Notes under the pieces: generated by a model | Databases searched by the model: none | What the model saw: only the letters and a program-made list of their open reading frames with translations | Told to the model about the DNA's origin: nothing | Source of the DNA: an uncultured Prolixibacteraceae bacterium | GTDB taxonomy: Bacteria; Bacteroidota; Bacteroidia; Bacteroidales; FEN-979 | Assembly: GCA_964449285.1 (NCBI GenBank) | Contig: CAYUZX010000003.1 | Span: forward strand, 942 to 64,941 | Direction of reading: 5' to 3' | DNA: 64,000 nt | Shown here: in pieces, positions 1 through 64,000 of the stretch | How positions within the stretch are numbered: the first letter of the stretch is position 1 | How the letters are laid out: every line of letters starts with the position of its first letter | Translations under genes and position numbers: made by a program

Positions 1-1377
1 TACCTGGTCGGATTGAAGCCGCTTTGCCAGGATTCGTTTATCCCGGTCGAGGATATAGATCACAGGAGTGGTTTGGATGTCATAGAGTTCATGGTAATCT
101 CCTGTGAGAGTCCGGGGACCGTTTACATTGACCCATGTCATCTTCTTCTTTTGAATGTGCTCCTTCATTTTTGCCATCGATGTGTCGGAGCAAACGGAAA
201 AAATCTCCAGCTCATATTTCTCTTTATACTTATCATACAGCTCCCTCAGATGGGGAATCTCCTTTTCACAGTGGCCACAATCGGGATCCCAGAAAAGAAG
301 TATCGTGATAAACGCGTTGACATTATAAAGAGAAACAAGCTGGTCGGTGGTGTCCATCATGATCATATTCGGGGCATGGCTGCCCAGTAACAACGGCCGG
401 ATGCGGTTGGCCTTTTTCAGGATATTCTCCAGCACCGGTCCCGAAACCCAGGTAGCCTCACCGGTCACATAGTATTGGTCAACAATGTCGACGAACACCT
501 TATCGAATCCCATGATCTCAGAGTTTTCGTAGTGGTAAGTGATGAACCACACAATGTACTTGAACATCTCGGGATCAGGACGCGCTTTCTCGATAAGGAT
601 TACCGACTCTTTGAAAATTGAATCGGGATTTTGAACTACCACCTGGTCAAAATACTTCTTCAACTTATTGTGGAAGACAGGGGTCCGGATCAACCGGTTG
701 TCGGTCAGGTTCATGTCATCCCAGTAGTGTTCCTTGAAGTATCGGTAAGCATAGGTTGAATCTTTTCTTCCGTTGGGCAAAGTGGGAACTTCAGTAATCA
801 CAGGCTCTTTCATAGCATTAATGAGCATTGCCAGGAAGGAAAACGGCCGCTCCCGGGCAATGTTGAGCTTGTAGTCAATAATCTCGTTATTCAACTGAAC
901 GATCTGATCATTGATAACTTTTACAGAATCCTCATTGTTTTCAATAGTTTTCAAATGTTGTTGAAGCGCCTGGATACGTTTGAACTTCTCCTGGTTATAG
1001 CGCATATAGGCATAAAACTCTTCGTTGTCAAGCGATCCGGAGATCTTCATCTCTCCCACAGGATCCCTCTTATCTGTCTCCATTGTAAATTTCATGTCGT
1101 TATTAAGCACGAAGTCGAAATAGACCTTATCCGAGATTACCAGGATATAAACTCCGCGTGGTTGATCGGCAGGTGCAGTAAAAGTTGCTATTCCTTTTCC
1201 ATCCACTTCCAGTGTATCGGTGACATAGGTCCCGTTCCCATAATAATTAGCAACCAGGCAAATGGAATCTTTCAGCCCATGAATTTTAAACTTCACCACA
1301 TAACCATCCTGTCCGGCAAACAGGGAGAGGGGAAGTACGAGCAGTATAAGGATTATGGAAGATTGAGTTTTAGTCAT
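1..1377 (-). CDS. Thioredoxin-fold thiol:disulfide oxidoreductase lipoprotein (TlpA/AhpC-TSA-like with long N-terminal domain); 3' end runs off the window
   Basis: Absent from the ORF track because it has no stop in the window. The minus frame from ATG at 1375-1377 stays open to nt 1: MTKTQSSIILILLVLPLSLFAGQ...ILLFWDPDCGHCEKEIPHLRELY...TTPVIYILDRDKRILAKRL. The CGHC redox motif is encoded at 268-279. The plus-strand ORFs 13..390 and 955..1398 are antisense shadows. Confidence 0.8.
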   Translation of the reverse strand, partial: MTKTQSSIILILLVLPLSLFAGQDGYVVKFKIHGLKDSICLVANYYGNGTYVTDTLEVDGKGIATFTAPADQPRGVYILVISDKVYFDFVLNNDMKFTMETDKRDPVGEMKISGSLDNEEFYAYMRYNQEKFKRIQALQQHLKTIENNEDSVKVINDQIVQLNNEIIDYKLNIARERPFSFLAMLINAMKEPVITEVPTLPNGRKDSTYAYRYFKEHYWDDMNLTDNRLIRTPVFHNKLKKYFDQVVVQNPDSIFKESVILIEKARPDPEMFKYIVWFITYHYENSEIMGFDKVFVDIVDQYYVTGEATWVSGPVLENILKKANRIRPLLLGSHAPNMIMMDTTDQLVSLYNVNAFITILLFWDPDCGHCEKEIPHLRELYDKYKEKYELEIFSVCSDTSMAKMKEHIQKKKMTWVNVNGPRTLTGDYHELYDIQTTPVIYILDRDKRILAKRLQSDQV

Positions 1378-1384
1378 TGGTTGT

Positions 1385-1408
1385 TAGTCATTAAGTAATT
1401 AAGTCATT
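1385..1408. repeat. Degenerate octamer tandem array x3 (TAGTCATT AAGTAATT AAGTCATT), with a further TAGTCATT copy at 1371-1378
   Basis: Read directly from the sequence. It sits in the spacer upstream of the thioredoxin-fold gene. Confidence 0.7.
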
Positions 1409-1428
1409 TGAAAAAGGATATGAGATCA

Positions 1429-1449
1429 GAAATACGAAATATGAAAATA
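1429..1449. repeat. Degenerate heptamer tandem array x3 (GAAATAC GAAATAT GAAAATA)
   Basis: Read directly from the sequence. Confidence 0.7.
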
Positions 1450-1456
1450 AAACGCC

Positions 1457-2170
1457 TCACGTCCCTCGTCCTTCGTCCCTCGTCCCTCGTTCCTCATCCA
1501 ACGTATATGGAACGAAAAAAAACTCAACAAAGATATATCCCAGCAGTTCATTCATAACTTCTCTGAAGCCTTTGCTGGATTTCCACCAATCATTTCGACC
1601 ATAATAAAAACTTTTGATTGAAATAATTCCCACTTCGAAATTGTCGCCAAGAGCTGCCTGGAACATCATTTGGCTCCTGCGGCTGTGAGGCCCATAGCTC
1701 ATCAGGTTTATTGCTTTCACTTCAGGGTGAAACTCCTTAATGTAGCCTGCCAACGCAAGAGCTGAATTGAATGTCCGGTCATTTCTGATTTCATCCGTTG
1801 CGACTGCCACTAAAAGTGTCGTATCAAATCCCATTTTTTTAAGGGAGCTTTCACTCACCGAAGCCGTATTCCCATAGTCGATAAGTAGATGGCCCCATTC
1901 TAACGGAGTTCCGGTTGTAATTAATAACTTGTAGTGATTCACATTAAATTCATGAATAGCAGAATCGAGAACATAGTCTGGGACTGCTCCTTCCAGCACC
2001 AGCACGTCAGCTTCTACGCGGTGGGTAGGCGCTAAAAAACGATACGTCCTGGTTATCAACAAGAAAATAGTCAGAATGACAATCAGCAGGATCGACAGCC
2101 AGCCCCATATGGTAAGGCCCCACCTCATCCGTTTACTGATCACACCATAATGTTTAACTGATTTTGTCAT
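1457..2170 (-). CDS. ElyC/SanA/YdcF (DUF218) family membrane protein
   Basis: ORF 1457..2215. The likely start is the ATG at 2168-2170 (MTKSVKHYG), right after the upstream stop. It has an N-terminal TM helix followed by a DUF218-like core (VLVLEGAVPDY, LLITTGTP, MSYGPHSRRS). Confidence 0.6.
   Translation of the reverse strand: MTKSVKHYGVISKRMRWGLTIWGWLSILLIVILTIFLLITRTYRFLAPTHRVEADVLVLEGAVPDYVLDSAIHEFNVNHYKLLITTGTPLEWGHLLIDYGNTASVSESSLKKMGFDTTLLVAVATDEIRNDRTFNSALALAGYIKEFHPEVKAINLMSYGPHSRRSQMMFQAALGDNFEVGIISIKSFYYGRNDWWKSSKGFREVMNELLGYIFVEFFFVPYTLDEERGTRDEGRGT
1460..1494. repeat. Degenerate heptamer tandem array x5 (CGTCCCT CGTCCTT CGTCCCT CGTCCCT CGTTCCT)
   Basis: Read directly from the sequence. 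It starts immediately next to the stop codon (1457-1459) of the DUF218 gene and encodes that gene's last 12 residues. Confidence 0.85.
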
Positions 2171-2171
2171 A

Positions 2172-3734
2172 TTAATCGTAATTATCTTCCAAGTGTTCTT
2201 TCCGCAGCAAATCATTCACTGTCTTCACAGGATTGAACGTAATGATAGGGGTCTCCACGAAGACGGTAATCCAGTTTGACATGGCTCCATTCCAGAGTCC
2301 GGGGAGTTCCTGTGCTTTCAGATTCCTGCCTTCACTCGACTTAAGGGAGATAAGCCCCGCATCATCATCCACAAATTCATCCAGGTCAAAGAACTCGCCC
2401 TGGAAATCCCGGATCGAACATACCAGGTCAACAGGGTTGAAGTGCGTTGCACTGTCAACGATGGCTTTTTGTTCCGGATTCTTCAGGTCTATCTGGGCAG
2501 ATTCAACGATCTGGAGAGAATCAATGTCATCACTACCTTTTACCCAGAATGGGCCTCCCCCCGGCTCTCCCTCATTTTTGACCATCCCGCAAACTCTGAT
2601 TGGCCTGTTCAGGAGCAGGATCAGTTTCTCCTGCTGCTCCTTCAGGGAGAGCTGGGAGAAATCGATGGGAAGTGTCATCCACATATGGCTACCCATAAAC
2701 TTTACCATCTCGGTGATCTGCTTTTCAGGCAGATCATGACTGGTAGCAGCTATAAGAAAACCGTTGACGTGGTTGCGCAGGTATAGCAGATAACCTCCAA
2801 TAAGCTTTTTATAACTGTATGTCGTAATCTTGAGCCTGTCGGGAACTATATTGTCAATGTTTTTAACAAAGATGATATCACCATCTAAATTATTCAGGTT
2901 TTTCAGGAGGGCACCGTGTCCGGCCGGGCGAAATAGGAGGGATCCGTCAGCATTCCGGAAAGGTTTATTCTTCTCATCAACAGCAATGGTATCCGTTGAG
3001 GGAAGCTGTTCTGAAAAACCGATGGAGAAGGTAACTCCGAACAGTTTCTCGTAAATTTCCTTCACCTTGTCGAAAAGCTCCAGGAACTTCTCTTTGTGCT
3101 CGGGGGAGATGGTAAAGTGGATCCGGGCCGTGTCATCGCTGTTTCTGGCATAGTTAGCTGCTTCCACTAGATGCTCCTCGGCAGCGGTACGAGCTCCATC
3201 AGGGTAATTATGAAAAAGGATCAACCCTTTGGGTAGGTTGGCATAATTCAATCCCTTTTCCTCCAGGATAAAACTAATGAGCAGATCATGCCGCCATGAT
3301 TCAACCAGCTCTTCCGTATCGAGTCCACGCCTTGAGAGGATACCCTGAAGGGTACTAAAGAAGGCAATCTCAGGTAGGTGAGACACCAGATATGAAACCG
3401 AGTTGAAATCGCTATCCTTCTGAAAGGCATCTCGCTGGGCCTGATTACCGTTGAATGAGTCCTTAAACTCAAACAGATGTTTGAACATACGGGTAGCAGC
3501 ACCCGAAGCCGGAACGAACTTCACCACCCGGAGTTCCTTCAGGTGGTTAGTATAATAGTGTATAAAATAGGAGAGTTCATCTTCACAGAATGAGAAGATC
3601 CCATCCCCGGAAGTAGCTGGCCTGACAAGATTAATAAAAGGAAAACCGCTCCTGAAATTTCCGATCTGCCTGTCAATAACAGAGAGCTTAATCCCTTTTG
3701 CTTCTATCTGTATCAGATCCTTTTCAGTGAACAT
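2172..3734 (-). CDS. DUF4301 family protein
   Basis: 520 aa. The N-terminus MFTEKDLIQIEAKGIKLSVIDRQIGNFRSGFPFINLVRPATSGDGI matches my recollection of DUF4301 proteins of Bacteroidota. Confidence 0.55.
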   Translation of the reverse strand: MFTEKDLIQIEAKGIKLSVIDRQIGNFRSGFPFINLVRPATSGDGIFSFCEDELSYFIHYYTNHLKELRVVKFVPASGAATRMFKHLFEFKDSFNGNQAQRDAFQKDSDFNSVSYLVSHLPEIAFFSTLQGILSRRGLDTEELVESWRHDLLISFILEEKGLNYANLPKGLILFHNYPDGARTAAEEHLVEAANYARNSDDTARIHFTISPEHKEKFLELFDKVKEIYEKLFGVTFSIGFSEQLPSTDTIAVDEKNKPFRNADGSLLFRPAGHGALLKNLNNLDGDIIFVKNIDNIVPDRLKITTYSYKKLIGGYLLYLRNHVNGFLIAATSHDLPEKQITEMVKFMGSHMWMTLPIDFSQLSLKEQQEKLILLLNRPIRVCGMVKNEGEPGGGPFWVKGSDDIDSLQIVESAQIDLKNPEQKAIVDSATHFNPVDLVCSIRDFQGEFFDLDEFVDDDAGLISLKSSEGRNLKAQELPGLWNGAMSNWITVFVETPIITFNPVKTVNDLLRKEHLEDNYD

Positions 3735-3762
3735 AAACGATTATTTTGTACTTTTATACGCA

Positions 3763-3770
3763 CAAATATA
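3763..3770 (-). promoter_or_regulatory. Bacteroidota sigma-A -7 box TAnnTTTG (TATATTTG on the minus strand)
   Basis: An exact motif match 28 nt upstream of the DUF4301 start at 3734. Confidence 0.4.
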
Positions 3771-3779
3771 TCTGAAAAA

Positions 3780-5480
3780 ATGAGAAGAGTAACCGCTACC
3801 CTCGTATTCTTTTTGCTGTTCCTGGCTGTAAAATCACAAATAGCGCCCGATAAATACTTCGTGGAATTTACTGATAAAAACAACTCCCCATACTCCATCG
3901 ACAAGCCCTGGGAGTTTCTCTCGCAACGCGCACTCGACCGCAGGGCAGTCGCAGGGATTCCGATAGAGCTGAATGATCTGCCTGTCAACCCTGATTATAT
4001 TGCAGCTATCAGCCTGATTGGGGTTGAGGTTATTACACGTTCAAAATGGTTTAATGGAGTCACAATCTATACAACTGATCCAGCCAAGATTGCTGAGATC
4101 GAACTGCTGCCTTTTGTAACCCGTGTGGTAAAATGTGGCATGAAGGTTACCGAACCAGTTCCAATAGCGGATAAATTCGCTATGGAAGAGATGCTGGTGA
4201 TTCCGCTGAGTTCACCTTCTGAAGTCCCTCTGAAGATCTCTGATTCAGCTGATTACGGCCTCTCATTTACCCAGGTTCACATGGTCCGTACCGACATGCT
4301 ACACGACCTTGGTTTCCGCGGCGAAGGGATGATGATTGCCATACTTGATGCCGGGTTTAACCTTGTGGACCAACTCGTCCCTTTTGATAGCCTCTGGGCG
4401 AACAACCAGATCCTTGGAGCCCGGGACTTTGTTACGCCGGGAGGAAACGTCTTCATTGGGCATACGCATGGCATGAGTGTCCTCTCCATCATGGGAGGAT
4501 ATGTCCCGGGTCAGCTGATTGGAACTGCGCCTAAAGCCGATTACTGGCTATTGCGGTCGGAGGATGGCGGCTCTGAATACCTCGTTGAAGAGTATAACTG
4601 GGTTTGTGCGGCTGAATTTGCCGACAGTGTGGGTGCCGATGTAATCAACTCATCTCTGGGTTATACTGTGTTTGACGACTCTACCCAGAACCATACTTGC
4701 GCAGATATGACAGGCAACACAACACCGGTTACCCGCGGAGCTAACATCGCATCCAGCAAGGGGATTCTGGTGGTTAACAGTGCCGGCAATGAAGGGAATA
4801 ACCAGAACTGGCAATGTGTCAGCGCTCCATCAGATGGAACTGATGTGCTTTCAGTAGCTGCAGTCGATTCGCTTGGTCACTATGCCTCATTTAGTTCAAA
4901 AGGCACAGTTGACGGATTGTACGTCAAGCCCAATGTTGCTGCAATGGGACGGGCTACTGTCATCTCTGGTTCAGACGGAACCATTATTCGAGGCAGTGGC
5001 ACTTCTTTCTCCTCTCCGGTGATGGCTGGGTCAGCCGCCTGTCTCTGGCAAGCTTTTCCGGAATTCTCAAATGCAACATTAAAGATGGCTATCGAAGAGT
5101 GTGCCTCTCAATTTACCCATCCCGATATTTTTCTCGGATATGGAATTCCCAATCTCTTCGAAGCGTATGAGCGACTCACAAGTATAAGCCCTATATTCAG
5201 TGAAGGTTCAGTCGTTGTATATCCGAATCCTTCTAACGGAGCGGAATCGATCCATGTTAAGGTCAATACAACTTCAGCACAAAACTTACAAGCTCAGGTA
5301 ATAGATATCACAGGCAAGCAAATTTATAAAAGGAATGATATCTGGTGCTTGGCTGGTGAAAACATCATCAGTTTCAGCGATCTTGCTTTTCTGAAGCAAG
5401 GAATCTATATCCTGAAAGTCTGGAGCCAGGATGGCCCTGCATTTTTCGAAACAAAAGTGATCCAAAGACTTGAATGGTAA
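3780..5480 (+). CDS. S8 family (subtilisin-like) serine peptidase with T9SS type A C-terminal sorting domain
   Basis: Signal peptide. Catalytic triad contexts are AILDAGF (Asp), HTHGMSV (His) and GTSFSSPVMAG (Ser). The C-terminus VVYPNPSNG...GIYILKV is typical of a T9SS CTD. Confidence 0.9.
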   Translation: MRRVTATLVFFLLFLAVKSQIAPDKYFVEFTDKNNSPYSIDKPWEFLSQRALDRRAVAGIPIELNDLPVNPDYIAAISLIGVEVITRSKWFNGVTIYTTDPAKIAEIELLPFVTRVVKCGMKVTEPVPIADKFAMEEMLVIPLSSPSEVPLKISDSADYGLSFTQVHMVRTDMLHDLGFRGEGMMIAILDAGFNLVDQLVPFDSLWANNQILGARDFVTPGGNVFIGHTHGMSVLSIMGGYVPGQLIGTAPKADYWLLRSEDGGSEYLVEEYNWVCAAEFADSVGADVINSSLGYTVFDDSTQNHTCADMTGNTTPVTRGANIASSKGILVVNSAGNEGNNQNWQCVSAPSDGTDVLSVAAVDSLGHYASFSSKGTVDGLYVKPNVAAMGRATVISGSDGTIIRGSGTSFSSPVMAGSAACLWQAFPEFSNATLKMAIEECASQFTHPDIFLGYGIPNLFEAYERLTSISPIFSEGSVVVYPNPSNGAESIHVKVNTTSAQNLQAQVIDITGKQIYKRNDIWCLAGENIISFSDLAFLKQGIYILKVWSQDGPAFFETKVIQRLEW

Positions 5481-5508
5481 CTGCCAACTGTCCACTGCCC
5501 ACTGCCTA
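5481..5508. repeat. Degenerate heptamer tandem array x4 (CTGCCAA CTGTCCA CTGCCCA CTGCCTA)
   Basis: Read directly from the sequence. It fills the whole spacer between the convergent stops at 5478-5480 and 5506-5508. Confidence 0.85.
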
Positions 5509-5928
5509 CTTCATCTCCTCCATCCCGGAGAAGAAAAAGCTACACTCTATCTCTGCATTCTCATCGGAATCTGATCCGTGAATGGCATTCCTGCCAAGAT
5601 CGGTCCCATAGAGTTTACGAATGGTTCCATCAGCTGCATCCACCGGGTTAGTTGCTCCGATCAATGTGCGGTAATCCTGAACGGCATTCTCTTTCTTCAG
5701 AACTGCAGCAACAATAGGCCCTGAAGACATATAGTCGGTCAGGGATTCAAAAAAAGGCCGGTCTTTATGGACGTTATAAAAGGCTTCAGCTTCACGTTTG
5801 CACAGGTGAACCATCTTCAGTGAGACAATCAAGTACCCCTCTGCCAGGATCCTGTCGAGGATCTTTCCTGCATATAACTGCGAAACAGCTGTAGGCTTAA
5901 TCATTGTAAATGTCTTATTTCCAGTCAT
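5506..5928 (-). CDS. ndk: Nucleoside-diphosphate kinase
   Basis: [12 protein letters not shown]...[10 protein letters not shown]...SGPIVAAVL...GATNP...GTIRKLYG...NAIHGSDS. The track start at 5949 is a TTG; the ATG at 5926-5928 (MTGNKTF) is preferred. Confidence 0.95.
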
Positions 5929-5946
5929 AGTCAAGTTGATTTGCTG

Positions 5947-5954
5947 CAAAATTA
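5947..5954 (-). promoter_or_regulatory. -7 box TAATTTTG (minus strand) upstream of ndk
   Basis: An exact TAnnTTTG match 18 nt upstream of the ATG at 5928. Confidence 0.35.
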
Positions 5955-5974
5955 CAGATAATTTTAATTTATCT

Positions 5975-5982
5975 TAATTTTG
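5975..5982 (+). promoter_or_regulatory. -7 box TAATTTTG upstream of the DHH phosphoesterase gene
   Basis: An exact TAnnTTTG match 25 nt upstream of the start at 6008. Confidence 0.4.
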
Positions 5983-6007
5983 CACCCTGCTCACTAAATT
6001 CATTCAC

Positions 6008-7030
6008 TTGAAAAATACAGATTTTTCGAAGGTTAAGAAATTGCTGGCTTCACCTCAGAACATTTTACTTACAACCCATACGAACCCCGATGGAGACGCC
6101 ATTGGATCGTCCCTCGCTTTTTACAGGTACCTTGCCATGAAAGGCCATATTGTCGCAATGATGGTTCCAGACGTCTTTCCATCGTTCCTGGCCTGGCTGA
6201 CTGATGCAGAGAAGATCATCGTCTTCTCCATGCAGAAAGAGCAAGCTCTCCATGCGATTGCTGACGCAACTGTCATTTTCTCCCTTGACTACAATGACCT
6301 GAGCAGGTTGAAGGATGCCTGCGACCCAGTGAAGGAGTCCTCAGCCGTTAAAGTCGTCCTAGATCACCATCTATATCCAGCGGATCATTACGATCTGAAG
6401 ATTTCAATAACAAATACCTCTTCGACTGCTGAACTGGTTTTCGACTTTATCCTTGCGATGGGAGATGAAGAGTTGATTGACACTGCAATAGCAGAATCTT
6501 TATATACGGGAATAGTTACCGATACGGGATCGTTTAGCTATGCCTGCAACTATGTGAAAACATACGAAGCGACCGCAGCCCTATTCCGGTGTGGAATTGA
6601 CGGAGAGCATATTCACAGGTTGATTTACGATACCTATTCAGAACATCGCTTACGCTTGCTGGGATATTCTTTGAGCGATAAATTGGTTGTTTTGCCAGAG
6701 TTTCACACAGCATATATCTACCTCTCTTCAGAAGATCTGGATCGATTTCATTATAAAATAGGAGATACAGAAGGGGTGGTCAATTATGCGCTCTCCATTG
6801 AAGGGATTAACCTGGCAGCTCTCTTTTCCGAACGCGATAATTCAATCCGGATTTCGTTCAGGTCAAAGGGTGATTTTTCAGTAGAACGACTCGCAAGTGA
6901 ATATTTTGATGGGGGAGGTCATTCAAATGCTTCCGGAGCAACCAGTTATCTCTCTATGGAAGATACTGTAAAAAAGTTCCGGGAACTGCTTCCTAAATAC
7001 CGGGAAGCTTTATCAGAGGTCTACAAATGA
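6008..7030 (+). CDS. DHH/DHHA1 family phosphoesterase (NrnA-like oligoribonuclease / pAp phosphatase)
   Basis: Motifs HTNPDGDAIGS, LDHH and GGGHSNASGA. The start codon is TTG. Confidence 0.85.
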   Translation: MKNTDFSKVKKLLASPQNILLTTHTNPDGDAIGSSLAFYRYLAMKGHIVAMMVPDVFPSFLAWLTDAEKIIVFSMQKEQALHAIADATVIFSLDYNDLSRLKDACDPVKESSAVKVVLDHHLYPADHYDLKISITNTSSTAELVFDFILAMGDEELIDTAIAESLYTGIVTDTGSFSYACNYVKTYEATAALFRCGIDGEHIHRLIYDTYSEHRLRLLGYSLSDKLVVLPEFHTAYIYLSSEDLDRFHYKIGDTEGVVNYALSIEGINLAALFSERDNSIRISFRSKGDFSVERLASEYFDGGGHSNASGATSYLSMEDTVKKFRELLPKYREALSEVYK

Positions 7031-7584
7031 ATGTCAATTTAAACAGATTGAGAGAGAGCATTTTCGCCGGACTCATCCTTGCTATTTTGCTTATGGCTGC
7101 TTGCAAGGAGTCTCCCCGGCCCGCTACGGCTACATCACATATCCGCCTTGACAACGAAACGCTGATCGATTATAACCGGAGTGTTGTCAGGACCGAAGAG
7201 CAGGAGATCGCAAACTTTCTGACGAGATACGGATGGGATATGAAACAGACTTCCACGGGTTTGCGCTACCTTATATATCGGAATGGGATTGGCAGGAAGT
7301 CCAGCACAGGGATGATGGTCCGCTTCCGTTATACGGTGAAGTTGCTGAACGGAACAATTATTTACTCTTCGGATTCCCTGGGAGAAAAAACGTTTATATT
7401 AGGACATGGAGGGGTTGAAACGGGGCTTGAAGAGGGGATGCTGCTTCTCAGGGAGGGAGACCGGGCAAAATTTATCATTCCATCATACCTGGCTTTCGGA
7501 TTGCTTGGGGATCAGGACAAGGTTCCTCCGGCAGCCTCATTGGTGTATGATGTGGACATAATTGAGTTTAAAACAACTAAATAG
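7027..7584 (+). CDS. FKBP-type peptidyl-prolyl cis-trans isomerase lipoprotein (GldI-like in size and architecture)
   Basis: Lipobox LLMAAC. The FKBP_C core runs GLRYLIYRNG...RFRYTVKLLNGTIIYSS...FGLLGDQDKVPPAASLVYDVDIIEF. Confidence 0.8.
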   Translation: MNVNLNRLRESIFAGLILAILLMAACKESPRPATATSHIRLDNETLIDYNRSVVRTEEQEIANFLTRYGWDMKQTSTGLRYLIYRNGIGRKSSTGMMVRFRYTVKLLNGTIIYSSDSLGEKTFILGHGGVETGLEEGMLLLREGDRAKFIIPSYLAFGLLGDQDKVPPAASLVYDVDIIEFKTTK

Positions 7585-7590
7585 AAACCC

Positions 7591-8535
7591 ATGAATTACA
7601 ATCGAACGATGAGTAAATTGCTGAATTTACTTGTTATCATGATTCTTGTTTTAATATGGGGATGCAAGTCTGGTCAGGATGACTTCCAGACAACCCCTGG
7701 CGGACTCTCCTACAAATTTCACCAACAGAACAAGGCAGGTATAGGAGTTTTGCCTGGAGATTTGATTACAGCAGATGTCATATTCAGAACGGCCGATACC
7801 GTTTTCTTTGTCAGTTCAAGGGACCTTACGGTTCCTTACCAGTTTGAGATACTGGAGCCCAGGTTCCCCGGCGATATTTACGATGCATTTCTGATTATGG
7901 CTGTGGGCGATAGTGCAACTTTTATCCTTAACGGAGACTCACTCTTTCTTCTCGATTTTGAGATTCAGGAGTTTCCCGATTTTATTGATGCTACTACAAA
8001 CGTGTTCATGGATGTTAAATTACAAGATGTACTTCCCCGGGATGAATTTGCAAAGGAAAAAGAGTCCTACAAAGGTAGGGTTGATAAGATGTTGATCGAA
8101 CTCAAGGAGAAGGAGGTGAGTGATATCAATGTATACATTAACCAAAACAACATTCATGTAAAGCCAACGGAATCAGGGCTTTATTTTATTGAATTAGAAA
8201 AGGGGAGAGGACCTTCCGTAACATCAGGAAAATCAATCAAAGTGGATTATTCTGCAATGTTCATAAATGGTGAAATCTTTGAGACATCGATCAGGGATAT
8301 CGCCATGAAATATGATATATTTGACTCCACGTTTACGTATCAACCTTTCCAGTATCGGCACGGCGATTCCCTTACAATTGCTGGCTGGAATGAGGGGTTG
8401 TCATACATGAAACAGGGCGGACGAGCGCTTTTAATTGTTCCGTCCGCTTTGGCATACGGGGAAGAAGGTGTTGAGGGATTCATTCCGCCTTTTACACCGT
8501 TGATTTATACAGTTGAGATTTTAGAAGTAAAATAA
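7591..8535 (+). CDS. FKBP-type peptidyl-prolyl isomerase (N-terminal FKBP-like domain plus C-terminal FKBP domain)
   Basis: Signal/lipobox WGC. The C-terminal domain runs GLYFIELEKG...GWNEGLSYMKQGGRALLIVPSALAYGEEG...IPPFTPLIYTVEILEV. Confidence 0.8.
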   Translation: MNYNRTMSKLLNLLVIMILVLIWGCKSGQDDFQTTPGGLSYKFHQQNKAGIGVLPGDLITADVIFRTADTVFFVSSRDLTVPYQFEILEPRFPGDIYDAFLIMAVGDSATFILNGDSLFLLDFEIQEFPDFIDATTNVFMDVKLQDVLPRDEFAKEKESYKGRVDKMLIELKEKEVSDINVYINQNNIHVKPTESGLYFIELEKGRGPSVTSGKSIKVDYSAMFINGEIFETSIRDIAMKYDIFDSTFTYQPFQYRHGDSLTIAGWNEGLSYMKQGGRALLIVPSALAYGEEGVEGFIPPFTPLIYTVEILEVK

Positions 8536-8565
8536 ATATAAACAAGTATTGAAATTGAATAGATT

Positions 8566-9870
8566 ATGAAAAAAGTATTGATTAACCCGGTAACCGTTTT
8601 AGTGATGGTTGCATTAACCTCCTTTGCTTGTTCTTCAAAATTTTCGGGTTTTGACAAGACAGATTCGGGGTTGTTTTATAAAATTTATAATGTTGGCGAA
8701 GATACGACGAAAGCCAAGACCGGTGATTTTGTTTCGCTGGATATGAAATATGTCACCGAAGGGGACTCTGTATTATTTGACAGCAAAACCGGAATGAATG
8801 GACAACCGATCCGTTTCAAGTTACCTCCATCTGATTTCAGTGGTGATCTCTATGAAGGGATTAGGATGCTTACTCCAGGCGATAGTGCAGAGTTTCTGAT
8901 TAATGCCGACTCGTTATTTACGATTACTTTCAAAATGCCAAAACGGCCTGAATTCATTGATAGTAACTCATATTTGAAATTTTTCGTAACGCTTCATGCG
9001 GCAGAATCTTTGGAGGGAATGAAAGCCAAAGAGAAGGAACTGATAAATCAGTATCTCGAGACAAACGGAATTACAGCTGAACCACTCGAATCGGGGCTTT
9101 ACTTTATCGAATCAACACCCGGCAGCGGAATAGCGGTTGATTCAGGATATGTGGTCACATTCCATTTCGACCTCAAATTAGCTGATGGGTCTCAGGTATT
9201 CTCATCCTACGATAGGGGAGAACCGATGCAGCTGACTTATGGAAAACCGTTTGATACACCAGGTTTTGACATGGGAATTGGAATGATGAAAAAGGGTGGC
9301 AAGGCAAAATTCATTGTCCCTAGTGATATCGCTTTTGGCTCGGCAGGCAGAGGAGCTATTATCCCGCCTTATTCTACGCTAATTTACGATGTAGAGGTGA
9401 TCGACGTTATGACGAAAAGTGAATCTGACAAGATGAATGAAACAAAGAAAAAACAACAGGAGATGGAAAAAACGTTGGTTAAAACTCAGGAAGCCGGCAA
9501 ACGAAGTGCTTACCTGAAAGAAAATAATATCACTGTAAAACCTACCGCTAGTGGTCTTTATTATATTGAAACTGTTAAAGGATCCGGGCCCAAAGCTGAA
9601 CCAGGGAAGAAAGTAAAAGTACATTATACCGGGAAATTGCTTGATGGAACGAAGTTCGACTCTTCGATTGACCGTGGGGAACCGTTTTCATTTACATTGG
9701 GAAAGGGAGATGTGATCAAAGGCTGGGATGAGGGCATTGGACTGATGAATGTAGGTGGGAAAGCTACACTGATCATCCCTTCTTCCATCGCTTATAGTGA
9801 CCGTGAAATGGGTGTTATTAAACCATACAGCACACTTGTTTTTGATGTGGAATTACTTGATGTAGAATAG
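8566..9870 (+). CDS. Multi-domain FKBP-type peptidyl-prolyl isomerase (three FKBP-like repeats)
   Basis: Three repeats each end in a Y(D/T)VE(V/L) motif. The last has the canonical VIKGWDEGIGLMNVGGKATLIIPSSIAY...STLVFDVELLDV. Confidence 0.85.
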   Translation: MKKVLINPVTVLVMVALTSFACSSKFSGFDKTDSGLFYKIYNVGEDTTKAKTGDFVSLDMKYVTEGDSVLFDSKTGMNGQPIRFKLPPSDFSGDLYEGIRMLTPGDSAEFLINADSLFTITFKMPKRPEFIDSNSYLKFFVTLHAAESLEGMKAKEKELINQYLETNGITAEPLESGLYFIESTPGSGIAVDSGYVVTFHFDLKLADGSQVFSSYDRGEPMQLTYGKPFDTPGFDMGIGMMKKGGKAKFIVPSDIAFGSAGRGAIIPPYSTLIYDVEVIDVMTKSESDKMNETKKKQQEMEKTLVKTQEAGKRSAYLKENNITVKPTASGLYYIETVKGSGPKAEPGKKVKVHYTGKLLDGTKFDSSIDRGEPFSFTLGKGDVIKGWDEGIGLMNVGGKATLIIPSSIAYSDREMGVIKPYSTLVFDVELLDVE

Positions 9871-9875
9871 GAAAA

Positions 9876-10934
9876 ATGTCGCTGGTGAAGAAAACCGTTA
9901 TTGTCATACTCATTTTGCTAACATTACTGCCATTATCTTTATTGGCGATCAAGGCAAACTTCGAATATACCAGGGTATGTGTGGGTACGCAAACCATGTT
10001 ATTTAGCACATCTATCCCAACAGACAGTATCATCAAGGTTATGTGGGACCTTGACGGGGATGGGGTGTTTAACGATGATGAGGGTGAAATCATTTTCAAG
10101 GAATTTTCAACAGCAGGCACTTACAATGTTGGATTGAAAGTCATTGACGCCAATGGAGAACAGGATGCCATATATAAGTCGGTGCCGGTTGCCTCTATTC
10201 AGATAGCGTTCTCTCAGGATGGATCCTGCCGAAATACGCCGGTTTATTTTCACAGTGATCCTCTGATAATTGAAGACATCTTGTATAAGTACACCTGGGA
10301 TTTTGGCGATGGATCTATGGATAGTAGCCGACAAGATCCAATCCATAATTACACGGTTTCTGGTGAATATACCGTACGATTGTCAATGAAAACCTTGTAC
10401 GCTGGATGCACAGATACAGTAGAATCTATCATCTCTATCCATAATCCTCCTATCGTTACCATCTTATTTTCCGGAGATACTATCTTCCCCTATGGGGATA
10501 CGTTGATCGCAACAGTTATTGGGTTTGACAGCCTTCTCTGGAGCAATGGTGACACAACCACTTCGATCAGTATCACTGAAACAGGGGATTATCATGTCCA
10601 AGCATTCCTGGATGGCTGTTATGGAGAGAAGTTTTTCTCAGTAACAGCAGTTGTTGATCACAATGTTAGGATCATGACAGTGATTACGCCCAATTCAGAT
10701 GGATATAATGACAGGTGGGAGATCATCAACATCAATGAGATAGAACCTTGTCAGGTTGAAATTTACAACAGATGGGGGCAAAAGGTCTTTTCAGCCAATC
10801 CGTATAACAATGATTGGGATGGGACGTATAATGGCAGGACTCTTTCGAGCGACACATATTACTATTTCCTGCGCTGCAAGGATGAACGTTTGCAGACAGG
10901 AACAATAAATATTGTGAATTCTAAATATGACTAG
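9876..10934 (+). CDS. PKD-repeat protein with T9SS type B (gliding motility-associated) C-terminal domain
   Basis: PKD-like WDFGDG repeats. The C-terminus ITPNSDGYNDRWEI...VEIYNRWGQKVF...WDGTYNG...DTYYYFL is the type B CTD signature. Confidence 0.85.
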   Translation: MSLVKKTVIVILILLTLLPLSLLAIKANFEYTRVCVGTQTMLFSTSIPTDSIIKVMWDLDGDGVFNDDEGEIIFKEFSTAGTYNVGLKVIDANGEQDAIYKSVPVASIQIAFSQDGSCRNTPVYFHSDPLIIEDILYKYTWDFGDGSMDSSRQDPIHNYTVSGEYTVRLSMKTLYAGCTDTVESIISIHNPPIVTILFSGDTIFPYGDTLIATVIGFDSLLWSNGDTTTSISITETGDYHVQAFLDGCYGEKFFSVTAVVDHNVRIMTVITPNSDGYNDRWEIININEIEPCQVEIYNRWGQKVFSANPYNNDWDGTYNGRTLSSDTYYYFLRCKDERLQTGTINIVNSKYD

Positions 10935-11868
10935 GATACTTAAAAAAGGAGTATCGGTTTTTATCTTACTGATTATCATTTCTGGACCTGCTTCTTCGCA
11001 GCAGTTTCCGATTATGGATCAGTACCTGGTATCGCCATCAAGTATCTCGCCTGCATTTGTAGGGAAAGATGCCCCCTTTGAGGTCTTCCTTACCAGCCGG
11101 ATTGAATGGACCTCCATAACTGGTCATCCTTTCATCGGAGCGTTGAACTTGTCATCTGCCCTCCCAAAAAATATGGGTCTGGGCGGGAACATTATGTACA
11201 ATGTAGCAGGACCGCTCGAAAACATGACTATAAATCTCAATTATGCCTACCACTTAAAGCTGGCTGTTGATCACAATCTCAGTTTCGGCATCAATGGGGC
11301 CTATTACCAGAACGTACTGGATCTGAGCAATGCTGTTCTTGCTGATCTGAATGACCCTGTTCTTGCTGGCAGAAGCACTATTTCGGAGTCCTATTTCAAT
11401 GTAGGCTTAGGCCTCCTCTACTCGTGGCGAACCCTTGACGCTTGTGTGACGTTCCCTTTGTTATTTAATAACAAATCTTTTTATAGCAGTGAAAAGATTT
11501 ACTCCCATGTCCTTTCACTTGACCGGAATTTCCTTGTCTACATGGGGTACCTGTTACAATCAAAGGGGGATTGGGGCGCGCACTTTTCATTCCTTTATCG
11601 ACAAACACAATATACTCCTTGGTCATTTGATGTGGCTATCAGGGCAATCTACAAGGAGATGATATCATTTGGATTACTCTATCGAAAAAATAATATCATT
11701 GGCATTACGGGTGGACTGTCAATAGCCAAAGGGTTGAGATTCAACTATACCTATGAATATTCCCCCTCTGCCATGATGGGAAAATCCAGCGGGACCCACG
11801 AAATCACCCTGGGCTACAAAATGGTTCCAAAGAGCGTGAAACCCTCTATGAAGGATTATATTAAATGA
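10927..11868 (+). CDS. PorP/SprF family type IX secretion system membrane protein
   Basis: Signal peptide followed by QQFPIMDQYLVSPSSISPAFVG, which is the PorP/SprF N-terminal signature. It overlaps the type B cargo gene by 8 nt. Confidence 0.85.
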   Translation: MTRILKKGVSVFILLIIISGPASSQQFPIMDQYLVSPSSISPAFVGKDAPFEVFLTSRIEWTSITGHPFIGALNLSSALPKNMGLGGNIMYNVAGPLENMTINLNYAYHLKLAVDHNLSFGINGAYYQNVLDLSNAVLADLNDPVLAGRSTISESYFNVGLGLLYSWRTLDACVTFPLLFNNKSFYSSEKIYSHVLSLDRNFLVYMGYLLQSKGDWGAHFSFLYRQTQYTPWSFDVAIRAIYKEMISFGLLYRKNNIIGITGGLSIAKGLRFNYTYEYSPSAMMGKSSGTHEITLGYKMVPKSVKPSMKDYIK

Positions 11869-14800
11869 AACATTTGACCAAAACAAATCATTCCTCTCTT
11901 ACCGCCATCATTCTATTGTTGGTTTTTCTTCTTTTTATCGCAAGGACGCAAGATTCAGTAGCTCAGCCGTTCTCTGCCAAACGAGGAGGTATTGCATTCA
12001 GGGTAGATAACAATCCGGTATTATCAAAACTGCATAAACTGGATTCACTTTTTTCGCAATATGATCAGAAATTCAGCATGGCAATGACATCCTGGGTTTT
12101 CCCTCTGGCTTCCCAGGCTTATATTGATACCCTGATAAGCTTTAGCGCAAAGGGGTATGAGGTGATGGACAACTCTCCAACACAACAGACTCAGTATTTT
12201 AACCTGCTTAATCCATTGGATACAGCTCTGTTTATCGGCAAGCCGGGGGTACATCATGTGACCTCGGAAAGAGTGTGCCTGGCATACAGTGCGGTGGACA
12301 CATCACAGTCGCATAATGAGGGACTGGTAGATGTCCTCGGGAATAGGGTTATCAGCCTCAATCCAGGCGAATTTGGCGACCTCACAGGAAATCCATACTT
12401 TTTCGCCCTCTACTTGAACACATTCAACCGCGTTTGTCTGTGGTATGACCGTTCTGCTGTGAACCCTAACGACCCTGATACCGTTTTCCTGAAATCCCTG
12501 TGGGAAGAACCGGTAAACTTCGGGAGTAAAACTGGTTTGCAATACCATAAACTCACGCAGGTAAATGTACTAATGCAACCTGAGGCAATTCGCCTTTTGG
12601 GACAGCGTTCGATTGATCTCTTTGATCAACACAATATTCCGCGCCCAACAAGCTGGATCCACCCGTCAGGGCAGATGCCCATGCTCGACGGATACCAGAT
12701 AAAAGGCACGTTGGGAGATTCACTTTTCTACAATGCTGGCTCTAATTATATCAATGAGTCATACCTCTGTTATAATGAATATAACCCATATGGAATTCGC
12801 CAGTTTGGCATGCAACAGAATTTGATCTCCATCTCCAACCATACCTTGGCATGGAATAAGAAACGCATCGCTGACGCAGTAGCCAAACATTATCTGAGTA
12901 TCGACATAACAACGCTGGAAGGAGCATTGGGTGGTTGGAACAGTTACCTGTTACGTCTTGACAGCCTTCTTACCTGGTGTGGTGAAAACGAAATCCCTAT
13001 CGGCACCTATTCACAATGGAAAACCTGGTTGTACGACAGCGTCCCGATCAGGGTGATCGATATCTTTCCTGAACTGGATGTCGATCTGGATGGGAGTATG
13101 TATCCTGACGGTTTTGATCAGGAGAGTTGGATCACAAGTCAATATGATACAACCGACGGTGTTCCGGTTAGCGGAGGCTGTAGTTTTGTCCTTATGGAAC
13201 AGGGACCATTGTGCCAGATCACACACTTGGCCGGACTCGAAAAAGGGGACAACTTCTTTACTATCTGGATAAAAAATGAAGGAGCCGACTCCTCAATGGT
13301 TCGGGCCAGTTTTACCTTTCCAGAGACCGGAATTACTCAGGTATTGGAGTTTACTGCAGATACTGGCATCTGGACCATACATACTGGGACGGTTACTGTC
13401 CCTGGGTCAGCCAGCATCATGAATGTACTGATCAACCGTACCGATACCTTGCAGGATACGCTTAAAATTAGTGGAATGGGATTCAGATCAGCAGGATTCC
13501 TTATCCGGTCAGCATACCCTTCCCAAACAGTTCTGCAGAATGAACAGTTTGACCGCATCAATCTTTATCAGCTTGTAATCGATACAATCTTTGATCCCAC
13601 TACAATAACCTGGTGGGTGGAAGGCGCTGATACAATGAGCTTCAGAGACCTAACATCCGAATATATGTTGCCTTTAAAACCACGGTCGTTCTGGATAGGA
13701 TCCGATTCCGCCTGGCTGATGGCTATGAGTCCAACTGGGCTGAAAGATAGCTGCCGCCTGATTTTTACTTCGTTTCCGATGCAGGGAGCCTGCCCTGGAT
13801 TGCCACTTACAATAACGCTTCTCGATACTCTGGAGAATGATTTTATCCAGTGGACCTCAATTCCTTTTGACTCCACTTTATCCGATTCAACAATATACAA
13901 CCCAACAGTCAATCCTTTAATTACTACGCTCTACAAAGTGAGAGTGATTCCTCTCCAGGGGCAGACTCAATTTGATAGTTTGCGAGTTGTACGATACCCA
14001 CTGCCAACTCCGTCAATTTTGCCAACCAACGATACAACTCTTTGTCAAGGTGATTCGTTAACGGTAACTGTTTCGGGAGGTGTTAGATATGAATGGACTG
14101 ATGGTGATACAGCCTCATCGAGAACTTTTTTCTACCCATCCCCAGGGCTTATCAATTATAGTGTTAATGTATTCAATGAGTTTGGATGTGAGATTGAAAT
14201 TTCCGGTCAAGTATTAGTCAAACCATCGCCAACTGTTATTATCTCTAATTCATTATTGCCTGCATACTGTGCGTATGAAGGCGAAACAAAGTTAACCGGC
14301 GAACCTATTGGAGGGATATTCTCTGGACCAGGAATGTTTAATAATTATTTTTATCCGGATAGCGCTAACGTAGGATTAAATATAATCACATATTATTATG
14401 TTGACTCCACCGGCTGCTCCAACTCCGATACGGTGATGGTTCATGTTTATCCTAAACCATCCATTTTGCCTCAACCCAAAGATACTTCAGTGTACATGGA
14501 TAAGTCTATCATCCTCAGGGCAGGCCTTGGGAATAGTTCTTACCTTTGGTCCAATGGTGCGGTGACAGAGTCGGTCGAGGTGGATACTGCCGGGGTCGGG
14601 CTGGGAGATTATATGATATGGGTTTATGTCACAAATGAAGGCTGTGTAAACATGGACACAGCTTATATCAATTTCATTAAATATCCGATCGGAATGGATG
14701 AGAAATTTTCATCCCCAACTTATCGGATCTACCCTAATCCAGCAAATGAATTTGTCACCGTTGAGAGTCTGGCGCTTTTTGACCAGGAATTTTCAATCGA

Positions 14801-14951
14801 GCTTTTCGACCTGAGAGGGGAGACCCTGATCCAATCTTCTGACCACAAGTATAAAACTGAGGTGAAGCTGAACGGAATTCCAGCCGGGTTCTATCTTCTG
14901 CAGATTAGCGGAGAGACAGGTGTCTACCGCTTCCGCCTTATCCATCCGTAA
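11865..14951 (+). CDS. Large secreted protein with T9SS type A CTD; unassigned N-terminal catalytic-looking domain (possibly NodB/deacetylase-like) plus Ig-like repeats
   Basis: 1028 aa with a signal peptide. Repeated Cys-containing Ig-like modules (LCQGDSLTVTVSGG). The C-terminus YRIYPNPANEFVTVES...GFYLLQI is a T9SS CTD. It overlaps the PorP/SprF gene by 4 nt. Confidence 0.7.
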   Translation: MKHLTKTNHSSLTAIILLLVFLLFIARTQDSVAQPFSAKRGGIAFRVDNNPVLSKLHKLDSLFSQYDQKFSMAMTSWVFPLASQAYIDTLISFSAKGYEVMDNSPTQQTQYFNLLNPLDTALFIGKPGVHHVTSERVCLAYSAVDTSQSHNEGLVDVLGNRVISLNPGEFGDLTGNPYFFALYLNTFNRVCLWYDRSAVNPNDPDTVFLKSLWEEPVNFGSKTGLQYHKLTQVNVLMQPEAIRLLGQRSIDLFDQHNIPRPTSWIHPSGQMPMLDGYQIKGTLGDSLFYNAGSNYINESYLCYNEYNPYGIRQFGMQQNLISISNHTLAWNKKRIADAVAKHYLSIDITTLEGALGGWNSYLLRLDSLLTWCGENEIPIGTYSQWKTWLYDSVPIRVIDIFPELDVDLDGSMYPDGFDQESWITSQYDTTDGVPVSGGCSFVLMEQGPLCQITHLAGLEKGDNFFTIWIKNEGADSSMVRASFTFPETGITQVLEFTADTGIWTIHTGTVTVPGSASIMNVLINRTDTLQDTLKISGMGFRSAGFLIRSAYPSQTVLQNEQFDRINLYQLVIDTIFDPTTITWWVEGADTMSFRDLTSEYMLPLKPRSFWIGSDSAWLMAMSPTGLKDSCRLIFTSFPMQGACPGLPLTITLLDTLENDFIQWTSIPFDSTLSDSTIYNPTVNPLITTLYKVRVIPLQGQTQFDSLRVVRYPLPTPSILPTNDTTLCQGDSLTVTVSGGVRYEWTDGDTASSRTFFYPSPGLINYSVNVFNEFGCEIEISGQVLVKPSPTVIISNSLLPAYCAYEGETKLTGEPIGGIFSGPGMFNNYFYPDSANVGLNIITYYYVDSTGCSNSDTVMVHVYPKPSILPQPKDTSVYMDKSIILRAGLGNSSYLWSNGAVTESVEVDTAGVGLGDYMIWVYVTNEGCVNMDTAYINFIKYPIGMDEKFSSPTYRIYPNPANEFVTVESLALFDQEFSIELFDLRGETLIQSSDHKYKTEVKLNGIPAGFYLLQISGETGVYRFRLIHP

Positions 14952-14959
14952 TCAGCTTT

Positions 14960-16297
14960 TCAAGTTATCTTTAGCTCCTCAATGACGGTTAGCAGATCAT
15001 AAGGGCGGTAAGGTTTGGAAAGAAAATCATTCATCCCGACATTAAGGCATTTCTCTTTATCAGCCATCATAACGTGAGCTGTTATAGCAATAATTTTAAC
15101 GGGGGAAAATGCAGCCGACTCTTTCTCGGTCATTTGATTCAGTTTATCCTGCTCAATTTTCCGTATCAGTTGGGCAGCCTCTATCCCATCCATCACAGGC
15201 ATGGCAATATCCATAAGGATAAGGTCGTAATGGTTTTCACAGAATTTATCGATCGCAATTTTGCCGTTTTCAGCTAACTCCACCTGATGGCCTTCCCGCC
15301 TTATAGTAGTCATAGCGAACTTCTGATTTAGTAAATTATCCTCTACTAGGAGTACTTTCAGCTTCTTTGACTTAAAGCTTTTAGGGGCAATAGCTTCCCT
15401 TTCTTTCTGCAGCAGAGTTTTATCCCCGGCCTCCACCAGAAGTGTGAACCAAAAAGTAGAACCCTTCCCTTGCTTACTGATCACGCCCATCTTACCCTTC
15501 ATCAATCGTGTGAGGTTACGTGAGATGGAGAGTCCCAGGCCTGTTCCCTCAAACTGCTTGATCAGCGGATTCTCCAGTTGGGCAAACTCGTAGAAGAGTG
15601 TCTCTTGATCTTCTTCAGAGATCCCCATTCCGGTATCAATCACATCGAACTTCAGGATACGCTGGTTCGGTTTCAATTCGGCAGGAATGATCCACTCAGG
15701 GATGAACTCTTTCTGTTGCTCAAAATTTGGGAATTCGGGAACAATCACTTCGATAGCTATCTGAACCTCCCCCTCGGTGGTATATTTGATAGCATTATTG
15801 GCCAGGTTGATCAAAATCTGTTTCAGTCTAACGGCGTCCCCGATCACACATTGTGGTACAGCGGCTTCAATCCGGGAATAGAGTTCAATGCCCTTTCCTC
15901 TCGCCTTAAGGGAGAGTAATTTGATAACCTGCTGTATCTCCTCTTGAAGAGAGTAGGGTTTGCACTCAAGTTTAAGCTGTCCGGCCTCTATCTTGGAAAG
16001 ATCCAGGATATCGTTGATGATGATCAGAAGATTCTGGCTGGCAATGTTGATGATCTCCAGGAATTCCTCTTGCTCTGCTGTAAGGGTTGTCTCCTTTAGT
16101 AGATTGTTGATTCCCAGGATGCTGTTCATCGGTGTCCGGATCTCGTGGCTCATGTTGGCCAGGAACATGGTCTTTTTCCGATTAGCATCCAACGATTCCT
16201 GCTTTGCTTCCAGTAATTCCTCTTCGAGTAAACTAACCTGCAGTTCTAACCTCCTGATCCGGTCGGCTAACTCTATCTGTCTCTCTCCGGTTGACAT
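14960..16297 (-). CDS. Soluble hybrid sensor histidine kinase / response regulator with no recognisable input domain
   Basis: A coiled-coil N-terminus leads directly into the H-box MSHEIRTPMNS. HATPase motifs DTGMGI and GTGLGLSI. C-terminal REC domain (LLVEDN, LILMDIAMPVMDG, SKP). Confidence 0.9.
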   Translation of the reverse strand: MSTGERQIELADRIRRLELQVSLLEEELLEAKQESLDANRKKTMFLANMSHEIRTPMNSILGINNLLKETTLTAEQEEFLEIINIASQNLLIIINDILDLSKIEAGQLKLECKPYSLQEEIQQVIKLLSLKARGKGIELYSRIEAAVPQCVIGDAVRLKQILINLANNAIKYTTEGEVQIAIEVIVPEFPNFEQQKEFIPEWIIPAELKPNQRILKFDVIDTGMGISEEDQETLFYEFAQLENPLIKQFEGTGLGLSISRNLTRLMKGKMGVISKQGKGSTFWFTLLVEAGDKTLLQKEREAIAPKSFKSKKLKVLLVEDNLLNQKFAMTTIRREGHQVELAENGKIAIDKFCENHYDLILMDIAMPVMDGIEAAQLIRKIEQDKLNQMTEKESAAFSPVKIIAITAHVMMADKEKCLNVGMNDFLSKPYRPYDLLTVIEELKIT

Positions 16298-16299
16298 GA

Positions 16300-17742
16300 T
16301 TAGCGGATTTCGAGTTGATTCTTCATGATGGTGTAAAGCTCATTTTTATTGATCGGTTTGGCTATGTAATCGTCAAATCCGGATTCAAGTAACTTCTCGC
16401 GGTCACCTGTCATCGCATAGGCAGTTTGGGCAATAAATGGGATCTTTTTGTAAACTGGATATTGTTTCCTGATAGTTTGCATCAACTTCACACCATCCCA
16501 AGGAGGAGGAAGGTTGATGTCAAATAGCATAATATCGAATGCCTGACCTTTGGCAACTTTGTCGGCAATGATCTTTATGGTGGCCTCTCCATTAACTGCT
16601 GTTGTTACCGTTCCAAGTGATTTGGTCATCTGAACCAACACCATTGAGTTCATCATATCGTCTTCCACGATGAAGATATCCAAATTCTGTAAAATATTAG
16701 TCCTTCGGTTTGTCGCCTCTGTTTCAATAGAATCCTCCAATACCTCTTGAACAGTTTCTACCTCTGGTACAACCGCGGCTTTCAGGAAAATGGTAACCGT
16801 GGTACCCTCTCCCTTTTTTGAGTCGATCTCAATATCTCCATCCATCATCTCCATAAACCGTTTGGCAATCGGTAATCCAAGGCGGGTTCCCTCTATTTCT
16901 TTATTATATCCGGCACTATCCGGCCTAAAAGCATTGAATATCTCTTTCAGGTAAGCAGGGTCTATTCCACTGCCTGAATCTTTCACACGGATAGTGACCT
17001 CATTGGTTTTTTCCTGATATCCTGTAGAGATATTAACGAATCCTTTTGCTGTGTATTTGATCGAATTATCAACAATCCCACCAAGGACTTTAGTCAGTAC
17101 TTTATCATCTGCCAGTGCTTCAGGGATATCTTTATTGATGATGTTGAACTTGATTTTTTGGTCGTTTGCCTTAAAAACATACAATTGAGCTACGCTGGAT
17201 ACGATAGAAGAAACCAAACAGGGCTTGATCTTGATATCGACGGCGTGCGATTCAATCCGGCTGATATCGATGATGTTGTTCAGCAGATTGATCAACCGAT
17301 CCCCGCTTTCAGAAATTCCACGAGCATATTCAAATAACTCTTTATGTTCCAGTAAAGAGGTTTCTGTCTCCAGCAGGCTGGCAAATCCGATGATGTTATT
17401 CAAAGGGGTCCGGATCTCTGAACTGAGGTTTGAGAGGAAGGCGTTCTTCTGGTAGTTTTCCTCTTCCGCTCTCTTAAGGGCTTTTTTCAGAGTGAGTTCA
17501 ATACCGGTTTTAAGAAATTCAGTCTCGTTCTCAGCCTCATCTCTTGTTTCCAACTGCAACACCTTTTCCCGGAAGGAATCCCTTTCTTTGATTAACCGCT
17601 GTATATCAATGTCCTTTTCCCCGAGTTGATTTGTCAGGTTCTTTGTCTTTTTATGCTGTAAAAAAAGAAAAATAAGTGCAGCAACCAACAAGATCGTGAT
17701 AAGTATCAGAGTAATGATCATGAAAAGGTAGCTCATAGTCAT
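16300..17742 (-). CDS. Membrane-anchored hybrid sensor histidine kinase / response regulator
   Basis: One N-terminal TM helix and a coiled coil. H-box SSEIRTPLNN, then DSGSGI and GTRLGL. REC domain (IVEDD, MLFDINLP, AKP). Confidence 0.9.
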   Translation of the reverse strand: MTMSYLFMIITLILITILLVAALIFLFLQHKKTKNLTNQLGEKDIDIQRLIKERDSFREKVLQLETRDEAENETEFLKTGIELTLKKALKRAEEENYQKNAFLSNLSSEIRTPLNNIIGFASLLETETSLLEHKELFEYARGISESGDRLINLLNNIIDISRIESHAVDIKIKPCLVSSIVSSVAQLYVFKANDQKIKFNIINKDIPEALADDKVLTKVLGGIVDNSIKYTAKGFVNISTGYQEKTNEVTIRVKDSGSGIDPAYLKEIFNAFRPDSAGYNKEIEGTRLGLPIAKRFMEMMDGDIEIDSKKGEGTTVTIFLKAAVVPEVETVQEVLEDSIETEATNRRTNILQNLDIFIVEDDMMNSMVLVQMTKSLGTVTTAVNGEATIKIIADKVAKGQAFDIMLFDINLPPPWDGVKLMQTIRKQYPVYKKIPFIAQTAYAMTGDREKLLESGFDDYIAKPINKNELYTIMKNQLEIR

Positions 17743-18551
17743 GATTTGTATGCAACATAGAGTATTTCAATGGGATTTAGGGCGTACTTTTTTAGCTCTT
17801 CGGGGTCATGACTTTCATCATAAGGCGAATATCTGATGGCTGTAAACCCTTGTCTTTCAATAATTTTTGTATAATCTTGTCCATAGATCCTTACATGGTC
17901 GAACTGACCATAAGCCTTCTCCCTCTCTTCTGGAGTTTTGATAGATGGGTCATAAAAGGTTTCCTCAAGTTTCTGAGATATAGGTACCTGGAGAATGGCC
18001 CAGGATCCGGGTTTTAGAATGCGGTGGATCTCATTTAACGCCTTGCGGTCGTCATCAATATGTTCTAAAACATGGTTACAAATTACTACATCAAACGACC
18101 CTGAATCGAATGGTAGAGATGTAACATCCATCAGGTTAACATTCCGGTCATAGTAGTACCCTTCATAATACTTGACGCCGGATCGGTATTCGATATTCGG
18201 AAGCGACATGAGTAACGCACGGATACACCCTTCGGGGGCGATGTGCAATACTTTCAATGGCGCTGAGAAGAGGTTTGTTTTCTCCTTCAGGAATAGGTAA
18301 ATTAGCCTGTCGCGGTCAACAGAGAAGCATCTCGGACAAAGCATATTCTCCCGGTAGCCACCTCCAATAACCTCTTTTTCTTTTAAAACAGGAAGGTCAA
18401 TACCTCCCGGAAGGAATTTCTTGAATGAATTCCCGCAATAGGGACAATAGTAATCTGTTCCTTTGTATTTAACCGATAAATATTTTTGCCAGCCTCCTCT
18501 CATCTTTTTGCCAAGCCAGAAAGGAATTAATTTTTTACCGGGGATCTTCAT
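17739..18551 (-). CDS. Class I SAM-dependent methyltransferase with N-terminal Cys4 zinc-ribbon-like element
   Basis: CPYCGN...CPRCFS, then a Methyltransf_11-like core (VVICNHVLEHIDD...ILKPGSWAILQVP). The stop overlaps the start of the downstream kinase gene by 4 nt. Confidence 0.75.
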   Translation of the reverse strand: MKIPGKKLIPFWLGKKMRGGWQKYLSVKYKGTDYYCPYCGNSFKKFLPGGIDLPVLKEKEVIGGGYRENMLCPRCFSVDRDRLIYLFLKEKTNLFSAPLKVLHIAPEGCIRALLMSLPNIEYRSGVKYYEGYYYDRNVNLMDVTSLPFDSGSFDVVICNHVLEHIDDDRKALNEIHRILKPGSWAILQVPISQKLEETFYDPSIKTPEEREKAYGQFDHVRIYGQDYTKIIERQGFTAIRYSPYDESHDPEELKKYALNPIEILYVAYKS

Positions 18552-18606
18552 ATCAAAGGATTTTACTCATATGTCAGGGTAAAGGTAAGGATATGATAGT
18601 ATGATG

Positions 18607-20268
18607 TTACCTGCCCAGGTGTATTTTTTTAGAAATATATTCATTCCCAGCGGTCATCCTGAAGATATAAATCCCACCGGCAAGACCACCAATGTCAACT
18701 TGCTGTTCATATTCACCTGGATTGAGCTGGGAATCGACCACTATCTCCGTACATCGGCCAGTAAGGTCATACATTCCGATCCGAACAAAATCATGACCGG
18801 AAATCATGTACCTGATGATCAGGATATCGGTCCTGCAGGCAGGCTCAATTGTAAACCTAATCGTTGGATCGGGAAGGAGTTCGGGAATGGCAATAAGGGA
18901 TGAATCGTGGCACTCATATGCCCCAATATCATTTATCAATGCAAAAGGTCTGGTCCGATTGAGAATATCATTTCCCAGATTCCATTGAGGCACGGCTGAA
19001 GCGGTATTTACAGCCACTGAATTCGGATTGAGATCAAAATTACCACCACTCATATCCACAAACTGTGTTTGATCCAGGATCGGAAAAGTGAAGTTATTTT
19101 GGATGGAAATATTACTGCCCAATGAAACTTCCCTTCCATAATTCATTACGATGTTATTTACGAACAAATTCCCTGTAGTGGTCATACTTCGGAAGTCGAT
19201 CCCATAGTCTTTCGGAGAGATGATGGTATTGTAGGCTAAAATGAACCGACTCCCAGGTGTCGTACTTTGATCTCCCACATAGATTCCATTCATGTATGGA
19301 TACTCCTGGTAATATGTCCTGCCGGCATTGAGAATCAGGTTGTTGTACACCTTATTGCCGCCAAGCCCCAAAACCTGGATTCCATTGCCTTTTCCGTTGA
19401 GGATAAAGTTGTTATAGCAATCGCAAGCACTGCCTTCTCCCATGATGATACCACTCATCTGGTTTAATTCTGCAGATTCGCTGTCGTAAGAGATCTCGTT
19501 ACCATAAATCATACAAGCCGAATCCGATGAGGATACCTGTAGGCCATCCCATCCTGTTCTCGTTAAGCGGTTATTGTAAATTTTTAATCCCCGGATCAGG
19601 TGTGGAAGGAGTATCGTATCTACCCCTCCACACTGGGTTGGAAAGCCAGTGTAAAATGAACTTCCGATATAGAATCCCTCCATCCCCGTGTCATGGATGT
19701 AATTATCATGAAGGGAAACATTCCGCATCGTATATTTATCCCGGGTGGATTTGAACTCGCAATCTGGGTCACTTTTACAAAAGACCCCGGCAAAAAGCGT
19801 GTTGGAGATCTCGATCCCTTCAACTTCAATGTCTGTACTCAGCCCTTCAATACTCATCCCAGCTCCGGTATCGATATCGTGGACATTGATGCCATAGGGG
19901 AAAGATCCGACGCCTTTCCCTGAGAGTTTAATATACGAACAGGAATCGATTTTAATGCCATAGTAAAACTGGCTGATTTCAACAACTCCGAGGATATTGA
20001 TGACCACAATGGGCTCTTCTGGTGTGCCGTGGAGATAGACGATCCGAAGGTAGGATTTCTGTCCGGGTAACAAACAGATTGTATCCCCGGGTTGAACCCC
20101 GGAGGCGTTGTAACGACCGTCAATGTTGCTTTCTGATGGAGGGATCAGCAATCCGCAGTTTGGTGTTTGTCCTGTAACTGAATGGAATGAGAGAATAGAC
20201 AACCCTAACATTGGAATCAGCAGGATGATATTTTTTAATCGGATTTTCATAATCTCAGTTTTTATCAA
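18607..20268 (-). CDS. Right-handed parallel beta-helix repeat protein with T9SS type A CTD
   Basis: Signal peptide. Repeated N-x-I/V beta-helix rungs (NNRLT, GNEIS, YNNFIL, YNNLIL, NNIVMN). The C-terminus GGIYIFRMTAGNEYISKKIHL is CTD-like. Confidence 0.7.
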   Translation of the reverse strand: MIKTEIMKIRLKNIILLIPMLGLSILSFHSVTGQTPNCGLLIPPSESNIDGRYNASGVQPGDTICLLPGQKSYLRIVYLHGTPEEPIVVINILGVVEISQFYYGIKIDSCSYIKLSGKGVGSFPYGINVHDIDTGAGMSIEGLSTDIEVEGIEISNTLFAGVFCKSDPDCEFKSTRDKYTMRNVSLHDNYIHDTGMEGFYIGSSFYTGFPTQCGGVDTILLPHLIRGLKIYNNRLTRTGWDGLQVSSSDSACMIYGNEISYDSESAELNQMSGIIMGEGSACDCYNNFILNGKGNGIQVLGLGGNKVYNNLILNAGRTYYQEYPYMNGIYVGDQSTTPGSRFILAYNTIISPKDYGIDFRSMTTTGNLFVNNIVMNYGREVSLGSNISIQNNFTFPILDQTQFVDMSGGNFDLNPNSVAVNTASAVPQWNLGNDILNRTRPFALINDIGAYECHDSSLIAIPELLPDPTIRFTIEPACRTDILIIRYMISGHDFVRIGMYDLTGRCTEIVVDSQLNPGEYEQQVDIGGLAGGIYIFRMTAGNEYISKKIHLGR

Positions 20269-21450
20269 TTATCCCCGTTTTGCCCGTTCCCAATTCACTG
20301 ATTGTTGCCTTTTAATGTATCTGAAGAATCCAAGATATACCGCCAGATTCATAATGAAAAAGTAGAATGGGATATAGAGTAGCTTAATTTTTATATTTCT
20401 GTCTTCCAACAGCCACCCGGCAAGGGCAGCAACATAGAACACAAGCTGACCCCAGAAGAGATAGGGATAAATGCTTCCGAAGTGAAAGAACCCGGAGTGC
20501 ATGACCAGGAAAAAATTGCAAACCAGGATGATAAGAAGCCCGATAGGAGCTAGCGTCCAACGTAATACACGGTGAGATATGTATTGGAACGAGAGGAGGC
20601 CGTAACGGAATGGGTTGAGCAGCTCTTTTAGCCGGACTATAGACTGGATTCCACCAGCAGAGATCCGGATCTTGCGTTTCAGCTCTTCCCTGACATTGGC
20701 TGAAGGGCTCTCAAGGGCATAGGCTTCAGGATCGTATTGGATCTTGTATCCCTGCTCGGCAATACGCAGCGAAATGATAAAATCGTCCAGAAGCGTGTCG
20801 GGTTCAACCGGTTCGTGTAGCTCAGTACGCACTGCAAACAGCTCTCCTGCAGCGCCAACAACACTATTGAGCTCTGCATCCCACTTTTTAAGGGTGCTCT
20901 CATATTTCCAATAAATGCCTTCTGTGGCAGCTGTTGAACCAGTGATGGCAACCCGCTTTTCTCCCGACACACAACCTACCATTGGATCCTTGAAAAGGTT
21001 TACGATCCTGCGGATTGACTCCTTTCCCAACATGGTGTTGCCATCAGAAAAGATGACGATCGGGGTTTTCACAAACTCCATTCCACGGTTCATAGCAGCA
21101 ATTTTTCCGGCTCTCTGCGGCTTGTGATAGACCTCCACACCTTGAAGCTTTCTTAGAAGGTCTGGAGTCCCATCATCGGAACCATCTGTTACCCAGATCT
21201 GATGAACCTTTCCCTTCGGATAATCGAGAGATCTTGAATTTTCTACTTTTTTATCCAGGAAATCCTTTTCATTGTATGCAGCGACAAACAGGGTAACCTC
21301 AGGTTCATATACCTCCTCCGTTGAAGGTTTGTCTTTCCCTTTAAACAATCGTTTCATATGGATCAGGAAAAAAAGTAAGATACCATAACCCAGATAAGCA
21401 TAGAAGATGATGAAAAGAAAAACCCAGAAAATAATTTCCAGAGTCAGCAT
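20269..21450 (-). CDS. Membrane-integrated glycosyltransferase family 2
   Basis: An N-terminal TM helix, a GT-A core (VAAYNE, TDGSDDGT, FSDGNT), then an HRVLRW motif and C-terminal TM helices. Confidence 0.85.
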   Translation of the reverse strand: MLTLEIIFWVFLFIIFYAYLGYGILLFFLIHMKRLFKGKDKPSTEEVYEPEVTLFVAAYNEKDFLDKKVENSRSLDYPKGKVHQIWVTDGSDDGTPDLLRKLQGVEVYHKPQRAGKIAAMNRGMEFVKTPIVIFSDGNTMLGKESIRRIVNLFKDPMVGCVSGEKRVAITGSTAATEGIYWKYESTLKKWDAELNSVVGAAGELFAVRTELHEPVEPDTLLDDFIISLRIAEQGYKIQYDPEAYALESPSANVREELKRKIRISAGGIQSIVRLKELLNPFRYGLLSFQYISHRVLRWTLAPIGLLIILVCNFFLVMHSGFFHFGSIYPYLFWGQLVFYVAALAGWLLEDRNIKIKLLYIPFYFFIMNLAVYLGFFRYIKRQQSVNWERAKRG

Positions 21451-21465
21451 GATGGTTGATTTTTG

Positions 21466-22083
21466 TTACTCCTTAAACTCCCAAATCTTAGTTTCCTTGT
21501 TGTACTTTTTCATGACTTTCGCTGGATTGCCTGCAACAACTGAATAGGCAGGGACATTCTGTCTGACAATACTTCCAGCTGCAACCACAGCATGTTTCTT
21601 TACGGTGACACCTGGCAAAATCACACAATTGGCGCCAATCCACACCTCATCTTCCACAACAATAGGGTTGATTGATACACCCTGTTCAGAGATTGGCATT
21701 GATATATCTGTGTAATTATGGTTTAACCCCGACATCACAATATTCTGAGCAAGCCTTACATCGTTTCCAATCGTTACCGGACCGATCAGTGTACATCCTA
21801 ATCCGATCCGTGTACGGTCTCCAATATAGATATCCCCAACACCATTATTAATGGTGGTAAAATCCTCAATCGTTGAGTCGTCACCCATATAAAATTTATT
21901 AAATGGAAGAATATCCATACGGGTCTGGCTACGAATCAGCGACTTCTTTCCTTTGTGATGGATAAAGGGATTTAATAACCATTTGACCCAGCGCCTTGGC
22001 CTGGCTTGGTTTCTTGGGATCAGCAAATAGAGAAAAAGCGCTTTTAATTTTGGATTGGCTTTGATTTTTTCAATTGTGCTCAT
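21466..22083 (-). CDS. Left-handed beta-helix (hexapeptide repeat) acyl/acetyltransferase
   Basis: Hexapeptide repeats [25 protein letters not shown]...[15 protein letters not shown]. Confidence 0.8.
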
Positions 22084-22109
22084 AAACTAATGATTGAAAC
22101 AGGTATTCC

Positions 22110-23948
22110 CTATGTTACTTTTACGCCAATGAAGTCAGAAAGTTTTATAAAAGGCTTGTTATTTATAAACTGATCCCACCAGATAGCAAGAATAAGTAAA
22201 GAAAAGACTTGAAAACAGCGAAACTGATAGTACCAGAACCAAATTTTCTGATCCATGATTTCACAGGAAAACTGATTGAAATATTGTTCCAGCATTTTCT
22301 TGTTTAGAAGTGATTTGGTCATGTCAGATCTGATAATATAATCGAAGATATGCTTCCTTCTCGACTCATTTTGGAAAAAGAGAATCATGGGGGCGAACCC
22401 ACCCTGCTTTTTCCTCCCCACAACTTGAAGTGGTAGTTTCCCCTTGATGCTTTCTTTATAAATGTACTTACTGACACCTTTTCCCTGGAGAATTTCACAC
22501 AGTGAGCCATGCAAGCGGAGTGAGATTGGGAGTTGGGTGATAAATCGGTAGATATCCATATCCAGGAGGGGAAATGCAACTGAATTGCCATAGACTCTGG
22601 AACTACAGGCCGCTTTGTTAATGATTATTTCATTAGTTTGTTGCTGTAAATCAATGAAGTACGTTTTTCCGAGATATAAATCGTTGAAGCCTTTAAAGGG
22701 AAAACTGTTGTGATACATGGATGCATCAGCAGAAGTTCTTTCTGGTTCCTGCAGCAGGAGACGTTGTTCGATGGGCTTAAAACCGAATCTGTCACTGTTT
22801 AATATGTTCAGAATCTTGTCATTGTGATACAGAAATTTAAATAATATGTTCTCTGGTAAAAAAGGCTTGTTTTTAAAAATGGCGTTAAAGCCTTTCTGTA
22901 AAAAGCTGAGACCTGTTTTTCCGGATACAAAGTGAAACGCCAGATCTCTATCCGCTGTGCCAAAAAGTTGGTCATTCCCTTCACCGCAAAGGGTTGTTGG
23001 AACGGGGTGTTTGCTGACCAGCAGCTTCATCAAGCAGAGATTCACCATCAGTCCGCTCTCCTGGAATGGCTCGGTGAAGCCCTTTACGATCTCAGGAAGG
23101 TACTCGATCTCATGACCATCGATTTCATATTCGTAGTGATCCGTTTCATACTGTCTGGCAATCAGGCGTGAATAGGGAAGCTCACTCCATGGATTACCCT
23201 TAAATCCAACGGAAAAGGATTTAATTTTACCTTGGTGGATGTCCCTGAGACGTGCCAGATTACCTCCTGAGTCATATCCGCCACTAAGTAGAACCCCAAC
23301 CTCACTGGCACCAATGATACTTCGCCGGATAGCATTCTTGTGTAACTGAGTGTAGTGATCAACAGCCTCATGTTCAGAAATGTTGAGGTTCCCGAGAGAG
23401 GTTGTGAAATCACTAAATGGAAACGCATTGGTGAGGGAGCAATTCCCCTCTCTACAAGCCAGGTAATAACCCGGAGGAATCTTTGAAATCCCATCAAATG
23501 CTGTATGGGGTGAGGGGATATATCCGTGTTCCAGATAGAATGATATAGATCGCAGATCAGGTTGCAGGCTGGAGTGCAACGTTTCCCTTAACCCATCGAT
23601 GTGGTTAGAAAAGTGGGTTTGAGAATAATAAACAGGTAATCCACCTCCGTTTTTATCCCGGAAGAGGATTATGGTGGAGGGAGTATAGTAGATACCTGTA
23701 ATATTCCCATCAAGATGAGGGAGAATTTCTTCAACCGGATGTTTGAGGAAGATATCAAGGAGAGGTGTTGTACCTTGAGAATCCATATTGAATATTTTGC
23801 ACATAGTGTTCATATTCAATATATTACCACTAATAATCAACCCCGATGCACCTTTGAAAACATGTTTGCAGGATGGATCAACAAACAGGTTTGGGACACG
23901 AGCAAACTGGCTACCTTCCGCGAAGCTACCTTGAAAGCAGATACTCAT
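22110..23948 (-). CDS. Asparagine synthase (AsnB)-family amidotransferase-like protein
   Basis: PP-loop LLSGGYDSG. A GATase-II-like segment LFRDKNGGGLPVYY. The N-terminus is MSIC rather than MCG. Confidence 0.75.
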   Translation of the reverse strand: MSICFQGSFAEGSQFARVPNLFVDPSCKHVFKGASGLIISGNILNMNTMCKIFNMDSQGTTPLLDIFLKHPVEEILPHLDGNITGIYYTPSTIILFRDKNGGGLPVYYSQTHFSNHIDGLRETLHSSLQPDLRSISFYLEHGYIPSPHTAFDGISKIPPGYYLACREGNCSLTNAFPFSDFTTSLGNLNISEHEAVDHYTQLHKNAIRRSIIGASEVGVLLSGGYDSGGNLARLRDIHQGKIKSFSVGFKGNPWSELPYSRLIARQYETDHYEYEIDGHEIEYLPEIVKGFTEPFQESGLMVNLCLMKLLVSKHPVPTTLCGEGNDQLFGTADRDLAFHFVSGKTGLSFLQKGFNAIFKNKPFLPENILFKFLYHNDKILNILNSDRFGFKPIEQRLLLQEPERTSADASMYHNSFPFKGFNDLYLGKTYFIDLQQQTNEIIINKAACSSRVYGNSVAFPLLDMDIYRFITQLPISLRLHGSLCEILQGKGVSKYIYKESIKGKLPLQVVGRKKQGGFAPMILFFQNESRRKHIFDYIIRSDMTKSLLNKKMLEQYFNQFSCEIMDQKIWFWYYQFRCFQVFSLLILAIWWDQFINNKPFIKLSDFIGVKVT

Positions 23949-23985
23949 AGAAGTTACTTCATTAAAAGATTATTATGACTGAATG

Positions 23986-25194
23986 TCAGATAGATATGGT
24001 TCTATCGAGCGCTTTCCCAATCTCGACTACGTTATTTTCCCAAGTGTGAGCCCGTGAAAATAACTCCCGTTCCTTGATTCTTTCAGGTGTATCAGCCGCC
24101 AGTTCTTTCTGGATCATCTCCACATAATCTTCTGCTGTTGTGGCTAGGGAAACATGATCGGCAAAGACCGACATTGCTTCGGTTTTAGTAGCCACAACCG
24201 GTTTCCCCATCGCCAGATATTCATCAATCTTACGGGGGTAGTTGCCAATGGTGACTTCGTTCAAGATCTGCGGGTTGAGCGCTACATTGAAATTGGCCAG
24301 GTAAAACGGAAGTTCAGGTTCAGTTTTATTCCCGAGGAAATAGACGTTTTTTAGCTGGTGCAGGTCACTGGCCTTGAAGTTTTCATCTTCAGGACCAACC
24401 AGAACCATGTTCCAGCCAGGACGCTCTTTTGCAATGTGAAGCAGCACACTGATATCCAGACGAAGCGTCTTCAGCGCTCCAATGTACCCGATGATGGGTT
24501 TTTTCTGATCGATTATCGGTTGCATGTCATCCGGAATTCTGTCAATTAGCTTATAGTCGAAAAGGGAGACATCGCAACCCTGACCGACATAATAGGAGTG
24601 CGGATTGAAGGCTTCTGCCAACTTGGCCAGGTATGTAGAGTTTGCAACCACTACATCAGCATTTTTCATCATGGCTGCTTCGACACGAATCCCCTGGGTT
24701 TTCCAGTAATCCACGGCAATCATATTGTCTCGTGTATAGTAGATGAAAGCACTGGCATGGAGGAACTCCTTCAGGTGAAAGCTGCGAAACATATCACTGT
24801 CGCAAAAGATGATGTAATCTTTGAAACCAAGGCGAGAAACAGCCGACAGGATTTGCTTTGCCATCCGTCGGTTATTGATCCTGTTCAGCCAGTCGAAAAA
24901 TTTATCGGACCCTATTTGGTTGATTGATTCGAGGATGGTTCTTGGATAAAGGTTCCATAGGTTGGGTCCAAGTTCAATAAGATCGGGTTCAGCTCCATTC
25001 AGGATTCGTTTTCGTCTCAGGATTTTGGGATCATTTTTCCTGCGGAGCAGTGTCATCCTGTCAAGAGCCGCATTAACGTATAGGACCCGGTTATTTTTAG
25101 AAAACTCCAGGGCAATATTCTTACAATTGCTTCCAATGTCGATATCCCATGGCTGGAGACCGGTTACAATAATGTCTTTACCCTTGATAAGCAT
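23986..25194 (-). CDS. Glycosyltransferase family 1 (GT-B; TuaH-like)
   Basis: 402 aa. C-terminal GT-B motif NYPRKIDEYLAMGKPVVAT. Confidence 0.7.
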   Translation of the reverse strand: MLIKGKDIIVTGLQPWDIDIGSNCKNIALEFSKNNRVLYVNAALDRMTLLRRKNDPKILRRKRILNGAEPDLIELGPNLWNLYPRTILESINQIGSDKFFDWLNRINNRRMAKQILSAVSRLGFKDYIIFCDSDMFRSFHLKEFLHASAFIYYTRDNMIAVDYWKTQGIRVEAAMMKNADVVVANSTYLAKLAEAFNPHSYYVGQGCDVSLFDYKLIDRIPDDMQPIIDQKKPIIGYIGALKTLRLDISVLLHIAKERPGWNMVLVGPEDENFKASDLHQLKNVYFLGNKTEPELPFYLANFNVALNPQILNEVTIGNYPRKIDEYLAMGKPVVATKTEAMSVFADHVSLATTAEDYVEMIQKELAADTPERIKERELFSRAHTWENNVVEIGKALDRTISI

Positions 25195-25200
25195 ATGTCG

Positions 25201-26346
25201 CTAGGTTTTAGTTTCTGTTAAAACTTCCTGGTATAACCCTATGACCTGTTTTGCCATCTTCTGCCAGGAAAATTTCTGTGATTGCTGAAGCCCTTTTTCG
25301 ATATGAGACTGACGGAGCTCAGGATGGGCAATCATGTCCTGGATTGCGGCCGCAATTGTCTCCGGTTGTGTGGGATCAACCAGATAAGCAGCATCACCGG
25401 CAACTTCTGGCATTGCAAATACATTTGATGAAACTACTGGAGTATAGCAGCACATAGCTTCCAGCAACGGGATTCCGAAACTCTCCCTGAGTGACGGGTA
25501 GAGAAATACCTCTGCCATGGTATAGATAGCAGGCAGATCGTCGTTTACCACATAATCAAGGCGATGGATATAATCACGTACATCCATCCTGCCCATATGG
25601 TGCAGTAGATGGTTGATTAGCATGTCCGGATAATCCGCCAGAACCAGGGGAATCTTTTGTTCGCACGCATCCAGGAACTGGGTATAGGCAACAATCACCC
25701 TTTCGGTGTTTTTCTTAGGATCGGTATTTCCCAGATGTAAAAGGTACCGGTCTGGCAAACCATATTCCTGCTTTACCCTGTTTCTATCCTGCTCCGATAC
25801 CGGTTTGCGAAACTTCTCACTGACCCCGTTGTGGATGACTCTCACCTTTTTCTCATCCATCTGGAAGAAATCAACAATCCTCGATTTCTCCGATTTGGAG
25901 ACTGTGATGATTCTTTTTGCTTTCCTAACAAGGGGAGGAACAATGTACCGACGGTACGCATTCCCGAATCGCTGATAGAGGGAATAGCTTTTCGTGAAGA
26001 GACTAAATGTCTCCAGGAAAAATATATCATGTAGCGTAAGGACCAGCGGAGTTGGTCCAAAATTTGGGGCAGTATTGCTGGTGCAATGAATAAGTTCACA
26101 CCCATAGGATTTCACTGCTTTAGGAAGGGCAATCTGCTCCCACAAGGGAAAAGGGCCTCCCTCAAGTTCAATGATTTTAACATTATCTGTCGAATCAAGG
26201 CACGTGTCGTCTCCCGGTTTTATAAATACAAAATACTCATTCTCCTTATCCATGGCCTGAATGTTCCTTATGAGTTCAAGGGCAACAAAATCCATCCCAT
26301 GCTTTTTTGCCCTGAATAATCGCTGTCCTTCAATTCCAATCCTCAT
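25201..26346 (-). CDS. Glycosyltransferase family 1/4 (GT-B)
   Basis: EX7E region PSLRESFGIPLLEAMCCYTPVV. Confidence 0.85.
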   Translation of the reverse strand: MRIGIEGQRLFRAKKHGMDFVALELIRNIQAMDKENEYFVFIKPGDDTCLDSTDNVKIIELEGGPFPLWEQIALPKAVKSYGCELIHCTSNTAPNFGPTPLVLTLHDIFFLETFSLFTKSYSLYQRFGNAYRRYIVPPLVRKAKRIITVSKSEKSRIVDFFQMDEKKVRVIHNGVSEKFRKPVSEQDRNRVKQEYGLPDRYLLHLGNTDPKKNTERVIVAYTQFLDACEQKIPLVLADYPDMLINHLLHHMGRMDVRDYIHRLDYVVNDDLPAIYTMAEVFLYPSLRESFGIPLLEAMCCYTPVVSSNVFAMPEVAGDAAYLVDPTQPETIAAAIQDMIAHPELRQSHIEKGLQQSQKFSWQKMAKQVIGLYQEVLTETKT

Positions 26347-26357
26347 AGAATCACTTA

Positions 26358-27617
26358 TTATTTAGTGTTTTGCGTCTCCATTTTGGAAGCTTTATGCGCA
26401 GTGTGAATAAACCGTTTGTTAGCTCCCCGAGAACTTATCAGGGAAAAGAACATGAATATGAATCCTTTCGGAACCGCAGCCAATGCAACAAGCAGGCTTT
26501 TATTGTAAGATTTTTTTGGAATAGCAAGAAAGATCGCTAGAATCATCACAGCCGTCAGTATTAACCATGACAATGTCATCCAGGGGGGATTCCAGATAAA
26601 GGATAAGGCGGAAAAGATGGGAAGTAACCCGATAAGGAGAATTCGGGGAGGAAGAAGCATCTGGGTCGCTTTATCGAGGTAGTCGAAGTTCTGATAACGG
26701 ATATAATAGGACAATGCTTTCGGAAAAAAGGAGGCGTAGTATATCTGTGCTGATAACCACCTACGCCGCTGTTTGACAAATACATCCGACTCCTGCACCT
26801 TTTCATCATAAACGAAACACTTATCGAGGTACTCTATTTTCACTCCATCTTTGGTCATAATCAGTTCAATCTCTTTGTCAAAACCTCCAATAGCGTTTAC
26901 AGTCGACATCATGTTCTTAAAGAAATCGTACTGAAACGCCATACCGGAACCGGCTAGCCCTGATGAAACTCCCAGCCGTTTATGTCCTTTGCGGAATATA
27001 CTGTTGGAAATTTCTTCACTGATGGAGTCGAGGATGGCAAAGGCGGTATCTTTATTTTTTGCAACCCGGTGTCCCTGGACGGCAATATACCCATTGTTAA
27101 ACGACTGGTTGATCCGGGTCAGGAAATCAGTCGCCATGATGTTATCTGCATCCAGGATCAAAGCGATATCATACAGGCCGCCTGGAAGCGTCGCCATAGC
27201 TTTATTGAGAGCTTTTGCTTTCGTGCTTTTATCGAAGGAGACTTCAATGAGAGTAATCGGCATAGTGGAGAGTTTCTCCAGAGTTTCCTTAGAAAAGGAA
27301 TCTGCTATGATGATAACATCAAAAAGCTCCTTCGGATAATCTTGGTTGAAAGCCTCCTTCGCAGTCTCTAAGATAACAGCATCTTCTTTATACCCGGGGA
27401 CCATAACAGCAATCCTGTTTTGCTTCACAAGTGTTGAAGACTTTGGTAAATAGGGGAAAACCGAAGCTACGGCAAAGACGAAAATATAGATGGTGCCGAA
27501 AGCAAGATAAACCATGATAAGCAGCTGAACTACGATCAATATATAATAGAGGATGGTCTCGATCATAATGGTCCCAATCTGTTGTTGATGTTTCTTGTCA
27601 TATGCAAATATAGTCAA
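26358..27617 (-). CDS. Membrane-integrated processive-type glycosyltransferase family 2
   Basis: Flanking TM helices, DAD (LILDADN) and a QRRRW motif, as in cellulose/chitin/hyaluronan synthase-like GT2 enzymes. Confidence 0.85.
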   Translation of the reverse strand: MTIFAYDKKHQQQIGTIMIETILYYILIVVQLLIMVYLAFGTIYIFVFAVASVFPYLPKSSTLVKQNRIAVMVPGYKEDAVILETAKEAFNQDYPKELFDVIIIADSFSKETLEKLSTMPITLIEVSFDKSTKAKALNKAMATLPGGLYDIALILDADNIMATDFLTRINQSFNNGYIAVQGHRVAKNKDTAFAILDSISEEISNSIFRKGHKRLGVSSGLAGSGMAFQYDFFKNMMSTVNAIGGFDKEIELIMTKDGVKIEYLDKCFVYDEKVQESDVFVKQRRRWLSAQIYYASFFPKALSYYIRYQNFDYLDKATQMLLPPRILLIGLLPIFSALSFIWNPPWMTLSWLILTAVMILAIFLAIPKKSYNKSLLVALAAVPKGFIFMFFSLISSRGANKRFIHTAHKASKMETQNTK

Positions 27618-27622
27618 CTTTG

Positions 27623-28579
27623 TTAGGTTTCCTCACCATATTCATCCATGGAAGGGCTCGAATGGATGGATGTGTCGGAAAGAGTCTTGATTTGCCAGCC
27701 GATCGCCTTCATGTAAGCAACAAAGAGGTCGAACCGGCGCTGAAAAAGAAATTTCAATGAATTTTTCGGAATGGAAAAAAATACCTGAAACAACACGGCA
27801 ACAATACCTTTGAAACCACTCACATTTCTCCTCATGTAAAGCATACGGCTGCGATTCAGGTAATATGTTTTTTGAGGACTGTGCTTGCCAGTGGAGATTG
27901 ACTCCTTGTGAAGGATCTCGGAATTGTGGACGTACCAAATCTTGTAGCCGGCTTTCCTGATCCGGTATCCCAGGTCTAGCTCTTCATAGTAGAGGAAATA
28001 TGTTGTACACATGAGGCCAACCTTTTCCAGAACTTTGCGCGAGATCATCATAGCTGCTCCATGGGAATAGGCAGTGATAATATCTTCTTCAAACTGTCCC
28101 TCATCCATCTTGTAAAGAGCACGGGAGTAACTTCGGCCAGTATAGGGGTTGATCTCCGTGATACCTGTATACTGAAGCATCCCAGGGTGGAAAAAGAGCT
28201 TTATTTTCGGACTCACCGCACCAATCATTGGATCCGATTCCATCTTTGCGACCAATGGTTCGAGGAATCCCTGGGGAACGATGGTGTCGTTGTTGAGCAG
28301 GAGAATATATTTCCCTTTAGATTTAATGATCCCCAGGTTGTTTGCGCCTGCAAACCCGAGATTTTTACCGGTTTCAAAATAGGTAATCTGCGGATATTGC
28401 TCCTTAATTATACCGGGACTGTCATCCGGAGATCCATTATCAATGACAACCACCTCGATGTTTGGGTAAGATATTTGAAACAGTGATTCCAGCATCTGAC
28501 AGGTAACATCAGAATGGTTATAGTTGACCGTGATGATTGATACAAGCGGATATGATGCTGTGAATGATACTGGCTCCAT
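27623..28579 (-). CDS. Glycosyltransferase family 2 (RfbF-like), paralogue 1 of 3
   Basis: VSIITVNYNH...VVIDNGSPDDSP...GFAGANNLG...LLLNNDTIV...YYEELDLGYR. Confidence 0.9.
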   Translation of the reverse strand: MEPVSFTASYPLVSIITVNYNHSDVTCQMLESLFQISYPNIEVVVIDNGSPDDSPGIIKEQYPQITYFETGKNLGFAGANNLGIIKSKGKYILLLNNDTIVPQGFLEPLVAKMESDPMIGAVSPKIKLFFHPGMLQYTGITEINPYTGRSYSRALYKMDEGQFEEDIITAYSHGAAMMISRKVLEKVGLMCTTYFLYYEELDLGYRIRKAGYKIWYVHNSEILHKESISTGKHSPQKTYYLNRSRMLYMRRNVSGFKGIVAVLFQVFFSIPKNSLKFLFQRRFDLFVAYMKAIGWQIKTLSDTSIHSSPSMDEYGEET

Positions 28580-28622
28580 ACCTATTTGGGATTTGATTGT
28601 TGGATTTTATCTTGTAATTTCA

Positions 28623-29558
28623 TTAAAGGGATGGGTTGTTATGAATATCCTTGTTGAACACATTCTTTAGATGCCATCCAATAGCCCGGAGGTAAGCATA
28701 GACAAATCTAAGTTTGAGTTTTAAGAGCAGCACGACAATGTTTTTTGGGATAGCTATACAAAGCTGGTAGATGATTCCAATATAAAAATCCCTTCCATGA
28801 ATGTTTCTTCTCATGAAAACGAGTCGGTTTCGGTTCAGGTAATAGGTCTTCAGTAGACTTAGCTTGCCAGTGGATACGGACTCTTTATGGTAGACTAGTG
28901 AGTTGCTGACATACCAGATTTTGTAGCCGGCTTTTAGAATACGGTAACTCCAGTCGGCCTCTTCATAATAGAGGAAGAAGATATAGGACATCAGACCAAT
29001 CTCTTTGATTACTCGCATCGGGACCATCATGGCAGCGCCATGTGCGTAAGCAGTCTCCCTGTTCTTGTCATATTGTCCTTTGTCTCTTTCGCGAAATCCA
29101 ACCGATGCGTTTCTGACTGTCAGGCGGTTGATCGGGAAAAATCCTGCATATTGAATGATCTCCGGATCGTAAAAGAATCGGATTTTTGGACTTACAGCAC
29201 CGATCTGCGGATTGTTTTCCAGCGTTTCCACTAAAGGCTCAAGGAAATTGGGATCCACGATGGTATCGTTATTGAGCAGGAGGACATATTCTCCCTTTGC
29301 TCGCATGATCCCCTGATTGTTCCCTCCGGCAAATCCCCAGTTTAATTGACTTTCGTATAGGATTACATTTGGGTAAAGCTCTTTGATAATCCCGGGATCA
29401 TCGTTGGGCGATTTATTGTCGACGATAATCACCTCGAAATTGGGGTAAGTAATCTTATGCAACGACTCGATAAAATCACACGTTACCTGTGGGTGATCAT
29501 AGTTCACGGCTACAATCGAAACAAGCGGGTAACGGGCAAGTTTTTTACGGGTCAGCAT
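28623..29558 (-). CDS. Glycosyltransferase family 2 (RfbF-like), paralogue 2 of 3
   Basis: Collinear with its neighbours along the full length (VSIVAVNYDH, IIVDNKSPNDDP, GFAGGNNQG, LLLNNDTIV, YYEEADWSYR). Confidence 0.9.
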   Translation of the reverse strand: MLTRKKLARYPLVSIVAVNYDHPQVTCDFIESLHKITYPNFEVIIVDNKSPNDDPGIIKELYPNVILYESQLNWGFAGGNNQGIMRAKGEYVLLLNNDTIVDPNFLEPLVETLENNPQIGAVSPKIRFFYDPEIIQYAGFFPINRLTVRNASVGFRERDKGQYDKNRETAYAHGAAMMVPMRVIKEIGLMSYIFFLYYEEADWSYRILKAGYKIWYVSNSLVYHKESVSTGKLSLLKTYYLNRNRLVFMRRNIHGRDFYIGIIYQLCIAIPKNIVVLLLKLKLRFVYAYLRAIGWHLKNVFNKDIHNNPSL

Positions 29559-30487
29559 GTTGGGTGCTCGTGTATGAATTTCTGGAAAACGGTCCGGAAC
29601 TGCCAGCCTACAGCTTTTGAGTAGGCCCTGAAAAGGTCAAATTTCCCCTGCAATAAATAAAATGTCATATTTTTTGGGATGGTAACGATAAGCAGGAACA
29701 GGATTGGAATGATCGCCTTGGATCCTCTTACATTTCTACGCATATACAGAATCCGGCTCCGATTCATGTAGTATGTTTTAAACGGACTTTGTGATCCGGT
29801 AGATACCGATTCCATATGATAGATCAGCGAGTTATGCACATAATATATCGTGTAGCCTGCCTGCCTGATGCGATAGCCCCAATCTAGCTCCTCGTAATAG
29901 AGAAAGAAGGCCAATGACATCAGCCCAACCTTTTCTACCATCTCCCTGGATACCATCATAGCTGCACCGTGGGCATATGCCGAAACCTGGTCTTCTTCAT
30001 ATTGACCTTTATCCTCCTCTCCATATCCGAGCCCCTTGCTTCTTACCGTGTAGGGGTTGATATTTGTAAGACCGGCGAACTGGATTAATTGGGGTTTAAA
30101 ATAGAATCGGATCTTCGGACTAACAGCTCCGATAGTGGGATTTGCCTCCATTTTTGCGACCAGTGGCTCTAGAAAACCAGGGGTTACTATGGTATCATTA
30201 TTCAATAACAGGATGTATTTCCCTTTCGACATACAGATGCCAAGGTTGTTTCCTCCTGCAAAACCAAGATTCTCACCGGTTTCAATAAAGGTGATCTCTG
30301 GGAAGCGCTTTTTGATTATGGAAGGATCTTCGTTGGGAGAACCATTGTCAATTATAATCACTTCGAGGTTGGGGTAGCTGATCTTTGTGAGCGACTCCAG
30401 CATCTTACATGTTATTTCTGCATGATCATAATTAATGGATATGACCGAAACCAGGGGTGCACTTGCTTGGCCTTTGAGGATATCCAT
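29552..30487 (-). CDS. Glycosyltransferase family 2 (RfbF-like), paralogue 3 of 3
   Basis: VSVISINYDH, IIIDNGSPNEDP, GFAGGNNLG, LLLNNDTIV, YYEELDWGYR. It overlaps paralogue 2 by 7 nt. Confidence 0.9.
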   Translation of the reverse strand: MDILKGQASAPLVSVISINYDHAEITCKMLESLTKISYPNLEVIIIDNGSPNEDPSIIKKRFPEITFIETGENLGFAGGNNLGICMSKGKYILLLNNDTIVTPGFLEPLVAKMEANPTIGAVSPKIRFYFKPQLIQFAGLTNINPYTVRSKGLGYGEEDKGQYEEDQVSAYAHGAAMMVSREMVEKVGLMSLAFFLYYEELDWGYRIRQAGYTIYYVHNSLIYHMESVSTGSQSPFKTYYMNRSRILYMRRNVRGSKAIIPILFLLIVTIPKNMTFYLLQGKFDLFRAYSKAVGWQFRTVFQKFIHEHPTC

Positions 30488-30500
30488 AGGGATGTGTGAT

Positions 30501-31370
30501 TTATTTAATCAGATTATCTTCACGGTCGGCATATCCCTTCTTCTCTGATGAGAAATACTCCCGTATACGTGATGCCTCTTTTATTATCCGTTGCAAAATG
30601 ATGGTAAAGAGGTTCCCTTTATCTTCCAGTGAACGGGTCGTAGCCCACACCCTTGCCCTCATCGTGTTGACAAATTTAAGTTTCCCATATTTTTTCAGGG
30701 CGAATGCCATGGCGCCATCTTCACCCCGTTTGATCCCGGTGTGCCAGCCGATCTCTTTTCCCTCTTTCAGCCTGAATCCGAAACTGCTGCCGCCTACACT
30801 TAATTCAGGTCGTTTAAACGATTTCATGTACTGAGAGATATCTCTGAACACTTCGAAAACCATGAGCCCAAACCGTCCCCGTTTACCATCAGGAAGATAG
30901 TTGTCCATGCTGTAAACGCCGGAAATCTATTTCTTCGCTAAGTGCCGGACCATCTCATCTGCCCAGTAAGGGGGATAGAGGGTGTCAGCATCGCCATTCA
31001 AGAGGTACTTTCCTTTGGCAATATCCATAATGGCCTGACGGGCAAAACCAGCTCCCTGTTTCGGTTGTAATACAGAGATTACACCAACTTTATCCAATAA
31101 CTCTTGGGTGTGGTCCTTCGAATTGTTGTTAGAGATGATAATCTCTATAGGATACTTCGACTTCTGGGAAGCCAGGGAAGAGACACAGCTGAGGATTCTT
31201 TCCTGTTCGTTGTATGCAATGATGCCAATAGAGATGACCGGTTGATCCGGTTTTTTATCCTTCAGATTTTCCCTGATTTGCTGAATAAACTCTTCCGGAA
31301 GTTCATGGATATTTTCAATCGGATGATTGTGTTTTTTTACCCATGAAGGCACGCGAAAGGCAATAAACAT
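30501..31370 (-). pseudogene. Glycosyltransferase family 2 gene interrupted by one in-frame TAG (30927-30929)
   Basis: ORFs 30927..31370 (GT-A N-half: IGIIAYNE, NNNSKD, NGDADT) and 30501..30908 (C-half) are in the same frame. Read-through gives ...HLAKK*ISGVYSMDNYLPDG. Confidence 0.7.
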
Positions 31371-31403
31371 AGGTCAAAGATTTTGTTGACGGTTGTCGGA
31401 AAA

Positions 31404-31411
31404 CAAAGATA
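31404..31411 (-). promoter_or_regulatory. -7 box TATCTTTG (minus strand) upstream of the interrupted GT2 gene
   Basis: An exact TAnnTTTG match 33 nt upstream of the start at 31370. Confidence 0.35.
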
Positions 31412-31417
31412 TTAATA

Positions 31418-31425
31418 TATATTTG
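31418..31425 (+). promoter_or_regulatory. -7 box TATATTTG upstream of the WbqC-family gene
   Basis: An exact TAnnTTTG match 25 nt upstream of the ATG at 31451. It lies back-to-back with the minus-strand box 6 nt away. Confidence 0.4.
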
Positions 31426-31450
31426 CAAAGATACCTAAAAGAGATAGATT

Positions 31451-32173
31451 ATGAACACAGTCATCAGCCAACCCAGGTATATCCCCGCTCTTAACTATAT
31501 TGCCCGGCTTTGTTATACAGATCTTTTTGTCGTATTTGATACTGTACAGCGCCAGCCGAGGGAGCCCCACAATCGGAACCGGCTTTTATGTAATGGTGAG
31601 CCAAAATGGGTGACAATTCCTATCAATGCTTCAAGTCGCGCAATTATCGATGAAATGAAAGTTGCAGGAATAGAGTGGATACAACAGCATAAAGATACGA
31701 TCCGGAATTACTACCTGCATGCCCCCTATTTTGATATGACACTGATGGATTCCTATTACGAAGGGGTCGAAGATACATTGATCTCCAGTGATTATGATTT
31801 TACTACTGCGATGCTTCAAACATATTCAAACATAGGGAATCTGTTTGGCTTTGAACCTAAGGTGATCAGGGCTTCTGAAATCAACAATGAAGAGATCGAC
31901 CAGCACTATGGTCCCGATAAATTGATGGCCATTTGCAGGAAGATAGAAGCTGATCTATATATATCCGGGCCAGTAGGCAGGGAATATGGCGTATTTGAAG
32001 CATTTAAAGGATCTGGAGTGGATGTATTGATTCATGAATACACCCATCCGGTATATGAACAGGTCAATACCTCTGCGTTCGTACCATATATGGGCTTTTT
32101 CGATGCTCTGTTCAACATGGGTCGAGATAACCTGACAGAGATCATTCATGATCCCTTGAATCTTGTAAAATAA
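31451..32173 (+). CDS. WbqC family protein
   Basis: The N-terminus ISQPRYIPALNYIARLCYTDLFVVFDTVQ resembles the WbqC-like family signature (ISQP...P...Y......D.F...D.VQ). Confidence 0.65.
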   Translation: MNTVISQPRYIPALNYIARLCYTDLFVVFDTVQRQPREPHNRNRLLCNGEPKWVTIPINASSRAIIDEMKVAGIEWIQQHKDTIRNYYLHAPYFDMTLMDSYYEGVEDTLISSDYDFTTAMLQTYSNIGNLFGFEPKVIRASEINNEEIDQHYGPDKLMAICRKIEADLYISGPVGREYGVFEAFKGSGVDVLIHEYTHPVYEQVNTSAFVPYMGFFDALFNMGRDNLTEIIHDPLNLVK

Positions 32174-32263
32174 CATTAGACTCAACACAGATCTAAAAAT
32201 GTCTATATCTTTGATGAGTCAATGAGACTTTAATTTGCATCCTATTCATCAAATTAGTTGATA

Positions 32264-32905
32264 ATGAACAATATATTAGCAGTTGGAGCCCATCCCGACG
32301 ATGTGGAATTCGGATGTGCTGGAACACTTGCCCGACATGTACATGAAGGTGACAATGTCACCATCCTTCATATGAGTGCCAGTGATGCATTGAATCTTGA
32401 AAATGAAGTAGTTCCTGCAAAGGAGATAAGGAGAAAAGAGGCCAGAGATGCGGCCCGTATCCTTGGTTGTGAAGTGATTATAGGTGAGTTTCTGGATCAA
32501 CAGGTTCCCTTTGACCGGGAGTCTATTTTTGCAATCGAACGGGTAATCAAAGCGAAAAATATCAACATCATTTATACTCACTGGAACGGAGATTCGCATC
32601 AGGATCATATCAACACACTGAAAAGTGTCTTTGCAGCAGCCAGGCATGTAGATAAGATCCTGCTATATGAGCAGGTCCCTTTCCCCAGGGTTGGAAAGAT
32701 TTTTTCTGAGGTCAACTACTTTGTTGATATCACGGATTTTTACCACATCAAAGAGAAGGCTTCCCTGGCGCATGAATCACAGGTCGTGGACCGGTATCAG
32801 AATAAGATCATGATGGGGATGAAATCACTGGCAGAGTTCAGAGGCAGCCAGTCGAATTGCAAATATGCGGAAGCCTTCGAATCTGTCAGACAGATAGTGC
32901 GGTAG
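32264..32905 (+). CDS. PIG-L (LmbE) family deacetylase
   Basis: AVGAHPDDVEFGCAGT and HQDH motifs. The track start at 32258 is a TTG; the ATG at 32264 is preferred. Confidence 0.85.
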   Translation: MNNILAVGAHPDDVEFGCAGTLARHVHEGDNVTILHMSASDALNLENEVVPAKEIRRKEARDAARILGCEVIIGEFLDQQVPFDRESIFAIERVIKAKNINIIYTHWNGDSHQDHINTLKSVFAAARHVDKILLYEQVPFPRVGKIFSEVNYFVDITDFYHIKEKASLAHESQVVDRYQNKIMMGMKSLAEFRGSQSNCKYAEAFESVRQIVR

Positions 32906-32913
32906 GTTTTTTC

Positions 32914-33276
32914 TCACCAGGATTTCTCGAAACTGGCTTTATCAAAGTTTATATCTCTTGTCACGAAATAAGAGTCGTGTTTCCTGGAGAGGAGCAATGG
33001 GTCTTTGTTGCCAATTTTTGACAATGCAGCAAGAGGGAACAGGATGAAGTAATATGTTGCTCCTAGAAGGATCTTTGGAATCACATAATTAAGTCCCTTT
33101 GCAAGATTATCCCAAAACCAGGTAATCCATCCGGCAAGGAGAGAGGATAGAATTCCAATTACTCCAACTACAAGTGAAACGATCAGGAACCAGTGAATAT
33201 GGAAGATAAAATATAAGGCAAGAAAACCCATGGCTATCACCAGGGTGGTTTCCAGCTGTTTCTGTCTGTTTTTCAT
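32914..33276 (-). CDS. SxtJ family membrane protein
   Basis: 120 aa with three predicted TM helices. Size, topology and position next to DUF5989 and a carbamoyltransferase match the SxtJ-family context I recall. Confidence 0.6.
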   Translation of the reverse strand: MKNRQKQLETTLVIAMGFLALYFIFHIHWFLIVSLVVGVIGILSSLLAGWITWFWDNLAKGLNYVIPKILLGATYYFILFPLAALSKIGNKDPLLLSRKHDSYFVTRDINFDKASFEKSW

Positions 33277-33285
33277 TTGGTCATG

Positions 33286-33435
33286 TTAAAAGAGTGTATA
33301 AATAAACGGCGCAATGGCGCTGCTGCCTCCAAAAATGATGATGATTCCGAGCAGTAGCAATATAATGACGATGGGAGCCAGCCACCATTTTTTACGCTCT
33401 TTGAAAAAGGCCCATAAATCTTTCAGAAATTCCAT
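33286..33435 (-). CDS. DUF5989 family small membrane protein (49 aa)
   Basis: Below the ORF-track size cutoff. My translation is MEFLKDLWAFFKERKKWWLAPIVIILLLLGIIIIFGGSSAIAPFIYTLF*. ATG at 33433-33435 and TAA at 33286-33288. Confidence 0.7.
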   Translation of the reverse strand: MEFLKDLWAFFKERKKWWLAPIVIILLLLGIIIIFGGSSAIAPFIYTLF

Positions 33436-33437
33436 GG

Positions 33438-34577
33438 TTAGAATATTTGTCTGTTTTGTATATACTTCTCAATGTCATTAGCAACGCGCCGATTGACAAG
33501 CTCATTTGGATGTGTGTCATTGTTGTTGATCACCCGGTCTGCGACAGGCAGATCAAGGATGAGGTTCGATACATCAATATAGTCAACTTGTTTCTGATCC
33601 AGATAACTGGTTATTTTACCGATGTAAAGCTCTTCACTAAAAGGTATATCCTGCATGAAAGGAAATACCAGTACCAGTAACGGGATAGAATCCTTTTGGG
33701 CAAAGTCAATGAATAAGTTTAAATCCTCAAGGTGTTTTGCAAAAACAGCCTCGTTGTTGTATGCCTCTTTCAGGAAAGCGATATAGCTATTGGCATCTCC
33801 ATGAGGAAAGACCCAGTACATGTAATTCAAAAAATAAGAACTCTGGGCTACCTGTTTCACATATGAGGGGACATCTGCATATGCTTCAAACCCGAAAAAC
33901 TGCAACCCGTTAGTCCTGGCAACTCTGTCGATATCATTACCAAAATATTGCAAAATGAGCAAGTCGGGTTTAGTCTCTGAGTCCTTCATAAACTGCAACG
34001 TAACATTGTACTCCTCTTTGGTATCGGCGCCATTTACTCCCAGATTGATGACTTGTATGTCAGGATTCAGGGATGATAAATCAACATCGAGCATATTTGA
34101 AACCCGGCTCTCGATATGCTTCAATCCATGGCCTGCAGTGTATGAATCACCAATAACGTAAACATTTTCCTTTTTGTCTTTTCTTACTTCTTTATCTCTG
34201 AACCCATAACTGTTTATTGGTTTCCAGTATTTAAAAAACCATATTTTTGAACAGAGGGGGATTCCCGCGTGATGGCTTCGTGGTACAAACATGAATATGC
34301 CTTCAAAAATCATGAATAAGACAACCAGAACATAAATGAGTGAAGTGATGTTTTTGGACCAGTTTGGAAGTTTTCGTTTGATCACATAGTCGTTGATGAA
34401 ACGAGTTAACTCGATCACGAAGGCAATGATGAGCAGCATTCGGATGAAGGTCATCATCATGGTAATCAGAAAAAAAGCCGGACTATAGTCGTATGCCACC
34501 CTAGGCAGAAAGAAGATAGTCAGGAAGAGGGTGATGATCAGGATAACCCTGTAAACAATCTTAATTTTACCTTTCAT
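33438..34577 (-). CDS. Membrane-anchored SGNH/GDSL hydrolase family protein
   Basis: N-terminal TM helices. SGNH blocks VIGDSYTAGHG, GVNGADT, FGNDI and NDTHPN. Confidence 0.8.
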   Translation of the reverse strand: MKGKIKIVYRVILIITLFLTIFFLPRVAYDYSPAFFLITMMMTFIRMLLIIAFVIELTRFINDYVIKRKLPNWSKNITSLIYVLVVLFMIFEGIFMFVPRSHHAGIPLCSKIWFFKYWKPINSYGFRDKEVRKDKKENVYVIGDSYTAGHGLKHIESRVSNMLDVDLSSLNPDIQVINLGVNGADTKEEYNVTLQFMKDSETKPDLLILQYFGNDIDRVARTNGLQFFGFEAYADVPSYVKQVAQSSYFLNYMYWVFPHGDANSYIAFLKEAYNNEAVFAKHLEDLNLFIDFAQKDSIPLLVLVFPFMQDIPFSEELYIGKITSYLDQKQVDYIDVSNLILDLPVADRVINNNDTHPNELVNRRVANDIEKYIQNRQIF

Positions 34578-34583
34578 AACCAG

Positions 34584-36449
34584 TTAATCAAGTTTAAATT
34601 TTTCCATCCACTTCTCCTGGTTTTGCCAATCAGGTTGCTCTGTTTTAACGAACAGATAATCGCCTGCAACCAGGTAGTCCATCTCTGTTCTCATGAAGCA
34701 TTTGTATGCATCTTCAGGGGTGCAAACAATAGGCTCACCGCGCACATTGAAGCTGGTATTTACGATCACTCCGTAACCGGTTTTTTCTTTGAACGCGTTG
34801 ATAAGATCCCAGTACCTGGGATTGGTCTCCTTGTGAACGGTCTGGATCCTTGCTGAAAAATCGAGGTGTGTGACTGACTGGATATCACTACGGATGTAGT
34901 AAAGCTTTTCCCAGAGTGGTAAGTCATGGTAATTTGGAGGAACTTCTTTTCGCCTCTCTTTCTGTACGTCGGCAATCAGGAGCATATAAGGGGAAGCGGC
35001 GGTAAGATCGAAGAAGTCGTTAGTACTTTCGATAAGTACTGACGGGGCGAAGGGTCGGAATCCTTCCCTGTATTTGATCTTTAAATTGAGTTTCTTCTGC
35101 ATTTCGATATTCCTGGCATCTCCAAGTATGCTGCGGTTTCCGAGTGCGCGTGGACCAAACTCCATTCTGCCTTGGAACCAACCTACAACATTCCCTTCAG
35201 CCAGTAAATCGGCGGTATGCATAGCAAGACCAGGGAAACGATCGTATTTGTGAAAAGGAGCTTTGAACTTCTTGCCCATCAGTTCGATCTCCTTATCCGA
35301 AAAGTCCGGTCCAAGGTAGGCTCCCTGCATGGAATCCATACCAGGTGTCACTTCACGGTCCTGATCAAAATAGAGATAATTGACAGCCAACGCAGCCCCC
35401 AGAGCCCCACCTGCATCACCGGCAGCAGGCTGGATAAAGATCTCTTTGAACATACCTGATTTCAGCAGTTTCCCATTGGCAACGCAGTTGAGGGCGACAC
35501 CTCCGGCCATACAGAGGTAATCGGAATCGGCCAGTCGCTTAGCCTCGGCTGCCATCGCCATCACAATCTCTTCTGTTACATGCTGAATGGCAAAAGCCAT
35601 ATCGCAATGCTGCTGTTCAAGTTTTGATTCCGGTTTCCGACAAGGGAGTTCGAATAGTTTCTCCCATCTCTTTTCATCTACCATTTTTAATCCGGTAGCG
35701 TACTTGAAGTATTTCTGATTCAGCCAGATAGATCCGTCGTCTTTGATGTCAACCAGGTTCTCTTTGATGAGGCTGATGTACTTTTTAGTGCGGTCAGAAT
35801 CGGGGTTTCCATAAGGTGCAAGACCCATCAATTTATACTCGCCGGAGTTGACGGTAAACCCGGTATAGTAAGTGAATGCTGAATAGAGCAACCCAACGGA
35901 GTGTGGGAACCTCATCTCTTTCATCAACGTGATATTAGCTCCGTTGCCTTTGCAAATTGATGCGGTTGCCCATTCCCCAACGCCATCAATCGTAAGAATT
36001 GCTGCAGATTCGAAAGGGGAGGGGTAAAAAGCGCTTGCTGCATGTGACATGTGATGCTCGGGGAAGAGAAGTTTTAACTGCTTCTTGTCAAAGGCCTGTA
36101 CATCCTGAAGTGCTTCATAGATGATCTTTTTCAGAAATATCTTCTCTTTGATCCAAACAGGAATGGCTGCCAGAAAGGAGACCAGGCCACGGGGCGCAAA
36201 GGCATAGTAGGTTTCCAACAACCGTTCAAATTTCAGTAATGGTTTATCATAGAAGACAACGGCATCCAGTTCGTCAATCGTAAAACCTGTAAATTCAAGG
36301 CAATACTGGATCGCTTTTAGAGGGAAATCGGGTGTATGTTTTTTGCGTGTAAACCGTTCTTCCTGTGCTGCTGCCAGTATCTTGCCATCTTCAACGATAG
36401 CAGCTGCAGAGTCGTGATAAAAGGCCGATATACCCAAAATCTTTGTCAT
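34584..36449 (-). CDS. Carbamoyltransferase (NodU/CmcH family)
   Basis: MTKILGISAFYHDSAAAIVEDGKILAAAQEERFTRKKH plus a C-terminal YrdC-like/carbamoyltransferase domain (TSFNVRGEPIV). Confidence 0.92.
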   Translation of the reverse strand: MTKILGISAFYHDSAAAIVEDGKILAAAQEERFTRKKHTPDFPLKAIQYCLEFTGFTIDELDAVVFYDKPLLKFERLLETYYAFAPRGLVSFLAAIPVWIKEKIFLKKIIYEALQDVQAFDKKQLKLLFPEHHMSHAASAFYPSPFESAAILTIDGVGEWATASICKGNGANITLMKEMRFPHSVGLLYSAFTYYTGFTVNSGEYKLMGLAPYGNPDSDRTKKYISLIKENLVDIKDDGSIWLNQKYFKYATGLKMVDEKRWEKLFELPCRKPESKLEQQHCDMAFAIQHVTEEIVMAMAAEAKRLADSDYLCMAGGVALNCVANGKLLKSGMFKEIFIQPAAGDAGGALGAALAVNYLYFDQDREVTPGMDSMQGAYLGPDFSDKEIELMGKKFKAPFHKYDRFPGLAMHTADLLAEGNVVGWFQGRMEFGPRALGNRSILGDARNIEMQKKLNLKIKYREGFRPFAPSVLIESTNDFFDLTAASPYMLLIADVQKERRKEVPPNYHDLPLWEKLYYIRSDIQSVTHLDFSARIQTVHKETNPRYWDLINAFKEKTGYGVIVNTSFNVRGEPIVCTPEDAYKCFMRTEMDYLVAGDYLFVKTEQPDWQNQEKWMEKFKLD

Positions 36450-36459
36450 ATTTGATGAA

Positions 36460-37941
36460 TTAGGATATACTTGATGTTAGTTTATTGTTTACGTTCGCTT
36501 CCCGGATTTCCGCATCAAATTGCGGCCCCATGAAGGCGAATGCCATGCTTGAATAGATCAGTAAACCAGTAGGCATCTGACCGAATACTCCATTCCCATA
36601 GCTGGATATCATAATGCCGAAGATCCCGCTTAAGACCGCAAGTGTCTTCCCCTGCAAGGCTGGATCTCGTATTCGAAACATGGAGATATAAGCTCCTTTA
36701 ATCAGGATCAGAGCAACAAGAGTAAGATGAAGGGTCAGCCCCACAACTCCCTGTTCGGCCCAAATTTCCACATACCAGCTGTCTGTTGCAATGTTTGATA
36801 AAAATGCATTCGGGGCAAACCGGATAGCTTTCTTTCCGGCATTACCGATCCCTCCTCCAAAAGGCCTTGTAGCCAAATATGGGCGAAGCTTAGCCCTGTT
36901 CTCAAGACGGATTACCAACGAAGCATTCTTGGGGTCAAAGGCTGTCCGCATACGGTTGATAAAATAAATCCCCTGGCCGATATATGTATATCTGAAAAAA
37001 GAAAAAACAAGAACCCCACTGATGATACCCAACATGAAGAGTTTGTAGTTCCTGGTGGTTGCCAGGTAGAAGGCACCTGCTCCTGCCAGAACACCCCAAA
37101 CACCGCGGGTTCCTGAAAGGATCATGCCCCAGAAACAAAGTACTGTAGTAATACCAAATAATACCCTCTCCTTGTTACTTTTCGTTGTGATAAAAATGAT
37201 TCCGGCAACCATAGACATATGGGCCTGGCTGGCGCCAAACTGACCTGCATCACTGAAAAAGGAGAATGCCCGAAGTTGGCCGAACAGGACGTGGGTGGTA
37301 TATCCGATCACGTTGAGCCAGTATTGTTCATATGGGTCTAACCCAATATAGATCTGAACCATAGCCTTTAATGCGCCTGCGATCTCAAAGAAGGCCCACA
37401 TATAAAGGAACGTTTTGAAGTACTTGTATTTATCAAGCAATAGAAACACCAGGACCACGGTCATGAGCATATAGAAACTCACACCCCGTGCGCTGTATAA
37501 CCAGGCAGAGCGACTCACAACAATGGGGTTAACAACCTCCAGGAGCCCATAAGCAGCCCATATAACAGCTGCTATAACTACCATGTTGTTGAGTTTGCTC
37601 CAGTCGATTTTTTTATAGAAATAGTGGAAAATAAGTGAGATGTATGTCAACGCCAGCAGGCTGTCAACGATCAGCCCCAACGGGGCATCGAGCATATACC
37701 GGTTAAGCCCGAGAACCACAAAATTTGCTATGTATACGGCAAAGAAACTATTTATCGGATTCTCGAAGACCTTTACCAGGAAGAAAAACCCGAAGGGGAG
37801 TACCAGGAGAGCTGCGATGGCAATAATTCCCTGGTCTGCAATAAAGTAACCAATACCTATTAGCGAAACAAAGAGTAGAAAATATACCAACGGACTAGAA
37901 ATCCTGGATGCACCTGTTTTTAAAGTGAATGGATCCTGCAT
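36460..37941 (-). CDS. O-antigen ligase/polymerase (Wzy-like) family membrane protein
   Basis: At least 10 TM helices with a large loop. The start is either the ATG at 37939-37941 or the GTG at 37951-37953 from the track. Confidence 0.7.
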   Translation of the reverse strand: MQDPFTLKTGASRISSPLVYFLLFVSLIGIGYFIADQGIIAIAALLVLPFGFFFLVKVFENPINSFFAVYIANFVVLGLNRYMLDAPLGLIVDSLLALTYISLIFHYFYKKIDWSKLNNMVVIAAVIWAAYGLLEVVNPIVVSRSAWLYSARGVSFYMLMTVVLVFLLLDKYKYFKTFLYMWAFFEIAGALKAMVQIYIGLDPYEQYWLNVIGYTTHVLFGQLRAFSFFSDAGQFGASQAHMSMVAGIIFITTKSNKERVLFGITTVLCFWGMILSGTRGVWGVLAGAGAFYLATTRNYKLFMLGIISGVLVFSFFRYTYIGQGIYFINRMRTAFDPKNASLVIRLENRAKLRPYLATRPFGGGIGNAGKKAIRFAPNAFLSNIATDSWYVEIWAEQGVVGLTLHLTLVALILIKGAYISMFRIRDPALQGKTLAVLSGIFGIMISSYGNGVFGQMPTGLLIYSSMAFAFMGPQFDAEIREANVNNKLTSSIS

Positions 37942-37953
37942 GATATAAGGCAC

Positions 37954-39336
37954 TTATTTTTTGATAAAGGCCAATGCTTTTTTATACAGATCTTTATAAA
38001 CTACAAAGCCTTCTGTAAAAATAGTGAAAAATCTGAGCGGAATCTCCTTATTCAAGTAATAAATTCCGAATACGACGCCGATAATTTCAAATCCGATAGA
38101 CCCTATGGAGATGAATATCAGGATGGTCATCATGCTTAATGAAGGGAACAGCCAATGAAGGAGAAAAACAGCGATGATATCTCCAACAATATTGGTAGAT
38201 GTCATGATCAGGGTCTTATAAAAGTTTTTGTTGGGTTTGTTGATAGCATCCAATCCTATTCCCGTAAACCTGTCGATAGGCAATAACAACGAAAAGATAA
38301 TGAACATCTGCATGATGATAGCCAATCCGTCTGCGGCATCCTTGTATTGTTGTCCCCCTAGCAGCATCACAAAATCCTTGGCGAAGAAAGCGCTGACGAT
38401 GGCAATAGGAATCAGCAAGTATGTGAGAAATCCTGAGTACTGGTAAAAGACTCTTCGGAATTCATGGAGATTTCCTTCGATACTAAATTTTGATAATTTG
38501 GGAAATGAAGTGGCCCCGAAACTCCGAATGATAATCTCAATGGCTTCAGTAAATTTTATTGGGATACTATAGAGCGCCACTCCAGTGGTGCCGAGGAAGG
38601 GACTCAAGCCAATGATAAACGAGTCGGCGCTTTTCAGGAGGCTACTGCCAATGGAGGTTCCCATCGAATACTTGCCGAATTTGAGGGTGATTTTAGTTGT
38701 ATATCGTCTGGCGTGGAATATATACCAGGACCCATCCCAGTTAAATGCTGTACAGAGAAGAGAGGTGAGCACATTGGTAAGGATGTTCCAGATGACGATC
38801 CACTCTACATTCACCCGCCAGATATAATAATTCAGAACCAGGAAGAGCAGAAAACTTCCGGTGTTGATAAATCTGACAAGCAGAATCTTATCAAACTCTT
38901 CGTCAGCCTGAAGGATGGATGTTGCATTTCCCCACGGAAGATTGGATAACGCCAGGGGGACGTACCAGATAAAGAACAGGTTAAATCCCGAATTTTTGAT
39001 GGTCTCAGGGAATATTAATACAAGGGGGTAGAGCAGAATTGCCATTGCCGCGATACTCAGCAACCCGATCAACCAACTGGATCCAATAAAATGTTTTCGC
39101 TCGTCAGGTTTGGCTCCGGAAAGGAACCGGGTCAATGCCACCCGAGTAATTCCGAATCTCAGAAGGTCTACGAGAGTAGCAGCAGTAATAAAGAGGACCC
39201 ACTCTCCGAATGGGTCCTGCTCAAGGCTTCTGACAAGGACAAAGAATGTAAGGAAACCCAACGCTGCCGTAATGGCATTTCCCATCAGGGACAGGAAATT
39301 CTTGTCTTTGATTATTTTCCTTATCGCATTGAACAT
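37954..39336 (-). CDS. Oligosaccharide flippase (Wzx; MOP superfamily polysaccharide biosynthesis protein)
   Basis: 460 aa and about 12 TM helices, with the typical Wzx N-terminus (SLMGNAITAALGFLTFFVLVRSL). Confidence 0.8.
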   Translation of the reverse strand: MFNAIRKIIKDKNFLSLMGNAITAALGFLTFFVLVRSLEQDPFGEWVLFITAATLVDLLRFGITRVALTRFLSGAKPDERKHFIGSSWLIGLLSIAAMAILLYPLVLIFPETIKNSGFNLFFIWYVPLALSNLPWGNATSILQADEEFDKILLVRFINTGSFLLFLVLNYYIWRVNVEWIVIWNILTNVLTSLLCTAFNWDGSWYIFHARRYTTKITLKFGKYSMGTSIGSSLLKSADSFIIGLSPFLGTTGVALYSIPIKFTEAIEIIIRSFGATSFPKLSKFSIEGNLHEFRRVFYQYSGFLTYLLIPIAIVSAFFAKDFVMLLGGQQYKDAADGLAIIMQMFIIFSLLLPIDRFTGIGLDAINKPNKNFYKTLIMTSTNIVGDIIAVFLLHWLFPSLSMMTILIFISIGSIGFEIIGVVFGIYYLNKEIPLRFFTIFTEGFVVYKDLYKKALAFIKK

Positions 39337-39364
39337 AATTCGGGCGCCAGATTATACTGGAAGA

Positions 39365-42061
39365 TCAAACCGTACTTCTTTCCCGGAAACGGAAAAGAAG
39401 TATTCTGGTAATCATACGTCGAAACTCTGATCTGGGTTTCGGGACTTCTCCGAAAACGGAATCCAGAAAATAGAGTTCCACTCCATTAAGAATGATCTGG
39501 GGCTCTTGTTTGCACAATGGTTTGAATGCATCCAGTAAAACGATGTCAGCCTCTTTCCAAGAACGGTTGGCTCTGACAACCAGAAGAGAGAGGTCGAACA
39601 TATGGGTAAATTCAATAGGATACGGGTGGTTAATCAGGGAAGGAATTTCGACGAAAATAAAATCGTATTCAGCTTGTTTGTAATCGTCAAACCCGGGGAT
39701 CAATTCCTCCAGATTCTGTGTCTCAAAATAGGTATTCCTAACTTCATACTGGATTTCAGCATCAGTAATTCCAGGCTGGGAAGGATCTTCAAAATAAGGA
39801 GAGGTGCTCTCAGGATCAACGTTATAGTAATTCAAATAAAGCACTTTTTCTCCGAAAGATTGCAGCTTGTTGCATAACTCCCGACCTACTGTCGTCTTTC
39901 CCTCAGCATCCAACATACTGAAAAAGAGTACCATTATTGGTTTTTGATTCTCCTCTTTTTTCTCTTTAATAGCTAATGAAACATTCTGAGCTAACATTTC
40001 TACCAGTCGCGGAACGATGAATTCCATATCAGCCGACTGCAATTTCCGTGTGATACGTGGATAGATACCGGCTACTTTCAGCTTTATTATTCTTTCAGCC
40101 CGTTCTATTGTTTTGATGGTTGTATCAAAGTACTCCATGGCGATGAGTATTGCAAGGATGAGGATCAATCCAATAAACCCTGCAATGATTACCAGGAACA
40201 TAGCTTTGGATTTCAGTGGTTTAAGTGGGAAATATGGCGGGTCAACCACTTTGATGTTAGTCGACATTTCATCATCCTGTTGCCGGAGTTTTGCCAGGTT
40301 GAGGTCATGGAGCAACTGTAGAAACTCACTTTCGGTTACTCCGATCAATCGCTCAATCCGTTTCATCTCTGCGCCTAAAGGAGCAAATATCTCATAGTAC
40401 CGTTGGAACTGCTTCCTTCTCTCTGTCAACACCCTGAAAGCTGCTTTACTCTCTTCGTAGGCGATGACATTTGTTAACCAGGCGTTCAGAAGGTCAGCTA
40501 CGGGAAGTCCCTCTACGCTATTGTTAATGATATAGAGTGCATCGAGGTGTGTTCTGATCTGCTTCTTGAGGTATTCAGCGTGAGACTTCAGGGATTCCAG
40601 TAGGTTGATGGTTGCCGAATCGTTTCCCAGATCAATTTCGATATTGACAATCTGCATCGTAACGGTCGCAAGTTCATTTCGAAGCTCGATGATTGCGTTG
40701 GTATTGAGTGTAAGTTTCGCGTGAGACTCAAGTTTTTTCTCTATGATTTTTATGGCTGCGTCGGCTGAAGCATAGGCAATCTGAGCATCGGAGTATTGCT
40801 GATCAAGCTCTTCCTTCATTCCCGCAATAGCCTTTGTTTGCTCGTAGTAGTTAATAATTTTATTTTTCTCATTGAAGGTCAAGAGGTCATATTCGGCTTT
40901 CTGCAGCCTTCTCATGGCTTCCTCAAGCTGACGTTTGAAATAGGCTACCACTGCATCGGTCTGATGCTGTCTGAGCTCTTTGTAACTCCGGATAAATACC
41001 TGAGTCAGGATGATCAGGGTTTGCTGGCAGATTCCCGGATCGGGATTGACGTACTGTATTGTTACCAGGTCACTATTCTGAATCCGTGTGACTGCAACCG
41101 CATTGAGGGCTTCAATACTGTAGAACTTGTTTTCGGAGCTCCAGAGTTTGTAGATATAGTTGTAATCATTGGAATTTCCGTAGTCCATCAATTCTCTGAC
41201 GCAACGTTCATAAGGTGTTGTTGTATCCCACAACTCCTGGTGAGTAGAGGGTTCTGTACTAATCCAGCGTTTGGTGATAAGCGGGGTTGTATCAACATCC
41301 CGTACATAGTCATCTCCATAGATTGTATCATATCCTGATTGTCTGGCTGGTGCTGGGTAGGGATAGTCCTCTGTTGAGGAGGGTGTATAATTATCGTTGA
41401 CCCGGATATGCTGTCCGGTGGCGAGCTCATAGGATTCGAGGTCATTCAGGCTCATCAAATCCTCGATACTTACCCTATATTTTTTCGCAATGGCATACAT
41501 GGTTTCCCCCCGACTAACAATGTGGTAATCTTGGGAGGTTTCATTGCGCGACTCAGTTTGGTACCCGGCATCCCTGACAGTTGGGGAGGCGGATGGATTC
41601 TGGTCGTTATTGTCATCAAAATAGGAGGTTTTTTGAGGAGGACGGTAATATTGTTGCTGCTGCTTTTGGTTTCGTTTGTATTTCCGGATGATCTGAACTA
41701 CATCTGGAGGCACTTCAGCCAGGAGTTCCTCATAATTATCTTGTTGGATGTACTTTGGGTCGTAGTGATCCAGCATTAAGTGCTGTACAAGTAACCGTAC
41801 CGAGACCTGCTCCATAGTACGTCTCGACTTGATCAGGTTTATAAGGTTGTCGTATGCTGTATTACTGGCGAAAAGATCCACACGAGTCTCCTGCTGTACT
41901 GAATATCCGGAGGTAATACCGGTATAAATCGTTGTCTCTGACTGGTAATTCCGTGCTTGTTTTCGGGTAAATAGATAGACAATTGCCGCAAGAAACAGGG
42001 GGACGAGTATGATCAATACGATATACCTTTGAAGTAATTTTATAAGGTGAATCAGTTTCAC
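39365..42061 (-). CDS. Polysaccharide co-polymerase (Wzz/GumC-like) with embedded LysM domain and divergent C-terminal BY-kinase-like domain
   Basis: TM1 at residues ~14-32, LysM (YHIVSRGETMYAIAKKYRVSIEDLMSLNDLESYELATGQHIRV, nt 41399-41527), a long coiled coil, then TM2. The P-loop is SMLDAEGKT and the Walker A'-like element is FIFVEIPS. The tail has no Tyr-rich cluster. The start codon is GTG. Confidence 0.75.
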   Translation of the reverse strand: MKLIHLIKLLQRYIVLIILVPLFLAAIVYLFTRKQARNYQSETTIYTGITSGYSVQQETRVDLFASNTAYDNLINLIKSRRTMEQVSVRLLVQHLMLDHYDPKYIQQDNYEELLAEVPPDVVQIIRKYKRNQKQQQQYYRPPQKTSYFDDNNDQNPSASPTVRDAGYQTESRNETSQDYHIVSRGETMYAIAKKYRVSIEDLMSLNDLESYELATGQHIRVNDNYTPSSTEDYPYPAPARQSGYDTIYGDDYVRDVDTTPLITKRWISTEPSTHQELWDTTTPYERCVRELMDYGNSNDYNYIYKLWSSENKFYSIEALNAVAVTRIQNSDLVTIQYVNPDPGICQQTLIILTQVFIRSYKELRQHQTDAVVAYFKRQLEEAMRRLQKAEYDLLTFNEKNKIINYYEQTKAIAGMKEELDQQYSDAQIAYASADAAIKIIEKKLESHAKLTLNTNAIIELRNELATVTMQIVNIEIDLGNDSATINLLESLKSHAEYLKKQIRTHLDALYIINNSVEGLPVADLLNAWLTNVIAYEESKAAFRVLTERRKQFQRYYEIFAPLGAEMKRIERLIGVTESEFLQLLHDLNLAKLRQQDDEMSTNIKVVDPPYFPLKPLKSKAMFLVIIAGFIGLILILAILIAMEYFDTTIKTIERAERIIKLKVAGIYPRITRKLQSADMEFIVPRLVEMLAQNVSLAIKEKKEENQKPIMVLFFSMLDAEGKTTVGRELCNKLQSFGEKVLYLNYYNVDPESTSPYFEDPSQPGITDAEIQYEVRNTYFETQNLEELIPGFDDYKQAEYDFIFVEIPSLINHPYPIEFTHMFDLSLLVVRANRSWKEADIVLLDAFKPLCKQEPQIILNGVELYFLDSVFGEVPKPRSEFRRMITRILLFRFRERSTV

Positions 42062-42828
42062 TACTCGATGTTGTTTATTACGTTAAATTTAATGCCTACA
42101 ATTTCCTGCAAGATCATATATGCATTGTAAAATTCGTTTCGGGATTGTTCAAAGTCAGTAACCGCTTTTCGGTTCATTTCGTTCAACCTGGCCAGTTCAT
42201 ATAAACTAAGTTGTCCGTTTAGGAACTCTTTCTCAGCTAAAGCCATCTGGAGCGACATGAAGATCTGGTTGTCATTGGCGATCTTTAATATTTTCTGATT
42301 GATGATCAGTCGATTATATTGTTCAATGATTCCCCTTCTGATCAGTTTGATCTGAACCTCCCGTTCTGAGAATGCCTGCTCCATGTATTTAGTTGCTGAT
42401 TTGACCCTGTTTCTATGATCCATCAGGTCATCAAGTGGCATCCGGACATTGATGCCAAGCAAATAGGCCTTGTTGTCCTGGGAGGTACTCACGTCGTTAG
42501 GAATTCCAACACTTACTTGCGTATTGGTGAAGCCATATAGTCTATCCAGACCCAATCCGGCATCCATATAGAAATTCTGCCAGATATCGCGGCGAGCCGT
42601 TTTGATGCCATACTTGCGGATGTAGATCTCAGCATCAACTGAGGCAACGCTGGGAGAGTGCACGATAGCTGAGTCGATCAGATCATCCAGTGGGGGAATC
42701 CGTAATGTGATATCATCAACGATAGGGTTAAAAACGAAGAGAGTATCCTTCGTCTGGCCAATTGTCGATAACGCTGTGGCAGTACAGATAATTAATAAAC
42801 CGATGATTTTAATTCTGATACCCTTCAC
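42061..42828 (-). CDS. Secreted coiled-coil protein resembling a single TolC/OEP repeat (half-size outer-membrane factor-like)
   Basis: Signal peptide, then LDDLIDSAIVHSPSV, as at the start of OEP repeats, then long helical segments. 255 aa is about half a TolC protomer. Confidence 0.4.
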   Translation of the reverse strand: MKGIRIKIIGLLIICTATALSTIGQTKDTLFVFNPIVDDITLRIPPLDDLIDSAIVHSPSVASVDAEIYIRKYGIKTARRDIWQNFYMDAGLGLDRLYGFTNTQVSVGIPNDVSTSQDNKAYLLGINVRMPLDDLMDHRNRVKSATKYMEQAFSEREVQIKLIRRGIIEQYNRLIINQKILKIANDNQIFMSLQMALAEKEFLNGQLSLYELARLNEMNRKAVTDFEQSRNEFYNAYMILQEIVGIKFNVINNIE

Positions 42829-42839
42829 CTTTCTTGCCC

Positions 42840-44075
42840 TTATACATTTTCTTTCTGAAAGAGTGCTCCAAATGTTTTAAGAATGATCGCAACATCACCC
42901 CAGAATGAATGATGCTCTGCATAGTAGTTATCTATTGTAAATCGTTCTTCTTCAGACATAATACCCCCTTTCCCACGTTTTTTAATCTGCCATAACCCAG
43001 TCAGTCCGGCTGATGCTTTGAATCTCCTGCTCCATTTCTTTTTTGTAAGTGCTTCCGCTTCATTTAAAGGAAGAGGACGATTCCCAACAATTGACATATC
43101 TCCTTTTAGAACGTTGAACAGCTGCGGGAGCTCATCGATGCTGGTTCTCCGGATAACCTTACCCACCTTTGTGATTCGGGGGTCATCCACAATCTTTAAA
43201 AAAGCTTTACGGGCACTTTTTCGCTTGTTAGCCAGGCGCTCGCAAATTTCCTCGCCATCATAATAGACAATAGGAGAGCAGTGTTCTCCTTCCGGTAACT
43301 TGCCACATTCTGAACATGTTTTTTCGACAGTATGGGTAATGTATTGGTTAAGGTGAGCCACTTCTTTAAGCCGCTTATCGGCATCCGGGTACATGGAACG
43401 GAATTTGAAGAAGTTAAATATCTTATAATTTGCACCTACCCGTTTGGAGAAATAGTAGACTTTTCCTCGGGATTCAATACGGATTGCCAGCATCGTAATG
43501 AGGATAACCGGCGACAGGAGAATCAATGCAAACGAGGCGACCAGAACATCGAAACTTCTTTTCAGAACAGGTGTTTGGTAGGCTGATAAATCATTGTCAA
43601 TCAGGCTTTCAAGCGATTTTGGGACAAATTCGGCCTTGAATTTTTTTAGAAAAAGAGCCCTGTTGTAAATTCTCTCCGGGGTGAACCGGCAATGGTAGTA
43701 ATCGTCGACGCCTACATCCATTGCCTCTTCGCTGATATTTGTTTCAAAGCAAACAGCCAGAAGTATGAATGGAACCTTTGCATAGATGTTATGGAGTTTT
43801 AACTTCCGATAAAACGCAAGTCCTTTCATTCCAGGAATCTTTGTTTCGCAAAGGATAGCATCAATCATTTTTGTTTCACTATAAACAGGAGCCTGTTCGG
43901 CATCTTTGTCGAAATTAAATACCCTGAAGTTATGATCTGTCAGCCAATATATGGCTGACAGACCATTAGGCATAGTGGTAACATTGAAGAGGCCGCTTTC
44001 CTGTAAGGAGGTGATTGTGTCCTCATCATTTCCGATGTATAAAATGTCTAACGGTTGTCCCGGAGTCACCTCCAT
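42840..44075 (-). CDS. Priming phosphoglycosyl transferase (bacterial sugar transferase family) fused to an N-terminal pseudo-receiver domain
   Basis: C-terminal core KRSFDVLVA...KFRSM...[37 protein letters not shown]. The N-terminal ~150 aa has a REC-like fold, with Glu where the acceptor Asp is expected ([14 protein letters not shown]). Confidence 0.85.
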
Positions 44076-44081
44076 ATGCGT

Positions 44082-44480
44082 TTAGCCCATTCTTTGTTGT
44101 GAGTACAATTGTTTTGTTTCCAAACGACGTTTAATACGTACAAGTAGTTCGCGTGGGTTGAAGGGCTTTAAAACATAATCATCAGCTCCCATTTCAAAGC
44201 ATCTGATCTTATCAGCACTCTCTTCTTTCCCAGATAACATGATCAGAGGGATCTCCTCAAAAAAACCACTTTCACGAAGACGTCTGACAAATTCGATTCC
44301 ATTTAAAACCGGCATCTCCAGGTCACAAATGATCACATCTGGCATATTCCCGGACTGCAGGTAAAAAAGCGCATCCATCCCATTCGACATGGTGACCACG
44401 TCAAAATCTTTGTTAAATGTATTTTCAATGATGAAACGGATGCTCTTTTCATCATCAATCGCAAGGATCTTCTTCTTCAT
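44082..44480 (-). CDS. Single-domain (CheY-like) response regulator
   Basis: Canonical REC residues: AIDDE, VIICDLEMP, MLSG, LKPF. The ATG at 44478-44480 (MKKKILAIDD) is preferred over the longer track ORF. Confidence 0.9.
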   Translation of the reverse strand: MKKKILAIDDEKSIRFIIENTFNKDFDVVTMSNGMDALFYLQSGNMPDVIICDLEMPVLNGIEFVRRLRESGFFEEIPLIMLSGKEESADKIRCFEMGADDYVLKPFNPRELLVRIKRRLETKQLYSQQRMG

Positions 44481-44501
44481 GAAAGACCTTATTTTTGTAA
44501 G

Positions 44502-44509
44502 CAAATATA
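44502..44509 (-). promoter_or_regulatory. -7 box TATATTTG (minus strand) upstream of the response regulator / EPS initiation genes
   Basis: An exact TAnnTTTG match 21 nt upstream of the ATG at 44480. Confidence 0.4.
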
Positions 44510-44591
44510 TTGGAAATAAGATAAAATGCAGAAAATAGATATTAACAAATACCAAAAGTTATTGACCAAATTCGATAGCATCCAAAGGATG

Positions 44592-46613
44592 TCATTTTGA
44601 GTCAAGGTGTTGCTGGATCTGGGCTATCTCATCCCTGAGGCGCGCAGCCTCCATGAAATCAAGCTCTTTGACAGCCCCTTCCATGGATTTCCGCGTGGTT
44701 GTTAATAACTTTTGAAGCTTCTCTTTGGATAAATATGCGATCAGAGGGTCAGCAGCGGCACAAATTGGTAACTGATCATGATAGGCTTTGGATGAACCAC
44801 CTTTTGTGTCGGCAACTGCTGTTTGCCCAAGGATGTCCAGGGTGCTTTTAATAATTTGTGTTGGAGTAATATTATGTAATGTATTATATTCAATCTGCTT
44901 AGCTCTCCTTCGGTTTGTCTCGTCCATCATCCGTTGCATCGAATATGTGATCTTATCGGCATACATGATCACCAAACTGTGAATGTTACGCGCTGCCCGC
45001 CCAGCTGTTTGAGTAAGGGATCGTTCTGACCGCAAAAAACCCTCTTTATCTGCATCCAGGATTGCAACAAGTGATACTTCAGGCAGATCCAGCCCCTCCC
45101 GCAAAAGGTTGACACCAACTAAAACATCGAACTTCCCAAGTCGAAGATCACGCATGATCTCAACACGCTCCAGAGTATCGACATCTGAGTGAATATACCG
45201 TGCACTGATGTTCAGCCGAGTCATGTATTTCGAAAGTTCTTCGGCCATGCGTTTGGTAAGGGTCGTTACCAACACTCGCTCATGTACCTGGATCCTGTTG
45301 TTAATCTCATCCAAAAGATCATCAATCTGGTTCTGGCTTGGCCTCACTTCAACCTGCGGGTCAAGCAACCCGGTAGGCCTGATAACCTGTTCAACCACCA
45401 CTCCCTGAGATCGCTGCAACTCATAATCGGCTGGAGTCGCGCTAACAAACAACATCTGAGTGGTCATTCTCTCGAATTCATCGAATTTCAGCGGGCGGTT
45501 ATCCATGGCAGAGGGGAGCCGGAATCCATATTCTACAAGGGTTTGTTTTCTTGAGCGGTCACCTCCATACATCGCCCTGATCTGTGGCATGGTCACATGA
45601 CTTTCGTCAACAACCATCAAGTAATCGTCGGGAAAGTAATCGAGCAGACAGAAAGGCCGTGAGCCGGATTTACGGCCGTCAAAATACCGGGAATAGTTCT
45701 CAATTCCTGAGCAGTAGCCAAGTTCCCTCATCATCTCAATGTCATATGACACACGCTCTTCCAAACGTTTTGCCTCGAACTCCTTCCCGTTTTCCCTGAA
45801 ATATGAACACTGTCTGATCAAATCATCCTGAATATCTATCAGGGCACCCTTCATTTTGTCGGGGGAGGTGACAAAAATATTGGCAGGATAAATATTCAGG
45901 GAAGGGTATTGATCAATTTTTCGGCCTGATACCGGATCAAAGGATTCTAAACTCTCCACCTCGTCGTCCCAAAAGATGATTCGATAGGCAATATCAAGGT
46001 AGGCAGGAAAAATATCTACAGTATCCCCGCGAACCCGGAACCGGCCACGGAGAAAATCCCCTTCAGTCCTTGCATACAAACTATTCACTAAAGAGAGGAG
46101 GAATTTATTCCTGCTTAGATGATCACCTTGCTTGATATGGATCACATTGCTGGTAAAATCATCCGGATTTCCGATTCCATAAATGCATGAAACAGATGAT
46201 ACTACAATTACATCGCGGCGACCTGATAATAGAGAAGAGGATGTGCTAAGCCGAAGCTTCTCTATCTCATCGTTGATAGAAAGATCTTTTTCAATGTAGG
46301 TATTAGTCACCGGAATAAAGGCCTCTGGCTGGTAATAATCATAATAGGAAACAAAGAACTCCACAGCATTGCCAGGAAAAAACTGTTTAAATTCGCCGTA
46401 TAGCTGAGCGGCAAGGGTCTTATTATGACTGAGGACCAATGTCGGCCGCTTTACCTTCTGGATAACATTGGCGATGGTATAGGTTTTCCCTGAACCAGTC
46501 ACCCCGAGAAGCACCTGGCATTCATCACCCCGTTCAAGGCCCTCCACCAGTTGCCTGATCGCTTCTGGCTGGTCTCCGGTTGGATGAAATTCACTTGTCA
46601 GGTTAAACTCCAT
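44592..46613 (-). CDS. uvrB: Excinuclease ABC subunit B
   Basis: FNLTSEFHPTGDQPEAI, Walker A GVTGSGKT, DESH box, and a C-terminal UVR motif (MEAARLRDEI). Confidence 0.97.
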   Translation of the reverse strand: MEFNLTSEFHPTGDQPEAIRQLVEGLERGDECQVLLGVTGSGKTYTIANVIQKVKRPTLVLSHNKTLAAQLYGEFKQFFPGNAVEFFVSYYDYYQPEAFIPVTNTYIEKDLSINDEIEKLRLSTSSSLLSGRRDVIVVSSVSCIYGIGNPDDFTSNVIHIKQGDHLSRNKFLLSLVNSLYARTEGDFLRGRFRVRGDTVDIFPAYLDIAYRIIFWDDEVESLESFDPVSGRKIDQYPSLNIYPANIFVTSPDKMKGALIDIQDDLIRQCSYFRENGKEFEAKRLEERVSYDIEMMRELGYCSGIENYSRYFDGRKSGSRPFCLLDYFPDDYLMVVDESHVTMPQIRAMYGGDRSRKQTLVEYGFRLPSAMDNRPLKFDEFERMTTQMLFVSATPADYELQRSQGVVVEQVIRPTGLLDPQVEVRPSQNQIDDLLDEINNRIQVHERVLVTTLTKRMAEELSKYMTRLNISARYIHSDVDTLERVEIMRDLRLGKFDVLVGVNLLREGLDLPEVSLVAILDADKEGFLRSERSLTQTAGRAARNIHSLVIMYADKITYSMQRMMDETNRRRAKQIEYNTLHNITPTQIIKSTLDILGQTAVADTKGGSSKAYHDQLPICAAADPLIAYLSKEKLQKLLTTTRKSMEGAVKELDFMEAARLRDEIAQIQQHLDSK

Positions 46614-46617
46614 ATGG

Positions 46618-47751
46618 TTAATTAGTTACCATAATCAGACCCGACACTGGATAGTGGTCTGAGAAATTAACATCCGACTTTTTATAGGAAAACGCTTTGA
46701 AATGATTGTCATAGAGGATGTAATCGATTCTGTAGTTTGGCATGGCTCCGTCGTATGTGCTGCCAAAAAATCCCTCTCCGGCTTCCCGGTATGCGTCTGT
46801 AAGTGATAGGGTAACCTGACGGTACGTGTAAGAAAAGGGAGAATCATTCATGTCTCCACAAACCAGCACAGGATAGGGAGAAAGGCGAATGGCTTCAAGG
46901 AGTTTATCAGTCTCTGCCGCACGCAGGATGAAAGCGTGTTTCAGCTTTTTGAGTATACTGAAGAGCCCGGCCTTAATATTGATGTTTTCCGTTTCTGTTT
47001 TCTTGAGTTGGTAATAGAAGTCAACATCCTTCTGACCAAGCCTCAGGGAAGCGAGATGGATATTAAAAATTCGTATGGTATCTTTCTCCAGGCTGATATC
47101 TGTATAGATCCCAAAACATTTCTTTGGTTGATGCTCAATAAATCCTGTCCGGATGATAGGGTACCTGGAAAAGGTAGCAATGCCATTAAATCCGTTGTTT
47201 TGATCCACCTGGTAATAATCTTTTTTGTAGAAATAAGGTAATCCCCACGCCCGAGCCATCCTGCTAATAACAGGGGTAAACTCGGCTTCATGAATATGAA
47301 CTTCCTGCATGCATAATAAATCGGGGTCCTCTGCACTCAGGTACTCGGTAATTTCAGGTCTTACATTGCCTCTTACATTCATCTGTCCTGCAAAGCCATG
47401 GACATTCCATGTAGTCAGGTTGATGTTTTGACCCGGTAGCAGAACCGGACTCTCTCCCGGTAAAATGATCATTGCATTCAGTTGTTTCCAGCCAATCAGG
47501 ATAGCAATAAGAGAGATCAGAGAATATTTTTTCTTCAGAAAGAGCCAAAGGACGACGAAGCAGATATTGGAAATCAGAATATATGGATATAGGAGTCCGA
47601 AGAGAGCAAAAATCCAAGAGTCGCGGGGATCGATGTATTGAGCCCCATAGGAGCAAAGAATGGAAATGACTGCCAGAAGATTTAAGATCAGCAGGATGTT
47701 GATCAGAATGAGGGATGATCTGTTTCGTTGCTTCCCCATAGACCAGATCAA
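46618..47751 (-). CDS. Membrane-anchored endonuclease/exonuclease/phosphatase (EEP) family protein
   Basis: N-terminal TM helices. EEP motifs LTTWNVHGF, LLCMQEV, GDMND and SDHYPV. Confidence 0.8.
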   Translation of the reverse strand: MIWSMGKQRNRSSLILINILLILNLLAVISILCSYGAQYIDPRDSWIFALFGLLYPYILISNICFVVLWLFLKKKYSLISLIAILIGWKQLNAMIILPGESPVLLPGQNINLTTWNVHGFAGQMNVRGNVRPEITEYLSAEDPDLLCMQEVHIHEAEFTPVISRMARAWGLPYFYKKDYYQVDQNNGFNGIATFSRYPIIRTGFIEHQPKKCFGIYTDISLEKDTIRIFNIHLASLRLGQKDVDFYYQLKKTETENINIKAGLFSILKKLKHAFILRAAETDKLLEAIRLSPYPVLVCGDMNDSPFSYTYRQVTLSLTDAYREAGEGFFGSTYDGAMPNYRIDYILYDNHFKAFSYKKSDVNFSDHYPVSGLIMVTN

Positions 47752-48674
47752 TGTTTGCCGGATGACTTAAAAAGAAACGCTTTCTCTTCCCTGGTGAGGC
47801 TGTCGTATCCCCCTTTAGAGATCTTATCAAGGATCATGTCGATCCGTTTTTGCTGTTGGGCTTTTTGTTGATTGAACTCTTCATCGGTGACAGGTCTGCT
47901 TGTGGTGCGGTTACCTTTGGATTTTTTCTTTTTTGTCATGAACATCCGTGAGAACCAGGATGAGAAGGACCCCTTGGTTCTGTATGAAGAGATCGAAGAG
48001 GGGCTGATGGATTTTATATAAAGAAATCCCAGTAATGCCCCCCCTATATGGGCAATTTGCCCTCCGGCATTTCCTCCGGGAATGGTAAAGAAATCGAGAA
48101 TAAATAGCGCGATAGCTATGTAGACAATTTTTACTCTTCCAAAAAAAAGAAGGTAGAGGGTGTAATTTGGCACATAAAATGCGATGGCTGTGACGATAGC
48201 CATTACCGATGCAGATGCACCCAAAGCATATGAGTTCAGAATCATCGGCTCAAATACCGGAAATACATTGAAAGCAACGATGTAAGCAAACGCTCCAGCA
48301 AGCCCTCCGAGGATATATAACCATACCATTTGTTTTTCAGTCAGGTATTCCAGAAAGATCCGCCCAAACCAGAAAAGCCATAACATGTTGAAGAGAATGT
48401 GCCATATGCCTAAGTGTAGAAACATGTAAGTGAGGAGTGTCCAGGGTCGTTGTATCAGGAGTGGGAGAGATGCAGGAATAGCCAGGTAGTCAACAACGGC
48501 AGAAAAGGCAGAAGATGAATCAGGATTATCGAAGAGAAAAGCCAGTACACGGAAGATCTGAATTAGGATCCATACAGATAGATTTATTATCACAAGGTAG
48601 GAGAGTACTGATTTGTGTCGGAAGAAGTTCCGAACATCTAAGAATGGGTTATTTGATGGTTGATTCATATTCAT
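47748..48674 (-). CDS. Rhomboid family intramembrane serine protease
   Basis: HLGIWHILFNM, GASASV (catalytic Ser) and AHIGGALLG (catalytic His), plus a C-terminal soluble tail. Confidence 0.85.
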   Translation of the reverse strand: MNMNQPSNNPFLDVRNFFRHKSVLSYLVIINLSVWILIQIFRVLAFLFDNPDSSSAFSAVVDYLAIPASLPLLIQRPWTLLTYMFLHLGIWHILFNMLWLFWFGRIFLEYLTEKQMVWLYILGGLAGAFAYIVAFNVFPVFEPMILNSYALGASASVMAIVTAIAFYVPNYTLYLLFFGRVKIVYIAIALFILDFFTIPGGNAGGQIAHIGGALLGFLYIKSISPSSISSYRTKGSFSSWFSRMFMTKKKKSKGNRTTSRPVTDEEFNQQKAQQQKRIDMILDKISKGGYDSLTREEKAFLFKSSGKH

Positions 48675-48690
48675 GTCAACGGACTGTTAG

Positions 48691-49521
48691 TTAGAAAATT
48701 GCTTTTTTCTTCCAGTAGTAGATCATAAAAAATCCGAAGATCATACCTCCCAGGTGGGCGAAATGAGCTACGTTATCACTTGGATTGTTGGATATACCGG
48801 AGAAAATCTCTATCGCCCCATAAAGAATAACGATCCACTTTGCTTTGACGGGGAAGAGGAAATAGACATAAACCAACATATTTGGAAACATCATTCCAAA
48901 AGCCAGGAGGATTCCGTAGACAGCTCCGGAAGCCCCAATAGTGGGGACATTCATTTGAAGCTGGATCAACTGGTTAATATAATCAACAGATTGACCTGAA
49001 TAAGACTGGTTCGCCGGATTAAGGGTCCACTCACCAATAAACCCTTTGATCGTATCATGGTAATCATAATAATTTGGAAAATTATGTTTGACAAAGTCGA
49101 TGAAAGCGTCGAGGGTGGGTTGATTGGCATAGAGAAGTGCCTCCTGCTGTATCGAGGAAAAATTCCACCAGTTGACCAATGTCTGGATGATCGCTGCTCC
49201 AATCCCGGTGATCATATAATAAGTAAGGAACCGTTTTGAACCCCAAACGTTCTCCAAAAGATATCCAAACATCCAGAGCGCAAACATGTTCCAAAGAATA
49301 TGGCCGAAATTGGCATGGAGGAACATATAGGTAACATATTGGTACGGTTGGAAATATTCCGACAGAAAATAGTGAAGTCCCAGAAATCTGACAAGATCGA
49401 TACCAAAAGCGCTTTCAAAAGTCATGGTAGCAAGGTAAAACAGACCATTGATAATCAGCAGGTTTTTAACGACAGGCGGAAGAAGCTTAAATCCGGCAGG
49501 ACTATATTGATTGGAGTTCAT
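48691..49521 (-). CDS. Rhomboid family intramembrane serine protease
   Basis: HANFGHILWNM, GASGAVYG and AHLGGMIFG. Confidence 0.85.
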   Translation of the reverse strand: MNSNQYSPAGFKLLPPVVKNLLIINGLFYLATMTFESAFGIDLVRFLGLHYFLSEYFQPYQYVTYMFLHANFGHILWNMFALWMFGYLLENVWGSKRFLTYYMITGIGAAIIQTLVNWWNFSSIQQEALLYANQPTLDAFIDFVKHNFPNYYDYHDTIKGFIGEWTLNPANQSYSGQSVDYINQLIQLQMNVPTIGASGAVYGILLAFGMMFPNMLVYVYFLFPVKAKWIVILYGAIEIFSGISNNPSDNVAHFAHLGGMIFGFFMIYYWKKKAIF

Positions 49522-49526
49522 AAAGT

Positions 49527-51338
49527 TCAGGTTGTATGCTTAAATTTTTTTGCTAGTTCTTCAAAGCTCAATAGGTACATCGTTGGATTTCCATCAGGTG
49601 TAAAATCAGGTGCTACACAATTCATCAGCTCACGGATTAATGATGATGCCTCATGCTGGCTTATTTGTTTTCCATGCTTGATCGAAAGCCTGTGTGCCAT
49701 CGTCCATGCCAGTTGATGTTCCTTTTTGTTTTTAAAGCCATCGGTTTCACTCTTATATGATTCCAGAATCCCTTCAATCAATGGTTGGATTTCAGAGGAT
49801 TCTACCCCAACAGGAGCTGTATGGACAACAAAAGCATTTTTTCCGAATTCAGAAACCTCAAACCCGGCCTGTAGAAAAAGGGCAAAAAGGTCCCTGACCA
49901 TTTGAGCATCATCCGGAGAGAACTGCACTGTTTGGGGCAACAGAAGTTTTTGAGCACCATCTACTCCCTTCTTTTCCTGTTCAAGGAATTTTTCATAGAG
50001 AATTCGCTCATGTGCAGCCTGTTGGTCAATGATCATAATGCCATTCCGGGTTTGGGTTACCAGAAATTTATTCTCAATTTGCAGAATGGGAGATGTAGTT
50101 TCTTCCTGACCAGGTATCTCCATCTGTCCCGGATGGATCTCTTTCAACGGGTCGTATAGGTTTTGCCACTGAGTTCCTCTTTCTCCTCCTGATGATCGAT
50201 AGTTGATTTCCAATTGAGGTCTGGTCTGCTTTTCAAACGGGTTGTAATCGGGGTTTATCCTGATTGAGGGTTGTGTAATGGGGTGGTCAGTAGGGAGTGG
50301 TGGCAGATCGAGGGATTTTTCGATCTCAAAATCGAGAGCAGGTGTCAGGTTATATTTCCCGATAGATTGCTTGATAGCAGCGTTGAGGATGGCATAGATA
50401 CTCTTGGCATTCTGGAAATTAATCTCTGTCTTTGTAGGATGAATGTTTACATCGATGGAAGAAGGGTCTACCTCAAGATAAATAAAATAGGTCGGGAATG
50501 CTTCTTTCGTGATTAGTTCCTGAAATGCGTTCTCAACGGCATGGTTGAGGTATGGGTTTTTAATAAACCTCCCATTGGCGAAGAAGTACTGTTCTCCCCT
50601 GGTTTTTCTGGCAAACTCAGGCTTGCCGATGAATCCCGAGAGATTTACCAGTTGAGACTCCTGATGAACCGGTATGAGTCGCTGGTTATAGCTGTTGCCA
50701 AGCAGAGTCACAAGTCGTTGTTTCAGGTTTGAAGGGGAGAGCTGTATCAGGATTTTGTCCTGGTTGTATAGGCTGAAACTGATATCTGGATGTACCAGGG
50801 CAACCCGGTTAAACTCCTCCATGATATATTTAAGTTCCAAGGTGTTACTCTTCAGGAAGTTCCTTCTCGCAGGCACATTGTAAAAGAGGTTTTTGATAGT
50901 AACTGAGGTCCCGTCGCTGCAACTTACTGCTGTCTGTGAAATGAATTCAGATCCATGTACCTGGATGCAGGTTCCTATTTCTTCATCAGTACGCTTTGAT
51001 TTGAGCTCAACCTGCGAAATGGAAGCGATTGACGCCAACGCTTCTCCACGGAAGCCGAGGGTTCGGATAGCAAGCAAGTCATTGGCGTTTTTGATCTTGG
51101 AGGTTGCATGTCTTTCAAAACTCATCCTGGCATCCCGTTCCGACATCCCACATCCATTATCTACAACCCGGATCAGGGTCTTTCCGGCATCTTTAATGAT
51201 CAACTTGATTTCGGTTGCACCGGCATCAACGGCATTCTCCAGCAACTCCTTCACTGCTGAGGCGGGTCGCTGTACAACCTCACCCGCAGCGATCTGGTTC
51301 GCGACTGATTCTGGCAATAATTTTATGATGTCTCCCAT
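49527..51338 (-). CDS. mutL: DNA mismatch repair protein MutL
   Basis: IKLLPESVANQIAAGEVVQRPASAVKELLENAVDAGAT...DNGCGM...LGFRGEAL. The ATG at 51336-51338 is preferred over the TTG at 51356. Confidence 0.95.
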   Translation of the reverse strand: MGDIIKLLPESVANQIAAGEVVQRPASAVKELLENAVDAGATEIKLIIKDAGKTLIRVVDNGCGMSERDARMSFERHATSKIKNANDLLAIRTLGFRGEALASIASISQVELKSKRTDEEIGTCIQVHGSEFISQTAVSCSDGTSVTIKNLFYNVPARRNFLKSNTLELKYIMEEFNRVALVHPDISFSLYNQDKILIQLSPSNLKQRLVTLLGNSYNQRLIPVHQESQLVNLSGFIGKPEFARKTRGEQYFFANGRFIKNPYLNHAVENAFQELITKEAFPTYFIYLEVDPSSIDVNIHPTKTEINFQNAKSIYAILNAAIKQSIGKYNLTPALDFEIEKSLDLPPLPTDHPITQPSIRINPDYNPFEKQTRPQLEINYRSSGGERGTQWQNLYDPLKEIHPGQMEIPGQEETTSPILQIENKFLVTQTRNGIMIIDQQAAHERILYEKFLEQEKKGVDGAQKLLLPQTVQFSPDDAQMVRDLFALFLQAGFEVSEFGKNAFVVHTAPVGVESSEIQPLIEGILESYKSETDGFKNKKEHQLAWTMAHRLSIKHGKQISQHEASSLIRELMNCVAPDFTPDGNPTMYLLSFEELAKKFKHTT

Positions 51339-51493
51339 CGGCACAAAAATACCCAAATTTTGCGTGTAAAAAATGGCGCCCTCCGCATATTTCTACACGA
51401 CGACGCCATTGAAATCATGTTCAATGTTGAAAAGTATTTTATTGCCCCTCAGCATTCCATCCTTCTCCAGGAGAGGGATGAGGAGTTTTTCCC

Positions 51494-52057
51494 CTAGAAC
51501 TTCGACCGGTCAACGATTGGAAATCGCATGTGTGCCAAGTAGTAGACTCCATAGAATACCGCACTGAAGAAGAATGTCCCGAGAAGGTCGTTCAAAAAGA
51601 ACGAGATCCCTTGGGATCCATCGTTAAAAAATGCCAGCCCCGCTATGTAACTCTCCATCAAACCCATGAAGTTATGCGGGTAAAATGGAAATGCCAGCCA
51701 TGCCGCAAAGTTGGTTATCAAAAAGAAGATAACCGTTGAGGCTAGAGATGCCAGCAAAATATTACGCACCGTGACGTGCTTTCGGATGGTGGCTCCGATG
51801 ACTACCGTGATAACAAAACTCAGATACACAGCCGGCATGAGGGCGTGAAACCCCAGAACGAGATCGCTGAGAAATAATGCAACGATTGGTATGGCGAAAG
51901 CAAACTGCTTTCTCTCGAAATAGGTTCCCGCAAACAATGCCATGGCTGCCACCGGAGTAAAGTTAGGCCAGTGTGGTAGCAATCGCATGAGCGCTGCAGC
52001 TACAATAATTGAGAAAACAATAAAAAACCTAGGAGTAGTAAAGGTTTTATAATTCAT
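51494..52057 (-). CDS. DUF6580-like polytopic membrane protein (putative transporter component)
   Basis: 187 aa with about 5 TM helices. The N-terminus RLLPHWPNFTPVAAMALFAG matches my recollection of DUF6580. Confidence 0.5.
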   Translation of the reverse strand: MNYKTFTTPRFFIVFSIIVAAALMRLLPHWPNFTPVAAMALFAGTYFERKQFAFAIPIVALFLSDLVLGFHALMPAVYLSFVITVVIGATIRKHVTVRNILLASLASTVIFFLITNFAAWLAFPFYPHNFMGLMESYIAGLAFFNDGSQGISFFLNDLLGTFFFSAVFYGVYYLAHMRFPIVDRSKF

Positions 52058-52081
52058 TAATACATTAGAATTAGTGTATCA

Positions 52082-52089
52082 CAAAAATA
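52082..52089 (-). promoter_or_regulatory. -7 box TATTTTTG (minus strand) upstream of the DUF6580-like gene
   Basis: An exact TAnnTTTG match 24 nt upstream of the ATG at 52057. Confidence 0.4.
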
Positions 52090-52135
52090 ATAAATCATTT
52101 CAATAAAAGTCAAGCGAAACACGAAATTGTTTTCA

Positions 52136-52143
52136 TATTTTTG
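52136..52143 (+). promoter_or_regulatory. -7 box TATTTTTG upstream of the amidohydrolase gene
   Basis: An exact TAnnTTTG match 23 nt upstream of the ATG at 52167. Confidence 0.4.
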
Positions 52144-52166
52144 AACATTTAAACAAATAATCTATT

Positions 52167-53822
52167 ATGTATTTGAAAAAGAGATGTTTACTGCCTTTCG
52201 TAATATTGACGGTCTTGTTATTAACCCAATCTTGTACGATGAAAAAACGCGTGGATACCCTTGTGACTAATGCCCGGATATATACGATGGACGAAACCAA
52301 CCAGGTCGTCGAAGCCATGGTAATTGATCAGGGAAAGATAGTAAATACTGGCACTGTGGATAACTTATTGGCATTGTATGAACCGGGAAACCGGCTTGAT
52401 GCAAAAGGACAAATTATCTTTCCCGGGTTTATAGATGCCCATTGCCATTTTTACGGGTTGGCGCTCGGATTGCGTTGGGTCGATTTGGTAGGTTGCACCT
52501 CTTTTGACGAGGTGCTGGATAGAATTGCCATTGCAGATACACTGAATGAGGATGTTTGGATAACAGGACGGGGATGGGATCAGAACCTGTGGAAGGCTAA
52601 GGAGTTTCCAAACAAAAAGACCCTGGATGAACGCTGGCCGGATAAACCCGTTGTCCTGGTACGGATTGATGGGCATTCTGTCCTGGCTAACCAGGAGGCG
52701 CTTGACAGAGCGGGAATTGGTCCAGATCACGGCTTTTTAAAAGGAGAGGTGGAAATTGCAGATGGACAGATGACCGGTATCCTCAGTGAAAACGCAGCCG
52801 ATCATATCCGGAACGCCGTTCCAAAACCCGACAGGGAATCAACCATGGATTTGCTTAGAGAAGCTCAGGAACTCTGCTTCTCCTTGGGGCTTACCGGGAT
52901 TTCAGATGCCGGTCTGGACAACATTACATTGAATCTGATGGATTCGGCACTCCAGGAGGGTCGACTGAAAATCCATATCTATGCTATGGCGGAACCTTCA
53001 CCTGAAAACATTGATGCGTTTATAAAAAAGGGACCGTACCGTCACGATCGGTTTCATGTATGCTCAATCAAGTTCTATGCTGATGGAAGTCTTGGAAGTC
53101 GCACAGCATGTTTAAAGCAACCTTATAGTGACGATCCGTCGAAATCAGGCATTCAGGTCTCTTCTCCAGATTCGATCAGAGAGTTATGCAAACTTGCTCT
53201 GGCAAATAACTACCAGGTCAACATTCATTGTATAGGGGATAAGGCTGTGCGAGAGGTCCTGGATATTTACGGTGAATTTCTGATTGGAGAAAACGACCGT
53301 CGCTGGCGGATTGAACATGCTCAGGTAGTTGATCCGGCCGACCTTATACTGTTTAAAACGTATTCAGTAATTCCCTCTGTTCAGGCCACACATGCCACAT
53401 CCGACATGTACTGGGCCGGCGATCGACTTGGCCCTGTTCGAATCAGTTGGGCTTATGCCTATAGGAATCTGCTTCAGCAAAACGGCTGGCTGCCAAATGG
53501 AACCGACTTCCCGATAGAACGGGTGAATCCATTGCTGACTTTTTATGCTGCGGTAGCCCGTCAAGACCTTTCAGGGTACCCATCAGGTGGTTTTCAGCCA
53601 GAAAATGCCCTTACCCGCGAACAAGCAATCAGATCAATGACAATTTGGGCGGCCAAAGCTAATTTTGATGATCAGGAGTACGGCAGCCTTGAGCCCGGGA
53701 AGTGGGCTGATTTTGTGATTCTTGATCAGGATATAATGGAGATTCCCATGAAGGAGGTCCCCGAAGTTAGTGTGCTACAGACCTGGTCGCATGGGGAGAA
53801 GGTATACGAAATAGTGAAATAG
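52167..53822 (+). CDS. Amidohydrolase family (Amidohydro_3, metal-dependent TIM-barrel hydrolase) lipoprotein
   Basis: Lipobox LTQSC. Metal-binding motif PGFIDAHCHF, plus HCIGD and EHAQ motifs. Confidence 0.85.
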   Translation: MYLKKRCLLPFVILTVLLLTQSCTMKKRVDTLVTNARIYTMDETNQVVEAMVIDQGKIVNTGTVDNLLALYEPGNRLDAKGQIIFPGFIDAHCHFYGLALGLRWVDLVGCTSFDEVLDRIAIADTLNEDVWITGRGWDQNLWKAKEFPNKKTLDERWPDKPVVLVRIDGHSVLANQEALDRAGIGPDHGFLKGEVEIADGQMTGILSENAADHIRNAVPKPDRESTMDLLREAQELCFSLGLTGISDAGLDNITLNLMDSALQEGRLKIHIYAMAEPSPENIDAFIKKGPYRHDRFHVCSIKFYADGSLGSRTACLKQPYSDDPSKSGIQVSSPDSIRELCKLALANNYQVNIHCIGDKAVREVLDIYGEFLIGENDRRWRIEHAQVVDPADLILFKTYSVIPSVQATHATSDMYWAGDRLGPVRISWAYAYRNLLQQNGWLPNGTDFPIERVNPLLTFYAAVARQDLSGYPSGGFQPENALTREQAIRSMTIWAAKANFDDQEYGSLEPGKWADFVILDQDIMEIPMKEVPEVSVLQTWSHGEKVYEIVK

Positions 53823-53872
53823 CTAAAAAGCGAAATGGTGAAAACAGCACCATTCATGTGCAATGAGTGACA

Positions 53873-53914
53873 ATAAAAAAAAGGCTGTCCAATTCCCGGG
53901 TCAGCCTCTTTTTT
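53873..53914. terminator. Bidirectional intrinsic terminator between convergent genes
   Basis: An A-run (53875-53882), a stem of AGGCTG (53882-53887) paired with CAGCCT (53902-53907) plus 2 further bp, and a T-run (53909-53914). Confidence 0.65.
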
Positions 53915-53929
53915 CTGGTAGTCTAAAGG

Positions 53930-54562
53930 TTATTTTGCAATGGATTTACAGATGAATTTTCCAACGTTGTCACCGGCACGATCATAGCAGCTTTGAATCC
54001 GGCCTCCTGTATCAAAGTCATATCCCATCATGTTCACACTCTGAATATTCTTGTATTCACATGATCCGAGGATTTTATCAGGATTCGAGGTTTCAACAAG
54101 GTTGACGATCATGTTAATGTATGCATTCTTTCGTGTGACACCAACATTAAAACCGGGTTCTGTAAAGATAGTTTTGATGATCAGTGTGTACGCCGCATCA
54201 GCGCCCTCTTGACCGGAGATGCCGCATTTATCTGCAGTACCGTTGAAGTTTGTTTCAAACATCGGTTGGAACCTCGCTGAGCGGTCATTTACCCAGGCTT
54301 TAGCCCAAGTATCACCACTACCTGCCTCTTTTTTGTTCATGTCCGCGACACGCTTGTTTATATAATCCGACTCTTTTTTGAACTTCCCTACAACCATATT
54401 GGAGTAATCATACTGGAGGTTAACGGCGGTTTGCCCTTTCAACGCTCCAAAACTGCCAGATTTTAGTTTCTGTGCAAAGAGGGATCCACCGATAGTTATA
54501 AAAACACCAACTAATAGCATTAAGACAATTCGTTTCATAAGCTTGCATGTTAGGTTAAACAT
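53930..54562 (-). CDS. Secreted hypothetical protein
   Basis: Signal peptide (MKRIVLMLLVGVFITIGGSLFAQ; alternative ATG at 54538). I recognise no family. A TAATTTTG box lies on the minus strand at 54579-54586. Confidence 0.5.
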   Translation of the reverse strand: MFNLTCKLMKRIVLMLLVGVFITIGGSLFAQKLKSGSFGALKGQTAVNLQYDYSNMVVGKFKKESDYINKRVADMNKKEAGSGDTWAKAWVNDRSARFQPMFETNFNGTADKCGISGQEGADAAYTLIIKTIFTEPGFNVGVTRKNAYINMIVNLVETSNPDKILGSCEYKNIQSVNMMGYDFDTGGRIQSCYDRAGDNVGKFICKSIAK

Positions 54563-54626
54563 TCTTGATTTATTTAGACAAAATTATATTACAGGAAAAT
54601 GTTTTCCAAATTAATTTTCTGAAGAG

Positions 54627-55931
54627 CTATTTTCCCCGGTTGTCAATAAATTTCACTGATTTCCTGATGAACTCAGGGAATTGTATATCATGAATCTCAT
54701 CAACTGAATGAAAAACAATCTGTGGTGCCACCCGGAGTTTAGCCCTGAAATGATCTTTGATATCCTTCTCCCGATGGCTGATCGGCAGCTTGCTCCCAGC
54801 GTGGATTACAATCTCATCGGTACCGATCTGATTGGTTGATACCTCTACCACGTAGTTATCAACATACTCAATGCTATCAAGAATGTCATAAAGAGACGGG
54901 GGATAAAGGGTGGTCCCTTTGTATTTTATCATCTGGTTTTTACGTCCAACAACAGGCCCTAGTCGCAAGGTAGTTCTTCCGCAGGAGCATGGTTCAGTAT
55001 AATGGGAGCATATATCTCCTGTTTTGAATCGCAGCAAAGGCATCCCTTCTACACCAAGAGGCGTTATCGTGACTTCTCCAGGTTCACCTTCTTTAACTGG
55101 CTGATCGTCTTCGTCAAGAAACTCTACGATGATCAGTTCAGGATGATGATGACCTCCAGTTCCGGCGCTACATTCTGCGAAAGATGTTGCCATCTCAGTG
55201 GAGGCGTAAGTGGAATATAACTTCAGGGGCCACTTCTCCAGGATCTTCCTTGCTAACGTGTTGTTTGAGAGGTCCTGGTTTCGTAATGGTTCGCCAATAC
55301 AAATAGCTTTTCTGACAGAGCTGGATCGATAATCAATTCCTTGTTCCTCTGCATACTCAATGACTTTGAGAATGAAACTGGGAACTGCAACAATCGTATC
55401 CGGTGCAACCCGGTGAATGGTATCCCACTGCAATTCAGGGATTCCATTCCCTACCCTTACAATACTTGCTCCCATACGGCGAATCCCGAGGAAGTAAGCA
55501 AGGCCGGCCATGAACCGGCGGTCAATGGTGGTCATAAGCTGGAAAATCTCTCCAGGATGCCCATCGGCACAGGTGAAAGAGATGGCCTCATTGTATGCAA
55601 GTCGATCCAGATCCTTTTCAGTCGTGGCAAAGGTCACCGGATCTCCCTGCGTTCCAGAAGTAGTGATATAGTCTACAATTTTTTCCTTCCCGACGCAGAT
55701 AAAGTCTTCATTCTGCCGCTGCAAGTCCTCCTTTGTGGTTACAGGAATGCCAACTAAATCGCTGATTCCCGATATCTTTTTGATGTCGATCTTCTTTTCT
55801 GCAAAAAGATGTTTGTAGAAGGGAGAGAAAGTGTTGAGATACTGGAGAAGTTCCTGGATCTTTGCATCCTGGAATCGCTTGATCTCCTTACCTGGCCGGG
55901 TCTCGATGTCGGGAAAAAACGGTGATGTCAT
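54627..55931 (-). CDS. Phenylacetate-CoA ligase (PaaK) / coenzyme F390 synthetase-like adenylate-forming enzyme
   Basis: The 434-aa size and the motifs TTSGTQGDPV and YASTE are typical of PaaK-like ANL enzymes. Confidence 0.8.
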   Translation of the reverse strand: MTSPFFPDIETRPGKEIKRFQDAKIQELLQYLNTFSPFYKHLFAEKKIDIKKISGISDLVGIPVTTKEDLQRQNEDFICVGKEKIVDYITTSGTQGDPVTFATTEKDLDRLAYNEAISFTCADGHPGEIFQLMTTIDRRFMAGLAYFLGIRRMGASIVRVGNGIPELQWDTIHRVAPDTIVAVPSFILKVIEYAEEQGIDYRSSSVRKAICIGEPLRNQDLSNNTLARKILEKWPLKLYSTYASTEMATSFAECSAGTGGHHHPELIIVEFLDEDDQPVKEGEPGEVTITPLGVEGMPLLRFKTGDICSHYTEPCSCGRTTLRLGPVVGRKNQMIKYKGTTLYPPSLYDILDSIEYVDNYVVEVSTNQIGTDEIVIHAGSKLPISHREKDIKDHFRAKLRVAPQIVFHSVDEIHDIQFPEFIRKSVKFIDNRGK

Positions 55932-55932
55932 C

Positions 55933-56628
55933 TTAGAATTTAAAGCCTAGTAATACCCGGAATGTGGAGATATCTATATCGTGAATCGGTCGTGCATTGT
56001 CAAAATCATTATAGTTGATGGTTCCAACGGTATAGTGGAACCCTACGAGAAATAACCTGTACCTAATATTCATCATTAATTCTTGTCCGGTGATGTGGTA
56101 TCCCCAGTCACTATTATGCCAGCTGACGTTGAAGTTCAGTTTGTAACTCAGATCGATCATCAGCCTGTCAATAGGATTTACTGTGATTAGGGGGCCAAAT
56201 TTTTGTCCAAAGAAGTAGTACCAGAATTCTGTCTCTTTTTTGTTGCTATTTGCTGGAAGATTTGGCTTGGATGTTGCAAACCAACCATCGATAAAGCACG
56301 CGTCGATACCGAATCTCAGATAGTTATTAACGATAGCAGGCCCTATATAGATCAGGTATCCCAGGCCAAGGTTCCCTCCGATCCTGGCTGCTGGAAAAAC
56401 CGATACGTCAGGAGAAAACGGGGGCAGATCAATGATGGTCTTATCCGTGGCAAAAGTTCCCAAAGGAAATACCGGTCCAATTTTTAGGTAAAACCCGCTC
56501 TTGATTAGATTCGGCTTAGCAAAGCTTTTAGTCTTTGAACTGGATTGCGTATCTTCCTGATTCTGAGATAATGCAATCCCGCAGGTTAATATCAGGAGGG
56601 TCGTTAAAAAGAATATATAGCGATTCAT
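55933..56628 (-). CDS. Outer-membrane beta-barrel protein (hypothetical)
   Basis: Signal peptide, alternating hydrophobic beta-strand pattern, and a C-terminal LLGFKF with terminal Phe (OMP beta-signal). Confidence 0.6.
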   Translation of the reverse strand: MNRYIFFLTTLLILTCGIALSQNQEDTQSSSKTKSFAKPNLIKSGFYLKIGPVFPLGTFATDKTIIDLPPFSPDVSVFPAARIGGNLGLGYLIYIGPAIVNNYLRFGIDACFIDGWFATSKPNLPANSNKKETEFWYYFFGQKFGPLITVNPIDRLMIDLSYKLNFNVSWHNSDWGYHITGQELMMNIRYRLFLVGFHYTVGTINYNDFDNARPIHDIDISTFRVLLGFKF

Positions 56629-56668
56629 AACTATAAAGTTTCAAGTTTGTATCGTAAAATTACACATT

Positions 56669-57748
56669 TTAACTGTACCTGTAACGTTCCATATATTTTC
56701 TCATGATGTTTGCAATCACTTTTTTCTCCTTGTCAGATAAGGAAAACACATTCTTTTTGTAACCTGAAGTTGAAGTAATATATTTATTTAACGAGTTTTC
56801 AAAACTTTCAGTAAAGGGCAAATTCATTTTCTGGTATAGGGCTCGCAAGGATGATATTGGGTTCTGCTCAAGATCTTCATACCTGATCTCCACAAATCGT
56901 ACATCAGATAGTTGAGTGAAATCATTCGAAATGGTGTTCGACAGATGCGATAAGAATATCGAAATTTCCTCAATAGTAGGAATATAGCCATTTTTATTAA
57001 GGATATTTTGCTTCTGCACTACCCTCCAGAGGTGCTGGGTTGAAGGAACAACTGCATAAGGGTGTCTAACGATGTGGATGAACCGTGCTTCAGGAAAAAG
57101 ATCGGCAAGAAGCTGAATTCGCAGTGAATTGAAAGGGTTCTTGGATATGATCCGTTTGCCAGTTGTAAAACAAATTTTTCTGTAAAAATCCATAAGTCTG
57201 GACTTCCATTGATCCAACAAGTCACCATCGGGGAGGAAATGGGTGTCGTTGACGAAGTAGGTCTTTTTTGACGGGAAGATGAGTTTTTCAAGAGGCGACC
57301 GGGTTGTAAGCCTGAATATAGAATATTCGTCTTCCTGAGGTTCGTCCATACCGATCTTCACATTGTCCATCGGTCGTGAAGAGCCCATTAACATCCTGAA
57401 TATAGGCTTATAAAAACGATAGGAAACAAGGAAATTTTCAGGTAAAGCCACTTGAAAAAGGGTAGGCGCAGCCAGTCCCGGATCCTGAGCCATCAGTTGG
57501 TGGAGTAGGGTAGAGCCAGTTCGCCAATGGCCGACGATGAAAATCGGGTCACGGGGAACCGGTGTGTTCTCAATGATTTTCCCATATTTCACTATTTCTA
57601 TTCTGGAAAAAAGTGAAGACCAGCAGGAACTCTGGAGCAGAAAAATTACACGGGCAATGTTTCGAGGTGTCCAGGTAATAGGATTACGCGAAAGTAGGCG
57701 TATCAGAGGACTGAAACGAATACCTGCAATAAGGTAAGAATTTTTCAA
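56669..57748 (-). CDS. Sulfotransferase family protein
   Basis: 5'-PSB loop IVGHWRTGSTLLHQL and a 3'-PB-like RIISKNPFNSLR. Confidence 0.8.
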   Translation of the reverse strand: MKNSYLIAGIRFSPLIRLLSRNPITWTPRNIARVIFLLQSSCWSSLFSRIEIVKYGKIIENTPVPRDPIFIVGHWRTGSTLLHQLMAQDPGLAAPTLFQVALPENFLVSYRFYKPIFRMLMGSSRPMDNVKIGMDEPQEDEYSIFRLTTRSPLEKLIFPSKKTYFVNDTHFLPDGDLLDQWKSRLMDFYRKICFTTGKRIISKNPFNSLRIQLLADLFPEARFIHIVRHPYAVVPSTQHLWRVVQKQNILNKNGYIPTIEEISIFLSHLSNTISNDFTQLSDVRFVEIRYEDLEQNPISSLRALYQKMNLPFTESFENSLNKYITSTSGYKKNVFSLSDKEKKVIANIMRKYMERYRYS

Positions 57749-58026
57749 GAGTTGACTGTTTCGCTTGCAATAAAATCTGCAATACTGTTGATTGACTGAA
57801 TGATATTTCGAGCCAGGTTTTGGTCGTTCAATCTGACATTGTACTTTCTTTGCAGTGCCATGATGATCTCAATCCCGTCAACTGAGTCGAGTGTCAGGGC
57901 ATTAGTGCCACCAAAAAGGGGTTCGGTGTCATCCACGTCATTTGGGTCTACATCGGTTATGTTGAGGGTTGATATGATCAGATTTTTGATCTCCAGTTTC
58001 AGTTCATCGCTCGGTTCGCTTGACAT
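57745..58026 (-). CDS. Acyl carrier protein (free-standing)
   Basis: 93 aa. Phosphopantetheine attachment context LTLDSVDGIEIIMAL. The stop overlaps the sulfotransferase start (ATGA). Confidence 0.85.
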   Translation of the reverse strand: MSSEPSDELKLEIKNLIISTLNITDVDPNDVDDTEPLFGGTNALTLDSVDGIEIIMALQRKYNVRLNDQNLARNIIQSINSIADFIASETVNS

Positions 58027-58035
58027 ATTAATTTG

Positions 58036-59043
58036 CTATTTTATACTCTTTTTTAATTTTTTAAAGAATTTTTCTTCTACTTCAGCACGGTCCATTATCA
58101 GGTCGCTCAATTCTTTCATCTTACCGGCACCAAGGTCCCTGTTTTTTCCGATCCGTGCCGCGAAAAGGGAGATCTCTCTCCATCCGTCACCAATGGTCAT
58201 CAGTTCAGTGGAAAGCTCCTTCAACTCAGGGTTATTAACTATCTCAGAGGCCTGCTGAAGAAATGTCGCATACATAAACCTAAATCCTGCCCCACCTGTT
58301 CCTTGGTCCTCCAGGAGGATATTGATCTTCATCACCTCGTGAGATAGGTGTTCACTGTCCCTGGCAAACTTTGGCCAGTCGACCACTCGTTTTGCAAAGA
58401 GCCGGATTCCCTTGATTCCGATAAAAGGAACCGGAAGTTTAAGCATGTTGAAACAGGCTTTATCTATCCCTTTAAGGATTGGCTTCCTGAGGTCAACTTC
58501 AGAGGGAACGTATTTTGGATAGAAAAGAAATCCTTTTGGTGACATGTTTCCACCTGCAAACCTGCCTCTTCTGAGCGACTCCTCATTCACCCGTTCAGGT
58601 TTTGGGAAATAGCTGTCGCTTACGATATACGCTGAACCCTCTTTACCGATTACCACCATGAAATGGACATTGATATGAGCCCGTTCCCAACTCGGGACGT
58701 AATCCATATAGTAGAAATCGACCTGTGAAGCAACAGGTATTCCCTGGCTGAGGAGTTCGTTAAGCTTCTCAATCCCATCCTGCTCTTTCTTGAATGAGAA
58801 TGTCTGAAACTTTACGCCCAGACGTTTCTGGATATTCTTTCTGATATCGCCAGGACGGCTCCTGACGATGAACGTGGGAAAAGTAAATGATTTATGCTTA
58901 TGGAAATAGCCGAAAAAGATACCGCTGGCGATACCGAATACCATTGGTTCCGAGATTGTCAGCCCGGCATGATTCAACAGTGACGTAACGGTGCCGGACT
59001 CACAGTGGGCACCCATTTTATGATTGTAATGTATCGGAGTCAT
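58036..59043 (-). CDS. BtrH N-terminal domain / DUF4872 protein (BtrH-like ACP-dependent transferase)
   Basis: The N-terminus GAHCESGTVTSLLNHAGLTISEPMVFGIASGIFFGYF matches the BtrH_N signature with its Cys nucleophile. Confidence 0.7.
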   Translation of the reverse strand: MTPIHYNHKMGAHCESGTVTSLLNHAGLTISEPMVFGIASGIFFGYFHKHKSFTFPTFIVRSRPGDIRKNIQKRLGVKFQTFSFKKEQDGIEKLNELLSQGIPVASQVDFYYMDYVPSWERAHINVHFMVVIGKEGSAYIVSDSYFPKPERVNEESLRRGRFAGGNMSPKGFLFYPKYVPSEVDLRKPILKGIDKACFNMLKLPVPFIGIKGIRLFAKRVVDWPKFARDSEHLSHEVMKINILLEDQGTGGAGFRFMYATFLQQASEIVNNPELKELSTELMTIGDGWREISLFAARIGKNRDLGAGKMKELSDLIMDRAEVEEKFFKKLKKSIK

Positions 59044-59459
59044 AGTTTAGCAGGTTCATCGTTCAGCAGTTCCGTCGTGGGAATAGCCTTTTTTAGCTGT
59101 TCAGCCGTGATGTTAAAGACGGTTGCATACCGCTGCAGTAATTCTTCTGAGAGTTTTACAAAGTGAGGAGGGAGGAGGTGTTTCTTTATGTTCCGCATCG
59201 GGATCCGTGTCCTGGCCGAAAGTTCCTTGAGAGTCAGATCTTCCAGGATCATAAAAAACTTCACAGGGCTGATTTCATCCCGGTTGATCTGGTCCCGGAG
59301 TGAAGTGACCAGGTTATTCCGTTTATCGAAATAATCATCAATGTAGTTTTTCGTGATAAATGAGCCAGTTTGCATGGGGCCAAATTGTCCGTCCTCCTTT
59401 TCCACATAAAGGATCATCTGCTGCTCGGGACAATCGACAAATCCCTCTTTCTCTTTCAT
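59040..59459 (-). CDS. Small hypothetical protein with XRE-like helix-turn-helix
   Basis: The ATG at 59457-59459 (MKEKEGF) is preferred, because the longer track ORF overlaps the upstream permease. HTH-like segment LTLKELSARTRIPMRNIKKHL. Confidence 0.45.
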   Translation of the reverse strand: MKEKEGFVDCPEQQMILYVEKEDGQFGPMQTGSFITKNYIDDYFDKRNNLVTSLRDQINRDEISPVKFFMILEDLTLKELSARTRIPMRNIKKHLLPPHFVKLSEELLQRYATVFNITAEQLKKAIPTTELLNDEPAKL

Positions 59460-59472
59460 AATCTCTTTGGCA

Positions 59473-60639
59473 TTAATTCCGTTTTGCAAAAATAAGCATG
59501 CTGACAAGCAATGCAAAGATAAAAAACAAAAGCAACCAGAGGGCTCCGGGGAGGATATCAACCAGGGTTCCATCCCGGATAAACAACTCGAGGTAGTTGT
59601 CTATTCCCCAGCGTATTGGAGAGATGCTGCTGATAAATTGTATCGCTTTTGGCATCACGTGGATAGGGAGAAACGTACCACTGATGATGCCCAGGATCAC
59701 CACCATCACAGATCCAAAGAGGGCTGCCTGGCCGTGGTTACGTGAACCAGCGCCAACCAGGAGTCCGAACCCGACTGCCCCAAGAGATGCCGTTATTGTT
59801 GCAACGGATATGGCAAAAAAACTACTTCCCATCTCCAGCTTCGGGAAGTTAAACAAAAGATGCAGCATATAGTACCCGACAAACAGCATCAGCAGGAACT
59901 GAACAATGCATACCAGAAGATACAAAATGACTTTCGCGACCAACATTGTCGATATTGGAACAGGTAATGTTCGGATCCTGAAACTTGCACCTTCGTTCTT
60001 TTCACTGATCACACTTCCAGATAAGGGTATGACGATGAAGAACATAGCAAAAAGGATGAACCCCGGGATGTTGTTCTGTACGGGAGTAGGTTTGATGGAG
60101 GAGCGTTCTTTTATCGCCTGTTGCTGATAAATTGGTGGCAGCATCTTCAACATATCGTCAGCGGGAAGCGTTGTTGCATAAGGCTGACTGGCAGTCATTA
60201 ACTGTTGCATGATCACTTTTCCGCTTGCTCCTTTAAGAATGAACATTGCAGCGGTGACAAGGGTGCTTTTATAGGCTTCATGGAGTGTGGGGTCGACCAC
60301 AAGAGTGATCGCTGTATCGCCAGGAGCCACCAGAACCCCGAGAGGGACCTCTCCTTTCCTTATGGCATTATAGAGCTCTTCCTGTCCGATTGAGTCTGAG
60401 ACCACCCTAAACATCCCTGAAGCCTTAATGTCGCTGCTTATCTGTTCTCCAAGAACAGATCCGGGGGGGGTGACGATAAGAATGGAGCTTTTTGCCACCT
60501 GGCTCTTCAGCGTATTCTCCTGGGCTAGTGTAACAACAAGAATCAACAGGAGGGGCATCAAGAACAGAATGCTGAGACCAGGGATATCCCGGACAAGTAT
60601 AAGCCACTCTTTCCGCAATGCCGCAAGAAGTTTTTGCAT
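59473..60639 (-). CDS. ABC-2 type transporter permease
   Basis: The ATG at 60637-60639 (MQKLLAALRKEWLILVRD) is preferred. One N-terminal TM helix, a large loop, and 5 C-terminal TM helices. No ATPase gene is adjacent. Confidence 0.75.
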   Translation of the reverse strand: MQKLLAALRKEWLILVRDIPGLSILFLMPLLLILVVTLAQENTLKSQVAKSSILIVTPPGSVLGEQISSDIKASGMFRVVSDSIGQEELYNAIRKGEVPLGVLVAPGDTAITLVVDPTLHEAYKSTLVTAAMFILKGASGKVIMQQLMTASQPYATTLPADDMLKMLPPIYQQQAIKERSSIKPTPVQNNIPGFILFAMFFIVIPLSGSVISEKNEGASFRIRTLPVPISTMLVAKVILYLLVCIVQFLLMLFVGYYMLHLLFNFPKLEMGSSFFAISVATITASLGAVGFGLLVGAGSRNHGQAALFGSVMVVILGIISGTFLPIHVMPKAIQFISSISPIRWGIDNYLELFIRDGTLVDILPGALWLLLFFIFALLVSMLIFAKRN

Positions 60640-60649
60640 GGGGACAAAG

Positions 60650-61753
60650 TTAACTATTCCGGCGTGCTTCGAGAACAGAAAGCGGAGCAATTGTTGAGTA
60701 TTGTCGGTAAAGCGAGAGACCTGCCTGATGAAGTAATGATACAAACTCCTCTTTCGTTCGCTCTTTTCCTCCAGGCATTGAAGTAAGCATCTGGATATCA
60801 ATCATCTTGGCAGCAGAAGGCTTGTTTCCCGGAGGTATGATCATCTCAACGATGATGATCTTCCCGTTCGCCGGCATTACGTTGTGGATATTGGAGAGGA
60901 TTGTAATGCAGGTTGAGTCGTTCCAGTTATGCAGGATATTCTTCAACAGGTATCCATCAGCACCTTCCGGAATCGAATCAAGAAAGTTCCCCTCTGTTAT
61001 CGTTACTCTCTCTTTCATACCATATTGCTTCATTGTTTCTTCTGCTTTTTCGAGTGCAGCAGGCATGTCAAATAGGATGCCCCGTATGGCTGGGTAAGTT
61101 CGCAGGATATTGGCTAACAGGAAACCCTCTCCGCCACCAATATCCACCAATGTTGTAATGGTTGAGAAGTTATAGCCCTGAAGCAGAGGCGCCAGCCCAA
61201 GGGAGGAGAGATCTGACATCGATTGATCAAAAATCGCATAGTTGCTGGGATCTTCGCTGAGATAACTATAGATGTTCTTGTGATATCTCCTGTTGAACCC
61301 ATCTTCTCCAGTCCGAACAGTCTCCAATAACTCACCGGTGATTTGCCAGTTCAGCGAGCCAAGGTGGTGTCTGAGCATGTGGCGTAACGACCCATCTCCA
61401 TCCATTAAGGGTTTGGATAACCTGGTATTGGAGAAATTCCGGGCACTATCCTCATGAAAAATGTTATTGGATGCCAGGGCCCTCATCACCCGATATAGGC
61501 TTTCAGTGTCTGAGCCCGACTCTCTTGCAAGTTGTATTATCGGTTTTTCACTCTCTTTTAGCAAACCGGCTATGTTTAGTTCAGCTGCTACATAGAGAGA
61601 TGGGAGCAGATAATAGTATTGGAATTTCTCATACAGTACGACATTTCCCGGAAACATCCTGTCGTGGATGTTCATTAGCACTGCCCTGAAGCCCTGGATG
61701 GTTTTTACAATCCATCGTGGTGGCAGAGATTGTTTTTGTGACTTATGTTTCAT
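60650..61753 (-). CDS. Class I SAM-dependent O-methyltransferase (Methyltransf_2 with N-terminal dimerisation/wHTH domain)
   Basis: SAM motif LVDIGGGEGFLL, with the small-molecule OMT layout (LKNILHNWND). Confidence 0.85.
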   Translation of the reverse strand: MKHKSQKQSLPPRWIVKTIQGFRAVLMNIHDRMFPGNVVLYEKFQYYYLLPSLYVAAELNIAGLLKESEKPIIQLARESGSDTESLYRVMRALASNNIFHEDSARNFSNTRLSKPLMDGDGSLRHMLRHHLGSLNWQITGELLETVRTGEDGFNRRYHKNIYSYLSEDPSNYAIFDQSMSDLSSLGLAPLLQGYNFSTITTLVDIGGGEGFLLANILRTYPAIRGILFDMPAALEKAEETMKQYGMKERVTITEGNFLDSIPEGADGYLLKNILHNWNDSTCITILSNIHNVMPANGKIIIVEMIIPPGNKPSAAKMIDIQMLTSMPGGKERTKEEFVSLLHQAGLSLYRQYSTIAPLSVLEARRNS

Positions 61754-62633
61754 CGTTCATTGCCACTTCAGGTGATGGCGTAAACTTCCACCGGTTATGA
61801 GACCATAGGTAGAACCGGGGATCTTCTTTGATGTTGTCCTCCAGCGCCTTAAAATATCGCGTAGTGAGATCCGGAATCATATCAACCTCTCCAGGCTTGT
61901 TAAGGGGGCGGAATTCCACTTCATAAAAGCCACGTTTAATTTTCCGGTTATGAACATAAAGAACGACCCCTTTTGTCTTTCTATGCAAGTTGTCAAGGCC
62001 ACGGAAAGCGGCGGTAGGCTGGTTCAAAAAGTTCACCCATGGAACTTTTGCATTTTTTGCAGGGCGTTGATCGGCAGCAAAATAGAGGCAAAGTGGTGCT
62101 GTTTCCTGATTATTAAGTAAGTATTTGTAGGCATCATGGTACTGGTAGAGAAGGAGTCCGTATTTCCCTCTGGAATGAAGGATCAGGTCATCAACAAATT
62201 TATTGGATTGTTCTTTGTAAATGGCCACACACGTGAAATTGATTTTAAGCACCAGGTAAGAGACCCACTCCCAGTTGCCGTAATGGCCTGGGGCCAGGAT
62301 TACGTTAACCCCTTCACTGGCATATTTATCCAGGATCTCCAGGTTAGTCAGCTTGTACCGAGCGTCAAAATCGCTGATTTTCATATGGAAATTTGCTACT
62401 GCCTCCACCAGGTAATCGGCCAGGTGTTTATAAAACTCTCGTTTAATATACTTAAGTTCAGTTTTCGATTTCTCAGGGAATGCATTCCGGAGATTTTCAC
62501 ATACGACTTCTTTTCTATACCCCAGGATGTAATTCATGATGAAGTAAACAAACGTAGATATCCCGTAGAAGAACCGGAATGGCATGATGGTCAGGAATAA
62601 AATCATCAGACGTATCGAGAGACGCATGCGCAT
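61743..62633 (-). CDS. Lysophospholipid/LpxL-HtrB family acyltransferase
   Basis: HX4(D/E) motif PGHYGNWEW and an N-terminal TM helix. The ATG at 62631-62633 is preferred over the TTG at 62666. Confidence 0.8.
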   Translation of the reverse strand: MRMRLSIRLMILFLTIMPFRFFYGISTFVYFIMNYILGYRKEVVCENLRNAFPEKSKTELKYIKREFYKHLADYLVEAVANFHMKISDFDARYKLTNLEILDKYASEGVNVILAPGHYGNWEWVSYLVLKINFTCVAIYKEQSNKFVDDLILHSRGKYGLLLYQYHDAYKYLLNNQETAPLCLYFAADQRPAKNAKVPWVNFLNQPTAAFRGLDNLHRKTKGVVLYVHNRKIKRGFYEVEFRPLNKPGEVDMIPDLTTRYFKALEDNIKEDPRFYLWSHNRWKFTPSPEVAMNDET

Positions 62634-62666
62634 GAAATCTTTGGGACAAAGGTAACACTTACACAA

Positions 62667-62701
62667 GAATGACGGATTACGAATGATGAATTACGAACGA
62701 T
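62667..62701. repeat. Degenerate heptamer tandem array x5 (GAATGAC GGATTAC GAATGAT GAATTAC GAACGAT)
   Basis: Read directly from the sequence. It fills the 40-nt spacer inside the ACP operon. Confidence 0.85.
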
Positions 62702-62706
62702 TTTTA

Positions 62707-63531
62707 TCATTGCAACCTGTCAACTATCAACTGCTGACTTACCTGCATAATCAGGCAGCTGGGGCCACCAGTTCCCTTAACAAATTCAGAGAGACTCAGG
62801 GGATAGACCGTGAATCCTTTGTGCCGAAGAGCCTCGATGGAAGCGGTATTTGATTGATCTGCAATAATCTGTCGATTGGATAGAGGGATAACATTTCCGC
62901 TGATGAATCCCGTGTTTCGAACTTCGATCCGGTGAAAACCCGTAAAAAAGATTTTCGGAAAGAGACCGTTAACACACAGTATGGTATCAGGTGATACCAG
63001 CGTTATAGCTCCACCTAAATGGAGAAAAGGAGCGGGGACCTTTGCTGTCCTGGTTTCATATCCTGCCTTCTTTAAAAAATTAATAAGCTGCTCGATTCCC
63101 GCTGGATTTGTCCTTGATGAGTGTCCAATGAATGCAATGTCGTCCGTTAGAATAACATCTCCGCCTTCAACTTTTCCAGGTGCTTCAATAGCCCCGAAAC
63201 ATGAAACTCCAATCTTGTCCAGGGATTCGGCCATCCACTTCTCTTCGCCTTCACGGGAAGGGAGGCCCATTCTCACCCTGATGTATCCTTTTGGTGTACA
63301 AACCGCAGTATCTTTTGTAAACACTGAATTGGGATGTCCCTGCATCTCCTTGAGTTCGATCACCTTAGCTCCGGCTTTTTCAATTGTTTTTACAAGACTA
63401 ATATGCTGCTTTGCGGCCAGTCCCGGATCAGAAATTTGTGTGATATTATGTTCTGCCAGGTTTGATGCCCCGAAATAAGATGGGCCTGGAGAGCAAGTGA
63501 TTAGGGTAGAGGGTTGATGGTTGAGGTTCAA
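62707..63531 (-). CDS. Dimethylarginine dimethylaminohydrolase / amidinotransferase-fold (guanidino-group modifying) enzyme
   Basis: VFTKDTA, EGGDVIL, GHSSRTN, LHLGG and a C-terminal catalytic-Cys context GTGGPSCLIM. Confidence 0.8.
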   Translation of the reverse strand: MNLNHQPSTLITCSPGPSYFGASNLAEHNITQISDPGLAAKQHISLVKTIEKAGAKVIELKEMQGHPNSVFTKDTAVCTPKGYIRVRMGLPSREGEEKWMAESLDKIGVSCFGAIEAPGKVEGGDVILTDDIAFIGHSSRTNPAGIEQLINFLKKAGYETRTAKVPAPFLHLGGAITLVSPDTILCVNGLFPKIFFTGFHRIEVRNTGFISGNVIPLSNRQIIADQSNTASIEALRHKGFTVYPLSLSEFVKGTGGPSCLIMQVSQQLIVDRLQ

Positions 63532-63536
63532 TGTTT

Positions 63537-63560
63537 TAGTTTAAGTTTGAGTTTAAGTTT
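63537..63560. repeat. Degenerate hexamer tandem array x4 (TAGTTT AAGTTT GAGTTT AAGTTT)
   Basis: Read directly from the sequence. It lies immediately upstream of the DDAH-fold gene start. Confidence 0.8.
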
Positions 63561-63593
63561 GGACGAGCCGTGATAAATCTCTGCCGTACAGTT

Positions 63594-63614
63594 ATCTAGC
63601 ATCCAGCATCTAGT
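63594..63614. repeat. Degenerate heptamer tandem array x3 (ATCTAGC ATCCAGC ATCTAGT)
   Basis: Read directly from the sequence. It overlaps the stop codon (63610-63612) of the upstream gene. Confidence 0.7.
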
Positions 63615-64000
63615 TTGCCAGCATCTCCATTCCCAAACTTTCTGCCAGTTTGTCGGCCTCTTCTATTGCTTCTTCTTTGGATTTGCATTTCATTACCTCG
63701 ACCCTCGATTGGAGAGTTCCTGCTTCCAGGACAACCCGATAATCTTCCTGTTTTGTTTCCATCGTCCGGTTGCTGAGGCTGAAAGTCCTGTAAAAGCGTT
63801 TGGTACGAACAACCCTTATTCCGTGAAAAGAGTTAGTACTAATCCATTGACCCGATCTAAAGAGACCAAGAATTAGGTTGCAAGGGCGAATGAGTCGTTT
63901 AACGGTATCAATTTCACAGGCATTTCCAGAGAATCCGATAAAGGCACCGATCAAGATCAGGATGATACCCGTCCAGTAAAACGGAATCAGGATAATACCT
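63610..64000 (-). CDS. Hypothetical membrane-anchored protein; 5' end beyond the window
   Basis: The frame stays open to nt 64000 (..GIILIPFYWTGIILILIGAFIGFSGN..), so the track's internal Met is not the true start. I recognise no family. Confidence 0.5.
   Translation of the reverse strand, partial: GIILIPFYWTGIILILIGAFIGFSGNACEIDTVKRLIRPCNLILGLFRSGQWISTNSFHGIRVVRTKRFYRTFSLSNRTMETKQEDYRVVLEAGTLQSRVEVMKCKSKEEAIEEADKLAESLGMEMLAN

Follow-up and report, generated by a model that had tools for sequence, protein, structure and literature searches.

The locus reported here is related to the gene clusters for flexirubin-type membrane pigments. Chitinophaga pinensis has its flx and dar genes in two separate loci that act together, and its FlxY showed 4-coumarate-CoA ligase activity in vitro (PMC3992019). 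In the synthesis of aryl-polyene lipids, an acyl-ACP synthetase, ACPs, a methyltransferase and a lysophospholipid acyltransferase have roles analogous to the attachment steps considered below (PMC8253772; bioRxiv 10.1101/2020.12.19.423268). The roles of DarG and DarH are putative, also in flexirubin producers.

Here we describe an operon on the minus strand of a 64,000-nucleotide stretch of DNA (the window) from an uncultured Prolixibacteraceae bacterium. The operon keeps FlxY, an ACP, DarH, DarG, a COMT-type O-methyltransferase (OMT), a Stf/CurM-like sulfotransferase, an ABC-2 permease, and putative outer-membrane and secreted proteins. On balance, we lean towards the view that it derives from an envelope-lipid locus of flexirubin-like (aryl-polyene/dialkylresorcinol) type and has become ketosynthase (KS)-less; its predicted product is probably a sulfated envelope lipid. 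The flexirubin-type kind of cluster is known; the KS-less form bearing a sulfotransferase is new. Relative to the fuller loci of related genomes, the transfer, tailoring and export genes are kept, whereas KS and FlxT-W are absent; canonical flexirubin loci are without the sulfotransferase.

Operon organisation

All ten open reading frames (54627-63531) were found on the minus strand where a first-pass annotation, made from the letters alone, had placed them, and every motif that it quoted (HYGNWE, DIGGGEG, LDSVD, GHWRTGST and GGPSC) is present in the translations. Eight of its ten family calls were upheld, with Pfam confirming eight. Gene calls on public contigs of 100% identity were used to correct the starts. 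They place the start of the ABC-2 permease at 60639 (388 aa) and not 60801, the longest open reading frame giving a 152 nt overlap with the OMT gene; the small DarG-like protein starts at 59459 (139 aa) and the LpxL-like gene at 62627 or 62633 (294 or 296 aa). With the corrected starts the junctions range from -11 to +79 nt, the widest being DDAH-LpxL with the 62627 start; the tight packing originally described stands, over a wider range than the gaps of 1-40 nt or short overlaps first given. Two of the reported overlaps are as described, that of DarG/DarH at 59040-59043 reading ATGA and that of LpxL/OMT at 61743-61753 spanning 11 nt, while the ACP stop/sulfotransferase start at 57745-57748 reads TTGA rather than ATGA, the sulfotransferase start codon being TTG.

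Flexirubin-family carrier and transfer genes

The first-pass annotation could not assign the combination of sulfotransferase, BtrH-like and DDAH-fold genes to any characterised pathway. The operon can nevertheless be placed in a known pathway type: both FlxY and DarH score above their NCBIfam equivalog cut-offs, the small protein resembles DarG, and the synteny is flexirubin-like. FlxY (54627-55931; like all features below, on the minus strand) is a PaaK-like aryl-acid adenylating ligase of 434 aa that scores 707 bits on FlxY_rubin (cut-off 520), matches Pfam AMP-binding, and is 48-63% identical to FlxY genes that come next after FlxW in canonical flexirubin loci. It is the sole cassette gene with a biochemically characterised close relative. 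DarH (58036-59043; 335 aa), a BtrH-related acyltransferase, reaches 331 bits on DarH_acyl (cut-off 300) and matches Pfam BtrH_N (133 bits) and DUF4872 (151 bits); its residues H13-C14-E15 and H123/N125/H127 are invariant among 18 homologues. The label "XRE-like" given to the small protein (59040-59459) was not confirmed, as it has no Pfam match and NCBIfam puts it in the DarG family, just below the DarG_fam cut-off (62.4 bits against 70) and with 65.9 bits on flexirubin_DarG (cut-off 170). Its AlphaFold model has a pLDDT of 46, too low for use. In 49 of 54 loci, DarG and DarH are separated by -4 to +4 nt. The free-standing ACP (57745-58026; 93 aa), the serine of which lies in LDSVD, matches Pfam PP-binding (27 bits) and scores 58 bits on NCBIfam PRK09184, below the cut-off of 70.

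Synteny and the missing chain-building half

The first-pass annotation had made its reading depend on conserved co-localisation in related genomes, and this proved strong. Chance is far from sufficient to explain the arrangement: the order OMT-ABC2-DarG-DarH-ACP-(sulfotransferase)-(outer-membrane protein)-(FlxY) recurs, with equally tight spacing, in 61 species-representative Bacteroidales/Prolixibacteraceae MAGs, where the cassette sits beside amidohydrolase, DUF6580 and mutL genes. In most of these loci the core block is preceded by FlxT/U/V/W and radical-SAM genes (upstream FlxV, FlxW, a B12 radical-SAM gene, FlxT and FlxU), and relatives read further upstream also contain a FabF-like KS, an ACP and an acyltransferase (AT), as in locus L068, where the KS scores 458 bits. 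Relatives with a 68-70% identical DarH carry this block, at an unchanged chromosomal position, as the 3' part of a flexirubin-like locus. FlxY directly follows FlxW in canonical loci, so that the block represents an insertion into a scaffold of flexirubin type.

The clade to which the window belongs has an LpxL-family acyltransferase in place of the FlxT-W/chain-building half. Queries for KS, AT, lyase, KR, FlxT-W, radical-SAM and DarB-like proteins gave no matches in 272 kb (window plus near-clade loci), and, in agreement with the first-pass annotation, which had seen no KS in the window, no KS, DarB-like or ammonia-lyase gene was found in the window, in the 10 kb past nt 64000 or in 13 near-clade loci. 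The replacing gene (61743-62633) encodes an LpxL/HtrB-superfamily acyltransferase of 294-296 aa with the motif HYGNWE (Pfam Lip_A_acyltrans, 99 bits); the protein scores below every NCBIfam lipid A equivalog cut-off (best 102 against 248). Its homologues, of 74, 70, 62, 58 and 45% identity, are each followed directly by OMT-(ABC2)-DarG-DarH, whereas the neighbours further upstream differ between loci; even at 45% identity the conserved part of the KS-less cassette begins with this gene. Most sister lineages have lost FlxY. Eight sister loci are without it, and no KS-linked locus is; that all eight are of the LpxL type fits aryl-starter/polyketide chemistry being dispensable there. Across five sister species, dN/dS is 0.03-0.16 for every gene (FlxY 0.05-0.07, DarH 0.03-0.05, LpxL-like 0.03-0.10) and 0.05 for mutL, values that are rough since dS is saturated; the cassette genes appear to be under purifying selection.

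The search covered the window and 10 kb beyond, and chain-extension genes may be located elsewhere in the genome. If KS, KR, DH, lyase, FlxT-W and possibly DarA/DarB were encoded there, the operon would be the tailoring/esterification half of a complete flexirubin-like aryl-polyene pathway with a sulfated product. We regard such a split cluster as possible, though doubtful. The paired loci of C. pinensis offer a precedent, FlxY is retained here under apparent purifying selection, and the cassette alone has no obvious route to an acyl chain. However, the chain-building half is missing throughout the region searched and the near-clade loci, and the loss of the starter-unit ligase FlxY from LpxL-type sister loci would be unexpected if a polyketide half were in use.

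Tailoring and export genes

The OMT (60650-61753; 367 aa) is a COMT-type small-molecule enzyme (Pfam Methyltransf_2, 169 bits, and Dimerisation) kept at the same position in 44 loci; its identification as FlxJ was ruled out (35 bits against a cut-off of 560). An enzyme of this type implies that the substrate is phenolic, and relatives that lack FlxY offer no obvious source of one; this runs against our preferred explanation.

The sulfotransferase (56669-57748; 359 aa) is a PAPS-type, Stf/CurM-ST-like enzyme (Pfam Sulfotransfer_3, 115 bits), found in 34 of the 44 OMT-carrying loci (77%) and in 0 of 80 canonical FlxU-centred flexirubin loci; in the flexirubin literature searched, no paper was found to contain one. 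A profile of 14 homologues matched the mycobacterial sulfotransferase structures 2Z6V (1.7e-18) and 2ZQ5 (7e-15), followed by those of CurM ST (4GBM, 1.4e-11) and an olefin-synthase ST (4GOX, 1.3e-10), and residues G73, H74, W75, R76 and G78 together with R228/P230/S236 are invariant. As in CurM and olefin synthase, the enzyme could sulfate an ACP-bound hydroxyl to provide a leaving group, with DarH or another enzyme off-loading the chain with elimination, and the product would then be an alkene-bearing lipid rather than a sulfate ester. This role would accord with the translational coupling of the ACP and sulfotransferase genes, which in 34 of 37 loci are separated by no more than 39 nt, and with the presence of both activating enzymes among the four closest solved structures. 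We nevertheless consider it improbable: the best structural relatives, 2Z6V and 2ZQ5, are product-decorating lipid sulfotransferases, homologues are named after Stf3 by JGI, the cassette is without a thioesterase, DarH shows no significant similarity to AziU3, which eliminates sulfate (E 0.06-0.3), and ten loci have no sulfotransferase.

The permease (59473-60639; 388 aa) is of the ABC-2 type and DarJ-like (Pfam ABC2_membrane_3 and ABC2_membrane). No cognate ABC ATPase was found in the window or the near-clade loci, and one adjoins the permease only in the distant loci L057, L059, L061 and L066; the lack of an ATPase partner within reach is a further observation against our preferred explanation. 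A further gene (55933-56628; 231 aa), present in 25 of the 44 OMT-carrying loci, had been described as an outer-membrane barrel. Its protein has an N-terminal signal peptide and ends in ...FRVLLGFKF, where hydrophobic residues alternate and the last residue is Phe. These features are consistent with a possible small outer-membrane beta-barrel; the barrel itself was not confirmed, with no Pfam or NCBIfam family and an AlphaFold single-sequence model of pLDDT 34.

A proposed KS-less pathway and its alternatives

The ACP-centred logic originally proposed, combining an adenylase, a free ACP, a BtrH-like transferase, O-methylation, sulfation and envelope delivery, is a sensible interpretation of these gene families. 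In the KS-less flexirubin-like pathway that we favour, FlxY would adenylate an aryl or arylpropenoic acid (4-coumarate by analogy), and the acyl group would pass to CoA or straight to the ACP, with polyene extension omitted. DarH, with its predicted Cys/His active site and BtrH-like fold, and/or the LpxL-like enzyme would transfer ACP-bound acyl groups to a putative hydroxylated lipid acceptor, the OMT would cap a phenol, and the sulfotransferase would carry out PAPS-dependent sulfation of a remaining hydroxyl. The permease, the putative outer-membrane protein and the secreted protein would deliver the product into the envelope, the last two roles being suggested by signal peptides. In sister lineages without FlxY, ACP charging would have to come from an unlinked enzyme.

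BtrH acylates an amine, and the first-pass annotation had proposed a novel, non-flexirubin pathway: an acid carried by the ACP would be moved onto an acceptor with an amino or guanidino group, on which a DDAH-fold enzyme acts, and the product would be a sulfated, methylated lipo-amino acid. The DDAH-fold gene (62707-63531) is co-oriented with the LpxL-like gene, 79 nt upstream of it, and encodes a guanidino-group hydrolase of 274 aa (Pfam ADI and DDAH_eukar; NCBIfam dimethylargininase 113 bits, cut-off 340). The protein aligns over its full length to Pseudomonas aeruginosa DDAH (3RHY/1H70; E 1e-24 to 2e-23), with the catalytic Cys (GGPSC), His (LHLG) and Glu (VEGGD) intact. However, the gene occurs in only five of the 44 OMT-carrying loci, all in the nearest clade, and is absent from loci L013, L014 and L152-L156, while its homologues (48-55% identity) adjoin unrelated genes in other phyla. 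It is a recent, lineage-specific addition and is probably outside the core pathway. The acceptor idea drew on this gene, so the lipo-amino acid product is left without specific support; with FlxY, DarH, DarG and synteny tying the block to flexirubin-type loci, we judge the proposal very unlikely.

It is equally hard to credit that the operon is non-functional and decaying, the residue of a flexirubin-like cluster from which the polyketide half was deleted: the upstream half is lost relative to relatives, FlxY is gone from several sister lineages and the outer-membrane gene is fragmented in locus L155, but every open reading frame is intact, dN/dS is similar to that of mutL, and conservation of the cassette headed by LpxL extends to homologues of 45% identity in differing genomic settings.

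Flanking genes and operon boundaries

The unit probably comprises 11-12 genes, with one more upstream and one downstream. At its head is the 3' part (63610-64000) of a hypothetical gene of 154-162 aa, the start of which lies past the window end, at approximately nt 64074-64098, according to gene calls on the identical contigs. It is kept ahead of the cassette in the near clade (44-70% identity) and in loci L155 and L156; the protein has no match in Pfam or NCBIfam and no similarity to the 128-aa protein of KS-containing loci. Downstream, a gene for a secreted protein of 210 aa (53930-54562; type I signal peptide, no lipobox cysteine) follows FlxY in most loci and is probably the last of the unit. 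The protein has no Pfam or NCBIfam family match; homologues (34-46% identity) are found in 11 canonical loci, six of which have the gene immediately upstream of FlxT. The interval between FlxY and this gene contains no terminator-like site, and the motif TAATTTTG is located at 54586. Two terminator-like hairpins (53833-53906) lie 3' of the gene, one listed by a terminator scan at 53855-53833 and the other, GGCTGACCCGGGAATTGGACAGCC followed by T8, read directly from the sequence at approximately 53906-53875.

Flexirubin-related genes in the operon

Flexirubin-type pigments are a chemotaxonomic hallmark of Bacteroidota, and to our knowledge the DarG, DarH, ACP and ABC-2 genes that accompany them have no assigned biochemistry. 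The first-pass annotation had reported ten minus-strand genes at 54627-63531, which our ORF list bore out, and had been unable to assign their combination of sulfotransferase, BtrH-like and DDAH-fold genes to any characterised pathway; such an assignment proved possible. The adenylase is a FlxY equivalog (NCBIfam NF053551, 707 bits against a cut-off of 520), the BtrH-like protein is DarH (NF053550, 331 bits against 300), and the small protein encoded beside it scored 62.4 bits against the DarG family in NCBIfam, just under the cut-off of 70; together they mark the operon as flexirubin-like. The window FlxY is 48-63% identical to FlxY proteins whose genes adjoin FlxW in canonical loci. In vitro, the FlxY enzyme from Chitinophaga pinensis acts as a 4-coumarate-CoA ligase (PMC3992019), and the darA and darB genes of this species are accompanied by darG, darH, an ABC ATPase with its permease and an ACP (PMC12968099).

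DarH has the features expected of a putative BtrH-type ACP-dependent acyltransferase: a BtrH_N domain (Pfam PF14399, 133 bits), conserved cysteine and histidine residues (C14, H123 and H127, invariant across 18 homologues) and a free-standing ACP gene 9 nt downstream. In butirosin biosynthesis, BtrH and BtrI carry out ACP-dependent acyl transfer to an amine; DarH differs from BtrH in its C-terminal DUF4872 and its separate equivalog, and no aminoglycoside genes accompany it. Kinship of DarH with AziU3/Azi29, the sulfate-eliminating enzymes of aziridine formation, would have tied DarH mechanistically to the sulfotransferase, but it was dropped as not significant (E 0.06 with a single sequence, 0.3 with an 18-sequence profile).

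Public contigs 100% identical to the window (L001-L006) supplied independent gene calls, by which three starts were corrected: the ABC-2 permease to 60639 (388 aa), the DarG-like protein to 59459 (139 aa) and the LpxL-like gene to 62627 or 62633 (294 or 296 aa). With these starts the operon junctions range from an 11-nt overlap to a 79-nt gap. Two previously described overlaps, ATGA at 59040-59043 and 11 nt at 61743-61753, were confirmed, but positions 57745-57748 read TTGA rather than ATGA because the sulfotransferase starts with TTG.

Most family assignments were likewise recovered in Pfam (ADI/DDAH, Lip_A_acyltrans, Methyltransf_2 with Dimerisation, ABC2_membrane, BtrH_N with DUF4872, PP-binding, Sulfotransfer_3 and AMP-binding). 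One exception was the small protein first labelled XRE-like, which has no Pfam match and which NCBIfam places nearest DarG. The 231-aa protein, initially called an outer-membrane barrel, has a signal peptide and a C-terminus (...FRVLLGFKF) that fit a barrel, but belongs to no family; its single-sequence AlphaFold model was unusable (pLDDT 34), and that of DarG reached pLDDT 46. Loose Pfam and NCBIfam searches with DarG and the 210-aa, 231-aa, 162-aa and 128-aa proteins discussed below returned nothing credible, and none of the exact operon proteins has a public name. A sigma-70 promoter scan was uninformative (14 sites against 18 in shuffled sequence). The Bacteroidetes motif TAnnTTTG lies just 5' of the LpxL-like gene (62654) and of the 210-aa gene (54586), a weak signal, as its 7 occurrences in 10 kb are only about three times chance.

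Missing chain-building genes

On its downstream side the operon is followed by the gene for a secreted 210-aa protein, an amidohydrolase gene on the opposite strand, and the DUF6580, mutL and uvrB genes. Beyond nt 64000 follow, in order, a hypothetical gene of 154-162 aa on the operon strand, glutaredoxin, Cpn10, an RND efflux system and TetR. As first reported, the window holds no ketosynthase (KS), nor do the 10 kb beyond nt 64000; neither KS, ketoreductase (KR) or dehydratase (DH) genes nor a tyrosine ammonia-lyase were found among the genes of those 10 kb or the 30 other window ORFs scanned for families. The window and 13 loci of the near clade, its closest relatives, were then treated as one 272-kb search space for tblastn. 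Queries for three kinds of KS, acyltransferase, ammonia-lyase, KR, FlxT-W, radical-SAM and DarB-like proteins gave zero matches. The DarB/StlD-like query thus matched nothing in the window or the 13 loci; NCBIfam found neither DarA nor DarB, the enzymes that form dialkylresorcinols, among the ten operon proteins; and the KS and KR queries met no thiolase-fold or SDR protein of the ApeO/ApeC/ApeR, ApeQ or ApeI/P types in the 272 kb. The export and late-step genes FlxT, FlxU, FlxV and FlxW, absent from the window and near clade, stand upstream of the same block in a wider clade, and genes of the KS, KR and DH or lyase types are present in two relatives (L059 and L068). The ABC-2 permease (59473-60639, minus strand) has no ATPase partner in the window or near-clade loci; an ABC ATPase adjoins it in distant loci and canonical dar clusters.

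A conserved cassette in two architectures

A DarH scan of species-representative genomes yielded 61 loci, all in MAGs: Bacteroidales, Prolixibacteraceae or Draconibacterium-like, with three Rikenellaceae and one labelled Spirochaetota. The same core order recurs among these species-level loci, establishing conserved co-localisation: OMT (O-methyltransferase)-ABC2-DarG-DarH-ACP-(sulfotransferase)-(231-aa protein)-(FlxY)-(210-aa protein). Spacing is equally tight throughout, the distance from DarG to DarH lying between -4 and +4 nt in 49 of the 54 loci, and in Prolixibacteraceae-type genomes the block adjoins the same amidohydrolase, DUF6580 and mutL genes. Gene presence was counted over the 44 loci with the downstream part covered, all of which carry the OMT; the sulfotransferase occurs in 34, the 231-aa protein in 25 and FlxY in 38. 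In the Spirochaetota-labelled MAG (L066, 7381-11333), an ABC ATPase-ABC2-DarG-DarH-ACP block encodes a DarH 57% identical to that of the window; its presence in a genome labelled as another phylum could be due to horizontal transfer or a binning error.

Two forms of the locus differ in what lies upstream of the OMT. In the KS-linked form of the wider clade (DarH 62-72% identical) these genes encode FlxV, of the amine-oxidase/desaturase family; FlxW, an Ntn-hydrolase of the C45/AAT type; a B12-binding radical-SAM enzyme; a protein of 128 aa; and often two large outer-membrane-type proteins. Still further 5' lie FlxT (GT2-DUF2062) and the 1291-aa FlxU (MMPL-acyltransferase-methyltransferase). 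When metagenomes were scanned with FlxU, the organism of one such relative (L048) was found again as L068, with another 10 kb of upstream sequence. This stretch contains a hydroxyacyl-CoA-dehydrogenase-like gene, a FabF-like KS (458 bits), genes for an ACP and an acyltransferase, and a further two B12 radical-SAM genes. In the KS-less form of the window and near clade all of these upstream genes are absent, and a hypothetical gene, the DDAH-fold gene where present, and the LpxL-like gene directly precede the OMT. The 162-aa upstream protein was considered as kin of the 128-aa protein of KS-linked loci and found to be unrelated. In the canonical arrangement, seen across 80 metagenome loci centred on FlxU, the genes run FlxT-FlxU-FlxV-FlxW-FlxY-(lyase-KR-KS). 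Since FlxY there follows FlxW, the block from the OMT to the 231-aa gene is an insertion between these two genes of a flexirubin-type scaffold.

Other linkages were also seen. In L059 the DarG-DarH-ACP-sulfotransferase module is accompanied by a lyase, KR, KS and a further LpxL-like gene. In three Rikenellaceae MAGs (L054-L056, 15694-19093) its neighbours are a ketosynthase III resembling DarB/StlD (110 bits, under the cut-off), two enzymes of the crotonase family, a phosphopantetheinyl transferase of the AcpS type and a YbgC-type thioesterase, and the chain-building chemistry predicted for these loci is different from that of the Prolixibacteraceae loci.

Two side observations concern these relatives. 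L059 and L061 (300-15700) each carry two divergent DarG-DarH pairs, one with an ammonia-lyase, KR, KS, LpxL-like gene, radical-SAM gene and ABC ATPase, the other with an ACP, sulfotransferase, radical-SAM gene, second ACP, phosphopantetheinyl transferase and acyltransferase. L068, a flexirubin-like locus from a probably anaerobic Bacteroidales MAG, holds three B12-binding radical-SAM genes (4332-7111 and 15528-16799), one of them 92% conserved among relatives, far above its neighbours; the three might replace steps of the aerobic pathway without a need for oxygen.

Genes at the head of the cassette

Outside the cassette the nearest kin of the LpxL-like protein are ordinary Bacteroidota LpxL-family proteins (33-40% identical). 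The view of its gene as a mere housekeeping neighbour was rejected: homologues at 74, 70, 62, 58 and 45% identity all lie immediately upstream of OMT-(ABC2)-DarG-DarH, and the genes further 5' vary between loci. Because homologues down to 45% head the same cassette, the LpxL-like gene is a true member of it. Its product has the PF03279 fold (99 bits) and the HYGNWE motif, and falls below every lipid A equivalog cut-off in NCBIfam (best 102 against 248). The OMT is not FlxJ (35 bits against an NCBIfam cut-off of 560).

The DDAH-fold protein aligns over its full length with Pseudomonas aeruginosa DDAH (1H70, 3RHY), sharing the catalytic Cys, His and Glu, but at 113 bits it stays under the equivalog cut-off of 340. 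Its gene is found in only 5 of the 44 OMT-carrying loci, is absent from L013, L014 and L152-L156, and is linked to the cassette within one small clade; homologues 48-55% identical occur in unrelated contexts in Bacteroidota, Anoxybacter and others. By this distribution the gene is a late addition to the cassette.

Selection and loss of FlxY

Every ORF of the operon is intact. In pairwise comparisons with five sister species each gene gave a dN/dS of 0.03-0.16 (0.05-0.07 for FlxY, which is kept under constraint in the window; 0.05 for mutL), values that are rough, as dS is saturated. FlxY is missing from six of the 44 loci (L007, L010, L012, L013, L014 and L053) and also from L155 and L156. All eight are of the LpxL type or its near clade, and no KS-linked locus is without FlxY. 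Equally close relatives differ in having the gene, so its loss looks like a repeated event, which suggests that the aryl-starter step became dispensable once the chain-building half was gone. The losses also speak, modestly, against the idea that the chain-building half has simply been relocated. In L010, beta-propeller/PQQ-like genes occupy the place of FlxY.

The sulfotransferase

A profile built from 14 homologues was searched against solved structures. It placed the enzyme in one PAPS-sulfotransferase subgroup with the mycobacterial Stf-type proteins 2Z6V (E 1.7e-18) and 2ZQ5 (7e-15), the CurM sulfotransferase 4GBM (1.4e-11) and the olefin-synthase sulfotransferase 4GOX (1.3e-10), whose substrates are lipid or ACP-bound. 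JGI names for the homologues follow the Stf3 sulfomenaquinone enzyme, and the PAPS-loop residues are invariant. Unlike the CurM-type domains, the window enzyme is free-standing; its gene is coupled to a separate ACP gene, a linkage seen at 39 nt or less in 34 of 37 loci, and stands in a flexirubin-like context.

By default we read the enzyme as probably decorating a lipid hydroxyl. Less probably, it may have a CurM-like role, installing a leaving group on an ACP-bound intermediate, as the homology to CurM and the adjacent ACP gene would allow; however, the cassette has no thioesterase partner, and the similarity to CurM is weaker than that to the mycobacterial Stf enzymes. No sulfotransferase homologue was found in any of the 80 canonical, FlxU-centred flexirubin loci, and our literature search found no paper joining "flexirubin" with "sulfotransferase". 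Present in 77% of the Bacteroidales loci and none of the canonical ones, the enzyme points to undescribed sulfated envelope lipids for this pathway family.

Discussion

Judged by its genes, the operon appears to be a new member of the flexirubin/aryl-polyene family of clusters, one that has no ketosynthase and carries a sulfotransferase. The earlier interpretation survives in its absence of chain-building genes and gives way on the question of affiliation; for annotation, the proper label is flexirubin-like rather than unassignable.

The flexirubin loci of C. pinensis (flxA-flxY and darA-darJ) and Flavobacterium johnsoniae (Schoner et al. 2014, PMC3992019) share with the window a FlxY-type ligase, DarH, a DarG-like protein, a free ACP resembling DarC and an ABC-2 permease resembling DarJ. 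Canonical loci also have, near FlxT, a homologue of the 210-aa secreted protein, and relatives of the window have the block contiguous with FlxT/U/V/W. In contrast, the window has no DarB-like gene, tyrosine ammonia-lyase, KS/KR/DH, FlxT-W or ABC ATPase in reach, and adds the Stf/CurM-like sulfotransferase, a COMT-type OMT, the LpxL-family acyltransferase and the DDAH-fold enzyme. Its hosts, known from MAGs, are uncultured Bacteroidales that are probably anaerobic, whereas flexirubin systems belong to aerobic Flavobacteriia or Chitinophagia. The ape clusters of E. coli CFT073 and Xenorhabdus doucetiae (PMC8253772; bioRxiv 10.1101/2020.12.19.423268) have the same functional set for starting and anchoring: ApeH for aryl-acid activation, free ACPs, the ApeB methyltransferase, the lysophospholipid-type acyltransferase ApeD, the exported accessory protein ApeA and outer-membrane localisation. 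The window cassette is without their ApeC/O/R ketosynthases, ApeQ reductase, ApeI/P dehydratases, ApeK thioesterase, LolA/LolB-like proteins and RND pump, and has a BtrH-like protein and a sulfotransferase that they lack.

From the family membership, synteny, selection and architecture shift observed directly, we infer a possible pathway. FlxY would activate an aryl or arylpropenoic acid, to be carried on CoA or ACP; in aryl-polyene synthesis, ApeH loads 4-hydroxybenzoate straight onto an ACP (PMC8253772). DarH, through its invariant Cys14 and His123/His127, and the LpxL-like enzyme would then pass ACP-bound acyl groups to a lipid acceptor, a transfer performed by ApeD in aryl-polyene lipid assembly (PMC8253772; bioRxiv 10.1101/2020.12.19.423268). 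The OMT and sulfotransferase would complete the head group, and the product would reach the envelope through the ABC-2 permease, acting together with the 231-aa protein and the secreted protein of 210 aa.

A stronger reading, which we think improbable though worth stating, is that the LpxL-headed cassette is a self-sufficient, PKS-free pathway to a new class of sulfated, O-methylated aryl-acyl (or acyl) outer-membrane lipid in anaerobic Bacteroidales. In a variant of this reading, the ACP-coupled sulfotransferase may place a leaving group and the BtrH-like DarH resolve the resulting intermediate. Either version, if true, would give a first biochemical role to the DarG/DarH pair, which is common to all flexirubin loci. 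Because DarG, DarH, ACP and ABC-2 are kept under selection in 13 LpxL-headed loci with no KS or dialkylresorcinol genes nearby, these loci offer a stripped-down system for a direct test of DarG/DarH function.

The remainder of the window comprises genes for exopolysaccharide synthesis, for hybrid kinases and for components of type IX secretion. Two long glycan/exopolysaccharide operons run on the minus strand (14960-30487 and 33438-42828). Besides two hybrid histidine kinases encoded side by side, they hold genes for several GT2/GT4 enzymes, an amidotransferase resembling asparagine synthase, a NodU-like carbamoyltransferase, a Wzy-like polymerase and a chain-length determinant of 898 aa whose N-terminus is LysM-like. 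The gene at 42840-44075 (minus strand) encodes a polyprenyl glycosylphosphotransferase (TIGR03025, 236 bits), which initiates exopolysaccharide synthesis; its residues 43-139 match a PhoB-type receiver, and a separate response regulator lies just upstream (44082-44555). As a means of regulation, an initiating transferase fused to a receiver would be unusual. The plus-strand genes at 3780-14951 form a type IX secretion neighbourhood that fits a Bacteroidota origin: the genes on either side of a PorP/SprF gene (10927-11868) encode proteins that bear Por_Secre_tail or CHU_C sorting domains, among them a subtilase and a protein of 1028 aa.
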